A stretch of 64,000 nt of DNA. Source: Longimicrobiales bacterium. Its GTDB lineage: Bacteria > Gemmatimonadota > Gemmatimonadetes > Longimicrobiales > Gaopeijiaceae. Location: contig OZ242008.1 of assembly GCA_965204735.1 (NCBI GenBank), positions 2,592,001 to 2,656,000 of the forward strand. Direction: 5' to 3'. Each line of letters starts with the position of its first letter. The stretch's first letter is position 1. A program made the translations under genes and the position numbers. Positions 1 to 64,000 of the stretch are shown in pieces. The notes beneath the pieces were generated by a model. The model was not told where the DNA came from. It worked only from the letters and a program-made list of their open reading frames with translations, and made no database searches.

Positions 1-2
1 TC

Positions 3-584
3 CGGCACTTCCAGGGCCCCGCCCTCCACCATGACGATCGCCTGGGCGGAACCAGCCACCACGATGTCCACGTCGGCGTACTCGAGCTGCTTGAAGGTGG
101 GGTTGACCACCCAGTTGCCCTGGATGCGGCCGATCCTGACCGACGCCACGAGCGTGCGGAAGGGAATCGCCGAGCTGTTGAGCGCCACCGAGGCTCCAAC
201 CAGCGCCAGGACGTCGGCGTCGTTCTCCTGATCGGCGCTCATGACGGTGGCGTGGACCTGGGTCTCGTGGAAGAAGCCCTTCGGGAAGAGCGGGCGCAGC
301 GTGCGGTCGGTGAGGCGGGCCGAGAGGACTTCCTTCTCTTGGGGCGCGCCTTCCCGCTTGAAGAAGCCGCCCGGGATCTTGCCCGCGGCGTAGGTCTTCT
401 CCCGGTATTCGACCGTCAGGGGGAAGAAGGGAAGATGGGTGGGCCGGTCCTGCACCGTGGCGGTGACGAGGACGACAGTCTCGCCGAACTGAACCAGACA
501 GGCGCCGTGCGCAAGGCGTGCCATTCGGCCGGTCTCCAGCACGAGCCGCCTTCCGGCGAACTGGCGTTCGATTCTGGTGATCAT
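3..584 (-). CDS. pnp: Polyribonucleotide nucleotidyltransferase, 5' part; runs off the window edge
   Basis: Manual translation from ATG at 584 gives MITRIERQFAGRRLVLETGRMARLAHGACLVQFGETVVLVTATV...FFPLTVEYREKTYAAGKIPGGFFKRE, the PNPase N-terminal signature. It lies directly downstream of rpsO. Confidence 0.95.
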   Translation of the reverse strand, partial: MITRIERQFAGRRLVLETGRMARLAHGACLVQFGETVVLVTATVQDRPTHLPFFPLTVEYREKTYAAGKIPGGFFKREGAPQEKEVLSARLTDRTLRPLFPKGFFHETQVHATVMSADQENDADVLALVGASVALNSSAIPFRTLVASVRIGRIQGNWVVNPTFKQLEYADVDIVVAGSAQAIVMVEGGALEVP

Positions 585-681
585 CTTGTCTTTCCGGGGA
601 TGCCGCCCGAGTGGACGGCCGTGAGAGGCTGCTGCCGGCGCGGAAGGTTGGCGATGGACCGCCCGCCCGCCGTTGCTCGGA

Positions 682-942
682 TCAATGGCGCAGCCCGAGG
701 TCCTTGATCAGCTCCCGGTACCCTTCCAGGTCGGTGCGCTTCAGGTACTCCAGCAGGCGGCGTCTGCGGCCGACCATCTTGAGGAGACCGCGACGGCTGT
801 GGTGGTCGTGCTTGTGGAGTGCGAAGTGATCGCGGAGGTGGTCGATCCGCGCAGTGAGCAGGGCAACCTGAACCGGGACGGCCCCGCAGCCCCGGTCGTG
901 GGGCTGGTATTTCTTGACGATCTCTTCTTTTTCGATTCCCAT
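682..942 (-). CDS. rpsO: 30S ribosomal protein S15
   Basis: [43 protein letters not shown] motif; classic rpsO-pnp order. Confidence 0.97.
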
Positions 943-987
943 CGACTTCCGCTTTGGAGTCTTCTTCCGCTTGGACTCTTCCCTTGC

Positions 988-1018
988 ATTGTAACCTGAC
1001 TTGACCGTCTTGGGTCAG
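988..1018 (-). promoter_or_regulatory. Possible sigma70 promoter for rpsO-pnp
   Basis: TACAAT (-10-like) at 993-988 with a weak CTGACC/TGACCC element 18-19 bp upstream. Confidence 0.35.
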
Positions 1019-1032
1019 CCAGCCCGGGACCT

Positions 1033-4000
1033 TTACTTGAAGGTAATCGTGCCGGCAAGTCCGACGCGGCGTTCCGGGGGCTGGAAGCCGTCGGTCGCCT
1101 GCTCGCCGAAGAAGTCCATCACCAGGCGGAGGCCGGAGGCCTGCTGCTCGGCGGTCTCGCCGCCCAGCGTCGCCCACTGCGTCCCCACGTTCAGGCGGTA
1201 GCCGGCCGCGCCTTCGCGGCTCCAGCGGCCGAACGGCTTGAGCTGGCCGCCGCCGGGCAGCGCCAACCCGTAGCCGACCTCCATCGCCAAGCCGTCCGGC
1301 GCCCAGCCTCGTGCGTTCTGGGGCGCTCCGAAGCCGTGGGCGGACGGGAAGCCGTGGGTCGGGCCGGCGCCGGGACTCGCGGGACCACCTGGACCGGTGG
1401 TGCCGCCGTGGCCGGCTTGGTCGCCGCCGGCGGGCACGGCGCCGGGCTGCGCCGCCGGAGCCGGCGCGCCCAGGCCCGGCACGCCCGCGGTCCGCCACAC
1501 GTCGGCGCCGCCTTGCCACAGCGTCTGCGCTCCGCCCGAGGCATTGCCCCACGACGGCTCCAGCGAGAACGACAGCCCGCCGTCTTCGCGGCGGGGCTGG
1601 ATCCGCAGCGCCACGGCCGCGCCCCAATCCTTGAAGTTCCGGTCCTGGTGGATCAGCAGCATCCGGCCACGGGCGTCGAGGCTCAACCCGCTGCCTTCGT
1701 GGGTGAACCCCAGGTCGGCGCCCGCTTCGGCGCCCATCCCCGTCTCGGCGTCGCCCCGGTCGTAGCGACCGCCCACCTCGATGCGCGTCCGCATCGCGAT
1801 GCTGCCGCTCGTCCACTGCCCGCCCAGCTCGGGCGCCAGCCGCACACGCTGCGCGTCGGCCGTCACGGCAGCCACATGTCCGTTCGACGCGTCCGTCATC
1901 ATGCGCACGGCGAAGGCGTCGGCCTTCAGCGCCAAGCCGCCGACCAGCTTCTGGCGCACGCCCAGCGCGCCCATCCGCATCCGCAGGTCGGCGTCGTAGG
2001 TCGGAGGACCCACCTCGCCCACGTTGGCGGCGCCCATTCCCGCGCCCGCCAAGCCCCATATCCCGAAGCCGCCCTGGGACGACCAGCTCAGGTAGGGGTA
2101 GAGGCTGGTCAGGTGGGCCTTCGTCTTGCCCACGCCGTTGATCCCGCTCTCGTAGTTCGCCGCCACGTCGCTGCGCGAGCCGGCCAGGCCCATCAGGAAG
2201 CCCGAGCCGAAGCGGTAGTCCAGACCCACGTACGCCGAGCGGGTGCGGCCGTCCATGGCAAAGTCGTCTTCGGGGCGGCCCTCGAACTGGCCCACGTTGG
2301 CCTGGCCCCACAGCGTCCAGCCGGCCTGGGATGCCGTCTGCGAAGGGGCGGCGTCGGCGCCATCGGCGTCGGCGTTGCCCTGCTCGCCGCCCGAGCCGCC
2401 GAAGGAGAGCTGGAACGAGCTCCGGGAGCGGAGGTCGCGGCCCGTCAGCGGGCTGAACGCGATGCCGCCGCGCTCACGCTCGGCAGGCAACGCGCCCTCT
2501 TCCCGCTGACCCTGGTACGAGCCGCCTTGTCCGAGCGAGCCGCTCCCGGCGACGCCCATGCCGGTCGCGCCGTCGCCGAAGAAGATCGCCGCCAAGTCCA
2601 GCGTCCCGCCGGCGCTGCCGCCGGCCACGCCCGGATGCGTGATCTGGAACCCGAGCAGGCCCGTTGCGTCCCGCACCAGCGACTCGAGCCCGCAACGGCC
2701 CGAACCGGCGTGGGCCGCGGCCGTGCTGGCCTCGGCCGACTCGCCCGGGCCTTGGTCCGCGTCCGCGTCGCCAGCCGCGCCGCCGTCACCGAACGTGCGG
2801 GACGAGGCCGTGCCGCTGGACACGCCGCCCGAGCCACGGCCGCCGCCGAACGCGAGGCAGCTCAGCGAGCGCCCGCCCAGCTGCACGTGCGAACCGCCCG
2901 GCGAACCCGACGGCTCCAGACCCAACCGACCGCCGATCGTCTCGACCGTCTCCGTCCCCAGCGACCGTCCGAACGCCGCCAGCGTCAGCTTCAGCGCACG
3001 AGCCCGATCCGCACGCGACGCCGACACCGTCACGCTCGCCTGCTGCGTCGCCGTCAAGCCGCCCGCGTCCGTCGCCGTCACCGTCACCACCGTCGCGCCG
3101 ATCTCCCGCGGCGCCACCGACAGCCGCCCCGCGCCCGACACCGACGCCGCCGCCACGTCCGGCGACGACGACGCCACCACGTAGCTCAGCGCGTCGCCGT
3201 CCGGGTCACGGAAGTACTCGCCCAGACCCACCTCCCACGGCGCGCCGCTCACCTCGAGCACCGGCGGCGACAGCGATCCCACCGCCTCCGGCCCCTCGTT
3301 CACGTCCAGCAGCGTCACCACGACCCGCGCCTCGGCCGTCAGACCGCCGCCGTCCGTCACCCGCACCGTCAGCGCGAACTCCGGCGGACCGTCCTCGTAG
3401 TCCTCGCCGGCGCCCACGTAGCGCACCCGCCCGCTCGCCCCGTCCACATCGAAGCGGCCACGATCGCCCTGCGCCAAGCTGTACGTCAGCGCGTCGTCGC
3501 GGTCCGGGTCCGTCGCCTCGACCCGTCCCAGCTCCCGAGGCCCGCGCACGTTCTCCGCCAGATCGAACGCATATGCGGAGTCCACGAACGCCGGCGCCTC
3601 GTTCACGTCCAGCAGCAGCACCCTCACCTTCGCCACCGCCGCCAACCCAGCACGGTCCGTCGCCACCACCTCGAACTCCCAGCCATCAGGACCCGTCTCC
3701 GCGTCCTCGCCAGCGCCCACGTACCGCACCACGCCGCTCGACTCGCCCACGTCGAACAGCGCCGCGCCCGCGCCGCTCAAGCTGTAGCGCAGCGTGTCGC
3801 CAGCGTCCACGTCCGTCGCCTGCACTGCGCCGAGCTCCACCGGGCCCGCCACGTGCTCCGCCAACTCCCACTCCCAGATCGGCTCGACGAACACCGGGCC
3901 CTCGTTCTGGTCCTCGAGCGTCACCACCACTCGGGTCCGCGCTGTGAGGCCGCCTCGGTCCGTCGCCGTCACCTCCAGCTCCCAGCTGCCCGGACCCGTC

Positions 4001-7000
4001 TCCGCATCCTCGCCGGAGCCCACGTACCGCACCGCACCGCTCGTCGCGTTCACCTTGAACCGCTCGGCGTCGCCCGCCGTCAGCGCGTACGACAGCCAGT
4101 CGCCGCCGTCCGGGTCCGTCGCCCGCACCTCGCCCAGCAGCAGCGGACCACGCTCGTTCTCCGCCAGATCGAAGGCGTATGCAGAGTCGGCGAACGCTGG
4201 TCCCTCGTTCACGTTCGTCAGCGCCACCGCCACCAACGCCCGCGCGCTCGAACCCGCCAGGTCCGTCGCCGTGACTTCCAGCTCCCACGACTTCGGTCCC
4301 GCGCCCTCGTAGTCCTCCCCGCCGCCCACGTACCGCACCGCGCCCGTCACACTGTCCACGGCGAAGCGATCGGCGTCGCCCGCCGCCAGCCGGTACGTCA
4401 GCGTGTCGCCCTCGTCCAGGTCCACCGCCTCCACCACGCCCAGCGCCAGCGGCCCGGCAGCGTTCTCCGCCATCGCGAAGGCGTAGCGCTCGGCCGTGAA
4501 CACCGGCGCGTCGTTCACGTTCACCAGCCGCACCGTCACCGTCGCGTCGCCCGTCCGCTCCCCGTCGTCGGCCGTCGCGCGCACGATCATCACGAACTCC
4601 GAACGCGACTCCGCGTCCTCGCCCGTCCCCACGTACCGCACCTCGCCGGTGCGAGCGTCCACCTCGAAGAGACCCTCGTCGCCCGCCGCCAGCGAGTACG
4701 CCACCTCGCCGCCGAAGGGGTCGGTCGCGCTCACCGTCCCCACCACCACCGGCCCCGCCACGTCCTCCGTCAGCTCGAACTCGTACTCCGCGCGACCGAA
4801 CACCGGGTCCGTGCCCCCAGCCCCGTTCACCTGGTGCTCCTCCAGGTTCTCCACCTCGTGGCCGCTCAAGTCCAGCGTAGCCGCCATCGTGCCGCCCGCG
4901 ATCCGCAGCGCAGCGCCGCCCGTCGCAGTCAGCGCGTCGGCCGGGATGCTGATCCCGTCCTCGTCCCGGTCCGCAGGCTGCACCACGTACTCGAACACCA
5001 CCATCGGCGTGCCCGAACCCGACACGTAGCTCGCCTGGCGCACGGCCGTCCCGATCTCGATCGACAGCTGCGGCGCGCCCACCACCTCCACCGGCCTGCT
5101 GAACGTCACCGTCACGCGGATCACGCTGCTCGGACCGTACAGCCCGCTCGCCCCCGGCGTGCTCGTCACCGCCATCGCCATCACCGCCGGCACCGCCTCG
5201 ACCGTGCCGTCCACCTTGTCGTTCGCGGCAGCCGCGATCGCGTGGCTGCCCAACGCCAGCACCGCCGGACGTACCCCGTCCGCCGTGTTCACGATTGTCG
5301 CGCCGTTCAGCGTCAGCGCCGCAGCAGCCACGCCCACGCCGTCGGCATCGGCGTCCACACCGCCCGTCCCGCTGCCACCCGAGCCCGCGCCCTGCACGCG
5401 GTACGCGAACGACAGCGTCGCCGTGCCGCTGCCGCCGACGTAGCTCGCCTGCCGCGTCGCCGTGCCCACCGTCAGCGCCAGCTGCGGCGCGCCCGTCACC
5501 GTCACCGCACGGTCGAACGTCACCTGCACCTCGATCCGCTCGCCCAGGCCGTACGTGTCGCCGCTCTCCGGCGTGCTCGACACCGCGACGCCCGTCACCG
5601 ACGCGCCCGCCAGCGTGCCGTCCACCTTGTGGCCCGCAGCAGCGCTCAACGCATGGCTGCCCAGTCCCAACGCCGCCGCCGTCGAGCCGTCCCGAGCGTC
5701 GTTGATCGTCCCGCTGTTCAGCGCCAGCGCGCTCGCGCCCACCTCGATCCCGTCGGTGTCCGCGTCCGCAGCCACCACCGTGTAGCGGAACGTCAGCGTG
5801 TGCGTGCCCGTCCCGCTCGCGTAGTCCGCCTGCCGCGTCGCAGCGCCCACCGTCAGCGCCACCTGCGGCGTGTCCGTCACCGCCACGCGACGGTTGAACG
5901 TCACCTGAACCTCGATCTGCTCGCCCCGCGCGTACGTCGTCCCCACCGCAGGCGAACTTGTCAGCGACACGCCCGACACCGACGCCGCCGTGAACGTCCC
6001 GCCCGCAACCTTGTGCCCCGCGCTGTTCGTCACCGCGTGGCTGCCCAGCCCCAGAACGGCGTCCACCGTGCCGTTCGCCACGTCGATCGTCCCGCCGTTC
6101 AGCGCCAACGCGCTCGCGCCGATGCTCAGCCCGTCGGCGTCCACGTCCGCCGTCACCACGACGTACCGGAACACCAAAGACGCCGTGCCCGTCCCGCTCG
6201 CGTAGCTCGCCTGCTTCGTCGCAGCGCCGATCGTCAGCGCCAGCTGCGGCGTCCCCGTCACGTCCACCGCCTTGTTGAACGTCACCGTCGCGATGATCGT
6301 GTCGCCACGCTCGAACGTCGTGCCGACCGGCGGCGACGCAATCGACACGCCGCTCACGCCCGGCGGGCCCTGGCTCCCGTCCACGGCCTGGCCCGAAGCG
6401 TTCGTGATCGCGTGACTGCCCAGCCCCAGGCCCGCCGCCGTCGAACCGTCGCGAGCGTCCGAGATCGTACCGCCGTTCAGCGCCAACGCGCTCGCGCCGA
6501 TGCTCAACCCGTTCGCGTCCGAGTCGCTCGACTGCACCGTGTACTGGAACGTCAGCACTCGACCGCCCGCCCCCACGCTCGTCGCCGAATCGTACGCCGC
6601 CTGCCGCGTCTGGCTCCCGATCGTCAGCGCCAGCTGCGGCGCGCCCGTCACGCTCACGTGGCGGTTGAACGTCACCTCGACCTCGATCTCCTCGCTCAAC
6701 CCGTACGTGCTCCCGTCCGCCGGGCTGCTCGCGATCGACACGCCGCTCACCGACGCCGCCGTGAACGTCCCGCCCGCAACTCGCAACGCGCCGTGGTTGC
6801 TGATCGCATGATGCGCCAAGCTCAGCAACGCGTCCGTCGTCCCGCCCGCAACGTCGATCGTCCCGCTGTTCAGCGCCAACGCGCTCGCGCCCACGCTCAA
6901 CCCGTCCGTGTCCACGTCCGCCTGCACCACTACGTACCGGAACACCAGCGCCGCCGTACCCGTCCCCGATGCGTAGCCCGCCTGCCGCGTCTGCGTCCCA

Positions 7001-10000
7001 ATCGACAACGCCAGCTGCGGCGTGCCCGTCACGTCCACCTGCTTGTTGAACGTCACCGTCGCAACCACCGTGTCGCCGCGCTCGAACGTCCCGCCCACCA
7101 GCGGCGCAGCCACCGACAACCCCGCCACCCCCGGCGGTCCCTGGCTGCCGTCCACCTTGTGCGCCGCAGCGTTCGTCACCGCGTGCGACCCCAAGCTCAA
7201 CGCCGCAGCAGCAGAACCCGGACGCACGTCCGCAATCGTCCCGCCGTTCAGCGTCAACGCGCTCGCGCCGATGCTCAACCCGACCGTGTCTGTGTCCGCC
7301 GGTCGGACCGCGTACTCGAACACCAGCGTGTCCGCCTTGCTCGTCGCCGAATCGTAGGCCGCCTGCCGCGTCTGCGTCCCGATCGTCAGCGCCAGACGCG
7401 GCACGCCCGTCACCGCCACCGGTCGCCCGAACGCCACCTTCACCTCGATCGACTCGCCCAGCTTGTACGTGCTGTCCGCAGCCGGCGCGCTCGATATCGT
7501 CACCGCGCTCACCGCCGGCGTCGTGAACGTCCCGCCCGCAACCTTGTGTCCAGCGCTGTTCGTCACGGCGTTCGACCCCAACGCCAGCAGCGCGTCCAGC
7601 GTACCGCCCGCAACCTTGATCGTCCCGCCGTTCAACGCCAACGCGCTCGCGCCGATGCTCAACCCGTCGGAGTCCGCGTCGCCCGACGCCACAACGTACT
7701 GGAACGCCAGCGTGTCCGTGCCCGTCCCGCTCGCGTACTCCGCCTGCCTGGTCGCGCTCCCGATCGTCAACGCCAGCTGCGGCGTGCCCGTCACGTCCAC
7801 CGCCCGCGTGAACGCCAACGCCACCTCGATCGTCTCGCCGCGCTCGAACGTGTCGCCCACCGTCGGAGAACTGATCGACAGCGCCGTCACCCCCGGCGGA
7901 CCAACGCTCCCGTTCACCTTGTGCGCCCTCGCGTTCGATATCGCGCTCGAACCCAGTCCCAGGCTCGCCGCCGTCGATCCGTCCCGCGCATCGGCGATCG
8001 TACCGCCGTTCAGCGTCAGCGCGCTCGCGCCGATGCTGATCCCCGTCGAGTCCTCGTCCGTCGCCACCACCGTGTAGCCGAACGCCAGCGTGTTCGTCCC
8101 GCTCCCGCTCGCGTACGACGCCTGCCGCGTCTGACTCCCGATCCCCAAAGCCAGCTGCGGCCCGCCCGTCACCGTCACCGGGCGCGTGAACCCAACCTCG
8201 ACCTCGATCACCTCCGTCCGTCCGTAGATGCTGTCGCTCGACGGAGCGCTCGCAATCGTCACGCCGCTCACCGCCGCAGCCGTGAACGTCCCGCCCGCAA
8301 CCTTGTAGTTCCCGTTGTCGGTGACGTAGTGATCGCGCAGGCTCACCACCGCGTCCGTCGTACCGCCCGACACGCGGATCGTCCCGCCGTTCAGCGCCAG
8401 CGCGCTCGTGCCGATGCTGATCCCCGTCGAGTCCTCGTCCGCCGTCACCACCACGTACCGGAACACCAGCGTGTCCGTCCCCGTGCCCGCAGCGTAGCTC
8501 GCCTGCTTCGTCGCGCTCCCGACCCCCAGCGCCAGCTGCGGCGTACCCGTCACCGCCACCGACTTGTTGAACGCGACCTTCACCTCGATCGTCTCGCCAC
8601 GCTCGAACGTGTCGCCCACATGAGGCGAGCCGATCGCCAACCCCGTCACACCCGGCGGTCCGAGCGCGCCGTCCACCTTGTGCGACGCCGCGTTCGTGAT
8701 CGCGCTCGATCCCAGTCCCAAGCTCGCCGCCGTCGAACCGTCCCGAGCGTCGTTGATCGTGCCGCTGTTCAGAGCCAACGCGCTCGCGCCAACGCCGATC
8801 CCGTCCGCGTCCGCGTCCGCCGCCACCACCTCGTAGCCGAACGTCAGCGTCGCCGTCCCGCTCCCGCTCGCGTACTCCGCCTGCCGCGCCGCAGCCCCCA
8901 CCGTCAATGCCAGCTGCGGCGTGCCCGTCACGTTCACCGACCGCACGAACGTCACCTCGACCTCGATCTCCTCGCCCAGACCGTACGTGTCACCGCTCGA
9001 CGGAGCACTCGAGATCGTCACGCCGCTCACCGACGACGCCGTGAACGTCCCGCCCGCTACCTTGTGCCCCGTGCTGTTCGTCACCGAGTGCGTGCCCAAC
9101 CCCAAAGTCGCGTCCAGCGTGCCGCCCGACAGCCGGATCGTCCCGCTGTTGAGCGCCAATGCGGTCGTCCCGATGCTCAACCCGTCCGCATCCACGTCTG
9201 CAGTCACCACCGTGTACTGAAACACCAGTGCCGTCGTGCCCGTGCCGCTCGCGTACGACGCCTGCCGCGTCTGCGAACCGATCCCCAGCGCCAGCTGCGG
9301 CGTACCCGTCACGTCCACCGCACGGTTGAACGTCACCGTTGCCGCAATCACGTCGCCACGCTCGAACGTGTCGCCCACGGGCGGGGACGCGACGGCCAAG
9401 CCCGTCACGCCCGGCGGCCCCTGCGCGCCGTCCACCTTGTGCGCCGCAGCGTTCGCGATCGCGTAGCTCCCCAGGCCCAGGCCCGCAGCCGTCGAACCGT
9501 CGCGAGCGTCCGAGATCGTACCGCCGTTCAGCGCCAACGCGCTCGCCCCGATGCTGATCCCGTTCGCGTCCGCGTCCGCCGCCACCACCGCGTAGCCGAA
9601 CGTCAGCGTCTTCGTCCCCGTCCCGCTCGTGTACTCCGCCTGCCGCGTCTGCGAACCGATCGTCAGCGCGACCTGCGGCGTGTCCGTCACCACCACGCGA
9701 CGGTTGAACGTCACCTCGACCTCGATCCGCTCCGTCCGGCCGTACGTGCTGTCGCTCGCCGGAGCGCTCGATATCGACACGCCCGCTACCGTCGCCGCCG
9801 TCAACGTACCCCCAGCCACCTTCCGGCCCGAATGGTTCGCTATCGTCCGCCCCGTCAAGTCCAGCAATGCGTTCACCGTCGTCTGCTGACGCCTGACCGT
9901 GCCACCGTTCAGCGTCAACGCGCCCGCGTCCACGCTCAACCCGTCGGCGTCCACGTCCGCCTGCACCACCGTGTACTGGAACACCAGCGACGGCGTGCCC

Positions 10001-13000
10001 GTGCCGCTCGCGTATGCCGCCTGCCGCGTCTGCGAACCAATCCTCAACGCCAACTGCGGCGTGCCCGTCACGCTCGCCGGACCGCTGAACACCACGACCG
10101 CGCGAATCGTTTCGCCGCGCTCGAACGTGTCGCCCACCACCGGAGCGTCTATCGTCAACCCCGTCACATACAGCGCGTTGCCCGCCACCTTGTGCGCCCC
10201 AGCGTTCGTCACCGCGTTCGACCCCAACCCCAGGCTCGCCGCCGCCGTCCCGCCCGCCAGCACGATCGTCCCGCCGTTCAGCGCCAGCGCCGTCGAGTCC
10301 ACGCTGATCCCGTCCGCGTCCACGTCCGTCGCCACCACCGTGTGCCGAAACGCCAGAACGTCCGTGCCCGTCCCGCTCGCGTACGACGCCTGCACCGTGT
10401 CGCTCCCGATCCGCAACGCCAACCGCGGCGTGCCCGTCACCGTCACCGCCCGATCGAACGCCACCTCCACCTCGATCACGTTCCCCGCCGCATACGTCGA
10501 GTCCGGACCCGCGTCGCTCGTTATCGTCATGCCGCTCACGCCCGGCGCCGTCTCCTTGCCACCGTCCACCTGGAACAGCACGGAGTTCGCAAAGTTCCAC
10601 GGCGACAAAGACAGGTTCGCGTCCCCCGTCGTGCCCTGCCGCCGGATCGTCGACCCCGACGGCAACGTCAGCGCGTTCGCCCCGATGCTGATCCCCGTCG
10701 AGTCCCTGTCCGCCGCCACCACCGTGTAGCAGAACACCACGATCGTCTCGCCCGACTTGTCGCAGTACGACGCCTGCCGCGTCTGCGAATCGATCCCCAG
10801 CGCCACACGCGGCGGCTGCGCACCCGCTTCCACGTCCACCGCCACGTTGAACCCGACGCCCACCCGAATCACGTCCCCAAGCCCGAACACGCTGTCCGTG
10901 CTCGCGTACGAAAGCCCAGTGTTGTCAGCGTCCAAGAAGAACACGCTCGCCACTACAGGAACGTACGCGCCCCACACCTGGTGCGCCGCCGCGTCCGCGA
11001 TCGCGTGGCTCCCCAGCGCCAAGTACGCGTTCGTCGTGCCGCCCGATGCCCTGATCGTCCCGCTGTTCAGCGCCAATGCGCTCGCCCCGATGCTGATCCC
11101 CGTCGAGTCCCTGTCCGCCGTCACTACCACATATTGGAACACCAGCGAGTTCGTGCCCGTCCCGCTCGCGTACGCCGCCTGCCGCGTCAGCGTGTCGACC
11201 TCCAGAGCCACCTGCGGCACGCCCGTCACCGCCACCGTCGAGTCGAACGTCACCGTCACCTCCACCGTGTCCCCAGCGGCGTAGATGCTGTCAGCGCCCG
11301 CGTCGCTCGAAATCGCCAGCCCCGTCACCATCGGCAACCCCTGCGAGCCGCTCACCTTGTGCGTCGCCGCGTTCGCGATCGCGTGGCTCCGCAACCCCAA
11401 GTACGCGTTCACCGTGCCGGACCCCGCCCGCCTGATCGTCGTCCCCGCCGGCAGCGTCAGCGCGCTCGCTCCGATGCTGATCCCCGTCGTGTCCGAGTCG
11501 GCCAACTGCACCACGTAACGGAAGGTCAGCGAATCGCCGCCCGTCCCGCTCGCGTAGCTCGCCCGTCGCGTCTGCGTCCCGATCGTCAGCTCCAGCCGCG
11601 GCGTTCCCGTCACGTCCACGTTCTCGTTGAACACCAGTCCCGCCTCGATCGTGTCGCCCAACGCATACGTGCCGTCGCTCCCCGCGTTGCTCGCAATCGA
11701 CGCGCTCGTCACGTGAGGCACCGCCTGAGCGCCGTTCACCTTGTGCGCCGAGAGGTTGACGAGCGGCGTGAAGTCCAAGAACGCGTTCGCCGCGCCCGCC
11801 GGCGCTCCGGGCGTCCTGATGTAGTCGCTTCCGCCCACCGTCATGCTGTCGACGCTGAGCCCGTCCGCGTCCAAGTCGGCCAGCACCGGATTGTACCGCC
11901 AGTGAATGGTTCTCGTGCCAGGGTTGACGTTCTGAACGTAGCCCTCGCGGACATTCTCTCCAATCGTCAGCCACAGGCCCGAATTCGCCGTCGTAACCGC
12001 CGCATTAAACGTCCGATCGAACACCACGAAGAAGTCGATGATGTCGCTCATGGCCCACGTCTCGTCGGACCCCGCGCCGGTGGGCAACGTAACGCTCGCT
12101 ATCTTGGGCACTTCCCACACACGGTGCGCACGGTCGTCCGTGGCGACGTGGTTCCACAAGCTCAGGTACACGTCCGTGCCCGCCCTTCTGATCGTACCGC
12201 CGTTCAGCGTCAGAGCATTGCGCCCGTAGCTGATCCCGTTCGTGTCGTTGTCTCCCGGCGCCACCACGTAGTTGAACCTCAGCGTTGTCGTGCCCGTCCC
12301 CGACACGTAGCTCGCCTGCACCGTCGACGACATTATCAGCGCCAGCTGCGGCGTACCCGTCACGTCCACCGCTCGGTTGAACACGACCTCTATCGCGATC
12401 GTGTCCCCCTCCACGTAGATGCTGTCGGCGCCCGCGTCGCTCGTGAACGACGTGCCCGTCACGATCGTCGCGCCCGACGTCAGCACCTTGTGGGCCGCCG
12501 CGTTCGCCACAACGAAGTTCACTATCGACAGCGTCGCGTCCACCGCCGCGCCCGCCCTTCTGATCGTCCCGCCGTTCAGCCCCAGCGCACTCCCCCCGAT
12601 GCTCAACCCGTCCGAGTCCGCGTCGCCGCTCGCCACCACGTAGCGGAACGTCAGCGAATCCGTCCCCGTGCCGCCCGCGTAGCTCGCCTGCCGCGTCTGC
12701 ACGCCGATCCCCAGCGCCAGACGCGGCGTGCCCGTCACGTCCACGCTCTCGTTGAACACCACCGCTACTTGCACCGTGTCGCCCGCCGCATACGTGCTGT
12801 CCGTCCCCGCATCGCTCGTGATCGGCATCCGCACCACCGCCGGCGGCCCCGCCAAACCATCCACCTTGTGGGCCGCAGCTTCGGCGACCCTGTGGACCCG
12901 CAAGCCCAAGTACGCGTTCACGACGCTGCCAGCCCGCCGTATCGTCCCGCCGTTCAACGTCAGGGCGCTCGAGCCGATGCTGATCCCCGTCGAGTCGACA

Positions 13001-14967
13001 TCCCCAGGCCCTACCAAGTAGCGGAACACCAGCGAATTGCCTCCGCTCCCCAGAGAGTAGACCGCTTGCCGTGTCTCCGTCCCCATCGCCAGCGCCAGCC
13101 GCGGCGAGCCCGTCACGTCCACGTTCTCGCTGAACCAGAGGCCGATCTCGATCACGTCGCCCCGAGCGTACGTGCTGTCGTTCCCCGCTTCGCTCTCAAT
13201 CGTCGTGTTCGTCACGTGAGGCACCGCCTGAGCGCCGTTCACCTTGTGGGTGACCGTGTCCGTAAGAGTCACGGCTGCAAGCGAGTTGTCCGCGTCAACC
13301 AAGGTGCCCTCGAGGCGGACGGTGCCCGTGTTCGTCAATGCGCCCGCCGGCAAGCTTATGCCGTCCTCGTCCAAGTCCGCCTCCGTCACCAAGTATCGAA
13401 ACCATACGGCCCAGGGGTTCTGCTGGAACGGCATCGCCGTCACCGTGTCCTCCCCGATCTCGATCGCCAGCCTCATCTGCTGCCACGTCGGCTTGTCCAC
13501 CCGGTCGTTCCACGTGAGCCGCAACGCGAGGTAGTCGCCCGCAGCGTACGTGCGGTCGCTCCCCGGGTCCGTCTCGATCGGGAAGTGTATGGGGGCCATG
13601 GACGGCCTGCGCGCAACCTGGTGGTTCCTGTCGTCGCCGATCGCGTGGGCCCCCAACCCCAGGGTCGCGTTCACCGTGCTCGACCCCGCCCGCCTGATCG
13701 TCGCCCCCGACGGCAGCGTCAGCGCCGTCGAGTCCACGCTGATCCCGTCCGCGTCCCTGTCGTTGGACGTCCCCGGCACCACGTAGCGGAACCTCAACGA
13801 ATCCGTCCCCGTCCCCGAAACGTAGTCCGCCTGCCGCGCCAGCGTGTCGACCGTCAGGGCCAGCTGCGGCGTCCCCGTCACGTCCACCGAGTCGCTGAAC
13901 ACGACCACGACGCTGATCGTGTCCCCCTGCACGTACGTGCTGTCGCTCCCCGCGTCGCTCGTGATGCTCACGCCGCTCACGCTCGGCGCCGTGATCACCT
14001 TGTGCGACGCCGCGTTCGCGATCGCATGGTTGCCCAGGCTCAGGACCGCGTCCTTCGTGCCGAGCCTGATCGTGCCGCCGTTCAGCGCCAGCGCGCCCGC
14101 GCCGATGCTGATCCCGTCCGCGTCCAAGTCGCCCGCCACCACCACGTACCGGAACACCAGCGACGCCGTTCCCGTCCCACTCGCGTAGTTCGCCTGCTTC
14201 GTCGCGCTCCCGATCCCCAACGCCAGCTGCGGCGTGCCCGTCACCGCCACAGTCGAGTCGAACGCCACCGTCACCGCTATCGTGTCGCCAACATTGTACG
14301 TGTTGTCGGCGCCCGCGCTGCTGGATATCGTCACCCCCGTCACCTTCGGATACCCAGCGGTGGCGTCCACCTTGTGCGCCGCAGCGTTCGTGATCGGGGT
14401 CACGGCCTTGTTGCCCTGGTTTCCATTGTTGTCATATAGCTGAAAACGGTGTATCGCGTCCGCGGCGATGCTGATTCCGTCCTCATCCAAATCCCCTCCT
14501 TGCACAATATACAAGAACTCCACCCAGTCAGTACCACCATCAGTCCTGGACGTCAACTGTGGACAATCGCCGCCACTGCTGGAAGTAGTTGCGCAGGCTA
14601 CTCGCGTCGCCGACCCAATCGACAAATTCATTCGGACGTACCCCGAAGACAAGTCTATGGTTTCGTTACCCCAGATCCTCACCTTGATGGTGTCGCCCAG
14701 CCCATATGTGCTGTCCGTCCCCGCCGAGCTGACGATTTTCATGCTGTCCACCCGTAGGGTGGTTTGGGCACTCAGCGAGCCCGGCCCCACTAGTAGTAGG
14801 AGCAGGCCGAGGACCGCGATTGCGGTTCTGGCTACCGGCATCGCGCGGGCCTCAAACGCTCGGGCTAGGCTAGCCAGTCGGCCGGCCCCCCGGGGAAGGG
14901 GGGGGGGGGGGGGGGGCAAATTTGGCTTGACTGACTGACAGGCTTCTGATCTTGCTTCTTCCAGCAT
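1033..14967 (-). CDS. Giant (up to 4644 aa) autotransporter-like surface adhesin: signal peptide, 26 ~125-aa Ig-like repeats, 5 cadherin domains, 1 further Ig-like domain and a C-terminal beta-barrel
   Basis: Signal-like MPVARTAIAVLGLLLLLVGPGSLSA-Q (alternative start at 14841). Repeated D-T-I-x-V-x-V-x-F...VTGTPQLALxIG...YASGTGT...F-x-Y-x-V...D-x-DG-(I/L)-S-(I/V)...HKV units. Cadherin motifs such as ENxxG...ATDPD...LxYxL...VNExPxF. C-terminal WTLWGQ...YVGLDYRF...LYPYLSW region typical of autotransporter barrels, ending ITFK. Confidence 0.85.
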   Translation of the reverse strand: MLEEARSEACQSVKPNLPPPPPPLPRGAGRLASLARAFEARAMPVARTAIAVLGLLLLLVGPGSLSAQTTLRVDSMKIVSSAGTDSTYGLGDTIKVRIWGNETIDLSSGYVRMNLSIGSATRVACATTSSSGGDCPQLTSRTDGGTDWVEFLYIVQGGDLDEDGISIAADAIHRFQLYDNNGNQGNKAVTPITNAAAHKVDATAGYPKVTGVTISSSAGADNTYNVGDTIAVTVAFDSTVAVTGTPQLALGIGSATKQANYASGTGTASLVFRYVVVAGDLDADGISIGAGALALNGGTIRLGTKDAVLSLGNHAIANAASHKVITAPSVSGVSITSDAGSDSTYVQGDTISVVVVFSDSVDVTGTPQLALTVDTLARQADYVSGTGTDSLRFRYVVPGTSNDRDADGISVDSTALTLPSGATIRRAGSSTVNATLGLGAHAIGDDRNHQVARRPSMAPIHFPIETDPGSDRTYAAGDYLALRLTWNDRVDKPTWQQMRLAIEIGEDTVTAMPFQQNPWAVWFRYLVTEADLDEDGISLPAGALTNTGTVRLEGTLVDADNSLAAVTLTDTVTHKVNGAQAVPHVTNTTIESEAGNDSTYARGDVIEIGLWFSENVDVTGSPRLALAMGTETRQAVYSLGSGGNSLVFRYLVGPGDVDSTGISIGSSALTLNGGTIRRAGSVVNAYLGLRVHRVAEAAAHKVDGLAGPPAVVRMPITSDAGTDSTYAAGDTVQVAVVFNESVDVTGTPRLALGIGVQTRQASYAGGTGTDSLTFRYVVASGDADSDGLSIGGSALGLNGGTIRRAGAAVDATLSIVNFVVANAAAHKVLTSGATIVTGTSFTSDAGADSIYVEGDTIAIEVVFNRAVDVTGTPQLALIMSSTVQASYVSGTGTTTLRFNYVVAPGDNDTNGISYGRNALTLNGGTIRRAGTDVYLSLWNHVATDDRAHRVWEVPKIASVTLPTGAGSDETWAMSDIIDFFVVFDRTFNAAVTTANSGLWLTIGENVREGYVQNVNPGTRTIHWRYNPVLADLDADGLSVDSMTVGGSDYIRTPGAPAGAANAFLDFTPLVNLSAHKVNGAQAVPHVTSASIASNAGSDGTYALGDTIEAGLVFNENVDVTGTPRLELTIGTQTRRASYASGTGGDSLTFRYVVQLADSDTTGISIGASALTLPAGTTIRRAGSGTVNAYLGLRSHAIANAATHKVSGSQGLPMVTGLAISSDAGADSIYAAGDTVEVTVTFDSTVAVTGVPQVALEVDTLTRQAAYASGTGTNSLVFQYVVVTADRDSTGISIGASALALNSGTIRASGGTTNAYLALGSHAIADAAAHQVWGAYVPVVASVFFLDADNTGLSYASTDSVFGLGDVIRVGVGFNVAVDVEAGAQPPRVALGIDSQTRQASYCDKSGETIVVFCYTVVAADRDSTGISIGANALTLPSGSTIRRQGTTGDANLSLSPWNFANSVLFQVDGGKETAPGVSGMTITSDAGPDSTYAAGNVIEVEVAFDRAVTVTGTPRLALRIGSDTVQASYASGTGTDVLAFRHTVVATDVDADGISVDSTALALNGGTIVLAGGTAAASLGLGSNAVTNAGAHKVAGNALYVTGLTIDAPVVGDTFERGETIRAVVVFSGPASVTGTPQLALRIGSQTRQAAYASGTGTPSLVFQYTVVQADVDADGLSVDAGALTLNGGTVRRQQTTVNALLDLTGRTIANHSGRKVAGGTLTAATVAGVSISSAPASDSTYGRTERIEVEVTFNRRVVVTDTPQVALTIGSQTRQAEYTSGTGTKTLTFGYAVVAADADANGISIGASALALNGGTISDARDGSTAAGLGLGSYAIANAAAHKVDGAQGPPGVTGLAVASPPVGDTFERGDVIAATVTFNRAVDVTGTPQLALGIGSQTRQASYASGTGTTALVFQYTVVTADVDADGLSIGTTALALNSGTIRLSGGTLDATLGLGTHSVTNSTGHKVAGGTFTASSVSGVTISSAPSSGDTYGLGEEIEVEVTFVRSVNVTGTPQLALTVGAAARQAEYASGSGTATLTFGYEVVAADADADGIGVGASALALNSGTINDARDGSTAASLGLGSSAITNAASHKVDGALGPPGVTGLAIGSPHVGDTFERGETIEVKVAFNKSVAVTGTPQLALGVGSATKQASYAAGTGTDTLVFRYVVVTADEDSTGISIGTSALALNGGTIRVSGGTTDAVVSLRDHYVTDNGNYKVAGGTFTAAAVSGVTIASAPSSDSIYGRTEVIEVEVGFTRPVTVTGGPQLALGIGSQTRQASYASGSGTNTLAFGYTVVATDEDSTGISIGASALTLNGGTIADARDGSTAASLGLGSSAISNARAHKVNGSVGPPGVTALSISSPTVGDTFERGETIEVALAFTRAVDVTGTPQLALTIGSATRQAEYASGTGTDTLAFQYVVASGDADSDGLSIGASALALNGGTIKVAGGTLDALLALGSNAVTNSAGHKVAGGTFTTPAVSAVTISSAPAADSTYKLGESIEVKVAFGRPVAVTGVPRLALTIGTQTRQAAYDSATSKADTLVFEYAVRPADTDTVGLSIGASALTLNGGTIADVRPGSAAAALSLGSHAVTNAAAHKVDGSQGPPGVAGLSVAAPLVGGTFERGDTVVATVTFNKQVDVTGTPQLALSIGTQTRQAGYASGTGTAALVFRYVVVQADVDTDGLSVGASALALNSGTIDVAGGTTDALLSLAHHAISNHGALRVAGGTFTAASVSGVSIASSPADGSTYGLSEEIEVEVTFNRHVSVTGAPQLALTIGSQTRQAAYDSATSVGAGGRVLTFQYTVQSSDSDANGLSIGASALALNGGTISDARDGSTAAGLGLGSHAITNASGQAVDGSQGPPGVSGVSIASPPVGTTFERGDTIIATVTFNKAVDVTGTPQLALTIGAATKQASYASGTGTASLVFRYVVVTADVDADGLSIGASALALNGGTIDVANGTVDAVLGLGSHAVTNSAGHKVAGGTFTAASVSGVSLTSSPAVGTTYARGEQIEVQVTFNRRVAVTDTPQVALTVGAATRQADYASGTGTHTLTFRYTVVAADADTDGIEVGASALALNSGTINDARDGSTAAALGLGSHALSAAAGHKVDGTLAGASVTGVAVSSTPESGDTYGLGERIEVQVTFDRAVTVTGAPQLALTVGTATRQASYVGGSGTATLSFAYRVQGAGSGGSGTGGVDADADGVGVAAAALTLNGATIVNTADGVRPAVLALGSHAIAAAANDKVDGTVEAVPAVMAMAVTSTPGASGLYGPSSVIRVTVTFSRPVEVVGAPQLSIEIGTAVRQASYVSGSGTPMVVFEYVVQPADRDEDGISIPADALTATGGAALRIAGGTMAATLDLSGHEVENLEEHQVNGAGGTDPVFGRAEYEFELTEDVAGPVVVGTVSATDPFGGEVAYSLAAGDEGLFEVDARTGEVRYVGTGEDAESRSEFVMIVRATADDGERTGDATVTVRLVNVNDAPVFTAERYAFAMAENAAGPLALGVVEAVDLDEGDTLTYRLAAGDADRFAVDSVTGAVRYVGGGEDYEGAGPKSWELEVTATDLAGSSARALVAVALTNVNEGPAFADSAYAFDLAENERGPLLLGEVRATDPDGGDWLSYALTAGDAERFKVNATSGAVRYVGSGEDAETGPGSWELEVTATDRGGLTARTRVVVTLEDQNEGPVFVEPIWEWELAEHVAGPVELGAVQATDVDAGDTLRYSLSGAGAALFDVGESSGVVRYVGAGEDAETGPDGWEFEVVATDRAGLAAVAKVRVLLLDVNEAPAFVDSAYAFDLAENVRGPRELGRVEATDPDRDDALTYSLAQGDRGRFDVDGASGRVRYVGAGEDYEDGPPEFALTVRVTDGGGLTAEARVVVTLLDVNEGPEAVGSLSPPVLEVSGAPWEVGLGEYFRDPDGDALSYVVASSSPDVAAASVSGAGRLSVAPREIGATVVTVTATDAGGLTATQQASVTVSASRADRARALKLTLAAFGRSLGTETVETIGGRLGLEPSGSPGGSHVQLGGRSLSCLAFGGGRGSGGVSSGTASSRTFGDGGAAGDADADQGPGESAEASTAAAHAGSGRCGLESLVRDATGLLGFQITHPGVAGGSAGGTLDLAAIFFGDGATGMGVAGSGSLGQGGSYQGQREEGALPAERERGGIAFSPLTGRDLRSRSSFQLSFGGSGGEQGNADADGADAAPSQTASQAGWTLWGQANVGQFEGRPEDDFAMDGRTRSAYVGLDYRFGSGFLMGLAGSRSDVAANYESGINGVGKTKAHLTSLYPYLSWSSQGGFGIWGLAGAGMGAANVGEVGPPTYDADLRMRMGALGVRQKLVGGLALKADAFAVRMMTDASNGHVAAVTADAQRVRLAPELGGQWTSGSIAMRTRIEVGGRYDRGDAETGMGAEAGADLGFTHEGSGLSLDARGRMLLIHQDRNFKDWGAAVALRIQPRREDGGLSFSLEPSWGNASGGAQTLWQGGADVWRTAGVPGLGAPAPAAQPGAVPAGGDQAGHGGTTGPGGPASPGAGPTHGFPSAHGFGAPQNARGWAPDGLAMEVGYGLALPGGGQLKPFGRWSREGAAGYRLNVGTQWATLGGETAEQQASGLRLVMDFFGEQATDGFQPPERRVGLAGTITFK
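14898..14916. repeat. 19-nt G homopolymer (poly-C on the coding strand)
   Basis: Counted directly as 3+10+6 consecutive G; encodes the PPPPPP run of the long N-terminus. Confidence 0.95.
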
Positions 14968-15031
14968 TGGAGGCTCCGTCTCACTCAGTTCAGTTCAGCC
15001 TGGTCAGGCTGGCTGGCGTGTGCGATGCTAC

Positions 15032-15060
15032 AGTATGCGAATCCGTAGGAGTCCTGTCAA
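15032..15060 (-). promoter_or_regulatory. sigma70-type promoter of the adhesin gene
   Basis: TTGACA (15060-15055), 17-bp spacer, CATACT (15037-15032), about 65 bp upstream of ATG 14967. The -35 box overlaps the dusB stop codon. Confidence 0.75.
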
Positions 15061-16061
15061 GTCCAACATGCAGAGCTCGCCTCGTCCGTCCGCAGGTAGC
15101 CGTTCAGCGCCGAGGCCACCTCGCCCAAGCTGGTCGCGCGGAAGAGTTCCTGGCGCAGCCGGCGGCCCCCCGGCAGGCCCTTGGTGTACCAGCCCAGGTG
15201 CTTGCGGAAGTCCCGCACGGCCTTTTCCTGGTTGCCCTCGAAGGCTACGGCGTTCTCGGTGTGGCGCACGCATATCTCGAAGCGGGCCCGGGGCGTCGGC
15301 TCGCCGGGAACGGGCCTGCCGTCCAGCGCCGCGCGGGCCTGGCGGAAGAGCCACGGCGCGCCGTGGGAGCCGCGGGCGACCATGATCCCGGCGCAAGCGG
15401 TCCGGTCCTTCATGCGCAGGGCGTCCTGGCCGACGCGAACGTCGCCGTTCCCCACCACGGGAACGTGGAGAGCCCGGACCAGCGCCCCGATCTCGTCCCA
15501 ACGGGCTCGTCCCGAGTACATGTCGGCCCGGGTGCGGGGGTGGAGGGTCACCATGCGCGCGCCCGCGTCTTGGCAGGCCAAGCCGATCCGCACCGGATCC
15601 CGGCCGGCCTCGTCGAAGCCCGAGCGGATCTTGGCGGTCACCGGAAGGGGCGTGGCGTCGTCCACGGCTCGGACGATCCGGCGGACCAGCCCCAGGTCGC
15701 GCAAGCAGCCCGAGCCTCCGTTGCGCTTCACCACCTTCTTCACGGGACAACCGAAGTTGATGTCCACGAAGTCGGGGGCGTACGTCTCGGTCACCAGCGC
15801 GGACGCCTCGCCCATGGCGCCGGGGTCGGCCCCGAAGATCTGGATTCCGATGGGGCGCTCCTCGTCGTCGAAGCGCAGGTAGGCCGCCGTCTTGGCATTG
15901 CCCCGCACGATCCCTTCGGCGCTGACGAACTCGGTCAGCACCACGTCGGCGCCGAAAGTGCGGCACAACCTTCTGAACGGGGATTCGGACACGCCGGCCT
16001 GGGGCGCCAGCAGGAGGGGCGTTTCGGGGTTGCCCGGAACTGGGAAGGGCAGAGGCTTCAT
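15057..16061 (-). CDS. dusB: tRNA-dihydrouridine synthase
   Basis: LLLAPQAGVSESPFRRLC, GIQIFG, DINFGCPVKKV (catalytic Cys), LHPRT, VVGNGDV and GIMVARG motifs. Start placed at ATG 16061. Confidence 0.92.
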   Translation of the reverse strand: MKPLPFPVPGNPETPLLLAPQAGVSESPFRRLCRTFGADVVLTEFVSAEGIVRGNAKTAAYLRFDDEERPIGIQIFGADPGAMGEASALVTETYAPDFVDINFGCPVKKVVKRNGGSGCLRDLGLVRRIVRAVDDATPLPVTAKIRSGFDEAGRDPVRIGLACQDAGARMVTLHPRTRADMYSGRARWDEIGALVRALHVPVVGNGDVRVGQDALRMKDRTACAGIMVARGSHGAPWLFRQARAALDGRPVPGEPTPRARFEICVRHTENAVAFEGNQEKAVRDFRKHLGWYTKGLPGGRRLRQELFRATSLGEVASALNGYLRTDEASSACWT

Positions 16062-16096
16062 CTTCGGGCGTCGATGCGGTTCCGATGCGTTCGTCG

Positions 16097-16540
16097 CTAC
16101 TTGGTGACGAACATCTTTCGCCACGCGGCCCTGCCTTCGACCACCATCTGGACGAGGTAGACTCCCGACGCCACGTGGGCCCCGGTTCGGTCGCGACCGT
16201 CCCAGTAGGCTTCGTAGCGACCGGGGGAGCCGTACTCCAGCTGGAGGAGCGGCAACCCGTCTCCGCCTGGGTAGCCGAGCGCCAAGGGGGCGACCACGAA
16301 CTGCTGCAGGATGTTGTAGATGCGCACGGACACCGTGACGGGCTCCCCGTCCTCGAAGAGCTCCTCGGAGAGGTGGAAGGGGATCCGCGTTTCGGGGTTG
16401 AACGGGTTCGGGTAGTTCTGCTCCAGACGAAAGCCGCTGTCGCTCTCGTCCGGGGGCGGCGGCTCCTGGGCAGCGGCCCCACTGGCCGGACAGGAGACCA
16501 GGGCAAGGCAGAACGCCCGCATGGCAAGGCTTGGAAACAT
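16097..16540 (-). CDS. Small secreted protein with FlgD-Ig-like / T9SS-CTD-like domain
   Basis: Signal-like N-terminus; LEQNYPNPFNP...VRIYNIL...WDGRDRTGAHVASGVYL motif. Confidence 0.75.
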   Translation of the reverse strand: MFPSLAMRAFCLALVSCPASGAAAQEPPPPDESDSGFRLEQNYPNPFNPETRIPFHLSEELFEDGEPVTVSVRIYNILQQFVVAPLALGYPGGDGLPLLQLEYGSPGRYEAYWDGRDRTGAHVASGVYLVQMVVEGRAAWRKMFVTK

Positions 16541-16627
16541 CAGTCGGTAGCGTTCGTGCTATGGCCCTCCGGGCTCGACAATGGGACCTTCGGGTCGCTA
16601 TACAATAGGCGACCCCAGCGACAGCGG

Positions 16628-18547
16628 TCAACCGGAGAGCGGTCGACCAATGGATTCCGGCAGCTTCCGAGCCACCCGCCGGCCTCCGGCCGCCCGGGTG
16701 GTGAGGCCCGTGGCGTCGAAGTACGCCAGGACCGGGATCAGGTGCTTGCGCGTCGCCGGCAGGACTTCTCGGAAGTCGGCGGGGCCCAGCCCTTCTCTTC
16801 CCCCCAGCTCTCCCGCGACCCGGACGGCCGCTTCGGCCAGCGTCTCCGTCGCGACCCAGTAGGAGTCGCCCAGCAGGCGCGCCCGACCCTTGGCGGCCAG
16901 GAAGTCGAGCACCGCGGCCGTCCTGGGGTGGTCGGCCGCGTGGGCGGCCGCTTCCGCCGTGGTGGGGCCCTGCAGGCCCGCCTCGCGCAGAAGCGCGGTC
17001 AAGCGCTCCGCCAGCGCGGCTTCGTCCGGGGAGAGGACGGGCTCGAAGCCGGGCAGGCGGGCGGTTCCTCCCGACACGACCAGACGCCCGGCGGCGGCAA
17101 GGCGGGCTGCCAGGCCGTCGGCGAGCCTGGGGCGGCTTCGCGGGGGAAGGGCTTGGCGGAGAACGTCGAGGGGCGCGCCGGCCTCCAGCGAGCGGCGGCG
17201 GTGGTGGTCGGCGGCCGCCGCCACGATGCGGGACTCCCCGTCGGCGACGATCTCGGGGGCGAAGAGGGCGCCGTCCCACGACCAAGCCGCGGAGTCCGGG
17301 TCGGAAGACGGGCCGCGGGTGGGGCCGGCGAGCATCCCCAGGTCGCTCTCGTCCACTCCGCTCCAGCCTGCCAGGACCGCGGCGCCGTCGACCGCCTCTT
17401 GGCCTCCCCGGGCCAGCCGGCTCAGCGCGAGCCGCTCCTGGTCCGCCAGCCGCTTGCGCTTGGGGGGCGCTGGTTCCAGCACGACTCCGCCCGCGATGGT
17501 GGTGACGGGGGAGTAGGAACGGACCACGAGACGGTCTCCGCAGCGGGCCACGACCCGGCCTTCCAGGCGGAGCTGGGCGAAGGCGGCCGTCCCCGGCGGA
17601 ATCTGGTCGGCGCCGAAGAGCGCGACGCGGGCCATCACCTCGATCGTGCCCAGGTGGACGCGCACGCGCTGGCCGGCCTCGACGCGCCAGCCGGTGTCGG
17701 GCAGGCACGCCAGCTCGACGGTGAGCATCATCGACGGGCGCCAGCTGGGATCGGAGACGAGCACGTCGCCTCGGGCGATCATCCCCCGGCGCACGGAGGC
17801 CCCCGTGAGGGCGACGGCGGTGCGCTGGCCGGCCACGGCGGCCTCCACCTGCTCTCCATGAACCTGAAGGGCTCGGACTCGCGCTCGGCCTTCGCCCGGA
17901 AGGATGCGCACGGCGCCGCCACGGGTCAGCGAGCCGGACCAGAGGGTGCCCGTTGCGACGGTGCCGGCGCCTTCCACGGCGAAGACCCGGTCCACGGGCA
18001 GCCGGAAGAGGTCGTCCTCGTCGCGACGCCGGGCCCGACCTCCGCAGTGGACCAGAGCCTGGGCAAGCGCCGGAAGCCCGTCGCCCGTCGCGACCGACGT
18101 CGGCACGACCTTCGCGTCGCGGTACGACGTGCCCGCAAGGAGGTCGGCCATGTCTTCCCGCACCAGCTCCAGCCACTCGGCGTCCACAAGGTCCGCCTTG
18201 GTAAGGGCCACGACGATCTCCGCGACCCCCAGCAGCCGGACGATGGCCAGGTGCTCTCGGGTCTGGGGCATGACGCCCTCGTCGGCCGCCACTGCAAGAA
18301 GGACCACGTCCATTCCCGTCGCGCCGGCGACCATCGTCTTCACGAAGCCCTCGTGGCCCGGCACGTCCACGACGCCGAAGGCGACGCCCTCGACGGGCGC
18401 GTAGCGGGCGAACCCGAGCTCGATCGTGATTCCCCGCTGCTTCTCCTCGGCCAGCCGGTCGGTGTCCACGCCGGTGAGGGCGCGCACGAGGGCGGTCTTG
18501 CCGTGGTCGATGTGACCGGCGGTGCCGAGGACGAGACTACGGCCCAT
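16628..18547 (-). CDS. selB: Selenocysteine-specific elongation factor
   Basis: [59 protein letters not shown], and a C-terminal winged-helix [13 protein letters not shown]. Confidence 0.95.
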
Positions 18548-19499
18548 CGGGGGCGCGGCGGTCCGCGGGACGACGGCGGTCGAAGGGGCGACGGTGGGCG
18601 GGCGAGGAGCGGCCGGCGGGCGGGGGGCGTTCGGCAGGCGCGGCAGGGCCGGAAGGGCGCAGGAAGCGGAAGGAGTCCGGGCGGCGTCCCTCCAGCAGGT
18701 GGCGGGTCACGAAGTCGTCGAGAAGGGCCAGGTGGGCGGGGGCGACGGGAAGGGGGGGCGCAGCGTCGCGCGGCGGAGGGCTGTCGAGCCGCGTCCCGGC
18801 CGGGCGTCCGGAGGGGGGCGCGGCGTCGCGCGGCGGAGGGGCCGAGGCACCGGAGGAAGGAGCCGTCGGCGGGCAGGCGTCCCCCTTCAGAAAGCAGGCG
18901 ATCTGGGCGCGGGCGCCGGGGCCGATCCGACGAGAGCCGCCGGGGGCGTCGCACGCCGAGCAGCGGACGCCGCCGGCGTCCAGGTCGAAGCGTGCCATCT
19001 CGTCGCCGTCCAGGGTGCGGCCGCAGCCGGTGCAGGCCGCCAGCTCCGGACCGAATCCGAAGAGGTGGACGATCGACCAGCCGAGGGCCAGGACTTCCGT
19101 CGCGAGGGCGGCGGACGGCGCGCGCTCCAGGCGGTCCAAGCCCCGGGACAGCAGGTCGTACAGTCCCGCGTGGGGCTCCTGGCCCGCGTGGCGAAGCACC
19201 AGCTCCGCCGCAAGAGAGGCACCTGCCAACCGTTGAAGGTCGGCGGCGAGACCGATGCGGGCGCTTCGCGGGGTGAACTCGCGCAGGGACTGAAGCTCGC
19301 GGCTTTCTCGCACAAGGATCACCGCAACGCCTTCGCCGAAGGTGCCGGGGGCGCCCCTGCCCTTCGACGCCCCGCGGCGGACGCCCCGAGCCATGACGCT
19401 CACCAGCCCCAGGACTCGGGTGTAGAAGCGCAGGACCCGACTGCTCTCCGAGTAGGGATGGGAGCGGAGGAGGATGGCGCGGGTCGTCACCGGAGACAC
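18537..19499 (-). CDS. recO: DNA repair protein RecO
   Basis: TRAILLRSHPYSESSRVLRFYTRVLGLVSVMARGVR N-terminus and a CTGCG...CSAC zinc finger. Start placed at GTG 19499. Confidence 0.88.
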   Translation of the reverse strand: MSPVTTRAILLRSHPYSESSRVLRFYTRVLGLVSVMARGVRRGASKGRGAPGTFGEGVAVILVRESRELQSLREFTPRSARIGLAADLQRLAGASLAAELVLRHAGQEPHAGLYDLLSRGLDRLERAPSAALATEVLALGWSIVHLFGFGPELAACTGCGRTLDGDEMARFDLDAGGVRCSACDAPGGSRRIGPGARAQIACFLKGDACPPTAPSSGASAPPPRDAAPPSGRPAGTRLDSPPPRDAAPPLPVAPAHLALLDDFVTRHLLEGRRPDSFRFLRPSGPAAPAERPPPAGRSSPAHRRPFDRRRPADRRAPDGP

Positions 19500-19585
19500 G
19501 AAGCGGGCTCCCCAGGCCTGCCGTCTCCGCGACCGAACCGCGGGTCGGCTGCACGGGCCTTCGCCGGAGACACGGAGCGGGCGCC

Positions 19586-20692
19586 TCAGCTCCCGAGCCT
19601 GCGCAGGATCTGCTCTCGCCGGCGCACGTGCTCCTCTGGGCCGACCTTGCCGGCACTCGCCGCCTCGTCCAGCTCGGCGACCTCCACGAGGCTCTGCCGC
19701 CGGGCCGCTTCCGCGGGGAGCCCGCGGGGGGAGTGCAGGCGGGATGCGACGAAGGCGCCTGCGACGGCCAGGACCATCGCCAGGGCGGCGGCCAGGACGG
19801 GGATCGGCGAGCTCGGCTCCGAAGCCGCCGCGCCACGGCGCACCACCACGGTGGCCGGCGCCATCTCCCGCCCCGCGAAGCGGCGGTAGGTGGCGCCCTC
19901 CAGCTCGACGGGTTCGGCCGCCGCCAACCCCTGCACCGACAGCTCGCCCGCAGGCTCGCGGATCAGAAGCTCCATGGAAGCCGTGGGGCCTTCCAGGGGG
20001 ATGCGCAGCACGTCGCCGGGAACCCGGTAGCGGAAGAGGTAGACGCTCTCGCCGGGACGCAACGCGGCCGACGTGCTGACCCTGCCGGCGGAGAAGCTGG
20101 CCGCGTCCGGTGAGAGGTCGCTCTCGCCCACGGTGAACTCGACGGCGCCCGGAGGCAGCGGGTAGGACCAAGTGGCGCCCGACGGTCCGGTCACCAGAGT
20201 CGCGTCGCCGGCGTTTCGCACTTCGAAGAGGTCGAGGGCCCGCCAGCCGGGCCCCGCCTCGGCGCGCTCCAGAAAGAGGTTCCTGACCCGCACCGGCGGC
20301 GGCGCGTCTCCGGCTTCGGCGGCCGGATACGCCTGGACGACGTAGGCCGATCCCGGCTCGGGCGGTTCGGTGATGGCCGGGCCGAAGTACACCACGTCGT
20401 CCCAGCGGGCGGAAGCGAAGTACACGTCGCCCCCGCCCAGCGCCGGCGCCTCGGGAACGCGAAGCTCGAACGCCCCGCCGGGGCCGACCGCGGCGCTGTC
20501 CACCTCGCCCGTGAAGAACGCCGAGACCCGGTGGAGGACTACGCTGCCGCCGACGGCTGGCTCGTCGCCGACTTGAAGTCGGCCCTGAAGGACGAAGCCA
20601 CCGGCCGGTTGGTCCGCGCGACTCACTCCAGGCGGCGCCTGCTCGGCGGCTTGGGAGCCTGCGGCGCTCGCGTGCACGCCCGGGACCGCCAC
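19586..20692 (-). CDS. Hypothetical exported protein with C-terminal membrane anchor; true start may be up to 20854
   Basis: Globular-looking sequence with a C-terminal TM segment (IPVLAAALAMVLAVAGAFVA) followed by a short helical tail. The frame stays open upstream through a signal-like segment. Confidence 0.65.
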   Translation of the reverse strand: MAVPGVHASAAGSQAAEQAPPGVSRADQPAGGFVLQGRLQVGDEPAVGGSVVLHRVSAFFTGEVDSAAVGPGGAFELRVPEAPALGGGDVYFASARWDDVVYFGPAITEPPEPGSAYVVQAYPAAEAGDAPPPVRVRNLFLERAEAGPGWRALDLFEVRNAGDATLVTGPSGATWSYPLPPGAVEFTVGESDLSPDAASFSAGRVSTSAALRPGESVYLFRYRVPGDVLRIPLEGPTASMELLIREPAGELSVQGLAAAEPVELEGATYRRFAGREMAPATVVVRRGAAASEPSSPIPVLAAALAMVLAVAGAFVASRLHSPRGLPAEAARRQSLVEVAELDEAASAGKVGPEEHVRRREQILRRLGS

Positions 20693-20850
20693 GAGGAAGG
20701 CGGCCGCAAGGGCGGTTGGGCGGGCCGCAGCGACAAAGGCGGTCGCAGGAGCTGGGCGGGTCGCCCGAGGGGAAGGCGCGGCGGGCGGCGTTCCGGCCGC
20801 CTCCAGCTGCTTGGGCGACCGGCGACGCCCGCTTCGGGGACGGCTCCGGC

Positions 20851-21357
20851 TCAGCGGTCGAAGCGGCCCAAGTCCTCGGGGCGCATCTTGCGCAGGTGTT
20901 CCTCGAGGGCCTCGCCGCTCATTCGGCGATCTTCCTCTTCGGCTTCCTCTCCTTCCCCTTCCGACTCGGCGGGCACGGTCACGAGGAGGGAGTCGTCAGC
21001 GAAGATCTGCGCCTTCGCCCGCAACGCCAGGGCGATCGAGTCGGACGGCCGGGCGTCGATGGAAACCAAGTCGCCGTTCTTGGCGATGATCAGCTCGGCG
21101 AAGTAGGTGCTGTCCTCCACTCGCGTGATCAGCACCCTTTGCAGGGCGCAGTCCAGCCCCGCCATGATCGAGGCGAAGAGGTCGTGGGTGAGGGGCCGGT
21201 GGAGCTCCACGCCGCCCATCTTCATGGCGATGGCGTTCGCCTCGCTCTGGCCGATCCATATCGGCAGCACCCGGTCGCCGTCGGTCTCCTTGAGGACGAC
21301 CACCGGCGTGCTGGACCTTCGGTCGTACTTGACGCTCTGCACCCTGACTTCGGTCAC
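20851..21357 (-). CDS. Bifunctional nuclease family protein (DUF151)
   Basis: VVVLKETDGDRVLPIWIGQSEANAI...RPLTHDL...IDARPSDSIALALR; GGAGGA upstream of GTG 21357. Confidence 0.9.
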   Translation of the reverse strand: MTEVRVQSVKYDRRSSTPVVVLKETDGDRVLPIWIGQSEANAIAMKMGGVELHRPLTHDLFASIMAGLDCALQRVLITRVEDSTYFAELIIAKNGDLVSIDARPSDSIALALRAKAQIFADDSLLVTVPAESEGEGEEAEEEDRRMSGEALEEHLRKMRPEDLGRFDR

Positions 21358-21398
21358 TGGTCCTCCATCCGCCGTGGCTCCTGGTCCCCCGTGGCTCC

Positions 21399-22589
21399 CT
21401 AAAGGTTGAGCGCGCTCTTCAGCTCGTCCACCCGGTCGGTGCGCTCCCAGGAAAAGTACTGGACCCGGCGGCCGGCCACGTCGGCCGTCTCGGGCTCCCG
21501 GCCGAAGTGGCCGAAGACGGCAGTGGGGCGGAAGATCGGATCCGTCAACCCCAGCGCGCAGGCGATGCTCCGGGGACGGAAGTCGAACACAGCCTTCACC
21601 GCGCAGGAGAGTTCCGTGTCGGGGCAGCTTCCGGTGCCGAAGGAGTCCACGTGGACCTGCACCGGCTTCTCCACGCCGATGGCGTAGGCCAGCTGCACCT
21701 CGCAGCGGCGCGCGGCCCCGGCGGCGACCAGGTTCTTGGCGGCCCAGCGGGCGGCGTAGGCGCCGGAGCGGTCGACCTTGGTGGCGTCCTTTCCGGAGAA
21801 GGCGCCGCCGCCGTGGCGTCCCATGCCGCCGTAGGTGTCCACGATGATCTTGCGTCCGGTGAGGCCGGCGTCGGCGTGGGGGCCGCCGACGACGAAGCTG
21901 CCGGCGGGGTTGATGTGGTACTCGACCTTCGGGTGCATGAACCCGGCCGGGATCACCCGATCGACGACCTGCCGCTTGATCGCTTCCTCGATCCGTTCCC
22001 TGGGCACGCCGTTGTCGTGCTGGGCGCTGACCACGATCGTTACGGCCCGCTGGGGCCGCAGCTCGTCGTCGTACTCGAAGGTGACTTGCGCCTTGCCGTC
22101 GGGCCGCAGCCAGGGAAGATCGCCGGACCGACGTGCCTCGGAGAGCCGCTGGACCAGCTTGTGGGCGTAGGTGATCGGCGCCGGCATGCGTTCGGGCGTG
22201 TCGTCGCAGGCGTAGCCGAACATCATGCCCTGGTCGCCGGCGCCGCCCTTGTCCACGCCCTCGCCGATCTCGCGGGACTGGCTGCCCAGGACGGAGAGCA
22301 CCGCGCAGGTGTCGCCGTCCAGCCCGTAGGCCGGGCAGTCGTACCCTGCTCGCAGGATCGTGTGGCGCGCGATCTCCGTCACGTCCACATGGGCGCTGGT
22401 GGTGATCTCGCCCGCCACCAGGGCCATGCCCTTGGCGAGGACGGTTTCGCAGGCGACCCGGCCCTGCGGGTCCTTGGCGAGGATCGCGTCGAGCACGGCG
22501 TCGGATATCTGGTCGGCCAGCTTGTCCGGGTGGCCTTCGGTCACGGACTCGGAGGTGAAGAGGCGCTGGGGCGAAGAGGCAGGCGTCAT
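21399..22589 (-). CDS. metK: S-adenosylmethionine synthetase
   Basis: [19 protein letters not shown] and [16 protein letters not shown] signatures. Confidence 0.98.
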
Positions 22590-22686
22590 GTGAGGCGGGG
22601 AATGGTTGGCGTGTTGCGCGGCCGGGCCGGCGCGGCCGGGGAGGCACGGAGCGCCGAGCGGTCGTCGGGAGGCGTGCCGGGCGCCG

Positions 22687-24471
22687 TCAAGGGCCCGGGG
22701 CGAAGGGGCGGTACTCCGGCGCCGCCATGAGGACTTGGGTCAGGGCGGACTCGGCGGCGGCGCGGCTGGGAGCGCTTCGGACCTGGAGCGCCGCCTGCTT
22801 GGCGTCGGAGAGGCGGAGACCCTGCACCAACTTCTTGATCTCCGGCAGCGAGGGCCAGGCGACCGAAAGCACCGGAACGCCGAGTCCCAGCAGGAGGACG
22901 GCCCCCAGCGGGCTCGCCGCCATCTCGCCGCAGGCGGCCACTTCGATCTCGGCGGAGCGGGCCGCGTGGACCACGGCCGAGACTTGATGGACCACGGCCG
23001 GGTGGAAGGGATCGAAGAGGCCGGAGAGGCGGGCGCTGTTCCGGTCCACCGCCAGGGTGTACTGGATCAGGTCGTTGGTGCCCAGGGAGAAGAAGTCCAC
23101 GTGAGGCGCCAGCCGGGCGGCGTTCAGGGCCGACGCCGGCGTCTCCACGGCGATCCCCAGCTTGACCGACGAGGCGAACGTCGCGCCCGCCTCCCGCAGG
23201 CGGGCGGCGGCGCTCTCCAACAGCTCCCGCACCGCTTCCACCTCGCCGGAGGTGTTGACCACGGGCAGCATGATGCGCAGGTCGCCGTGAGAGCCGGCCC
23301 GCAGGAGGGCGCGCAGCTGAGTGGCGAAGATCTCGGGTTCGTCCAGGCAGATGCGGACGCCTCGCCGCCCCAGGAAGGGGTTCTTCTCGGCGGGCATCCG
23401 GAGGAAGAGGGGGAACTTGTCGCCGCCCAGGTCGAAGGTTCGTATGACGACGGGGTGGTCCGGGAAGGCCTCGACCGCGGTTCGGTACGCGCGATACTGC
23501 TCGTCTTCGGCGGGGACCGTGCTGCGCCCGACGGCCAGGAACTCGGTGCGGAAGAGGCCGACGCCCTCGGCGCCGTGTTCCCGGGCGGCGGCAGCTTCGC
23601 CCGGAAGGTCCAGGTTGGCCCGGAGGACGATCCGCTTCCCGTCCAGCGTGGCCGACTCCTGGCGGACCAGCGCCGCGATCTCCCTTCCGAGGCCGGCGAG
23701 GGCGGAGCGTCGGCGCTCGAAGCGGCGCTTCTCCGCCGGGCCCGGCGAGGCCACGACTTGGCCCCCGCGGCCGTCCACGACGACCTCGACGCCGTCCCGG
23801 ACCTTGTCGCACACGCCCGCCAGCCCGGCGACGGCCGGAATCCGCAGCGCGCGGGCCAGGATCGCCCAATGGGCCGCCCGGGTCCCCTCTTCAGTGACCA
23901 CGGCCGCCACCCGGGCGGGGTCGAGGCGCGCGGCGAAGCTGGGGGTCAGGTCCGGGGCCACCACCACGACGCCCGCGGCGCCGCCCAGGTCCCACGGGTC
24001 CGGCAGCCTCATGAGGCGGCCCAGCACGCGCAGCTTCAGGTCCTCCAGGTCGTTGAGCCGGTCCAGCACCATGGGGTGGGAAGTACGGGCCCACCGTTCC
24101 TTGAGCTCCAGCATTCGCCAGTCGAAGGCGCGAGCCGCGGTCAGGCGGTTCTCGGCGATGTAGCGGCGGGTGCCGTCGACCACCTGGGGGTCGTCGAGCA
24201 TGAGGATCTGCGGGTCGAAGATGCGCGCTTCGACGGCGCCCAGGCGGGCCTCCGTGTCGGCCTTGGTTTCCAGCAGGCGACGCTTCGCCCACTCCAGGGC
24301 TTCGCGGAAGCGCTCCATCTCCCGGTCGCGTCCAGCGGGGCCGACCACCTCGTGAGGCGCTTGGGGCACTTCCCAGCGCACATGGCGAGCCCGGCCCACG
24401 GCGATTCCCTCGGAGATCGCCAGCCCCTCCAGCACCACGGGGCTAGGCCCGGCGGGGCCGTTCCTACTCAC
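22687..24471 (-). CDS. ptsI: PEP-protein phosphotransferase (PTS enzyme I)
   Basis: [13 protein letters not shown] (phospho-His), [39 protein letters not shown] and CGEMA motifs. Confidence 0.95.
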
Positions 24472-24730
24472 CGAAGCCGTCCCTCACCAGCCCGGCGAGA
24501 GCCTCCGAGGCGGAAGCGGCGTCCTCTCCGTCGGCGGCGATCTCCAGCACGCTCCCCTGCTCCGCTGCCAGCATGAGCACGCCCATGATGCTCTTGCCGT
24601 TCACGGTCACGTCTCCCTTCGTGACCCGAATCGACGAGCGGAAGCGGCCGGCCAGCTTCACGAACGCGGCCGCGGGGCGCGCGTGCATCCCGAGGAGGTT
24701 GGGAACCCTGGCCTTCAGCGTGCATGTCAC
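24464..24730 (-). CDS. ptsH: Phosphocarrier protein HPr
   Basis: GMHARPAAAFVK (His15) and VNGKSIMGVLML (Ser46). GTG start overlaps the hprK stop. Confidence 0.95.
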   Translation of the reverse strand: MTCTLKARVPNLLGMHARPAAAFVKLAGRFRSSIRVTKGDVTVNGKSIMGVLMLAAEQGSVLEIAADGEDAASASEALAGLVRDGFGE

Positions 24731-25686
24731 TCGTAGTCCTCGATCAGCGAGGCCTGCGGGTTCGTCGCGCCACGCACGCGTTCGTCGAAGCGGAGCGGCA
24801 CGTCCACCCCGGAGTAGGCGAGGAGCTGGTTCATGGCCACCACTTCGCCGATCACGGTCAAGTTCTTGCCCGGGTTGACGGGGATCGTCAGGCGGGGAAG
24901 CTCGACGCCCAGGACCTCTTCCGACTCCCGATCCAGGCCGGTTCGGTCCCACGACCGGGTCTCGTCCCACGGCTGCAGGTCCACGATCACCTCCACCCTC
25001 TTCCGCTGGCGAACCGCCCGGGTTCCGAAGATCGACGCCACGTCCACGATCCCGAGCCCCCGAATCTCCATGTGGAACGCCTGAAGCTCGCTGCCCCTGC
25101 CCAGCAGCACGTCGGCGCCCCGGCGGGAGACGAACACCAGGTCGTCGGCGACCATGCGGTGGCCTCGTTCCAGGAGACCCAGGACGCACTCGGACTTGCC
25201 GATTCCGCTGGGGCCGGTGAAGAGGAGGCCGATCCCGTACACGTCGGCCAGGGAGCCGTGAATCGTCGTCGTGGGAGCGAGGACGTCCTCCAGGTAGGGC
25301 TTGAGGGCGCGGTAGAAGTCGCCGGTGGCCAGCCGGGTGCGGAAGACCGGCACCGACGCGCGCTCGGCGGCGGCGAGGAAGGTCGCGGGCACGTCCTGGC
25401 CCCGGGTCACGAAGGCGGCGGGCACGTGGTGGACGAACACCGCGTCCAGCCGCTCCCGCACTTCCGCGTCGTCCAGCGTGGACAGGTAGCTCATCTCGGT
25501 CTTGCCGTAGACCTGGGCGCGCCCTTCCGGGAAGCGGGCCGTGTACCCCGCCAGCGACAGACCGGGGCTCGACACGTCGGAGTCCTCGATGCGGCCCTCC
25601 AGCGGGACTCCGGGCGTCAGCAGCTCCATCTCCAGCGAAGCTTCCTTGGCTTCGAAGAGTTGCCGGACGGTGACCCGGGGAATCAC
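24727..25686 (-). CDS. hprK: HPr(Ser) kinase/phosphorylase
   Basis: HGSLADVYGIGLLFTGPSGIGKSE, VADD, HMEIRGLGIVDV and IPVNPGKN motifs. Confidence 0.95.
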   Translation of the reverse strand: MIPRVTVRQLFEAKEASLEMELLTPGVPLEGRIEDSDVSSPGLSLAGYTARFPEGRAQVYGKTEMSYLSTLDDAEVRERLDAVFVHHVPAAFVTRGQDVPATFLAAAERASVPVFRTRLATGDFYRALKPYLEDVLAPTTTIHGSLADVYGIGLLFTGPSGIGKSECVLGLLERGHRMVADDLVFVSRRGADVLLGRGSELQAFHMEIRGLGIVDVASIFGTRAVRQRKRVEVIVDLQPWDETRSWDRTGLDRESEEVLGVELPRLTIPVNPGKNLTVIGEVVAMNQLLAYSGVDVPLRFDERVRGATNPQASLIEDYE

Positions 25687-25691
25687 CGGGA

Positions 25692-26027
25692 TCAGCGGGA
25701 GACGTCCGGCCCCGTCAGCGGGCGGAAATCCTTGCGGCGCTTGCGGTCCCGGGCGAGGATCCGCTTGACGTGCTGGTCCAGCTCGTCCAGCGCGCCGCGG
25801 AAGTCCGGCCCCCGGCCCTTGGCCACCACGGGCTCGCGCCGGGGCCTGGAGACGATCGCCTCGGCGCAGCAGGAACGGCCCTCGGGCTGGAAGACGAAGT
25901 GGACGTCCATGACTGCCGGGTCGAAGCGGGGCCACCGCCGGGCAAGGTCCTCGGCCCGATCTCGGTCGGCTTGGGTGATCTCGCAGCCCTGAGCCGTAAT
26001 GCGCGTGGTCGGCGCGCGTGTCGTCAC
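25692..26027 (-). CDS. hpf: Ribosome hibernation factor HPF/RaiA family protein (divergent)
   Basis: RITAQGCEIT...DVHFVF...AEAIV...DFRGALDELDQHVKRILARDRKR fits the HPF fold pattern. It sits directly upstream of hprK and has an AAGGAG RBS. Confidence 0.7.
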   Translation of the reverse strand: MTTRAPTTRITAQGCEITQADRDRAEDLARRWPRFDPAVMDVHFVFQPEGRSCCAEAIVSRPRREPVVAKGRGPDFRGALDELDQHVKRILARDRKRRKDFRPLTGPDVSR

Positions 26028-26129
26028 GGTCGCTTCTCCTTTGTTCGCGGTGGCGGCCCCCGGAATCTAGCTAGCTAGCCGCCTTTGGCCGGCGCTTGGG
26101 AAGCGACGGCTGGGCGTCGGCTCCGTCCA

Positions 26130-27251
26130 CTACCGCCCCTCCGCGTCGCTGCTGCCGGCCACGGCCAGGAACTCGTCGGCAGTGTCGCACTCCACGACCG
26201 CGTCCCCGACCCGCGCCAGCTGCTCGGCGCTCATGGAGCGCACCCGCGCCTCCAGCCGGCGCGCCGTCTGGGCCCCGAACCGCCGCGAAGCCAGACGCAG
26301 CAGCAAGACCGCTCGGCCCTCCGCACGCCCCTGCTCGAGCCCCCGTTCGAGCCCCTGTGCACGTCCTCGTTCGAGCCCCTGTTCACGTCCCCGCTCGAGA
26401 CCCTGCTCCAGGCCCCGCTGCCGGTGGCCCTCCGCCCACTCCGCATAGGTCTGGCCCATCTCTTTCTCCTCCTTCGGTTGGATGATCTGCTCCACGATGT
26501 CCTGACGTGCCTCCTCCGGCACCCCCGCCACACGCAGCCGCTCGTCCGTCCAGTCCGCGAACGCCTGCCGCTCTGCAAGATAGTCCGGGCCGGCCCACTG
26601 CTCCGCCATGCTCTGGTGCACCGCCGGAAAGTTCGTCCACGGGTCCTCCTCCAGCGCCGCGACCCAGCCCAGCACGCTCTCCCTGGGAAGCAACCCTTGC
26701 GCCAGCGCCGACCGCAAGTCAAGCAGCCCGTAGCCGTGAGTGGTCGCCAAGCCGGCGACCGCCCGCGCCACAACCGGCGACGGCTTCTCCCTGGCGGCCA
26801 GCCCGGCCAACGTCGTCTCGGCCGTCCATGGCCGCGTGCCGGTGTAGACGACGAACGAGAGCACGAGGGGCATGGCGCCGTCGGGGTCGCGCTGGCGCTC
26901 GAGCGTGTGCAGCACCGTGTAGGCGGCCTCGGTGTAGCGCAGCGTCCTGAGGACCATGCCCGGATCGACCGAGGACTGGAACTCGAAGAGGAGGACCGCC
27001 GATCGACCGTCCTTGAACCGGACGCGCCAAGCGCAGTCGCAGAGCCGGCGCCGCAGGTCGGGGCCCACGGTCTCGGTGGGGAAGGGGTCGGCGGCCGGCA
27101 GGTCGAACTCGTCGGCCCAGCCCATGGCCGCGAGGTCGCGGACGAGGGCCACGCCGCCGCCCGTCGTGTTGAAGAGGCGCTTGTAGCTCTGGTCGTGGCG
27201 GCGGCGTTCGGGCTTGGGGAGATTGGGCGGTTTGCTGGTGGAGGGGTCCAT
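26130..27251 (-). CDS. Rpn/YhgA-family recombination-promoting nuclease (putative transposase) with C-terminal DUF4351-like domain, copy 1
   Basis: HDQSYKRLF, RRLCDCAWRV, LLFEFQSSVDPGMVLRTLRY and PLVLSFVVYTG motifs; GLEQ/GLER repeats; LLLRLASRRFG...SAEQLARVGDAVV tail. Confidence 0.88.
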   Translation of the reverse strand: MDPSTSKPPNLPKPERRRHDQSYKRLFNTTGGGVALVRDLAAMGWADEFDLPAADPFPTETVGPDLRRRLCDCAWRVRFKDGRSAVLLFEFQSSVDPGMVLRTLRYTEAAYTVLHTLERQRDPDGAMPLVLSFVVYTGTRPWTAETTLAGLAAREKPSPVVARAVAGLATTHGYGLLDLRSALAQGLLPRESVLGWVAALEEDPWTNFPAVHQSMAEQWAGPDYLAERQAFADWTDERLRVAGVPEEARQDIVEQIIQPKEEKEMGQTYAEWAEGHRQRGLEQGLERGREQGLERGRAQGLERGLEQGRAEGRAVLLLRLASRRFGAQTARRLEARVRSMSAEQLARVGDAVVECDTADEFLAVAGSSDAEGR

Positions 27252-27403
27252 GGCGGCGGCTCCAGTGCGTCCGAGACGAGAGGCGCTTCGGAGGCGTCGC
27301 GGACGGAGTTCCCCCGAAGCTGGCCGGGACGGTCTCCGGCCCTGGTCCTCAGTGTCTCACCGAGGATGCGCCATTTCCATGGCTGGATGGGACAGATTTT
27401 TTT
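27252..27403 (-). ncRNA. Candidate structured leader or ncRNA upstream of Rpn copy 1
   Basis: 152/152 identical to 45134-45285; contains consecutive hairpins (see findings). Confidence 0.4.
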
Positions 27404-28607
27404 GTCTCCTCCGGGCTGGTCCGTCGTCGCCTCGGGGCTGGTCTGGAGGCCCCGTGCGTCCCATGAACTGGGCGGCTGAAGCTCCTCCGGCACCTGGACC
27501 GCCGCCGGCCGCTACCGATTCCAAGAGACCCTCGAACGCGTCCGCCGTCCGGTCCCAGGTGAAGGTCTCGGCCATCGCCCGGGCCGCCCGGCCCATGGCG
27601 TCTCTTGCGTCGGGCGGCAGCACGCGGGCCAGAGCCGCGGCCAGGGCGTCCACGTCGCCGTGGGGCACCAGCAGGCCCGTTTCCCCGTGGCGGACCGTCT
27701 CCCGCAGTCCCGGCGAGTCCGACGCAACGGTGGGAGTGCCGCACGCCGACGCTTCGACGCTGGCGATCCCCCAGCCCTCCTTGGGAGAGGCGAGGGCGTG
27801 CACCCACGACCTGGACAGCAGCTCCCGCTTCTCGTCCTCGGGGACGAAGCCCGCGAAGCGGACCCGGTCGCCCATGCCCAGCCCCGCGGCCAGCCGCTCC
27901 AGATCCTTCCGGGCGCGTCCCTTCCCCGCGACGACGACGTTGAGCGGCGTTCCCCTGTCCGTCAGCCGGGCCGCCGCGCGGAGCACCAAGTCCACCCGCT
28001 TGTACTTCTGGAGCCGGCCCAGGAAGACGACCGTGGGCTCGGGGAACCGCTTCGACGCCGGCCAGAGCCGATCGAGGTTCACGCCGTTGCGGACGACCTC
28101 GAAGCGGGACGGCTCCAGCCCCCTCCGGAGCAGGTCGTCCCGGGTGCTTTCGGAGACGGCGACGCAGGGAAGGCCCCGGTAGGCGGTCGGGACGACGCGC
28201 TCGAAGAGCCACGTTGCGCCGGCCAGAACCCAGTTGGCCTCGCGGAAGGCGGTGGCGCCGAAGAGGTGGTGCACCAGAAGGAGGCGAGCCGGCGCCCGGG
28301 TCCAGAGGGGCGCCAGAATGGGAACCTTGTTCAGGTCCTCCACCAGCACGTCGAATGGCTCGTCCGCCAGTCGGCGCTCGTACTCCAAGGGTCCGGCGAT
28401 GTTGAATGTGTAGCGGCGGCCCGCTCGGTGGACTCGAACGCCGTCCACGTCGGCCACCCGTTCGCACCTGGGCCAGCCCGAGCACAGCAGCGTGACCCGA
28501 TGCCCGCGCTGGACCAGGCGGCCGAAGACCTGGTGCAGGTGCTCCTCGGCGCCGCCCGCCGCCGGATTGAGGCGGTCCAGCCAGTTGACGACGAGGATGC
28601 GGAGCAT
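27357..28607 (-). CDS. Glycosyltransferase family 4
   Basis: MLRILVVNWLDRLNPAAGGAEEH, VFLGRLQKYKRVD and KEGWGIASVEASACGTPTVAS (ExxG...E motif). The C-terminus runs into the Rpn leader. Confidence 0.92.
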   Translation of the reverse strand: MLRILVVNWLDRLNPAAGGAEEHLHQVFGRLVQRGHRVTLLCSGWPRCERVADVDGVRVHRAGRRYTFNIAGPLEYERRLADEPFDVLVEDLNKVPILAPLWTRAPARLLLVHHLFGATAFREANWVLAGATWLFERVVPTAYRGLPCVAVSESTRDDLLRRGLEPSRFEVVRNGVNLDRLWPASKRFPEPTVVFLGRLQKYKRVDLVLRAAARLTDRGTPLNVVVAGKGRARKDLERLAAGLGMGDRVRFAGFVPEDEKRELLSRSWVHALASPKEGWGIASVEASACGTPTVASDSPGLRETVRHGETGLLVPHGDVDALAAALARVLPPDARDAMGRAARAMAETFTWDRTADAFEGLLESVAAGGGPGAGGASAAQFMGRTGPPDQPRGDDGPARRRQKNLSHPAMEMAHPR

Positions 28608-28611
28608 GAGG

Positions 28612-29202
28612 TCACGGGCGCGGGGAGCAGAGCTGGCGAGTTGCGAAGGACGCGCCTTCGGTTCCGGCGCTGTCGCCCCCGGCCGCCGACCCCAGCGGAA
28701 GGATCACGAGGAAGAGGATCACGAGGAAGAGGGTCGCCTCGCTGGCGGTCGAGGCGTCGTCGCCCCCGGCCGACTTGTAGACCGCGTCCAGGACTCCGTT
28801 GACGAAGCGGGAAGAGTCGTCGCCGCCGTAGCGCTGGGCCAGCCGGACGGCCTCTTGGATCGCCACCCGGCCCGGCACCCCGCCGATGCAGATGATCTCG
28901 GTCGCCCCAAGCCGAAGGATGCCCCGGTCGATGAAGGAGAGGCGGTCCATCCGCCAGTTCTCCATGGCCGAGGCAACTGCCGCGTCGATCCGCTCCCGGT
29001 TGTCGGCAAAGACGCCCACCAGCCGCTCCAGGTACGGGCGTCGCCGGGGAGAGACCAGGCGATGCTCCAGCGTGGCGGTCAGCGCGTGCTCCATGGTGCA
29101 GTTCCGGCCCTCGGCCTCCCATCGGTAGTGGACTTGGAGGAACCAGGCCCGGGTGCGGCTTCGGTCGCGGCGTTCCTGTTGGGTGAGCGGTTCCAACTTC
29201 AG
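28612..29202 (-). CDS. nusB: Transcription antitermination factor NusB; start CTG 29202 or TTG 29196
   Basis: RSRTRAWFLQVHY, NWRMDRLSFIDRGILRLG and VAIQEAVRLAQRYGGDDSSRFVNGVLD motifs; follows ribH. Confidence 0.92.
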   Translation of the reverse strand: MKLEPLTQQERRDRSRTRAWFLQVHYRWEAEGRNCTMEHALTATLEHRLVSPRRRPYLERLVGVFADNRERIDAAVASAMENWRMDRLSFIDRGILRLGATEIICIGGVPGRVAIQEAVRLAQRYGGDDSSRFVNGVLDAVYKSAGGDDASTASEATLFLVILFLVILPLGSAAGGDSAGTEGASFATRQLCSPRP

Positions 29203-29639
29203 GTCGTCCGCTCGACCAGCCCCAGCATCTCCAGCGCGGCCTCGGCGAACTCGGCGCCCTTGTCGGCTCCGTCGCGGTCGGCGCGCTCGAAGGCCTGCTC
29301 GGGGGTGTTGGTGGCCAGCACGCCGAAGACCACGGGGATGCGGACGGCGAGCGCGACCTCTCCGAGCCCGCGGCTGGCGTGGCCCGCCACCAGGTCGAAG
29401 TGGGCGGTCTCGCCGCGGATCACGCATCCGACGGCGATCAGGGCGTCGTGACGGCCGGACTCGGATATCCACCGGGCGGCCTGGGGCAGCTCCCACGAGC
29501 CGGGCACTCGGTAGACGTCGATCCGGTCCGGGGGAACGCCCTCGGCGAGAAGGCGGGTTCGGGCGCCGGCCAGGAGCTCCTCGGTGACCATGCTGTTGAA
29601 GCGCGCGACCAGCAAGGCGATCCGGGGGGGAGCGCTCAC
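29199..29639 (-). CDS. ribH: 6,7-dimethyl-8-ribityllumazine synthase
   Basis: ARFNSMVT, VPGSWELP, GCVIRGETAHFD and PVVFGVL motifs. Confidence 0.96.
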   Translation of the reverse strand: MSAPPRIALLVARFNSMVTEELLAGARTRLLAEGVPPDRIDVYRVPGSWELPQAARWISESGRHDALIAVGCVIRGETAHFDLVAGHASRGLGEVALAVRIPVVFGVLATNTPEQAFERADRDGADKGAEFAEAALEMLGLVERTT

Positions 29640-29673
29640 CGGGACGCCTCGGCGGCGGCGTCGGGCCGCGGCC

Positions 29674-30969
29674 TCATCGTCCCCACCGCCGTTCCCAGCG
29701 TCTTCGGCGGGACGCCTCGTCGTCGGCGTCGGGCCGGCCGCGGCCGTCGGCAGCCGCCGGGCCGGAAAGGGGCACGCGGCCCGCGATCTCCAGGCGATAG
29801 CCGTCCAGGCCCACGATGCGACGGGCGCTGTTGGTCAGGAGGCGGATTGACGCAAGTCGCAAGTCCAGAAGGATTTGCGCGCCAATTCCGTAGTCTCTAA
29901 GGGCCTGCCGCGGCACGGGCTGGGGGTTGCCGGGGCCGGGGTCGGCGGCTTGGGAGGCCTGGTTGGGGCCGGGGTCGCCGGCCTGGGAGGCTTGGTCGGA
30001 GCCGGGGTCGGCGGCCTGGTCGGGACCGGAGTCGCCGGCCGCGGCGCGGAGCCGCTCCAGCAAGCGTTCCCCCGAGTGGGGTCTGGGGAGGTAGACGACC
30101 ACGCCCTCTCCTTCGGCCTCGATCCGCCTCATGGCACCGGCAAGGAGGCTGCCGCCGGGTTCGTCCAGCGAGGCGAAGGTGTCGGCCAGGGGGTTCTCGG
30201 CGTGCATCCGCACGAGCACGCCGGCTTTCCCTTCCGGCGCGCCCTTCACCAGCGCCAAGTGGACCCGCTCGTCGATCTCGCTCTTGTAGCCCAGCACGCG
30301 GAACTCGCCCCACGCGGTGCGGAGCGGCGCCTCGACGACCCGCGTCACCAACCGCTCCCGGGAGAGGCGGTAGGCCACGAGCTGCTCGACCGTGACGAAC
30401 TTGAGGTCGTGTTGGGCGGCCATCGCTTCCAGCGCGTCCCGTCTGGCCATTGTGCCGTCCTCGGCGAGGACTTCGCAGATGACTCCGACGGGCGCGAGGC
30501 CGGCGAGGCGGGCCAAGTCCACGGCCGCTTCGGTCTGTCCCACCCGGCGGAGCACGCCGCCCTTGCGCGCCCGAAGCGGAAAGACGTGGCCGGGGCGCCG
30601 CAGGTCGCCTGGAACGGAGGCCGGGTCCACGAGGGCCTGAACGGTCCTGGCCCGGTCGTGGGCCGAGATGCCCGTGGTGACGCCGAAGCGTCTATGGGCG
30701 TCCACCGACACCGTGAAGGCGGTGCCCTGGGGATCGGTGTTGCGGTCCGTCATCAAGGGAAGCTCCAAGGTGTCCGCCCGTTCCGCCGTGAGGGCGACGC
30801 ACACGAGGCCGCGACCGTGGCGGGTCATGAAGTTGATCAGCTCCGGCGTCGCCTTCTCCGCGGCGCACACCAAGTCGCCCTCGTCCTCCCGGTCCTCGTC
30901 GTCGGCGACGATGACCAGCTTGCCCGCGGCTATGTGGCGAATGGCGTCGGGAATGGTGTCGAGAGGCAT
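29674..30969 (-). CDS. ribB: DHBP synthase fused to a degenerate GTP cyclohydrolase II-like domain (RibBX-like)
   Basis: DDEDREDEGDL, TAFTVSVD, TTGISAHDR and RPGHVFPL motifs are intact. The C-terminal domain lacks the Zn-binding cysteines. Confidence 0.9.
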   Translation of the reverse strand: MPLDTIPDAIRHIAAGKLVIVADDEDREDEGDLVCAAEKATPELINFMTRHGRGLVCVALTAERADTLELPLMTDRNTDPQGTAFTVSVDAHRRFGVTTGISAHDRARTVQALVDPASVPGDLRRPGHVFPLRARKGGVLRRVGQTEAAVDLARLAGLAPVGVICEVLAEDGTMARRDALEAMAAQHDLKFVTVEQLVAYRLSRERLVTRVVEAPLRTAWGEFRVLGYKSEIDERVHLALVKGAPEGKAGVLVRMHAENPLADTFASLDEPGGSLLAGAMRRIEAEGEGVVVYLPRPHSGERLLERLRAAAGDSGPDQAADPGSDQASQAGDPGPNQASQAADPGPGNPQPVPRQALRDYGIGAQILLDLRLASIRLLTNSARRIVGLDGYRLEIAGRVPLSGPAAADGRGRPDADDEASRRRRWERRWGR

Positions 30970-30982
30970 GAGGAAGCCTTCC

Positions 30983-31594
30983 CTACGGGTCCAGGTTGCG
31001 GGCGCCGAGGACGCGCTGCACGTACTTGCCCACCAGGTCCGCCTCCACGTTCACGGGGTCGCCGGGCGCGAGCGCGGAAAGATTGGTGTGCTTCCACGTA
31101 TGGGGCACGACGGCAACCTGGCAAACGGAGCCGGGACCAAGTCCGTCGACCGTCAGGCTGACGCCGTTGATCGCAATGGAGCCGTGGAGCACCGTGACGG
31201 CCGACACCTCGTCGGGGAGCCGGAAGGTCATGAACCGCGTGCTCCCTCGCGTCTCGCGGTCCAGGAGCGCGCCGGTCCCGTCCACGTGGCCTTGGACGAG
31301 GTGGCCGTCCAAGCGGTCCCCGGCCCGGACGCCCCGCTCCAGATTGACCCGCGCGCCCGGTCGGTAGCTCGCCGCCACGGTGCGGTCCAGCGTGGCAAGG
31401 CCGGCCTCGACGGAGAAGGACGGCGCGAGGCTCGGGTGCACTCGGCGGACGGTCAGGCAGGCGCCGTCCACGGCGACGGAACGACCCGGCGCCAGCTCGG
31501 CGGCGAAGGCGGCTTCGACCACCAGGGCGCGGCCGCCCTCCGTCTCGCTGACCTGGGCGATCGTGCCCACGGACTCGACGATGCCGGTGAACAC
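30983..31594 (-). CDS. ribE: Riboflavin synthase (alpha chain)
   Basis: MFTGIVE start; GACLTV, VNLER, GHLVQGHVDG and GSIAINGVSLTV motifs. Confidence 0.96.
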   Translation of the reverse strand: MFTGIVESVGTIAQVSETEGGRALVVEAAFAAELAPGRSVAVDGACLTVRRVHPSLAPSFSVEAGLATLDRTVAASYRPGARVNLERGVRAGDRLDGHLVQGHVDGTGALLDRETRGSTRFMTFRLPDEVSAVTVLHGSIAINGVSLTVDGLGPGSVCQVAVVPHTWKHTNLSALAPGDPVNVEADLVGKYVQRVLGARNLDP

Positions 31595-31595
31595 G

Positions 31596-32858
31596 TCAGC
31601 GCTCCCGGTCCAGGACGACCAAGGTGTCGGCGCCGTAGCGGACGGGGGCCAGCCGGGAGGTCCAGCCCTCGAGGACGCTGGCGGGTTCGGGAACGGCCCC
31701 GCCGCCGGAGCCGTTCAGCGGGAACGCGGGCACGGCGTCCGGGCCGAGGAGGACAGGAGCGACGAAGTAGTAGAGACGGTCCGCCAGTCCCGCCGAGAGG
31801 AGCGAGGCTGCCAAGCGGCCTCCGCCTTCGCAGAGGACGCTGTCCACGCCGCGGGCGGCGAGGAGCTGGAGCACGGCGGCCAACTCCAGCCGGGGGCGCG
31901 GAGGCGGCCGTCCGGTCGGCGCGGGCCGGGCGACGGGCGGAGGGCGGCCGTCCAGCGCGGGCCGTCCGGGCGGGGGACGGCCTTCCGGCGCGGGCCGGGC
32001 GACGGGCGACGGTTGGCCGGAGCGATGGAGCGGGTCGTCGGACGTGGCCAGGGGCGCTTCCACGACCTCGGCTCGATCTCCGAGCCGTTTCCGGAGCCGG
32101 GCCGCCGCGTCGGGAGCCGCGACGACGAGCGGGGGCCGGCCCAGGCGGGCGTCCAGCGCGCGGGCGTCGTTCGGCAGCTCGCCCCGTCGGTCCAGGAGGA
32201 CGCGCAGGGGGGGGATCCGAGAGGCGACGGGCCCCCGCGCGGTGAGGCGCGGGTCGTCGGCCTTCCATGTCCTCGTGCCCACCATGACGGCGCCGAACCC
32301 TGCGCGAAGGCGGTGAACCTCGCGCCGGGCCTCTTCCGCCGTCAGCCAGACGCGTCGGCCTGCCGGAGGAGCGATCCGCCCGTCCAAGCTGGCGGCCAGC
32401 TTGATCGCCACGTAGGGCCGGTCCGAGCTCGCCGCGTGAAAGAACGCCGGGTTCTCCGCCGCCCACTCCCCGGGGTCGCCAAAAGGACCGTCCACCTGAA
32501 CGCCCCGGCGCCGCAGCCAGGCTCCGCCCCCGCCGGAGCGGCGCCCCGGGTCCGCCGCCCAGTAGACGACCCTGGCCACGCCCGCGTCGCGCACCGCCTC
32601 GGCGCACGGCGGAGTCTTCCCCTGGTGCGCGCAAGGCTCCAGGCTGGCGTAGAGGGTGGCCCCCCGGGCGTCTCCCGCCCTTGCCAGGGCCACGGCTTCC
32701 GCATGAGGGCCGCCGAACTCCTCGTGCCAGCCCTCGCCGACGACCCGACCGTCCCGGGTCACGACGGCGCCCGCCATCGGGTTCGGATGGACTCGCCCCC
32801 AGCCCCTGCGCGCGATCTCCACGGCGCGGGCCAGCAGCCGCCGGTCGGCGGCGGTCAA
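31596..32858 (-). CDS. ribD: Bifunctional riboflavin deaminase/reductase
   Basis: PNPMAGAV, HAEAVAL, LEPCAHQGKTPPC, KLAASLDGRIA and VLCEGG motifs. TTG start at 32858 overlaps the upstream stop. Confidence 0.94.
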   Translation of the reverse strand: MTAADRRLLARAVEIARRGWGRVHPNPMAGAVVTRDGRVVGEGWHEEFGGPHAEAVALARAGDARGATLYASLEPCAHQGKTPPCAEAVRDAGVARVVYWAADPGRRSGGGGAWLRRRGVQVDGPFGDPGEWAAENPAFFHAASSDRPYVAIKLAASLDGRIAPPAGRRVWLTAEEARREVHRLRAGFGAVMVGTRTWKADDPRLTARGPVASRIPPLRVLLDRRGELPNDARALDARLGRPPLVVAAPDAAARLRKRLGDRAEVVEAPLATSDDPLHRSGQPSPVARPAPEGRPPPGRPALDGRPPPVARPAPTGRPPPRPRLELAAVLQLLAARGVDSVLCEGGGRLAASLLSAGLADRLYYFVAPVLLGPDAVPAFPLNGSGGGAVPEPASVLEGWTSRLAPVRYGADTLVVLDRER

Positions 32859-33856
32859 AGGGTGACCCGGAACGCGGCGGAGGCGAACCACGTGCGCCGG
32901 GCGGGGTCGAACGGCGCCCCTTGCCGGTCGGCGGAGAACGGATCGTCCACGCCTTCGGCGAGCCCGGCTTCGAGAGAGACTTGGGAGATCACGAAGTTGA
33001 ACCAAGCCGCGGCGAAGTAGAGCAGCCGGTCCGATCGAACTCGACCCTCGGCCGACGCCGAGTCGCCGTTCGTCGAGGAAAAGGCGACACGGGCGTCTCC
33101 TTCGTACCGATCCCACCCGGCGCCCGCCATGACGCCGATCACGAACCAGTTCTTCCCCGCCGTGGCCCTCAGCGACGAAACCGTCAGCCCCGTCTCGACC
33201 TCCGTCGCCGGGTCGTCGTCCTCCGTCGATCCCGCGCGAACGGCGCCGTGCCAGCGCCGAGTCGCCGAGACGGAGACGCCGGGCAGCACGAAGGACTCGC
33301 GCACGAGGCCAAGCCGCGCCCCGGCGCCGAAGCCGTGGGACGAGCCGCCGAAGCCCGCGCCCGTCGGCAGACGCACCAGGGAGTAGGAGGCCGTCAAGTC
33401 GAGGGAAAGGACGCCGCCCATGTTGGGCATGAGGCGAAAGCCGTCCAGCAGGCCGGCGGCGGCGCCGACCCGCATGCCCCAAGGGAAGAAGCCTTGCTCC
33501 TGCCGCAGGTCTTCCAGCGAACGGCCCGCCACGCGGGGCATGGCCGTCCGCACCCCCAGCGCCGAGAGCGAGAAGCTGGTTCGGGGAACGCGGCCGAGCC
33601 GCCGCCCCAGGGTGCTGGGCGTCCCCGGCACGTCGCTGCCCAGCGCCGACGCCAAGCCGGCGCCCCGCTGGATCGCCATCGCCGCCAGCGCCAGCTCCCG
33701 GCAGTGGACCAGAGCGGCGGGCGCGCACTGCTCGGCCAACTCCGTCAAGCCCCTGGCGCTCCCCCGGGGAAGGGCGTCGCTCTGGCCTGCCGCCGCGGAA
33801 AAGGTGGCCAGCGGACAACAAGCCCAGAAGACGAGGACGCGGCGGCGGAACGTCAC
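32855..33856 (-). CDS. Hypothetical exported, probably outer-membrane beta-barrel protein
   Basis: Signal-like N-terminus, amphipathic beta-strand pattern and C-terminal WFASAAFRVTL. It overlaps both neighbouring genes. Confidence 0.6.
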   Translation of the reverse strand: MTFRRRVLVFWACCPLATFSAAAGQSDALPRGSARGLTELAEQCAPAALVHCRELALAAMAIQRGAGLASALGSDVPGTPSTLGRRLGRVPRTSFSLSALGVRTAMPRVAGRSLEDLRQEQGFFPWGMRVGAAAGLLDGFRLMPNMGGVLSLDLTASYSLVRLPTGAGFGGSSHGFGAGARLGLVRESFVLPGVSVSATRRWHGAVRAGSTEDDDPATEVETGLTVSSLRATAGKNWFVIGVMAGAGWDRYEGDARVAFSSTNGDSASAEGRVRSDRLLYFAAAWFNFVISQVSLEAGLAEGVDDPFSADRQGAPFDPARRTWFASAAFRVTL

Positions 33857-35004
33857 GGCGCCTTCTCCGGGTCCGGCCGCGCGGGCTCGGCCTGGTCGCG
33901 CCCGACGCCCTGCGATCCGGCGTCACCGTCGATGGTCACCGGGGGGTCCGGTCGCGCCGGCTCGGCCTCGTCGTGCCCGACCCCGTCCAAGCGGACGCCG
34001 GGAACGTCCGTCACTTCGCCCAGCGCCCAGGCGCCGTCGTCCAGCTCGGCCAGCACGTCGTCCGCCGCCTCGGGGGATGCAACCAGGATCAAGCCGACCC
34101 CCATGTTGAAGACCCGGAACATCTCGCGCGCCTCGACGCCGCCGCCCTCCGCCAGTCTTCGGAAGACGTTGGGAACCTGCCAGGACCGGCAGTCGATCCG
34201 CGCGCCCGTTCCCTCCGGCAGCGCCCGGGGAAGGTTGCCTTCGATCCCGCCGCCGGTCACGTGGGCCATCGCCTTGATCTGGCCGCCGTCCAGCAGCGGT
34301 TCGACCGGGTTCAGGTACGACCGGTGGACGCGCAGCAGGACGTCGGCGACGGTGGCGTCCTCGCCCGGGAAGGGCTCGTCGGGCCGAAGGCGCATGCGCT
34401 CGAAGACGATCTTGCGGGCCAAGGTGTAGCCGTTGGTGTGGAGGCCCGTCGAAGGGAGCGCGACGAGACGGTCTCCCAGAGCGACCCGGGCGCCGTCGAT
34501 CAGCCGCGCGCGCTCCGCCGCCCCCACCACGAAGCCCGCCAGGTCGTACTCGCCCGGCGCGTAGAAGCCGGGCATCTCGGCCGTCTCGCCTCCCAGGAGC
34601 GCGCACCTGTTCTCGCGACAGGCCCGGGCCACGCCCGAGACGATCTGGGAGACGACTTCGCCGTCCATCTTCCCGGTCGCCAGGTAGTCCAGGAAGAAGA
34701 GGGGGCGCGCGCCTTGGACCAGGACGTCGTTCACGCAGTGGTTGACCAGGTCCCGGCCCACCGTGTCGTGGCGGCCCGATGCGAAGGCCGCTTGGAGCTT
34801 GGTTCCCACGCCGTCGGCGCTGGCCACGAGCACCGGGGCCTCCATGCCGGGCGGCACGGCGTACGCGCCGCCGAACGCTCCTGGGCGCGAAAGGGTGTTC
34901 GCGTCTCGGGTGGCGGCGAGGATCGGTCCGAGGGAGCGCTTGGCGCGCTCGGCGGCGTCCAGGTCCACGCCCGCCGCTTGGTAGGTCAGGCCGGGGCCGG
35001 TCAC
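33853..35004 (-). CDS. purM: Phosphoribosylformylglycinamidine cyclo-ligase
   Basis: LTYQAAGVD, DGVGTKL, PLFFLDY, LLGGETAEMPG, GLHTNGY, HVTGGG and FNMGVG motifs. Confidence 0.96.
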   Translation of the reverse strand: MTGPGLTYQAAGVDLDAAERAKRSLGPILAATRDANTLSRPGAFGGAYAVPPGMEAPVLVASADGVGTKLQAAFASGRHDTVGRDLVNHCVNDVLVQGARPLFFLDYLATGKMDGEVVSQIVSGVARACRENRCALLGGETAEMPGFYAPGEYDLAGFVVGAAERARLIDGARVALGDRLVALPSTGLHTNGYTLARKIVFERMRLRPDEPFPGEDATVADVLLRVHRSYLNPVEPLLDGGQIKAMAHVTGGGIEGNLPRALPEGTGARIDCRSWQVPNVFRRLAEGGGVEAREMFRVFNMGVGLILVASPEAADDVLAELDDGAWALGEVTDVPGVRLDGVGHDEAEPARPDPPVTIDGDAGSQGVGRDQAEPARPDPEKAP

Positions 35005-35924
35005 GCACCCGCTCCGGCAGGCGCCTCGCGGAGTCGGCCGAGCGCTCGGAACGCGGTTTCGACCTCGTCGGCGCCGACGTCCCGGAGGCGGTCCGCCGAA
35101 AACGCCTCCACCGCGAACGAGCCCATGACCGCCCCGTAGGCCATCGCGGCCTCGAGGGCGCGCTTGTCGCCGACGGCCGCCCCGACTCGGTCCAGGTGGC
35201 CCATGAACCCTCCGGCGAAGGCGTCGCCGGCGCCGGTCGGATCCACGACCCTGGCCGCGGGCCGGCCCGGGCACTCGCAGCTCCATCCGTCGGCGAAGAG
35301 CACGGCGCCGCGCTCGGCCAGCTTCACCACGACGAGCTTTGGCCCCTGTGCGCGGATCCACTCGGCGGCGTGGACCACATCCGGCGACCCGGAGAGCTGA
35401 AGGGCCTCCTCGTCGTTGACGAGCAGCACGTCCAGGCGCGAGAGGAGGCGCATCAGAGCGTCGCGCGCGCCGGCGATCCAGAAGTTCATGGTGTCGGCGG
35501 CCACGAGCCGGGGGGCCGCCACCTGATCCAGCACCCGGAGCTGCAGCGCCGGGTCGATGTTCCCCAGAAAGACCACTTCCGAGTCCTGATAGGCGGACGG
35601 CACCACGGGGTCGAAGGCGCCGAAGACGCCCAGGCGGGTCTCCAACGTGTCGCGAACCGCGAACTCTTCCCGGTAGCGTCCCGCCCAGAAGAAGCTCTCG
35701 CCGGGGGCCTGCTCGAGCCCGCGCAGGTCCACGCCGGCCTCTTCCAGAAAGCGGAGGCGGCCCAGGGGGTAGTCGTCTCCCACCACCGCCACGACCCGAA
35801 CGTCCGCGAAGCGGGAAGCGGACGCGCCGAAGAAGACCGCGGATCCGCCGACCACCCGTTCGGCGCGGGCGAAGGGCGTCTCCACCGTGTCCAGCGCAAC
35901 GCTCCCCACGACGAGCGCCGACAC
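35001..35924 (-). CDS. PfkB-family carbohydrate/nucleoside kinase
   Basis: VVGSVALDTVETP, GGSAVFF and VVDPTGAGDAFAGGF motifs. Confidence 0.92.
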   Translation of the reverse strand: MSALVVGSVALDTVETPFARAERVVGGSAVFFGASASRFADVRVVAVVGDDYPLGRLRFLEEAGVDLRGLEQAPGESFFWAGRYREEFAVRDTLETRLGVFGAFDPVVPSAYQDSEVVFLGNIDPALQLRVLDQVAAPRLVAADTMNFWIAGARDALMRLLSRLDVLLVNDEEALQLSGSPDVVHAAEWIRAQGPKLVVVKLAERGAVLFADGWSCECPGRPAARVVDPTGAGDAFAGGFMGHLDRVGAAVGDKRALEAAMAYGAVMGSFAVEAFSADRLRDVGADEVETAFRALGRLREAPAGAGA

Positions 35925-35925
35925 G

Positions 35926-37710
35926 CTACCCGCTCCCGCCGTCCCGCGGCGCGTCGGCGTCCGCCGGGCGGCGCAACCGCTCGGGCGCGGGCACGCCCAG
36001 CAACGTCAAGCCGTTGCGGAGCACGATCCGGGCCGCCTGAACGAGAGCCATGCGCGCGCTCCGCACTCGGTCGTCGTCGGGCGAGAGCGCGGCCAGCTCG
36101 GGGCGGCGCGAAGGGTGGCCCGCCTGGTACCACGAGTTCACCGCCCCGGCCGTCTTCTCCAGGTAGCCGCACACGACCTGCGGGGCGCGGGCGGCCGCGG
36201 CCCGGGCCACGAAGCCGGGGAACTCCGCCAGCTGGCCGGCCAGTTCGCGCTCGAGGGGGTGCGCAAGAAGGGAGAGGGTCGGCCCGTCGAGTTGGGCGCC
36301 GGCGGCAGGAGGAGCAGGACGGCGGGAGGAGCCGGCGACAGGGGCGCCGCGCTCGGCGGAGGCGGCTTCCACCGCCGCCGGCGTCCACCCCCGCTGCCGC
36401 GCCAAGTCGATGAGCCGGCAGAGGCGGGCGTGGGCGTACTGGACCTTGTAGACCGGGTTCTTCTCCGACTGGTCCAGCGCCACGTCCAGGTCGAAGGTCA
36501 GGTGGGCCTCGGGACGGCGCATGAGGAAGAAGTAGCGCGCCACCCCGGCGCCCGTCTCGGCCGCCAGGTCGGCCAGCGTGGTGTACGAGCCGGCGCGCTT
36601 GGAGAAGCGGACCTCCTCGCCGTCCCGCTCCACCGTGACCATCTGGTGCAGCACGTACTCGGGGTAGCCCGGGGGGCGGCCCAGCGCTTGAAGCCCGGCG
36701 CGGACCCGGTCCACCGTGCCGTGGTGGTCGGCGCCCTGCACGTTGACGACGTGGTGGAAGCCCCGGTCCCACTTGGACATGTGGTAGGCCACGTCGGGAA
36801 GGAAGTAGGTCGGCGATCCGTCGCGCTTGACCATGACCCGGTCCTTCTGGTCTCCGAACTCGGTGGTGCGAAGCCAGCGGGCTCCGTCGCGGCGGTAGGC
36901 GAGGCCCGTCTCTTCCAGGGCGTCGAGGGTGTCGGCCAGCCTGCCGTCTTCGTAGAGGCTGCTCTCCGAGTAGAACTCGTCGAAGCGGACTCCGAACGCC
37001 TCCAGATCCGCTTCCTGCTCGCGGCGAAGAAGCGCCACGGCAAAGCGCCGGACGTCGTCGAGAGGCAGCACGACCGAGCGTTCGGCCAGCAGCGTCTGCG
37101 CGATCTCGGCCACGTACTCGCCGTGGTAGCCGTCCTCGGGCACGGGCTCGTCCTGGCCCAGGGCCTGAAGGCACCGCGCGCGGACGCTGGCGGCCAATCG
37201 GTCCATCTGACGCCCGGCGTCGTTGAAGTAGAACTCCCGATGGACCCGCCATCCCGTCCATTCGAGGAGGTTGGCGATTGCGTCGCCCAGGGCCGCTTGG
37301 CGCCCGTGCCCCAAGTGGAGGGGACCCGTGGGGTTGGCGGACACGAACTCGACCATGATCCGTCGGGCACGGCCCTCGTCGCTCCGGCCGTAGCGCGCGT
37401 CCTCGGCCAAGATGCGCTGGACCGCAGAGCCGACCGCATCGGCGCTCAGGTAGAAGTTGAGGAAGCCGGGCCCGGCGACTTCGATCCGGTCCACGCCGGG
37501 CACGGCGCGCACGCGCTCCGCAAGCGCTTCGGCGATCTGCCGGGGCGGGCGTCGGAGCTTGGACGCCAGCGCCAGCGCCGCGTTGGACGCCAAGTCTCCG
37601 TGGGCCGGGTCCTTCGGGCGCTCCAACTGGACGTCGGCCTCCGGCGCGCCCAGCTCCGCAACGGCGGCCCGGACGGCGCCGGCGACTTGCTCTTCCAGCG
37701 AAGGGTTCAT
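35926..37710 (-). CDS. argS: Arginine--tRNA ligase
   Basis: VEFVSANPTGPLHLGHGR (HIGH), GADHHG, FSKRAG and NPVYKVQYAHAR motifs. Confidence 0.97.
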   Translation of the reverse strand: MNPSLEEQVAGAVRAAVAELGAPEADVQLERPKDPAHGDLASNAALALASKLRRPPRQIAEALAERVRAVPGVDRIEVAGPGFLNFYLSADAVGSAVQRILAEDARYGRSDEGRARRIMVEFVSANPTGPLHLGHGRQAALGDAIANLLEWTGWRVHREFYFNDAGRQMDRLAASVRARCLQALGQDEPVPEDGYHGEYVAEIAQTLLAERSVVLPLDDVRRFAVALLRREQEADLEAFGVRFDEFYSESSLYEDGRLADTLDALEETGLAYRRDGARWLRTTEFGDQKDRVMVKRDGSPTYFLPDVAYHMSKWDRGFHHVVNVQGADHHGTVDRVRAGLQALGRPPGYPEYVLHQMVTVERDGEEVRFSKRAGSYTTLADLAAETGAGVARYFFLMRRPEAHLTFDLDVALDQSEKNPVYKVQYAHARLCRLIDLARQRGWTPAAVEAASAERGAPVAGSSRRPAPPAAGAQLDGPTLSLLAHPLERELAGQLAEFPGFVARAAAARAPQVVCGYLEKTAGAVNSWYQAGHPSRRPELAALSPDDDRVRSARMALVQAARIVLRNGLTLLGVPAPERLRRPADADAPRDGGSG

Positions 37711-37737
37711 GCGGCTCTTTCGGCCAACGAGGACCTG

Positions 37738-38184
37738 CTACCCCTCTCGCCGCTCACCGACGTCCTTGGGGCTCGGCGAGCCGGCGCGACGCGATCCCGC
37801 GCGTTTCGATTCCGCCCCGCGAGAGTCCTGGCGTCCGGCGTCGCCGTTCTTGGTTCGCGTTCCTCGGGCGCCGGCGTCGTTCTCCGCGCCGGCTCCGGAA
37901 GCGCCGCTCCCGCGGCCCGACTTCCCGCCGGCGTCCTTTCGGCCGCCCTCGCCTTCCTTCTTGCTCTCTCCCCCGTCCTGCTTCGCCCTGTCCTTGTAGG
38001 CGTCGGAGCGGTAGTCGGTGATGTAGAACCCCTCGCCCTTGAAGAGGAGTCCGCCCCCGGCCGAGATGAGGCGCTCGGCGGTCCGGCCGCAGTCGGGACA
38101 CGGCGCGCCGGGCGGGTCGCTCATCCGCTGGAAGCGCTCGAACTCGAGAGCGCACGCCGGGCATCGGTACTCGTAGGTGGGCAT
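37738..38184 (-). CDS. FmdB-family zinc-ribbon protein
   Basis: MPTYEYRCPAC...CPDCG...LISAGGGLLFKGEGFYITDY followed by a low-complexity tail. Confidence 0.9.
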   Translation of the reverse strand: MPTYEYRCPACALEFERFQRMSDPPGAPCPDCGRTAERLISAGGGLLFKGEGFYITDYRSDAYKDRAKQDGGESKKEGEGGRKDAGGKSGRGSGASGAGAENDAGARGTRTKNGDAGRQDSRGAESKRAGSRRAGSPSPKDVGERREG

Positions 38185-38290
38185 CTGGTGGCGGCTGGTT
38201 TGACGTGACGCGGGACGCCGGGACCTAAGGTAACGCGGGAACGCTGCAATGGGCGCGCCTCCGTCGCCGCCGGAGGAAGACGGCCTCGCG

Positions 38291-39922
38291 CTACATGCCC
38301 CACACTCCGACTTCGGTTCCGTCCTGGGCGGTCCGGGCAAGCCGAAACGTCTTCTCTTCCCAGCTCCGTCCTTCCCGTCGGTCGAAGACGACCAAGTGCC
38401 CTTCGGCGGCGCCGCACCGGTCCATGCAGCGGGCCGTCTGCTCGACCCCTTCGGCCACCGTCCGCTCCAGGCCCTTGTGCAGCGCCTTGCACTCCACCAC
38501 GTACTTGTGCTCCCGTGGCCGCTGCCCCGTCCGTCTCCCGCCGTCGGCCGCGGGCCACAACACCAGCAGGTCGGTCCGCCCGCGCCCCAGCCCGTACTCC
38601 CGCTCGATCCTGCCTCCGCTGTTGACGATCCGTTGCAGGAACGCCTGCAGGAGCAGCTGCGGCCCCGCCTCCTTGTACTGGAAACGTTCCACCCAGTGCT
38701 CCGAATGCTCCCGGAAGAACTCCTGGAACGCCGCCAGCAGCTTCTCCATCTCCAAGCCGTCCGACGGGCCCGCATACCATGACGGGTCCTGGGCCATCCC
38801 CTCCTGAGCCGTCCATGTCAGCTCCCGCGGCACGACCTCGGCGTAGACGGGGTTGGCAATGCGAAGCGGCATGTCGACGGCCACCAGCCCCAAGTCGCGG
38901 GCGTACTCCAGGTCTCGGCCCGAGAACTCCGGCGGGCCGCCCCCGGCCAGCAGCGGCTCCACTACCCGCCTCACCCGTTCTTCCCTCAGCTTGTCCGCGA
39001 GCTGGTCCAGATGCGTCTCCCGCCGGCGGATCAGCGCCTCCTGCGCCGCCACGACGTCGGCCTCCGCGATCTGCCTCGACCGATCGGCCCCGCCCTCTCC
39101 CTCGAAGCACACCTCGTAGGCCAGCGCGTTGACCAGCCACGGCTGGCCCCGGGTCCGCGCCCAAACCGCTTCCAACGCTTCCTCCGCAAACGGCTGGCCC
39201 GTCTCCTCCGTGTGCTGCCCCAGCAGGAACCGCACTTCTTCCCGGCTGAAGTCCCCCAGCCGAAGGGACTTCGCCTTGACGTTGAAGGCGCTGCCGCCCG
39301 ACACCAACGTGTCGGCCGAACCGGAACGGATGCGGTAGTCCCGCACGTCCCGCACCCCGCACAGCACCACGCTCTGGGGGAAGCCGTCGGGGCGCAGGTC
39401 GTACCCCGCCCGAAGCTGCCGCAGCACCGAGAGGAGAGAATCCCCCACCAGGGCGTCGATCTCGTCGATCAGGAGCACGAGAGGCTTCGGGGCGGCCCGC
39501 GCCCACCGGGTCAGCGCCACCCGCAGGGCGGTGTCGGGACCGCGCTTGGCCAGGACCTCCGGCCAGATCTCCTCCAGCGATCCGTCGCCCAGCGCGTCGT
39601 CCGCTCGAGCAGCCAGCTCGCTCAGCACCGCTCGCACGACTCGAGCAACGTCCTCGCGGGCCGTCTGTCCGCCTTCCACGTTGACGTAGGCGCAACTGAA
39701 GCGGCCCTCGTCGTTCAGGAGGTCCTGCAACGCCAGCAGGGCCGAGGTCTTGCCCGTCTGGCGGGGCGCGTGGAGGACGAAGTACCGCTCTTCGGCCACG
39801 AGCCGCCGGAACTCGGCGAGGTCCATGCGCTCCAGGGGCGGCACGTGGTAGTGGCGGGCCGGCTTCACCGGACCGGTCGTGTTGAAGAAGCGCGCGGGGC
39901 TGGATTGGCTAGAGCTGCGCAC
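38291..39922 (-). CDS. P-loop (AAA-like) ATPase with C-terminal PD-(D/E)XK-type nuclease-like domain
   Basis: RFFNTTGP N-terminus, Walker [11 protein letters not shown], Walker [10 protein letters not shown], and C-terminal [14 protein letters not shown]...VVECK. Confidence 0.82.
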
Positions 39923-41462
39923 CGGAAGCGTCCCCTCCTGCGTAGCTGCCCCAGACGCTGCGCAGCGCGTCGCTGATCTCGCCCAGGGTCGCGTCGGCCT
40001 TCACGGCCCGGACGATCACGGGCATCAGGTTGACTTCGCCTGCGGCCGCGGCCCGAACCCGCTCCAGCTGCCGGGCCACGGCGCCCCCGTCCCGGGCGGC
40101 CTTGAACTCGCCCAGCGCGCGCACCTGCCGCGCCTCCATCTCTCGGTAGTCCGGCCCCGGCGGCGGCTCGTGGGCTTCGTCGGTTCGGAAGCGGTTCACG
40201 CCCACCACCGTCCGCTCGCCCGACTCCACTTCCAGCTGGAAGCGGTACGCCGACTGGTGTATCTCGTCCTGCATGAACTCGATCGCCCGGGACGCCCCGC
40301 CGATCTCCTCGATCCGCGCCATCAGCGCCAGCGCGGCGGACTCGACCTGGGCGGTGAGGCGCTCGACCAAGCGGCCGCCTCCCAGCGGGTCGGCCCAGGT
40401 GGCGCCGCCCGACTCGTACGCGACGATCTGCTGGGTGCGCAGGGCCAGCGCCGCCGCTTCCGCCGAGGGCAGGGAGAGGGCTTCGTCGTAGCCGTTGGTG
40501 TGAAGCGACTGGGCGCCGCCCAGAACGGCCGCCAGCGCCTGGACGGCGACCCGGACCACGTTGTTGAGGGGCTGCTGGGCGGCGAGGGTGGAGCCGCCGG
40601 TCTGGGCGTGGAAGCGGAGCCGGCAGGAGCGGTCCGACGCGTCGAAGCGCTGCCGCATGAGACGCGCCCACACCCGTCGCGCGGCCCGAAACTTGGCCGC
40701 TTCTTCGAACAGGTCGTTGTGGACGGCGAAGAAGAAGGAGATCCGCGGCGCAAACTCTTCGAGGCCTATGCCGGCGGCCAAGGCGCGCTCCACGTACTCC
40801 AGCCCGTTCGCGAGGGTGAACGCCACTTCCTGGGCGGCCGTGGAGCCGGCCTCGCGGATGTGGTAGCCGGACACCGAGATCGCGTTCCACTTCGGGAGCT
40901 CCCGGGCGCAGAACGCCATCAGGTCGCTCACCAAGCGAAGGGAGGGCTCGACCGGGTAGACGTAGGCGCCCCGCGCGACGTACTCCTTGAGCACGTCGTT
41001 TTGGACGGTCCCCCGCAACCGGTCCCTGGGCACGCCCTGCTCGTCGGCGACGGCCACGTACAGGGCCAGCAGGATTGGGGCGGTGGCGTTGATCGTCATC
41101 GAGCACGACACGCCGTCCATGCCGATGCCGCGGAAGAGGGACCGCATGTCGGCGACGGAGTCGATCGCCACGCCCACGCGGCCCACCTCGCCCGTCGCCG
41201 TCGCCGAGTCCGAGTCCAATCCCATTTGGGTGGGCAGGTCGAAGGCGACGGAGAGACCTGTGGTTCCCTTGTCCAGAAGGAAGCGGTAGCGCCGGTTGGT
41301 CTCTTCCGCGGTGCCGAAGCCGGCGTACTGGCGCATCGTCCAGAGCCGGCCCCGGTACATGTCGCGGTGGACGCCTCGGGTGAACGGAAACTCGCCCGGC
41401 CTGCCCAGGTCGCGCGCAGCGTCGAAGCCGTCGGGCTGCGCGTCGATCGACGACTCGCTCAC
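39909..41462 (-). CDS. Methylmalonyl-CoA mutase, substrate-binding subunit (no B12-binding domain)
   Basis: [52 protein letters not shown] and QSLHTN motifs. The Tyr in RQY fits methylmalonyl-CoA specificity. Confidence 0.93.
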
Positions 41463-43567
41463 GAGCCTTCCGCCTCGCCGAACTCCACGAGCACCTGGTC
41501 CTTCTCCACAGCCTGCCCCGGCGAAACCCGCACCTTGGCCACGCGCGACGCGGCGGTCGCCCGCAGCTCGTTCTCCATCTTCATCGCTTCGACGACCGCT
41601 ACCCGATCGCCCGCATCCACGACGTCGCCCTCGGCGACTGCGACCTGAACGACCATGCCGGGCATCGGCGCCTTGAGGGACGGGGCGGGTCGGGCGACCC
41701 TGGCCGCGCCCGCCAGCCTTCGCACGGCCGCGGCGCGCGCGTCCAGCGCCTCGAGGGCGAAGGCGCGCCCGTCCAGCTCCAGCTCCCAGGCGCCCGAGCC
41801 GGCGCCTGCATGGCGAGCCAGCACGTGGTGGGAGGCGCCGTCGATCAGCAGGGAACAGCCGCCGGGGCAGCCCGCAGTCGCCAGGGACGCCTCGCATCGG
41901 CGGCCGTCCACCTGCACGCTGCCGTCCGGACCGACGACCACGTCGTGCTCCTTCCCGCACAGGGCGACCACGTAGCGGGCGTGGCCGGCGGGTGCGGGGC
42001 CAGCCGCCGCCGGAGCGCCGGACGGGGCGGATGCCGGACCGGCGGCCGCGTCGAGTCCTTGGCCGTACGCCGGGGACCGACGCCACGCCGGAAAGCGCTG
42101 CCCGGCCGGAAACCGCCGCCCGGCCTCCCCAATCCGACCAGCGGAGCGCTCGCTGCGCCTCTTGTGCTCCAGGAGGGCCGCGGCGACAAGAAGTGCGGCC
42201 CGCCGACCGTCGGCGAGAGCGTCCTCGAAGAGCGCCGGGTGGTCGTCCAGGTAGCTGGTGGACAAGCGTCCTGCGAGGAAGTCCGGCTCCGCCAGGACGC
42301 GGGCCAGGAGGGGAGCGCTGGTGGACACGCCCCCGACCCGCAGCTCGGCCAGCGCGGCCTTCATCCGCCGGACGGCGGCGGCCCGGTCCCGTCCGTGGGC
42401 CACGAGCTTGCCCAGCAACGGGTCGTAATGGAGGCCGACCTCGTCGCCCGCGGCGACTCCCCCGTCCCAGCGGACGCCGGGACCGCCGGGCACGGTCAGC
42501 TCCCGCACCACGCCGGTGGAAGGCAGGAAGCCGTCGAACGGGGACTCGCTGGTGATCCGGCACTCGATCGCGTGTCCCCGCAGGGGAACCTCTTGCTGGC
42601 GAAGGGGAAGCGGCTCGCCCGACGCGACCCGAATCTGCCACTCCACCAAGTCCAGGCCCGTGATCATCTCGGTGACGGGGTGCTCGACCTGAAGGCGCGT
42701 GTTCATCTCCAGGAAGAAGAACTCGCCGTCGTGATGAAGGAACTCGACGGTTCCGGCCCCGACGTACTCCACCGCTCGGGCCGCGCGCACCGCCGCCTTG
42801 CCCATTCGCTCGCGCTCCTCGGGTCCCAGGAGGGGCGACGGGGCCTCTTCCAGCAGCTTCTGGTGCCTGCGCTGGACCGAGCACTCCCGTTCGAACAGGT
42901 GGACAACGTTGCTTTGGTGGTCGGCGAACACCTGCATCTCCACATGGCGCGGGCGCTCCAGAAAGCGCTCGACGTACACGCGGCCGTCGCCGAACGCCGC
43001 CTGCGCCTCTCGGGCGGCGGCCTCGAAGGCCGGCCGGAGCTCCTTCGCCTCCCGGACGACCCTCATCCCCTTTCCGCCTCCGCCGGCGGCCGCCTTGAGC
43101 ACAACGGGGAAGCCGGTCTCTCGGGCCGCTTCTTCCGCATCTCGGCCCGACGCCAGCGGCGAGTCCGTTCCGGGCACGACGGGCACGCCGGCGGCCCTCA
43201 TGCGCCGACGAGCCTCCGTCTTGTCGCCCATGGCGCGAATCGCGGCGGGAGACGGGCCCACGAAGATCATCCCCGCCCGCTCCACCGCCTCCGCGAAGTC
43301 GCCCCGCTCCGCCAGGAAGCCGTAGCCGGGATGGAGCGCGGAAGCGCCGCACCGAGCGGCCGCGGCCAGGAGCTTGTCGATCGCAAGGTAGCTCTCGGCG
43401 GCCGGCGCCGGGCCGATCGGGTAGGCCTCGTCGGCGTGAAGGACGTGGGGCGCCGTCCGGTCCGCCTCCGAGAAGACGGCGATCGCGCGAACCCCCAGCG
43501 CTCGGGCGCCCCGGATCACCCGCAAGGCGATCTCGCCCCGGTTGGCCACCAGCACGGACTCGATCAA
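41459..43567 (-). CDS. pccA: Acyl-CoA carboxylase alpha subunit (biotin carboxylase + biotin carrier), probably propionyl-CoA carboxylase
   Basis: [41 protein letters not shown] and EAMKME biotin site. TTG start at 43567. Confidence 0.88.
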
Positions 43568-43902
43568 CGGGCTGCGACCACTCCTGGGCTGGATGGGCTG
43601 GAGAACGCCGGGCGCGGGGGACGAAAGGCGGGAGGTGCTCCCGCGCCCGGCCCGGCTCCGGGGCGCCGACTCGGCTCCGGGGGCGCCCGACTCCAAGAAA
43701 GATTGCCGCCGGCCCCCGCGGAAGGTCAATGGTCCTTACGCGGAGGGCGAGCCGTGGGCTTGGCATTGTCGCGGCAGACTTCAGCCGCGCAATGCCACGG
43801 CGGAGGTCGAGCCGTGGCGCCCAGCACCGCTCGGCCGAGCAGACCGCCGGGAAGGTCGAGCGGTCCCGGTCCCCGCCCGGCGGCGCTCTCGTCGGGCGCG
43901 GG

Positions 43903-44823
43903 CTACTCGACCGTGCCCGATGCGGTCGTCTCTTCGCCGTCCCTCCAGATGCGGAACCGAATCTCGTCGCCTTCCTCGTAGGAACGGAGGATGCGGCGGA
44001 ACTCCTCCTCGTCCTCCACCTCCCGGCCGTCGATTCCGACCACCACGTCGCCGGGGCGCAGCCCCAGGGCCGAGGCGTCGTCCGCGTCCGCCACCAGAAC
44101 TCCCGTCTCGATCCCGAAGTAGGCCCCGAGCTCCGGATTCATCGCCACCAGGTCCAGCCCGTGAACGCGGCCTCGCCCAATGCGCAAGACGGCGTTGAAG
44201 TCCGACATGTCCGGGGCTTGGAGGCGCTGCATGCGGATGGTCCAGTTGCGGCTGTCCCGAAGCCGGTCCCCCAAGTCGCGAAGGCGCTCCGGGTAGTCGG
44301 GCCCGAAGCCGGACCACCTGGCGTCGCCCGTCCACTCCCACTCCTCCGGCGTCGCCGCAAGGGTCAGCTCCTCGCCGTCGCGGCGCACGACCAGCTCCAC
44401 GGCCTCGCCCGCTTCGGCGTCCTTCAGCAGGGCGATCAGCCGCTGAGCCGGAAAGGAGCGCTCGTCCTCGAACTCCCGTTCGACGGCCTCGTCCAAGGGA
44501 AGGCCCAGACCGCGACCGTCGAAGGACACGATCACGTCGCCGGCCTCTACCCCCGCCTCCGCCGCGGGACCGCCGGAGCGGACCCCGCTCACGCGCACGC
44601 CGACGGAGTCCAGCTCGCGCTCCATCTCCATGGAGAGCAGCACGCCCAGCACGGGGGGGCGCCGGCCGTCGAAGAACCCCGACGGCGCCCGCGCCGCTCC
44701 CTGTCGTGCCCGTCGCCGATCTTCCTCCTGGGCCGACGCGAGCGCCGATGCGCCACCGATCCCCCAGGCAAGGACCAGTGCTCCCGCCACGCCGACCCGT
44801 CCCAGCTTCGCCGTTCCCTTCAT
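43903..44823 (-). CDS. Exported protein with two PDZ domains
   Basis: Signal peptide after a [37 protein letters not shown] and [13 protein letters not shown] motifs. Confidence 0.85.
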
Positions 44824-45004
44824 CCTTCGTCCTCCCTCTGTCTTGAATTGAAGCGTCATGCAGCGACCTGAAGCCTGTCTTGAAGCGACTTCCGGCTGCG
44901 AACAATGGGACGCGGGAAAGGCGAAGAAGAGTTGTCCGCTTCTGTCGGGGGAAGGGAAGTCTCTGTTGGGGAAGGGGGGAGGGGCTCTCGGGAAAGTGGG
45001 AAAG

Positions 45005-45092
45005 TGGTGGCAAAATGGTAGTAAAATGATAGCAAAATGGTAGTAAAATGGAGGCATTATGGTAGTGTAATGGTGGCAAAACGGTAGTAGAA
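45005..45092. repeat. Eight tandem 11-bp units, consensus TGGT(A/G)G(T/C)AAAA
   Basis: tggtggcaaaa tggtagtaaaa tgatagcaaaa tggtagtaaaa tggaggcatta tggtagtgtaa tggtggcaaaa cggtagtagaa. Confidence 0.9.
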
Positions 45093-45133
45093 CGGTTGTC
45101 CTGCATCACGGGGGTCAGCCCCAGAGGCGACGA

Positions 45134-45285
45134 AAAAAAATCTGTCCCATCCAGCCATGGAAATGGCGCATCCTCGGTGAGACACTGAGGACCAGGGCCG
45201 GAGACCGTCCCGGCCAGCTTCGGGGGAACTCCGTCCGCGACGCCTCCGAAGCGCCTCTCGTCTCGGACGCACTGGAGCCGCCGCC
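45134..45285 (+). ncRNA. Candidate structured leader or ncRNA upstream of Rpn copy 2
   Basis: Identical to the reverse complement of 27252-27403; contains several hairpins. Confidence 0.4.
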
Positions 45286-46491
45286 ATGGACCCTTCCACC
45301 AGCGAACCACCCTCTCTCCCCACGACGGGACGCCGCCGCCACGACCAGAGCTACAAGCGCCTCTTCAACACGACGGGCGGCGGCGTGGCCCTCGTCCGCG
45401 ACCTCGCGGCCATGGGCTGGGCCGACGAGTTCGACCTGCCGGCCGCCGACCCCTTCCCCACCGAGACCGTGGGCCCCGACCTGCGACGCCGGCTCTGCGA
45501 CTGCGCTTGGCGCGTCCGGTTCAAGGACGGTCGATCGGCGGTCCTCCTCTTCGAGTTCCAGTCCTCCGTCGATCCGGGCATGGTCCTCAGGACGCTGCGC
45601 TACACCGAGGCCGCCTACACGGTGCTGCACACGCTCGAGCGCCAGCGCGACCCCGACGGCGCCATGCCCCTCGTGCTCTCGTTCGTCGTCTACACCGGCA
45701 CGAGGCCATGGACGGCCGAGACGACGCTGGCCGGGCTGGCCAGCAGGCAAGAGCCGTCGCCGGTCGTGGCGCAGGCGGTCGCTGGCTTGGCGACCACTCA
45801 CGGCTACGGGCTGCTTGACTTGCGGTCGGCGCTGGCGCAAGGGTTGCTTCCCAGCGAGAGCGTGCTGGGCTGGGTCGCGGCACTGGAGGAGGACCCGTGG
45901 ACGAACTTTCCGGCGGTGCACCAGAGCATGGCGGAGCAGTGGGCCGGCCCGGACTATCTTCCAGAGCGGCAGGCGTTCGCGGACTGGACGGACGAGCGGC
46001 TGCGTGTGGCGGGGGTGCCGGAGGAGGCACGTCAGGACATCGTGGAGCAGATCATCCAACCGAAGGAGGAGAAAGAGATGGGCCAGACCTATGCGGAGTG
46101 GGCGGAGGGCCACCGGCAGCGGGGACTCGAGCAGGGGCTCCAGCAAGGACTCGAGCAGGGACTCGAGAAGGGGCTCGAACGGGGACTTGAGCAGGGACTC
46201 GAGCAGGGGCTCGAACGGGGACTTGAGCAGGGACTCGAGCAGGGACGTGAGCAGGGACGTGAGCAGGGGCTCGAACGGGGGCTCGAGCGGGGTCGCGCGG
46301 AGGGCCGAGCGGTCTTGCTGCTGCGTCAGGCTTCGCGGCGGTTCGGGGCCCAGACGGCGCGACGGCTGGAGAAGCGGGTGCGCTCCATGAGCGCCGAGCA
46401 GCTGGCGCGGGTCGGGGACGCGGTCGTGGAGTGCGACACTGCCGACGACTTCCTGGCCGTGGCCGGCGACGGCGACGCGGAGGGGCGGTAG
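45286..46491 (+). CDS. Rpn/YhgA-family nuclease (putative transposase) with DUF4351-like C-terminus, copy 2
   Basis: Same motifs as copy 1. It is 28 aa longer because of seven additional 4-aa repeats. Confidence 0.88.
   Translation: MDPSTSEPPSLPTTGRRRHDQSYKRLFNTTGGGVALVRDLAAMGWADEFDLPAADPFPTETVGPDLRRRLCDCAWRVRFKDGRSAVLLFEFQSSVDPGMVLRTLRYTEAAYTVLHTLERQRDPDGAMPLVLSFVVYTGTRPWTAETTLAGLASRQEPSPVVAQAVAGLATTHGYGLLDLRSALAQGLLPSESVLGWVAALEEDPWTNFPAVHQSMAEQWAGPDYLPERQAFADWTDERLRVAGVPEEARQDIVEQIIQPKEEKEMGQTYAEWAEGHRQRGLEQGLQQGLEQGLEKGLERGLEQGLEQGLERGLEQGLEQGREQGREQGLERGLERGRAEGRAVLLLRQASRRFGAQTARRLEKRVRSMSAEQLARVGDAVVECDTADDFLAVAGDGDAEGR
46078..46491 (+). CDS. Putative internally initiated small protein (RpnS-like antitoxin), 137 aa; equivalent in copy 1 is 26130-26459 (-), 109 aa
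   Basis: AAGGAGG at 46063-46069, 8 nt before the in-frame ATG at 46078. The same arrangement is present in copy 1. Confidence 0.6.
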   Translation: MGQTYAEWAEGHRQRGLEQGLQQGLEQGLEKGLERGLEQGLEQGLERGLEQGLEQGREQGREQGLERGLERGRAEGRAVLLLRQASRRFGAQTARRLEKRVRSMSAEQLARVGDAVVECDTADDFLAVAGDGDAEGR

Positions 46492-46597
46492 CGGACGGAG
46501 GCGACGCCAAGCCGTCGCTTCCCAAGCTGGACAAAGCCGACAGGGGCCGCACCGCTGGGCTGACCCCAACGCTCGCCCACACCACCACTAGACTAGA

Positions 46598-48145
46598 CTA
46601 GAGCGGGATGTTTCCGTGCTTCTTCGGAGGGTTGGAGTCCCGCTTGGCGGAGAGCATGTCGAGGGCGTTGATCAGTCGGGGACGCGTTTCCCGAGGGTCG
46701 ATCACGTCGTCCAGGTAGCCTCGGGCCGCGGCCTCGTAGGGGTGGGCGAACTTCTCCCGGTACTCGGCCATCCTCGCCTCGGTGGCGGCCGCCGGGTCGT
46801 CGGAGGCGGCGATCTCCTTCCGGAAGAGGATCTCGACGGCCCCCTTGGGACCCATCACGGCGATCTCGGCGGAGGGCCAAGCCAAGTTCACGTCGCCTCG
46901 GACGTGCTTGGAATTCATTACGTCGTAGGCGCCGCCGTACGCCTTGCGGGTGACGACCGTCGCCTTCGGGACCGTCGCTTCGCAGAAGGCGTACAGGAGC
47001 TTGGCGCCGTGGCGGATGATCCCGCCGTGTTCCTGGCTGGTGCCGGGCAGGAACCCGGGCACGTCCTCGAAGACGACCAGAGGGAGGTTGAAGGCGTCGC
47101 AGAACCGCACGAAGCGGGCCCCCTTGTCGGAGGCGTCGATGTCCAGCACGCCTGCCAGCGCCGCCGGCTGATTGGCCACGACGCCCACCGCATGACCGCC
47201 CAAGTGGGCGAACCCGGTCACCAAGTTCCGGGCGAAGCCTGCGTGGACTTCGTAGAAGACCCCGTCGTCCACGACTGCGCGGATCACGTCCAGCACGTCG
47301 TAGGGGTGGTTGGCGTTCTCGGGGACGATCTCCAGGAGCGCCGGGTCCCGCCGGTCGTGGGGGTCTGTGCCGTCGCCGGCGGGCGGTCGTTCGGCGTTGT
47401 TTTGGGGGATGTAGCGGAACAGCTCCCTGACGGCGTCCAGGCTTTCGGCCTCCGTGTCGTGGGCGAAGTGCGCCACGCCCGAAGTCTCGGCGTGGACGTC
47501 GGCCCCCCCCAGGCCCTCCATGTCCACGTCCTCGTGAGTCACCGCCTTCACCACGCCCGGCCCCGTGACGAACATGAAGCTGGTCCCCCGCACCATGTAC
47601 ACGAAGTCGGTGATCGCCGGCGAATAGACGGCGCCCCCGGCGCACGGACCCAGCACGACGCTGATCTGGGGGATCACCCCGGACGCCAGCGTGTTGCGCA
47701 GGAAGATGTCGGCATAGCCCCCCAGCGACACGACGCCCTCCTGGATGCGCGCGCCCCCGGAGTCGTTGAGGCCCACCAGCGGCGCCCCGTTCTTCAGCGC
47801 CATCTCCTGCACCTTCACGATCTTCTCGGCGTGGGCTTCGCTGAGGGAGCCGCCGAAGACTGTGAAGTCCTGGGAGAAGACGTACACCAGACGTCCGCGG
47901 ATCGTGCCCCAGCCGGTGACCACCCCGTCGCCCAGAACCTTCTTGTCGGCCAAGCCGAACTCGCTGCAGCGATGGGTGACGAATCGGTCCAGCTCCACGA
48001 AGGACTCGGCGTCCAGGAGAAGGTCCAGACGCTCCCTGGCCGACAGCTTGCCGCGCCGGCGCTGGGCCTCCAGGCGAGCCTCGCCTCCGCCCAGCGCCGA
48101 TTCGCGCCGGAGCGCCTCCAGACGCTCCAGGGCAGCGCGGCTCAT
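46598..48145 (-). CDS. pccB: Acyl-CoA carboxylase beta (carboxyltransferase) subunit
   Basis: [48 protein letters not shown] and C-terminal [10 protein letters not shown]. Confidence 0.93.
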
Positions 48146-48149
48146 CGGA

Positions 48150-49700
48150 TCAGCGGCCGACGGGAGCCCGGGCGCCGGGACCGGCGTCGGCGGGGACCAC
48201 TCCGGCTTCCTGCGGTTCCAGCGGGTGGACGGCGCCGTCGAGGAGCCGCACCGGAAAGAACTCCTTCGTCAGGGAGCCGCCCGCGGCCGAGTAGGCGCCG
48301 GTCGCGCCCTCGAAGCGGTGGAGTCCGGCCAGCGCCGCGGCTGGACCCGCCCCGGTGCGCGCGCGCTCGGCCCAAGCGGCCAAGGCGATCCGGAGGAGGT
48401 CGAAGCCGGCGGCGGGAACGGGGCTGCGAAGCGCCTTTTGCAGGTGGTCCTCGTAGGCGGCCGTGAACTCGGCCGACCGCTCCGAAGTCGATCCGGGAGG
48501 GACCGCGCTGACCGCCACGACGTGGTCGGTGTGGCGCCGGTCGACCTCTTCCAGCACTCGCGGATCCGTCCAGCCCGCCGTTCCCGCGACCTGGATGTCC
48601 GTGTCGTCGAGCTCGAAGAACGATATCTGGGGCGCCAGCAGCAGCAGGTCCTCGGGAGGCGCCAGGACGACCAGGAGTTCCGGGGCCATGAGCCCGGCTT
48701 CGCGAAGGGGCTCTTCGAAGGTGGTGGTCCCGGGCTCGTAGGCGATCCTGCGGGCGAAGCCGCCCGCGCCGGCGAACTCGTCGAGGAAGGCGGCGGCCTC
48801 CATGGAGCGAGCCGGGCTGCGGGAGTGGACGACGAGGGCGTCGACGTAGCCCAGGCCGGAGAGCGCCGCCGCCAGCGTGCGCGCCGCGGAGGGGCCGCCG
48901 GCCGCGAGGCTGTGGACGCCGAGGCGGCCCGGCGGAAGAAGTCGGGCGGTGGGCGAGAAGAGAGGCACGTCGTCGGGCAGAACGTCCGCGACGGCGGTCA
49001 AGTTGTCGCCGGCGAGGGGACCCAGGACGGCGGCAACCCCTCGGGCCGCCAGAGCCGACGCCGCCTGGGCGCTGCCGTACGCCGTGCCCCTGCCGTCCTC
49101 GACCACCAGCTCGACCGCCATGCCGCCCTGCCGAGCCAGCGCGACGCCCACCTGAACGCCCTCCAGGAAGAGGTCCGCGTACTCCTGGTCCCGCGGCCTG
49201 CCCGTCAAGGGGAGCACGACGCCTACGACGGGCGGGGCCACTTGCGCGTCCAGGGCGTCGGCGCCCGCCGTCCGCGCCTGAGCGGCGTAGCGTTGCGAGA
49301 CTCCGGCTTCGCCAGAGAGCGCGAACCGCAGGGCCAGCTCGGCGGCGACTGCGCCGAAGCGCGGGTCGCGGAAGCGCACGTACCCCGAGTCCGCCATGCC
49401 GGCCAGCTCCTCGACTGCGTGACGACCCAGGCGCGACACTGCCGCGGCCACGCGCTCGGTCGCCCGGGCGGTCCGGTCCCCCGGAGGAAGCGCAAGGAAG
49501 GCGCGAGCGGCTTCGCGGTACCTGGCTGCCCTGAAGAGGGTCTCCGCCGGCTCGTCCACCGTGTCGCGGGACTCGGCCGGCGCAAGGGAAGCCGCTTGGT
49601 CGCCGGAAGACGGCGGACCCGAGTCGCGCGGGTGAACCGCTCCCGCCGCGCAGCCCAGCGCCCAGCCGACCAGCAGCAACCCGAGCGGTCTCGCCTTCAC
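48150..49700 (-). CDS. Lipoprotein with periplasmic binding-protein type 1 fold (LppC/LpoA-like)
   Basis: Lipobox [21 protein letters not shown] and FEGATG motifs. Confidence 0.75.
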
Positions 49701-49708
49701 GTCCAGGG

Positions 49709-51670
49709 TCAGGACTCGGCCGGGCTGGTCTCCGCGTCCCCGGGAGACGCCTCCTCGCCCTCCGCCGCATCGTCGTCGGATTCCCCGGCGTCCGCGTTCA
49801 CCTCTTCCGACGCCGGGCCCTCGGCGGGGGCGTCTGCTTCCGCGGGCGCATCCGTCGGGACCTCGCCCGCTTCGCCTTCCTCCGGCGCTGGTTCGTCCTC
49901 CGGCGCTTCGACGGCCGACGCCGGTTCCGCCTCTTCTGCCGGCGGTTCCCCGTCCGGCGCCGGAGCCTGCTTCCGCTGCCGCTTCGGCGGCTTCAGGACC
50001 TCCAGCACGATCCGCCGCTCCATGGCGTCGGACGCCATCACCCTGACGGGCACGGTCTCGCCGGCCCTGTAGTACTCTTCCAGCGCGTCGGCGTCCACGC
50101 CCGCGTGGGAGCCGGGGACGAAGCCCTCCACGTCGTCGCCCAGGTCCACCACCACGCCGCTGTCCTGTATCCTTGCCACCGCGCCGTCCTGCTCGTGTCC
50201 CCTGGACAGGCGGGCGACCAAGACCGGCCACGGGTCTTCGTGCAGCTGCTTGATCCCCAAGGAGATCCGCTTGTTGTCGGCGTCCACGTCCAGCACCATC
50301 ACTTCGGTCTCGTCGCCCTTGCGGACCATCTCCGAAGGGTGCTCCACGCGCCTTGTCCAGCTCATGTCCGAGACGTGGACCAAGCCGTCGATCCCGGGCT
50401 CGATCTCCACGAACGCTCCGAACGAGGTCAGGTTGCGGACGGTTCCCGTCAGCTTGGCGCCCGAGGGGTACTTCGCCGGCAGCCCCAGCCACGGGTCTTC
50501 CTCGATCTGCTTCATCCCTAGGGAGATCTTCTCCTCCTTGGAGTCCACCCTGAGGATCACGGACTCGATCACGTCGCCGATCGACACCAGCTTCGACGGA
50601 TGGCGCACGTTGCGCGTCCAAGACATCTCCGAGATGTGGACCAGCCCCTCGACGCCCTTCTGAAGCTCCACGAAGGCGCCGTAGTTGGTGATCGAGACGA
50701 CCTTGCCCCGAACCCTGGCTCCCACCGGGTACCGCTCGGCGATGTCGGTCCACGGGTAGGGCATGAGCTGCTTGAGCCCCAGGGAGAGACGCTCCCGGTC
50801 CCAGTCGATGTCCAGAACCTTCACGTCCATGACGTCGCCGATTCCGACGAGCTCGGTGGGGTGGCCGACGCGGCCCCAGGACATGTCGGTGATGTGAAGG
50901 AGTCCGTCCATCCCGCCCAGGTCTATGAAGGCGCCGAAGTCGGTGATGTTCTTGACGACGCCCTCCCGCACTTGGCCGACGAGAAGCTCCTTGACCAGCG
51001 TCGAGCGCTGCTTCTTCCTTTCCCGCTCCAGGAGGATCCGCCGAGAAACGACGATGTTCCGCCGGCGCTTGTTGAGCTTGATGATCTTGAACTCGTAGGT
51101 CTCGCCGATCAGGTCCTCGATGTTGGGAACCCGACGCAGGGCGATCTGCGACCCCGGGAGGAAGGCGTCCACGCCCATGATGTCCACGGTGACCCCGCCC
51201 TTGATCTTCCGGCTCAGGAGGCCCTTCACCGGCCGGTCGTTGTCGTAGGCGTCGCGGATCAGCTCCCAGACCCGCAGGAAGTCGGCCTTCTTCTTCGAGA
51301 GGACGACCACGCCGTCGTCGTCCTCGAGGCTCTCGAGAAGGACTTCGACTTCCTCGCCCGGCTCGACCGACTCCGCGTCCTTGAACTCGTCGAGCGAGAC
51401 CGCGCCTTCGCTCTTGAAGCCGAACTCCAGGATGACGGTGGCCTCGGTGGTCCGCAGGACCCTGGCCTTGACGATCTGTCCTTCCCGGATGTCGCCGCGG
51501 GCGGTCTGATGGGCGTCGAGGAGCGCCTCGAAGTCGGCGCGGGAGACGTCGAGAACTTCCTGGCCGAACGGGTCGTGCAGAAGCTCGGGGGAGAGAGTGT
51601 CCGGCAAGAGGCCGCTGGAACCCTCCGACTCGGGGTTCTCCGGCAACGGGGATTCTGGTGTCTGGCTCAT
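49709..51670 (-). CDS. rpsA: 30S ribosomal protein S1
   Basis: Multiple S1 domains (AFLPGSQI, VKNITDFGAFIDLGG, GLVHISEMSW) and an acidic tail. Confidence 0.97.
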   Translation of the reverse strand: MSQTPESPLPENPESEGSSGLLPDTLSPELLHDPFGQEVLDVSRADFEALLDAHQTARGDIREGQIVKARVLRTTEATVILEFGFKSEGAVSLDEFKDAESVEPGEEVEVLLESLEDDDGVVVLSKKKADFLRVWELIRDAYDNDRPVKGLLSRKIKGGVTVDIMGVDAFLPGSQIALRRVPNIEDLIGETYEFKIIKLNKRRRNIVVSRRILLERERKKQRSTLVKELLVGQVREGVVKNITDFGAFIDLGGMDGLLHITDMSWGRVGHPTELVGIGDVMDVKVLDIDWDRERLSLGLKQLMPYPWTDIAERYPVGARVRGKVVSITNYGAFVELQKGVEGLVHISEMSWTRNVRHPSKLVSIGDVIESVILRVDSKEEKISLGMKQIEEDPWLGLPAKYPSGAKLTGTVRNLTSFGAFVEIEPGIDGLVHVSDMSWTRRVEHPSEMVRKGDETEVMVLDVDADNKRISLGIKQLHEDPWPVLVARLSRGHEQDGAVARIQDSGVVVDLGDDVEGFVPGSHAGVDADALEEYYRAGETVPVRVMASDAMERRIVLEVLKPPKRQRKQAPAPDGEPPAEEAEPASAVEAPEDEPAPEEGEAGEVPTDAPAEADAPAEGPASEEVNADAGESDDDAAEGEEASPGDAETSPAES

Positions 51671-51873
51671 GGTTGCGTGCTTCGCGGGCTCCCGGACGGG
51701 ACCCGCGCTCCAGGTTGACCTCGTCCGGCCCTGTGCGAATCCAGGCGGGCGGACCGGGCTGAATGGACGGACCAGCTTGCCGGAGCCGTCCCGCTGCGGG
51801 GCTCCGGGGTCGTCTGTCGGGTCGCGGTCCTGCTCTGCACGGCCACAGGGGGGACCGAGACGGAAAGACTTGA

Positions 51874-51903
51874 AAGATAACCGCCTTGATGCGACACGTT
51901 CAA
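51874..51903 (-). promoter_or_regulatory. Probable sigma70 promoter of rpsA
   Basis: TTGAAC (51903-51898), 18-bp spacer, TATCTT (51879-51874), about 200 bp upstream of the rpsA start. Confidence 0.55.
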
Positions 51904-52049
51904 GCGGCAGGGAGGAAGCGCCCTGCTGCCATGCACGTGAGCGACCCCTTACGGCGGATATCCTCGGATGGTTTCGGCCGCGCCTGCGCGTGGTCTGGCC
52001 GCCCGAGAGCGGGGCGACGCGGCGGGCGCGTTCCGGGCGCCTGCGTCGT

Positions 52050-52811
52050 CTAGGCCGGGCGCCGCGCCACGAGGAAGCCTCGGTCCTTCACGAGCTCGAC
52101 GATCTGGTCGACCTGCTCCTCGGGGCTCGAACGGGTGGTGTCGAGGCGGACGGCGGACGGCGCGGCCGCCAGGGGCGCGGTCTGCCGCGACGAGTCCTGG
52201 ACGTCGCGACGGCGCAGTCGGGCGGCCTCGGCTTCTATCCGTTCGGCGGAGGGGGCGCGCTGGCCGGTCTGAAGCAGGCGGCGTCGAGCCCGCACTCGGG
52301 CGTCGGCCACCAGAAAGACCTTCACTTGGGCTTCGGGGAAGACGACGGTTCCCATGTCGCGTCCCTCGGCCACCAGACCCGGGCCCTGGGCCGCGGACCG
52401 CTGGAGCGCCAGCAGGCGTTCGCGCACGGCCGGAACGCTGGACACCGGCGAGACCGCGTCCGTGACCTTCTCGGTCCGAAGCTCCCGGTTCGGGATGCGT
52501 CGTCCGGCGGCCCAGACCTGCATCGACCGGCCCTGCCACTTCACGCGGAGGCGCAGGGCGTCCAGATCGGACTCGGCGACCTGCTCCAGGGCGCGCGCCT
52601 CCAGGCCCGAGTCCAGAAGGCGCAGCGCGACGGCTCGGTAGATCGCGCCCGAGTCCAGGTGGCGGAAGCCGAGTCGGTCGGCCACGCCCTTGGCGGTCGA
52701 CGACTTGCCGGCGCCGGCGGTGCCGTCGACGGCGACGACGAAGCAGGCGGACGGGGACCGACGGGGGGGCCTCGCCGACGGACCCGGGCGGCCGGGGTCG
52801 CCCGTGCTCAC
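52050..52811 (-). CDS. cmk: Cytidylate kinase
   Basis: VAVDGTAGAGKSS, LDSGAIYR, VAEGRDMGTVVFP and RRDVQDSSR motifs; aroA-cmk-rpsA order. Confidence 0.95.
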   Translation of the reverse strand: MSTGDPGRPGPSARPPRRSPSACFVVAVDGTAGAGKSSTAKGVADRLGFRHLDSGAIYRAVALRLLDSGLEARALEQVAESDLDALRLRVKWQGRSMQVWAAGRRIPNRELRTEKVTDAVSPVSSVPAVRERLLALQRSAAQGPGLVAEGRDMGTVVFPEAQVKVFLVADARVRARRRLLQTGQRAPSAERIEAEAARLRRRDVQDSSRQTAPLAAAPSAVRLDTTRSSPEEQVDQIVELVKDRGFLVARRPA

Positions 52812-54199
52812 GGCGCGCGGCCCGATCCGGCCACCTCTTCCAGAAGTCGCCAGAAGCCCGGGAAGCTCACGTCGGCGACGGACGGGGCGTCCACCTCGAT
52901 CTCGCACCCGGGCGTCGCCCCCAAGACGCCGAACGCCATGGCGACGCGGTGGTCGCCGAAGCAGCGGACCCGACCCGCCAGCGGCCGGCGAGTGCCTGCG
53001 ACCTCGAGGCCGTCGGGCAGCTCGTCGGCTGCGACGCCGATCTGCCGGAGGTTGCCCACCAGGGCGGATATGCGATCCGACTCCTTGACGCGAAGCTCGG
53101 CGGCCCCGGTGATCCGGGTGACCCCATGGGCGCGGGCCGCCAGCGCCGCCACGACGGGCAGCTCGTCGATCGAGGCCAGCGCTTCCGCGGCGCCGACTTC
53201 GACGGCGCGGAGCTCTCCTGCAGCCTCCACCCGCACGTCGCCGGCCGGCTCCCCGCCCAGCGACGCCGCCGACGAGACGTTCACGGACGCTCCCATGCGC
53301 TCGAGCACGCCCAGCAGCCCGGTGCGCGTAGGCGAAAGGCCGACGCCGCGGACGACAAGGGCTCGCGCGCCGGCCGGCGCCGGTCCGGAGCGGGCCGCGG
53401 TCCCGGCCAGCGCCGCCCACGCCAGGAAGAACGCCGCCGACGAGAAGTCGCCGGGCACCGTCATCTCCAGGGGCGCCAGGCGGGCGGGCGGCGACGCGAC
53501 GCGGACGGCCCAGCCGCCGTCGCGCTCGGCTTCCTCCACGTCGACGCCCATCGCCGACAGCATCCGCTCGGTGTGGTCTCGGGAGCGCCTGGGCTCGACC
53601 ACCTCGGCTCCCGTTCCGGCGCCCACGCCGGCCAGGAGGACCGCGCTCTTGACCTGGGCGCTCGCCACCCGGGCGTGGTGGGAGATTGGGCGGAGATCGC
53701 CGCCGCGGATGCGGAGGGGCAGTCGGCCGTGCTGGTCCAGGTAGGAGATCGACGCGCCCATCCGCCGCAACGGCCCGGCAACTCGCTCCATCGGGCGGCG
53801 GACCAGAGAGGCGTCGCCCGCGAGGACCGCCGAAAAGGGCTGCGCGGCCAGCGCGCCCGCCAGCAGACGCGCTCCCGTGCCGCTGTTGGCCAAGTCCAGA
53901 GCCGCCGTGGGCTCGCTCCACGACCGCAAGCCGGTCCCGCGGACCCGCACGGGCGCTTCCGCAGGTCCCTCGAGGGCGTCGATCTCCACCCCCAACGCCT
54001 GAAGCGCCCGCCCCGTCGCCAACGGATCGGCGCTGCGCAGAAGGCCGTGGATGCGGCTCTCGCCGTGGGCCGTCGCCGCCAGGATCAGTGCCCGCTGGCT
54101 CACCGACTTGTCGCCCGGAACGCGGATCGCCGGCGCGGGGCCGTCGTGGGCGGCGGTCGACGGGGCCGAGGCGGCGGGCGGTCGCGTCTTGGTCGTCAT
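52808..54199 (-). CDS. aroA: 3-phosphoshikimate 1-carboxyvinyltransferase
   Basis: PGDKSVSQRAL, ASAQVKSA, RDHTERML, RVKESDRI and DHRVAMAF motifs. Confidence 0.96.
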   Translation of the reverse strand: MTTKTRPPAASAPSTAAHDGPAPAIRVPGDKSVSQRALILAATAHGESRIHGLLRSADPLATGRALQALGVEIDALEGPAEAPVRVRGTGLRSWSEPTAALDLANSGTGARLLAGALAAQPFSAVLAGDASLVRRPMERVAGPLRRMGASISYLDQHGRLPLRIRGGDLRPISHHARVASAQVKSAVLLAGVGAGTGAEVVEPRRSRDHTERMLSAMGVDVEEAERDGGWAVRVASPPARLAPLEMTVPGDFSSAAFFLAWAALAGTAARSGPAPAGARALVVRGVGLSPTRTGLLGVLERMGASVNVSSAASLGGEPAGDVRVEAAGELRAVEVGAAEALASIDELPVVAALAARAHGVTRITGAAELRVKESDRISALVGNLRQIGVAADELPDGLEVAGTRRPLAGRVRCFGDHRVAMAFGVLGATPGCEIEVDAPSVADVSFPGFWRLLEEVAGSGRAP

Positions 54200-55206
54200 C
54201 AGCGCTTCGTCCTCCACCTGCGCCCGGCCAGGATCGCGTCCCTCAAGGCCTTCCGGTCCCCCGCCTCGAGCATCCGCCGAAGGCCGGCGACCCGAGCTTC
54301 CAGCGCCGCTAGGGCAGTTGCGTCCTCCTGCGCCGCCGCGTTCAGCAGCGGTCCCCACACTTCCGGACCGGAGCCGGCGAGACGCGTCGCCTCCGCTCCG
54401 CCGGGCCCCAGGTCGGAAGGAGCGAACCCGGCGTCTTCCAGGGTTCCCGCGAGGGCCCACGCCGCCAGCTGGGGAAGGTGGCTGACCCACGACATGGCGC
54501 GGTCGTGGGCCTCGGCGGAGATGGGGCGAGGGTCGGCGCCGAGGAGGCGCCAGAACGCCGCCGCGCTGTCGAAGGCGGACCGGGCGCCGGGCTCGGAGGG
54601 AACGTCCGGCAGTCCGGCGGAGGCGCGGGCGGGCGACGTGGAGGCGTGGGCGAAGGGCGCCCCCGAGCAGAGCCACACCGGCGCGCCGTCGAAGAGTTCG
54701 GCTCGGGACGCCGCGTAGCCGGAGCGCTCCGAGCCGCACATGGGGTGCGCCCCCACGAACACGCGGTCCACGGCCCCGTTCCGCCCCGGCTTCGCTCCCG
54801 CGCCGGCCCGTTCCGCCCCTCGGCGCGCAGCCGCCGCCACCGGCGCCTTGAGGCTTGCCACGTCCGTGACCAGCGCCGCCCGGCTCCACAGCGGGGCCTC
54901 CGACTCCACCAGCGCCTCGGTCGCGTCCAGAGGCGCGGCAAAGACCACGACGGCGCCCGGCATGGCGCACTCCGCCAGTCCGTCGGCAAGCCGCACCCCG
55001 TCGCCGGCGGCCAGGGCGCGGGCGTCTTCGTCGGGGTCGATCCCGTACACCGGGATTTCCGGCGCTCTTCGCCGCAACGCCTTCGCGACCGATCCTCCCA
55101 TGACTCCCAGCCCCACGACCACGACGGAGCGGCACCCCGCCGGAAGGCTCGCCGGCGCTCGGTCCCCGCCTCCCGCCACGGGCGGGGCGCCGGCCTTCCT
55201 ACTCAC
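54199..55206 (-). CDS. tyrA: Prephenate/arogenate dehydrogenase
   Basis: GLGVMGGS, TDVASLK, FVGAHPMCGSE and HDRAMSWVSHLPQ motifs. Confidence 0.9.
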   Translation of the reverse strand: MSRKAGAPPVAGGGDRAPASLPAGCRSVVVVGLGVMGGSVAKALRRRAPEIPVYGIDPDEDARALAAGDGVRLADGLAECAMPGAVVVFAAPLDATEALVESEAPLWSRAALVTDVASLKAPVAAAARRGAERAGAGAKPGRNGAVDRVFVGAHPMCGSERSGYAASRAELFDGAPVWLCSGAPFAHASTSPARASAGLPDVPSEPGARSAFDSAAAFWRLLGADPRPISAEAHDRAMSWVSHLPQLAAWALAGTLEDAGFAPSDLGPGGAEATRLAGSGPEVWGPLLNAAAQEDATALAALEARVAGLRRMLEAGDRKALRDAILAGRRWRTKR

Positions 55207-56120
55207 TCCTGCTCACGGAACCCGACCTCCAGACGGAGGCCGTCGTGGGCCGTCCGAGACGCGGGAAAGACCGCCCGCGCCTCCTCCTCCAGCAGCTGGG
55301 GCGAGTCGGAGTAGCGGGCCGACACGTGGGTCAGGACCAGGCGCTTGACGCCCGCGCGGACCGCCACCCCGGCCGCGTCCGCCGCCGTCGAGTGGCCGGT
55401 CTCCCTGGCCCGCCGCCGCTCCTCGGCGCCGAAGGTGGCGTCGTGCATCAGTAGGTCCGCGCCCCGGGCGATCTCGACCGTCTCCGGCGAGGGGCGGGTG
55501 TCGCCCGTGTACACGACCTTCCTGCCCGGCCTCGGCGGGCCCACCACCTGCTCCGGCTTCACGACCCGGCCGTCCACCTCCACCGCCTCGCCCCTGTGCA
55601 GGCGCCCGAAGAGGGGACCGTCCGGCACGCCGAGCCGCCGCGCCTCGTCCACGTCGAACCGTCCCGGCCGCGCTTCTTCGACCAGGGCGTAGCCCAGCGC
55701 CTGGATCCCGTGGTCCGCCGGGAACGCCTGGACCGCCCAGCCGCCGAAGTCCACCCGCTCGCCGGGCGCGAGGCCCTTCACTTCCACGGGAAACGACACG
55801 CGCTCCGCTCCCAGGTGCACGGCCCGGGCCAGCACTCGCTGGGCGGCACGGGGTCCGTAGATCGTCATGCCCTCTTCCCGGCCTTGGAGTCCCATGGTCC
55901 GCAGGAGGCCGGGCAGGCCCAGGAAGTGGTCCGAGTGGGCGTGAGTGACGAAGATCTCCGAGAACGAGAAGCCCGTCCCGAAGCGCATGATCTGGCGCTG
56001 GGTGCCTTCTCCGCAGTCCCACAGGAGGGAGCGGCCCTCTCGAAGGACGGCGATGCCCGCCACGTTCCTCGCCACGGTGGGGCGGGCCGCGGCGGTGCCA
56101 AGGAAGCGGACTCGGATCAT
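55203..56120 (-). CDS. rnz: Ribonuclease Z
   Basis: FLGTAAARPT, DCGEGTQRQ, THAHSDHFLG, YTGDTRP, GHST and LTHVSARY motifs. Confidence 0.95.
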   Translation of the reverse strand: MIRVRFLGTAAARPTVARNVAGIAVLREGRSLLWDCGEGTQRQIMRFGTGFSFSEIFVTHAHSDHFLGLPGLLRTMGLQGREEGMTIYGPRAAQRVLARAVHLGAERVSFPVEVKGLAPGERVDFGGWAVQAFPADHGIQALGYALVEEARPGRFDVDEARRLGVPDGPLFGRLHRGEAVEVDGRVVKPEQVVGPPRPGRKVVYTGDTRPSPETVEIARGADLLMHDATFGAEERRRARETGHSTAADAAGVAVRAGVKRLVLTHVSARYSDSPQLLEEEARAVFPASRTAHDGLRLEVGFREQE

Positions 56121-56362
56121 GGGCGGACGGCGAGCGGGTCTGCGGGGGGTTCGCCCGGAAGTTAGTCCGTTTCGGGTTCGAGTGGACTCGCTGCCCTTGG
56201 CGTGGAGTGGCTTCCCCGGGGAGATCGGCCGCGTCGATGGAGACGCGGGACGCCGTGGACGTTGCGGGTTGATCCGGAGCCGTCGTATCGTGGAGTCGCG
56301 TCGTCCATCGCACCCGCCGATTCGTCCAGCGCACCCGCCGACCAGAGGAGCACGCGCCGCAC

Positions 56363-57676
56363 ATGACCACAACCCCCAGCCGCACCACTCGCCGACGCTT
56401 CCTGGGAACCACCGTCGCGGCTGTTGGAGCGACCAGCCTCCCGTCGCTTCGGGGAAGCGCCAGGGAGATCGCGGCGGAGATGGCCCGCCACCCCGGCTCG
56501 CCGGCCGAAACCGCTTCGGACGAAGCCTTCTGGGCCGAAGTCGCCCGGGCCTTCACCGTGGACCGGTCGCTGGTCAACCTGAACAACGGCGGGGTCAGCC
56601 CGTCGCCGTCGTTCGTCCAGGACGCCATGAAGCGCCACCTGGACTACTCCAACGAGGCGCCCACCTACACGATGTGGAAGATCCTGGAGCCCCAGCGGGA
56701 AGGGGTCCGGGCGCGCATGGCAAGGGAGTGGGGCGTGGACGCCGAGGAAGTCGCGTTCACCCGCAACGCCTCGGAGGGGCTGCAGACCTGCCAGTTCGGG
56801 TACGACCTGAAGGCCGGCGACGAGGTGCTGACCACCACGCAGGACTACGGACGGATGCTCACCACCTTCCGGCAGCGGGAGCGGCGGGAGGGCATCGTCA
56901 TGCGGCAGATCCAGGTCCCCGTCCCCGCCGAGGAGCCGGCGGAGGTGGTCCGGCGCTTCGAGGAGGCGATCACGCCCCGGACTCGGCTGATCCTCATGTG
57001 CCACATGATCAACCTGACGGGGCAGATCCTCCCCGTCCGCGACGTGGTGCGGATGGCCAGGCGCCACGACGTGCCGGTGATCGTGGACGGCGCCCACGCC
57101 ATGGCCCACTTCCCCTTCAAGCTGACGGAGCTGGAGTGCGACAACTACTCCACCAGCTTGCACAAGTGGCTCTTCGCGCCTCATGGGACGGGGCTCCTCT
57201 TCGTTCGCCGCGACGAGATTCCGAAGGTGTGGCCTTTGATGGCGGCGCCGGACCGAATGGACGGCGACATCCGCAAGTACGAGGAGATCGGCACGCACCC
57301 GGCGGCCAACTACCTGGCGATCGGCGAGGCGCTGACCTTCCACCAGGGGATCGGAAGCGACCGGAAGGCCGCCCGTCTGGTCTACCTGCGGGACTACTGG
57401 GCGAACCGGCTGCTAGAAGACGACCGCGTCAGCCTCAACACCAGCCGGAAGCCCGGTTTCGCCTGCGGAATCGCCAACGTCCACGTGGAGGGGCTGGACA
57501 CGGCGGCGCTGAGCGCGTGGCTGTGGTCGGAGCACCGGATCATCAACGTCGCCATCGGCCACGAGGAGTGCGAGGGACTGCGCATCTCGCCCAGCGTCTA
57601 CACCACGCTGGAGGAGCTGGACCGCTTCAGCGAGGCGATGGAGTGGGCGATCAAGCACGGGGTGCCCGCGCAGTAG
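56363..57676 (+). CDS. Class V PLP-dependent aminotransferase (isopenicillin-N-epimerase-like) with Tat signal
   Basis: TRRRFLG twin-arginine signal; NLNNGGVSP, TRNASEG, VDGAH and SLHKWL (PLP lysine) motifs. Confidence 0.88.
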   Translation: MTTTPSRTTRRRFLGTTVAAVGATSLPSLRGSAREIAAEMARHPGSPAETASDEAFWAEVARAFTVDRSLVNLNNGGVSPSPSFVQDAMKRHLDYSNEAPTYTMWKILEPQREGVRARMAREWGVDAEEVAFTRNASEGLQTCQFGYDLKAGDEVLTTTQDYGRMLTTFRQRERREGIVMRQIQVPVPAEEPAEVVRRFEEAITPRTRLILMCHMINLTGQILPVRDVVRMARRHDVPVIVDGAHAMAHFPFKLTELECDNYSTSLHKWLFAPHGTGLLFVRRDEIPKVWPLMAAPDRMDGDIRKYEEIGTHPAANYLAIGEALTFHQGIGSDRKAARLVYLRDYWANRLLEDDRVSLNTSRKPGFACGIANVHVEGLDTAALSAWLWSEHRIINVAIGHEECEGLRISPSVYTTLEELDRFSEAMEWAIKHGVPAQ

Positions 57677-57692
57677 GGCGGCGGGCGACCCG

Positions 57693-59003
57693 GTGAGGCG
57701 CGCCGGAGCGCGTGGGCTGGGAGAGAACCGCCGGACCAGGCGGCGAAGGACGCGGCAGCGAAGGGCCGGTGGGGCGCGGCGGGCTTGGGTGACGCGGTTC
57801 GCGGCCTGCGGGCTGATCCTCTTGCCGGCGTTCGTCGGATGGGCCGGCGTCGGCTCGCTTCATGCCCGGCTGGACGCTTCCGAAGCTGCCGGGGGCGCGG
57901 TGCCGTCCGAGTCGCCGGCCAGCGATGCCGCGGCCGTGCACGGTGCCCGCGGCCTCGACGACGCCGAGGGCGCGGTGCTGGCCCAGTCGCCGGCCAGCGA
58001 CTCTGGGCCTGGAGGCCCGGAGCAGAGGGAAACGCCAGAACGCGGGGACGCGGCCGGCGGCGGTCCTTGGCTTGTCGGCCTCTTGTCCGTTGGCAGCCGG
58101 CTGTTGTCTTACGTGGGAATCGTGGGGTTGATCGGTTCCCTGGCGTTTCGTGTTCTCGTGCTTTCGCCCATGAGCCGGGCGGGAGAGTTTTCGGACGTGC
58201 TCATGTTGGCGCTCGGGCGGACGTGGCAGATCGCGATGACAAGCTGCTCCGCGGCGCTGGCTGCCGTGCCGCTTCGGCTGTGCGTCCAGGTGTGGACGTA
58301 CTTCCCCGACGACCCTGTGCGCGGCGTGGGCTTGGCGACGTCGCAAACCGCGTGGGGCGGCGGCTGGTGGCTTCACGTGGGCGGCGGGATTCTGGCCGCA
58401 GTTGGGCTGATCCGGGCCCGTCCCCTGGGGCGGCGCACCATCGGCTGGGTGGTCGCCGCCGCCGGCATACTGCTGCTGCCGCTGGGGCTTGCCGTCTCGG
58501 GGCACGCCTGGGCGGCCGAGCCCCGGGGGCTTGCCGTGGCCTCCCTCTACCTGCACGTCGTCGCTGGGTCGGTGTGGCTGGGCGGGCTCTTCTGCATGTT
58601 CGTCGCGGGGATCCCGGCGCTGATGGCTCGAGAGGTGTCCACCAGCGACGGATACGTCTTCCCTGGCGCCTTCCACGGATTGCCCGCCATGGTCGGGGCG
58701 TTTGCGCGGATCGCCGTGGTGGCGGTCGCCCTGGTGCTGGCCACTGGAACGACCAGCGCTTGGCTGCGCTTGGACGACTTCTCCCAACTGTGGAGCACGC
58801 CGTGGGGACGGTCTCTGCTGTCGAAGACGGTCGCGGTTGCCCTCATGATGGGCTTGGGCTTCTACAACTGGCGCGTAGTTCGTCCGGCCTTGGACGGAAG
58901 CCGCCGCCCGGCCCTCCTCAAGGGGCCCATGACGATGGAAGTGGCGCTGGGCGCCGGCGTCCTGGTCGCCACATCGTCTCTCGTGGTCAGGTCGCTGAGC
59001 TGA
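57693..59003 (+). CDS. CopD-family membrane protein; start uncertain
   Basis: Multiple TM helices; SGHAWA, LHVVAGSVWLGGL and LWSTPWGRSLLSK motifs. Confidence 0.78.
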   Translation: MRRAGARGLGENRRTRRRRTRQRRAGGARRAWVTRFAACGLILLPAFVGWAGVGSLHARLDASEAAGGAVPSESPASDAAAVHGARGLDDAEGAVLAQSPASDSGPGGPEQRETPERGDAAGGGPWLVGLLSVGSRLLSYVGIVGLIGSLAFRVLVLSPMSRAGEFSDVLMLALGRTWQIAMTSCSAALAAVPLRLCVQVWTYFPDDPVRGVGLATSQTAWGGGWWLHVGGGILAAVGLIRARPLGRRTIGWVVAAAGILLLPLGLAVSGHAWAAEPRGLAVASLYLHVVAGSVWLGGLFCMFVAGIPALMAREVSTSDGYVFPGAFHGLPAMVGAFARIAVVAVALVLATGTTSAWLRLDDFSQLWSTPWGRSLLSKTVAVALMMGLGFYNWRVVRPALDGSRRPALLKGPMTMEVALGAGVLVATSSLVVRSLS

Positions 59004-62000
59004 GGGGTGGTGGAGTTGTCTTCGCCCTCTCGGTTCGGAAGGCAACCTGCGTGACCAAGTCCTGGCGAATGAATTCCTGCCGGTCCTCCAGCCCAAGAAA
59101 CTTCGACACCATCTCGTCTATGGACAAGTGCTCGTCCGTGCGTACTTCTTGGGCCACCGGCAGCGGCTCTCGCTCCTTCAATACGTCGAATACGGCCCGT
59201 GCTTCGTCCGCGAAGTCGAAGCGAAAGTCGATCGGCAACGTCTTCATGTCCGTCGCCTCGGCTTTCAGCAACCCACCGCCGAGGTTCCTTCGGCCCGTAG
59301 TTTCCCTGTACAGCCACACGATCGACGAATTCATGTAGGCCCACAAGCAGTAGTGCAGGTCCGATTGCCAAAACTCGACAGGCAGGTACAGCTCCACGGC
59401 GCTGTAGGTAAACGCCTTGCACAGGTTGAAGGTGCAATAGTGCTTGTTCCCTACCCCTCGTGGCATTACAAGTGCGGGAACCTTGTCCTTGGTACGGGCA
59501 ATGGACGATGGTATGCGATCCACTGCCGTCTTGGCGACAAAATTTGCCCGGCCCATTAGTAGAATCGGCACCGTCGCGTTCTTGGCCCCGAGTCTGTGCT
59601 TGGGAAAGTTGAGTCCCTGACCAAACCTTACGCGCTGTTGGTCTTCTTGGCGATCACGGCGAAGCGACATCTCGTGCAGCGCGTTCGCAAAGTACTCCGG
59701 CATCGCTATGAGGTGGCCCCACTTCATGTCGCTGGCGGCACGAATCTCCTTCGGGTCGCCGTGCTTCATCGTGTCGGAGTCGGCAACGACGTACTCGATG
59801 TTCTCGCCCGGGGTCCGCGAAAACAGTGTTATCACAGCGTTGATGTTCTGGCTCTTGGTGTCAGAGAAGAACTTGTCGGAAGTGTCGACGATTCTAGCAA
59901 ACGACGCCTTGTCCAGGGAGAACTTCTGAAACTTCTTTCCGTAGTCCGTACTCAGCCACCCGTTGTGCGTTATGAAGCACCCGTGCCCGGCAGCCGACAA
60001 GACGCGAAAACCGCGGGCATAGAAGTAAATGAGCAAGTCGCTGCCTCTCGGCAGGGTCTCCTTCCAGTCCAGCCTTACTTGCTCTCCGTACAGGTCCTTC
60101 ATGTTCGGCGACAGCAGGCTGTTTCGAGACTCCACGTACGGTGGGTTCCCGATCACGATGTCGAAGCCGCTGCTTACGCCGAACATCCACTCCGGGTCGA
60201 ACCAGCGTGCGTGCGTGTTCTGGTCGTAGGGGTCCCAGTCGGCGATCAGATTGGCGGCCTCCTTGCTCCATTCGTCTTCGATCAACGCCTCGCGGAGCCG
60301 CTGCCGAAGCCGCTTGTCCTTCTTCTTCAGCTCCCACTTCTGGTCTCGCGTGCGGGCGTCGAACCAGTCGGACCTGACCTGCTCCAACTCCTCTTCCAGG
60401 CCCTTGATCTTCGTGTTGGGGAGGGTCTGTTCCGGCGGGCCCTTCAGCCCGATCAGCGCATCTGCGGCAACGAACCGAGTCTCCAGGTTCGGCAACGCCT
60501 GAATGCCGTAGTTGTCGTCCGCGTCGTCGTTGGACTGCTGCTCGATCACCAGCGAGATGAAGAAGCGCAGCTTGGCGATCTGGCAGGCGATGGGCTGGAC
60601 GTCGACCCCATGAATCACGTTCTGGACGAGGTACAGCTTGCGGCCGTAGTCGCCGTATCCCCGCTCCGGCGAGAAGCTCTTCTCCACAGCCGCCACGGCG
60701 TCCGTCCGGGCAACAGGGTCGAGGATCTGCCGAGCGCGCACCAGCTGCCGCGCCTTCCACCGTGCGTTGTCCGGATCGACCTGCGCCAAGACCAGGACGA
60801 GCTTCTGGAGGACGCCCATGGGGAATGCCCCCGAACCGCAGGCCGGGTCCAGGACCTTCATGGAGTCGATGGCGTCGATCAGAGGCTCGATCTCGTCGTC
60901 GCGCAACTGGTGGCCGACGGGAAAACCGGGATCGGTGCTCTGCTTCGCGACCAAGTCGCGCAGTCGCGCTTCCATCCCACTCCGGTCGCCGTCGTCGGGA
61001 CGCACCTTGGCGAGGAAGTGGGCCACCAGCGCCTCGTCCACCATGTACTCCACGACGCGGCGGGGCGTGTAGTACGAGCCCGTGGCCTTCCGGGCCGTGT
61101 CCCGCGTCTCGGGGTTGTAGGACGCCAGCAGGTTCTCGAACGCGCGGCCCAGCAGCTCGGGGTCGAGCGCCACTTCCTCGTCCAGCGGCGTGTTCTCCTC
61201 GACGGTGAACTTGTAGCGGCGAAACAGGGGAAAGAGGCCGTGCTCGTCAAAGAACAGCCGGGCCGGGACCGACAGCGCGCCGCCGTGGTTCGGGAGGTCG
61301 ATGTTGTCGGTGAACGCGTCGATGCGACGACCTCCGCCGCCCACGTGCGCGAAGTCGTCCAGGCAGTCGAAGAGGCCGCCGTCCACGAACGGAACGGAAC
61401 TGAGCTTGCCGACGAAGCCGTCGGGGTCGCGGAGCAAATCGCGATAACGATATCTGGTGAAGTCTCGATGCGTGCTCTGGTCCTTCTTGCTGAACGCCCG
61501 GCGGCGTATCTCCGTGTTCAACGTGGCGAAGAACAGGTTCTGCAGCACGCCGCGGTAGTAGTCGGTAGCGTCGTCCGCGTGATGCTTCAGCTGGCTCCGG
61601 GCGAACTCCTCGTCGAAGAGTGCGTCGGGCACCAGGCGCTTCTCCTTGAGGAACCAGACGAACAGCAGGCGAGTGATCAGCCGGATGACGTGACGTTCGG
61701 CGTTGCCCTCGCCCACTCCGTCGTCGGGGAAGGCGCACTCCCGAGTCGCTCGCTGGAACCACCCGAAGAGCTCCTTGTAGAAGCGCCGGTTCAGCTCGCC
61801 CGTGTCGAGGACGGCTTCCCATGCAGCAAGGAGCTGGTCGAAGTTGGACACCCCGCGCTGTTCGATCAGGTGACCGAGCGCAAGCTCCGAGAGCAGCTGA
61901 AGGTGCGCGCGATGAGGTTCTTCCAGGCTCACGTCCTTGATGAGCGACACGCGTTCCAGGACGTCCTTGTCGGGGTCGAACTTGTGCACCCGCCGATGGA

Positions 62001-62505
62001 CGACGCCGATGGTGAGGTGCGGTTGCGCGCCGTCTTCGTCTCGGTGTCGGAAGAAGACGACCGTGGGCATCGGGAAGATGCGGTTCACGGCGCGGGTGGA
62101 GGCGGCGAGCTCGGAGCGCGAGCGGCACCCGGGCTTCAAGTCCACGGCAAGGAACAAGAACGACTTCGCCACGCCCTGGTCGAACTGGCGGGAAGTGGGC
62201 TGGCCCGAGCCGACGAGGTCGGCGGCATGGCGCTCGGCGAACCGGTCGCGCGTCCCCGCAACTTCGTCGTTCGTGACCTGGAAGACGACGTCCACTTCTT
62301 CCCACTGCTCGAACGTGGCCAGCTGGCCGGCGGCGAGCTTGCCCTTGGCGTCCACGTCCTCGAGAAAGACGGCGACCGAAGGGAAGTCGATCGTCCGGTC
62401 GCTGCGGTAGCCGAGCGTGCCGAGCAGGGCTTCGGTGCAATCTGCAAGCGATCCGTCGGCAAGGTCTCGGAGCGCGTCTCGGATCGTCCTCTCCGCTTCG
62501 CTCAT
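58987..62505 (-). CDS. Eco57I-like / type IIG N6-adenine DNA methyltransferase (possible R-M fusion)
   Basis: GSYYTP, motif I VLDPACGSGAF, motif IV IGNPPY, RLITRLLFVWFLKEK helical region, and a divergent C-terminal specificity region. Confidence 0.9.
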   Translation of the reverse strand: MSEAERTIRDALRDLADGSLADCTEALLGTLGYRSDRTIDFPSVAVFLEDVDAKGKLAAGQLATFEQWEEVDVVFQVTNDEVAGTRDRFAERHAADLVGSGQPTSRQFDQGVAKSFLFLAVDLKPGCRSRSELAASTRAVNRIFPMPTVVFFRHRDEDGAQPHLTIGVVHRRVHKFDPDKDVLERVSLIKDVSLEEPHRAHLQLLSELALGHLIEQRGVSNFDQLLAAWEAVLDTGELNRRFYKELFGWFQRATRECAFPDDGVGEGNAERHVIRLITRLLFVWFLKEKRLVPDALFDEEFARSQLKHHADDATDYYRGVLQNLFFATLNTEIRRRAFSKKDQSTHRDFTRYRYRDLLRDPDGFVGKLSSVPFVDGGLFDCLDDFAHVGGGGRRIDAFTDNIDLPNHGGALSVPARLFFDEHGLFPLFRRYKFTVEENTPLDEEVALDPELLGRAFENLLASYNPETRDTARKATGSYYTPRRVVEYMVDEALVAHFLAKVRPDDGDRSGMEARLRDLVAKQSTDPGFPVGHQLRDDEIEPLIDAIDSMKVLDPACGSGAFPMGVLQKLVLVLAQVDPDNARWKARQLVRARQILDPVARTDAVAAVEKSFSPERGYGDYGRKLYLVQNVIHGVDVQPIACQIAKLRFFISLVIEQQSNDDADDNYGIQALPNLETRFVAADALIGLKGPPEQTLPNTKIKGLEEELEQVRSDWFDARTRDQKWELKKKDKRLRQRLREALIEDEWSKEAANLIADWDPYDQNTHARWFDPEWMFGVSSGFDIVIGNPPYVESRNSLLSPNMKDLYGEQVRLDWKETLPRGSDLLIYFYARGFRVLSAAGHGCFITHNGWLSTDYGKKFQKFSLDKASFARIVDTSDKFFSDTKSQNINAVITLFSRTPGENIEYVVADSDTMKHGDPKEIRAASDMKWGHLIAMPEYFANALHEMSLRRDRQEDQQRVRFGQGLNFPKHRLGAKNATVPILLMGRANFVAKTAVDRIPSSIARTKDKVPALVMPRGVGNKHYCTFNLCKAFTYSAVELYLPVEFWQSDLHYCLWAYMNSSIVWLYRETTGRRNLGGGLLKAEATDMKTLPIDFRFDFADEARAVFDVLKEREPLPVAQEVRTDEHLSIDEMVSKFLGLEDRQEFIRQDLVTQVAFRTERAKTTPPPLSSAT

Positions 62506-62515
62506 CGCATATCGC

Positions 62516-64000
62516 TCATTGCTTGGGGTTCTCCATGATCACGAGCCACGTCACGAGCTCGAAGTCGGCCGCGGCGGCGGGCCGGCGCGAACGAGTGGAA
62601 AGCGACTTCCCCCGGGCCCCGACGAAGGAGCCGATCTCCGCCTGCCGGTACGTGCCCACCAAGCTTCGCAGGCAAGCGCCGATCATTCGATCGTACTTGG
62701 CCACGTCCCGGCCGTGGCCGGTCTCTCGGTCGAATGCGCTCGCCAGCTCCGTCAGCGCCTCCGTCCGTCCCCGAGCCAGCGCGCTGAAGAGCGTCAGCGT
62801 CTGCTTCGCCTGCTGGAACGCATAGCGGACGCTCCCGTCGTCGCGGACGTAGGCGAGGAAGTAGGGCTGGAGACGGTTCGGCGTCCTCCGCGCCCCGTCT
62901 TTCTGCTTCAGACAGAAGATAGCGCCGCGACGAACCCGTGCGGGAGACGCGTCAGCGGGTTCGCCCGCGCCGGCGGCGGGAACAGGCGGAACCACCGCTT
63001 GCACGCCGAAGGGCGCCGACTCGAGCGCCTCCCGGTTCTCCTGCAGGTAGTTGAGCAGGTCCACCAGGAAGTCGTCCAGCGTGAAGTCGCTCATCGAGAT
63101 GCCGTCCTCGACCTCTTCCAGGTCCAGGCTCTCCTCCCGAAGGCGGCGAAGCTGCCGGTCGCGGAAGCTCAGCTCGTGCTGGGCCGCCTCCTTGGCGCCG
63201 TTCGTCTTCTCCAGCGCCAGCGGGTCGTCGGTCCCCGTGGCCGCCGCGTCCGCCAGCGCCATCCGGGCCTCGACCCGGTTCTTGAGGTCCAGATAGCGGT
63301 CCAGGTCCCGAGTCGGCCAGAAGTTGACCATGGCGACCTGCTGGTTGCGGCTGCCGATCCGGTCGATCCGTCCGAAGCGCTGCATGAGGCGAACCGGGTT
63401 CCAGTGAACGTCGTAGTTCACCACCAAGTCGCAGTCCTGCAGGTTCTGGCCCTCGGACAGGCAGTCGGTGGCGATCAGGACGTCGATCTCCTCCGCGGGC
63501 CGGGGGCTCAGCTGGGCCACGGGCGCGAAGCGCGCGAGTATGCCGGCGAAGCTCGGCGAGCCGACGGTGACGCGGTTGTCGCCGCTGCCCGTCACCAAGC
63601 CCACGTGCACGCCGAGCTCCGCGCGCGCCCACTCCGCGACGTTGCAGTACAGGTAGTGGGCCGTGTCGGAGAACGTCGTGAACACCAGCGCCTTGCGGTT
63701 CGGCCGCCCGTCCTTGTCCGCAGGCGCCTCCGCCACCTTGCCCGCCAGCGTCCGCTTCAGCTCGGCCAGCTTGGCGTCGCGCGCCACGTCGACGCGGACA
63801 ACCTGCCGCAGGATCGCCCCGAACGTTCGTCGGTCCGCCTGCAAGTCCTCCCTCCAAGCCTGCAGGTCCAGCTCGGCGAGCTTGTACCTGCGTCCCTTGC
63901 CCAGCGTGAACTCCTCGTCTTCCTCGTCGCCCTGGTCGTCTTCTTCGTCGCTGGCGAGAAGGTCGATCTGCTGGTTGCCGGGCTTCTCGATCCACGCTTC
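62516..64000 (-). CDS. SNF2-like SF2 helicase, C-terminal part; runs off the window edge
   Basis: KALVFTTFSDTA, LIATDCLSEGQNLQ and VNYDVHWNPVRLMQRFGRIDRIG motifs. The frame is open to position 64000. Confidence 0.9.
   Translation of the reverse strand, partial: EAWIEKPGNQQIDLLASDEEDDQGDEEDEEFTLGKGRRYKLAELDLQAWREDLQADRRTFGAILRQVVRVDVARDAKLAELKRTLAGKVAEAPADKDGRPNRKALVFTTFSDTAHYLYCNVAEWARAELGVHVGLVTGSGDNRVTVGSPSFAGILARFAPVAQLSPRPAEEIDVLIATDCLSEGQNLQDCDLVVNYDVHWNPVRLMQRFGRIDRIGSRNQQVAMVNFWPTRDLDRYLDLKNRVEARMALADAAATGTDDPLALEKTNGAKEAAQHELSFRDRQLRRLREESLDLEEVEDGISMSDFTLDDFLVDLLNYLQENREALESAPFGVQAVVPPVPAAGAGEPADASPARVRRGAIFCLKQKDGARRTPNRLQPYFLAYVRDDGSVRYAFQQAKQTLTLFSALARGRTEALTELASAFDRETGHGRDVAKYDRMIGACLRSLVGTYRQAEIGSFVGARGKSLSTRSRRPAAAADFELVTWLVIMENPKQ

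Follow-up and report, generated by a model that had tools for sequence, protein, structure and literature searches.

A probable competence/recombination-type promoter associated with multiplied rpn nuclease genes in Longimicrobiales

Two genes for Rpn nucleases in a Longimicrobiales genome are preceded by the same 152 non-coding nucleotides. Within the 64,000-nt stretch of DNA that we analysed (the window), sequence comparison confirms that positions 45134-45285 equal the reverse complement of 27252-27403 at 152/152 positions, and an Rpn ORF follows each. The original prediction described a hairpin-rich leader that could be a cis-regulatory RNA, a nuclease-associated RNA or a structured DNA end. 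What kind of element is it, and why does it accompany rpn? The best explanation is that the first ~58 nt are a promoter and the other ~93 nt a 5' UTR, both belonging to an rpn gene that has multiplied recently and encodes a predicted toxin-antitoxin nuclease. We give a probability of about 0.8 that a promoter of competence/recombination type, carried by rpn genes, is the real feature behind the conserved leader. Our reading, from genome sequence, is that rpn toxin-antitoxin nucleases appear to ride a previously undescribed competence/recombination regulon of Longimicrobiales; "competence" is a label from gene content, and natural transformation in this lineage is an assumption.

The Rpn genes

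The plus-strand gene (45286..46491) encodes RpnL, a PD-(D/E)XK nuclease of 401 aa in which D20, D72, E90, Q92 and R102 are invariant in 6 aligned homologues; these residues were matched to D11/D63/E82/Q84/R94 of RpnA by motif order, not by alignment to RpnA. The second RpnL (26130..27251, minus strand) has 373 aa and an internal ATG at 26459. Both ORFs match Pfam Transposase_31 and DUF4351 (Transposase_31 E 5.7e-12, above cut-off), and PADLOC had no relevant model for Rpn. The first gene also contains a predicted RpnS antitoxin of 137 aa (46063..46491, plus strand), with an internal Shine-Dalgarno (SD) sequence at 46063-46071, an ATG at 46078 and 12-nt (4-aa) repeats at 46118-46292. The antitoxin role of such an internal start is described in the available text of Zhong et al. 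(10.1101/2023.05.02.539157). The internal SD and ATG are kept in 11/11 copies. The closest named homologues are titled Longimicrobiales, Gemmatimonadota, and a metagenome scan with the Rpn protein returned no confirmed relative.

Copies of the leader in the genome

The source genome (G000; 4.14 Mb, 69% GC) contains 11 leader copies, each starting at an A7 tract. All 11 stand before an rpn gene and solitary copies number 0, so the predicted association of leader and nuclease gene held genome-wide. The description of the leader as perfectly conserved did not, since four copies are identical, six have 92.1-98.7% identity and one is a partial copy of 96 nt, shortened by a deletion that reaches into the gene. 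The substitutions said to be scattered through the coding sequences are real but few in the window pair (only 15/790 sites differ), and the two genes also share an identical run of 162 nt. The early coding differences were correctly noted: the first ~16 codons (48 coding nt; window 45301-45330) are hypervariable among copies and also among strains in public DNA runs. When four DNA runs were mapped to 42500-49000, 0 contigs spanned an empty site, and the summed depth of leader and gene was ~ten-fold or more (contigs only).

Over the ten full copies the leader is no more conserved than third codon positions, with diversities of 0.045 for the leader, 0.043 for the coding sequence and 0.049 for third positions. 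This diversity is unevenly distributed along the leader: 0 in positions 1-26, 0.127 in positions 27-58 and 0.030 in positions 59-152. Among the four copies whose leaders are identical, 36/790 coding sites vary and no 152-nt coding window is invariant (P about 0.0008 for 0/152 leader differences against 36/790, for a group picked by leader identity), and three B-type copies, a group likewise defined by leader identity, have 1 leader difference and 31 coding differences. Such leader-uniform sub-groups fit patchy conversion as well as selection on the UTR.

Recent duplication or gene conversion by itself, with no selection anywhere in the 152 bp, would agree with the equal diversity of leader and coding sequence over the ten copies and with a mosaic copy at G000 726815. 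The original prediction had allowed for recent conversion, and duplication or conversion does account for much of the identity. As a complete account it is nevertheless highly improbable, because boxes 1 and 2 of the motif described below are invariant in the ten copies and are kept across rpn clades and genera; duplication and conversion thus explain the 152/152 match, not the motif. Recent spread, patchy conversion and selection on the boxes together are the best explanation of the identity between copies.

Architecture of the probable promoter

Weak BLAST matches of the first 30 nt of the leader led to the same word before recA, a pilin gene and unrelated rpn genes. An alignment of 101 non-redundant sites resolves this word into an A-rich stretch (A enrichment at offsets -7 to -4), GTCCCAT at offsets 0-6, GCCAT at 10-14, YGYCC at 20-24, and, in 56 sites, A at 38 with T at 42. 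The 101 sites have no conserved -35 position, and a plain scan for sigma-70 consensus promoters and for terminators found 0 and 0. In the window, an UP-element-like A7 tract (45134..45140, plus strand), whose role would be that of an UP element, lies at about -60 to -54. It is followed by boxes 1 and 2 (45144..45158; consensus GTCCCAT-YCR-GCCAT; about -49 to -35; invariant in 10/10 full copies), by box 3 (45164..45168; here a two-mismatch variant of YGYCC; about -29 to -25) and by a -10 element of the NAnnnT type (45181..45186), which falls inside the second of the predicted hairpins. The three boxes are at about -49, -39 and -29, and the weak -10 stands at a fixed spacing. The second promoter copy occupies 27351..27403 on the minus strand, with A7 at 27403-27397, boxes from 27393 and the -10 at 27356-27351.

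The position of the transcription start was derived from host genes. Among 20 motif-bearing host genes, chosen by us (14 pilB, 2 recN, 2 recQ and 2 pilin-like), 18 start at offset 48-52 without an SD-like word. This leaderless signature places the predicted start in the window at about 45192..45196 (plus strand). With this start, hairpin 1 coincides with boxes 2-3 of the promoter, and the -10 element falls within hairpin 2. Homologues keep the boxes and the -10 but not the two hairpins, which are disrupted there (in 17 sequences, 71.8% of cells are paired for hairpin 1 and 40.4% for hairpin 2).

Association of the promoter motif with rpn genes

In G000, 21/23 rpn ORFs of at least 300 aa have the motif within 400 nt, compared with 39/2829 called genes; the matrix used for this count included five rpn seeds. 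In three of the 21 motif-bearing rpn promoters the canonical offset has no -10, and one of the two exceptions without the motif has lost boxes 1-2 and kept box 3 and the -10. In two other genera (G158, G165 and G176), the motif was found at 19/20 rpn loci fetched, of 24 matches. Among the best 80 Rpn homologues from all species genomes, it precedes 24/27 genes titled Gemmatimonadota and 0/51 others, with two lacking upstream sequence.

Boxes 1-2 are kept across genera and across rpn clades whose proteins are only 24-47% identical. In a quick tree of 95 Rpn proteins, motif-bearing genes fall into six or more well-supported clades with two label changes; the motif may have joined rpn genes once or several times, both being compatible with this tree. 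We also observed that lexA is directly followed by an rpn gene in G000 (1440377-1440979) and in G002 (L290), the two rpn genes belonging to different clades.

Host genes with the same promoter motif

A matrix trained on 12 sites unlinked to rpn recovers 33 G000 sites that score above 25 bits, and the reversed genome yields 0. Besides the 12 seeds, 20 of these sites are linked to rpn and one is an orphan. The non-rpn targets are genes for SSB, RecA, ComM/YifB, ComEA-PilT-PilC, pilin-GspH, PilB, SecA-RadC, a C39 peptidase and small unknown proteins. The asparaginase-obg-dprA operon (in G000, G001 and G002) and recQ (in G000) are preceded by weaker sites. A shared site lies upstream of DNA uptake and processing genes (comM, comEA-pilT-pilC, pilin, pilB, ssb, recA, radC and dprA operons). 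The regulon also holds genes unrelated to uptake, namely secA, asparaginase-obg and small coiled-coil and peptide-system genes, and in G000 no site lies directly before comEC, uvrA or recN, which may belong to operons. In other genomes, where 55/84 called proteins were scanned, targets include recN, recQ, pilB, pilins, comM, YraN, integrases and PIN toxins.

The motif pattern occurs in 32/41 sampled genomes of the order, with four control matches altogether, and reaches 39, 31, 49 and 43 occurrences in G000 and its congeners G001, G002 and G003, respectively. In a sample of the phylum it was found in 11/16 genomes of the family and in 6/131 genomes outside the order, once in each. At individual genes, the motif exceeds the control in 14/14 loci with ssb in view (the other 12/26 loci had no ssb in view) and at 8/9 pilB loci, with three partial matches left out, and it scores at least 9 bits at 15/29 recA loci, where the control maximum is 6.4. 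At comM of family f2 it is absent (four loci, 7.3 bits or less). In the complete, motif-less genomes G008 and G168, comM, a PilB orthologue (E 1e-120), rpn and the LexA paralogue discussed below were all not found. Thus, judged from these comparisons, a three-box motif at a fixed distance from a predicted weak -10 is common to rpn genes of several deep clades and to uptake and recombination genes in two families of the order.

At recA, the motif promoter lies upstream of a separate TTCG-N7-TTCG box, which also occurs in tandem before lexA; the motif is thus separate from the SOS box. The TTCG-N7-TTCG element, in tandem before lexA (G000 1441069-1441102) and once before recA (2495315), is kept in other families (L194, L196 and L202). 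It is likely the SOS box of this lineage, and we found no published description of it in the literature searched.

The 5' UTR

With a start at 45192, the predicted transcript leader is the last 94 nt (45192-45285); the second UTR copy (27252..27345, minus strand) matches the first. All the stems originally listed can be drawn. The leader folds weakly better than shuffled sequences overall (z -2.31 for 157 nt, z -1.67 for 152 nt), but this comes only from hairpin 2 (z -3.72 for the first 59 nt), and the part predicted to be transcribed is no more stable than its shuffles (z 0.06 to 0.33; 0.06 for 45192-45285). Two helices fall within the UTR. Stem A, GGCCGG..CCGGCC (45196..45215, plus strand), is moderately kept without a compensatory pair; its pairing is alignment-dependent, at 95.6% for the outer four pairs in 17 sequences and 72.2% for six pairs in 18 sequences. 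Stem B (45217..45252, plus strand) is the only well-kept helix, paired in 89.2% (17 sequences) and 88.3% (18 sequences) of cells, with G-U, A-U and G-C exchanges at one position in three species. The inner hairpin of stem B is paired in only 55-66% of cells, and two small hairpins in 53-55% in 18 sequences.

The UTR might nonetheless act as a cis-regulatory RNA that throttles RpnL besides the promoter, with stem B, and perhaps stem A, lowering translation or protecting the 5' end. The pairing of stem B, a covariation score above that of 498/500 shuffles, which relatedness alone can yield, and the sub-groups with leaders more uniform than their coding sequences, which leave room for selection on the UTR, are consistent with this. 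However, pairs changed on both sides (one of them in stem B) number three against a shuffle mean of 2.5 (232/500 shuffles), and only 1/5 homologous UTRs folds below z -2. An RNAalifold consensus of 16 UTRs (-8 kcal/mol) recovers neither stem B nor the stems originally listed, Rfam gave no credible family match for the leader, and the stems do not cover the SD of RpnL (GGAG, 45274..45277, plus strand).

The UTR is also narrowly distributed, which counts further against this role. In G158, G165 and G176, rpn UTRs range from none to about 140 nt and are unrelated to that of the window. Homologous UTRs are present in G003 and L391-L393, and among the matches listed for 120 sampled genomes of the order, which include no rows for the congeners G001-G003, none outside G000 was full-length. 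We consider a throttling UTR unlikely, though stem B may have a modest role. A dedicated structured RNA of 152 nt is not supported: the start predicted downstream of hairpins 1-2, the stability of the transcribed part and the comparison with third positions over ten copies are three outcomes that the original prediction had itself named as refuting, and compensatory change does not exceed the shuffle control. What stands of the original proposal is a regulatory element that travels with rpn and has one kept UTR stem; as an RNA discovery the finding is weak. A LexA-like box seen by eye inside the UTR was dropped, its spacing not being kept in homologues.

Insertion sites and mobility

Both rpn sites of the window are empty in congeners. 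The insertions are specific to the lineage, and their ends are ragged. Insertion 1 (about 1.43 kb; site empty in G001 and G003) lies in the last codons of a glycosyltransferase gene and has a 6-bp repeat at both ends. At its 3' junction (26067..26083, minus strand), the repeat of the left junction is followed by (CTAG)3, the displaced glycosyltransferase stop codon; the interrupted ORF (27357-28607, minus strand) has lost its stop to the insertion and continues for about 48 codons more, until a TGA that lies within the rpn promoter. Insertion 2 (site empty in G001, G002 and G003) has at its 3' junction (46587..46602, plus strand) a 5-nt repeat, present 3.2 times, at the stop codon of a convergent carboxyl transferase gene.

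The A7 tract, taken originally as the beginning of the leader, is where the copies start, but it is not a fixed end. Depending on the copy, shared sequence extends 0 to ~95 nt further upstream, and the 3' tails stop at different points. The minus-strand copy has an extra ~95 nt upstream of A7 (27404..27500), 76-84% shared with four other copies and missing from the copy at 45134. The leader-rpn copies thus show neither the fixed ends, the terminal repeats nor the constant target duplication of an insertion sequence, and the available text on rpn likewise describes variable ends without terminal repeats or target duplications for these genes generally (10.1101/2023.05.02.539157).

Eleven dispersed copies, lineage-specific insertions and the 6-bp and CTAG repeats at junctions could also be expected if the leader were a structured DNA end, similar to those of IS or REP elements, recognised by Rpn for mobilisation. 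With ragged ends, one rpn gene that lacks boxes 1-2, the same motif at single-copy housekeeping genes, and terminal repeats and target duplications not known for rpn, we regard this function, also put forward originally, as very improbable.

Several repeats were recorded in the course of this analysis. CTAG is depleted in this genome (1273 observed, 3835 expected), which contains six triple CTAG-type repeats: at the two rpn 3' junctions of the window (26067-26078 and 46587-46602) and at G000 737195, 901611, 3243007 and 3686335. In three further rpn copies, the end coincides with a CTAG stop codon of the host. An AT-rich tandem array of an 11-bp repeat (45001-45096) adjoins the leader and is not part of other rpn copies; it recurs at at least six other intergenic sites, often near defence-like genes (G000 101850, 670400, 2466840, 2681660, 2712870 and 3712080). 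The window also contains an ORF of 4644 aa (1033-14967, minus strand) whose internal repeats have matches at a G003 locus.

Candidate regulators

The best candidate for the regulator, though a tentative one, is a non-cleavable LexA paralogue (G000 2154096-2154740, minus strand). It is found order-wide, at 43% identity or more in 24/31 genomes, all motif-rich ones included, and its helix-turn-helix is nearly invariant (G000; L357-L371). Family f1 no longer has the cleavage site and catalytic Ser/Lys, f3 has mostly lost them, and in f2 they are intact. The paralogue was not found in G008, G168 or four genomes outside the order; the co-occurrence is weakened by G168, which lacks other regulators too. 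Two observations count against the candidate: f2 has a paralogue with the same recognition helix yet no motif at comM, and G021 has the motif at recA while no paralogue was found there.

Site layouts of lambda CII, CtrA, PhoB and AraC served as comparisons for the candidate list. Three RpoD-like sigma factors are present in 26/26 genomes. The OmpR family was set aside because it is represented only by PhoB-like proteins, which the motif-less G008 also has, and the AraC family because its counts do not discriminate. The canonical LexA SOS box was rejected since lexA has the different TTCG-N7-TTCG repeat and no motif.

The regulon could alternatively be a LexA-independent DNA-damage response, a PafBC-like sigma adaptation in which single-stranded DNA produced by phage or damage would induce rpn as a defence. 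The targets do include recA, ssb, recN, recQ and radC, recA has two promoters, and, compared with the mycobacterial GTC, the G-N-C of box 3 is shifted one base away from the -10. In addition, G000 encodes a PafB/PafC-like tandem WYL pair (3223984-3226201, minus strand) that keeps DNA-reading arginines, the PafB helix residues matching R46, R50, K52 and R56.

Against this, the pair is patchy (16/41 genomes of the order) and a PafB-like gene was found in only 2/29 further genomes, a distribution mismatched to the motif; it was not found in the motif-rich, near-complete genomes G102, G117, G158, G159, G165, G167, G176, G178 and G012. The PafBC (RecA-NDp) promoter, tGTCgg-N10-tA-N3-T, also differs from the YGYCC, 11-nt gap and two upstream boxes seen here, and the available text on PafBC promoters describes none with upstream boxes (PMC8635444). 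Pilus and uptake genes are, moreover, the most constant targets. PafBC was thus rejected as the regulator, and we find a damage response of this kind rather doubtful, while a damage signal may act through another regulator.

Separately, in every listed copy of a multicopy IS transposase gene (about 17 sites, e.g., G000 257825, 340330 and 1892202), a LexA-like box lies 50 nt before the start codon, and this IS is possibly under SOS control.

Relation to known systems and a possible mechanism

In E. coli, rpn genes may be induced by Sxy; the literature searched did not show such an induction. The genes described here share with known RpnL-RpnS nucleases (Rpn/YhgA-like, PF04754) the PD-(D/E)XK residues, the internal SD and ATG, the 4-aa repeats, the many copies and the variable ends, as far as the available texts describe them (PMC5350276; 10.1101/2023.05.02.539157). 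They differ in that 21/23 full genes are on a host regulon promoter; the main texts of these two papers, in the parts available, mention no promoter motif, regulon or competence link.

The CRP-S/Sxy regulon of gamma-proteobacteria, as described in the text available (PMC1635313), has the same content of pil, comE, comM, dprA, radC and ssb and one activator site near -41. Here, there is no palindromic CRP-like site and instead three direct boxes with a period of 10-11 bp, one of them inside the spacer; the phylum is another, and recA, recN and recQ are included. According to the accessible part of 10.1101/330480, toxTA of H. influenzae and hicAB of E. coli are likewise toxin-antitoxin genes, horizontally acquired and controlled by a competence promoter, whose antitoxin can also be made by a second, internal route. 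They are single loci, whereas here a whole multicopy nuclease family is concerned, in several clades and genera.

The PafBC/RecA-NDp promoters of actinobacteria, from the portions of the sources available (PMC8635444, PMC6789036), resemble ours in having an activator element at a fixed distance, a bare -10 without a -35, a second promoter at recA and many leaderless targets, and a PafBC-like pair exists in G000. The motif differs by two extra upstream boxes, a box 3 one base further out and the lack of co-occurrence with the WYL pair. The DdaA regulon of Moraxellaceae couples repair genes and defence systems through one activator in the same way (PMC12392091, as far as its available text goes), but with a palindromic site and a WYL protein, whereas uptake-pilus genes dominate here. 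The literature searched, mostly without subscription papers or supplements, described neither the motif nor a competence regulon in Longimicrobiales, nor any control of rpn by competence.

We propose that an activator would bind the boxes flanking the -35 region, so that the housekeeping polymerase would fire the regulon promoters together. Full-length RpnL would then be made while the competence/recombination programme is on, and RpnS from the internal start would restrain it. With less confidence, nicks made by RpnL might provide 3'-OH ends from which rpn-bearing DNA is inserted by template switching. The 3'-OH ends left by RpnA can prime polymerase, and overproduction of RpnA promotes RecA-independent recombination, according to the text available (PMC5350276), which makes nick-primed insertion during DNA uptake plausible. 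Template-switch insertion from RpnL nicks could account for copies without terminal repeats, and we hold it to be possible at less than even odds. The shared promoter suggests that rpn may be switched on at DNA uptake and spread by the same route. The fullest version, in which rpn genes are selfish nuclease-antitoxin modules on a host competence promoter, make the nuclease only during DNA uptake and recombination, insert in that period by nick-primed template switching and are activated by a LexA paralogue that has lost self-cleavage, is improbable as a whole; if true, it would account for the multiplication of genes that are not transposases and would reveal a new type of competence regulator.

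The timing of rpn expression and the multiplication of these genes without transposase features are stated as open questions in the available text of 10.1101/2023.05.02.539157. A promoter of uptake and recombination genes that is kept across rpn clades and genera makes both directly testable. The analysis also defines a regulon and a promoter grammar for a mostly uncultured order and indicates a candidate regulator.

Other multicopy families that carry the motif elsewhere are marked by the same promoter, namely GxxExxY, Uma2, DUF559, four-helix-bundle and CCDC90-like families. The CCDC90-like genes, which are multicopy and encode small membrane-anchored coiled-coil proteins, were observed with this promoter at L231, L234, L236, L237, L238, L243, L254 and L257, and at G000 2383466 and 1736797.
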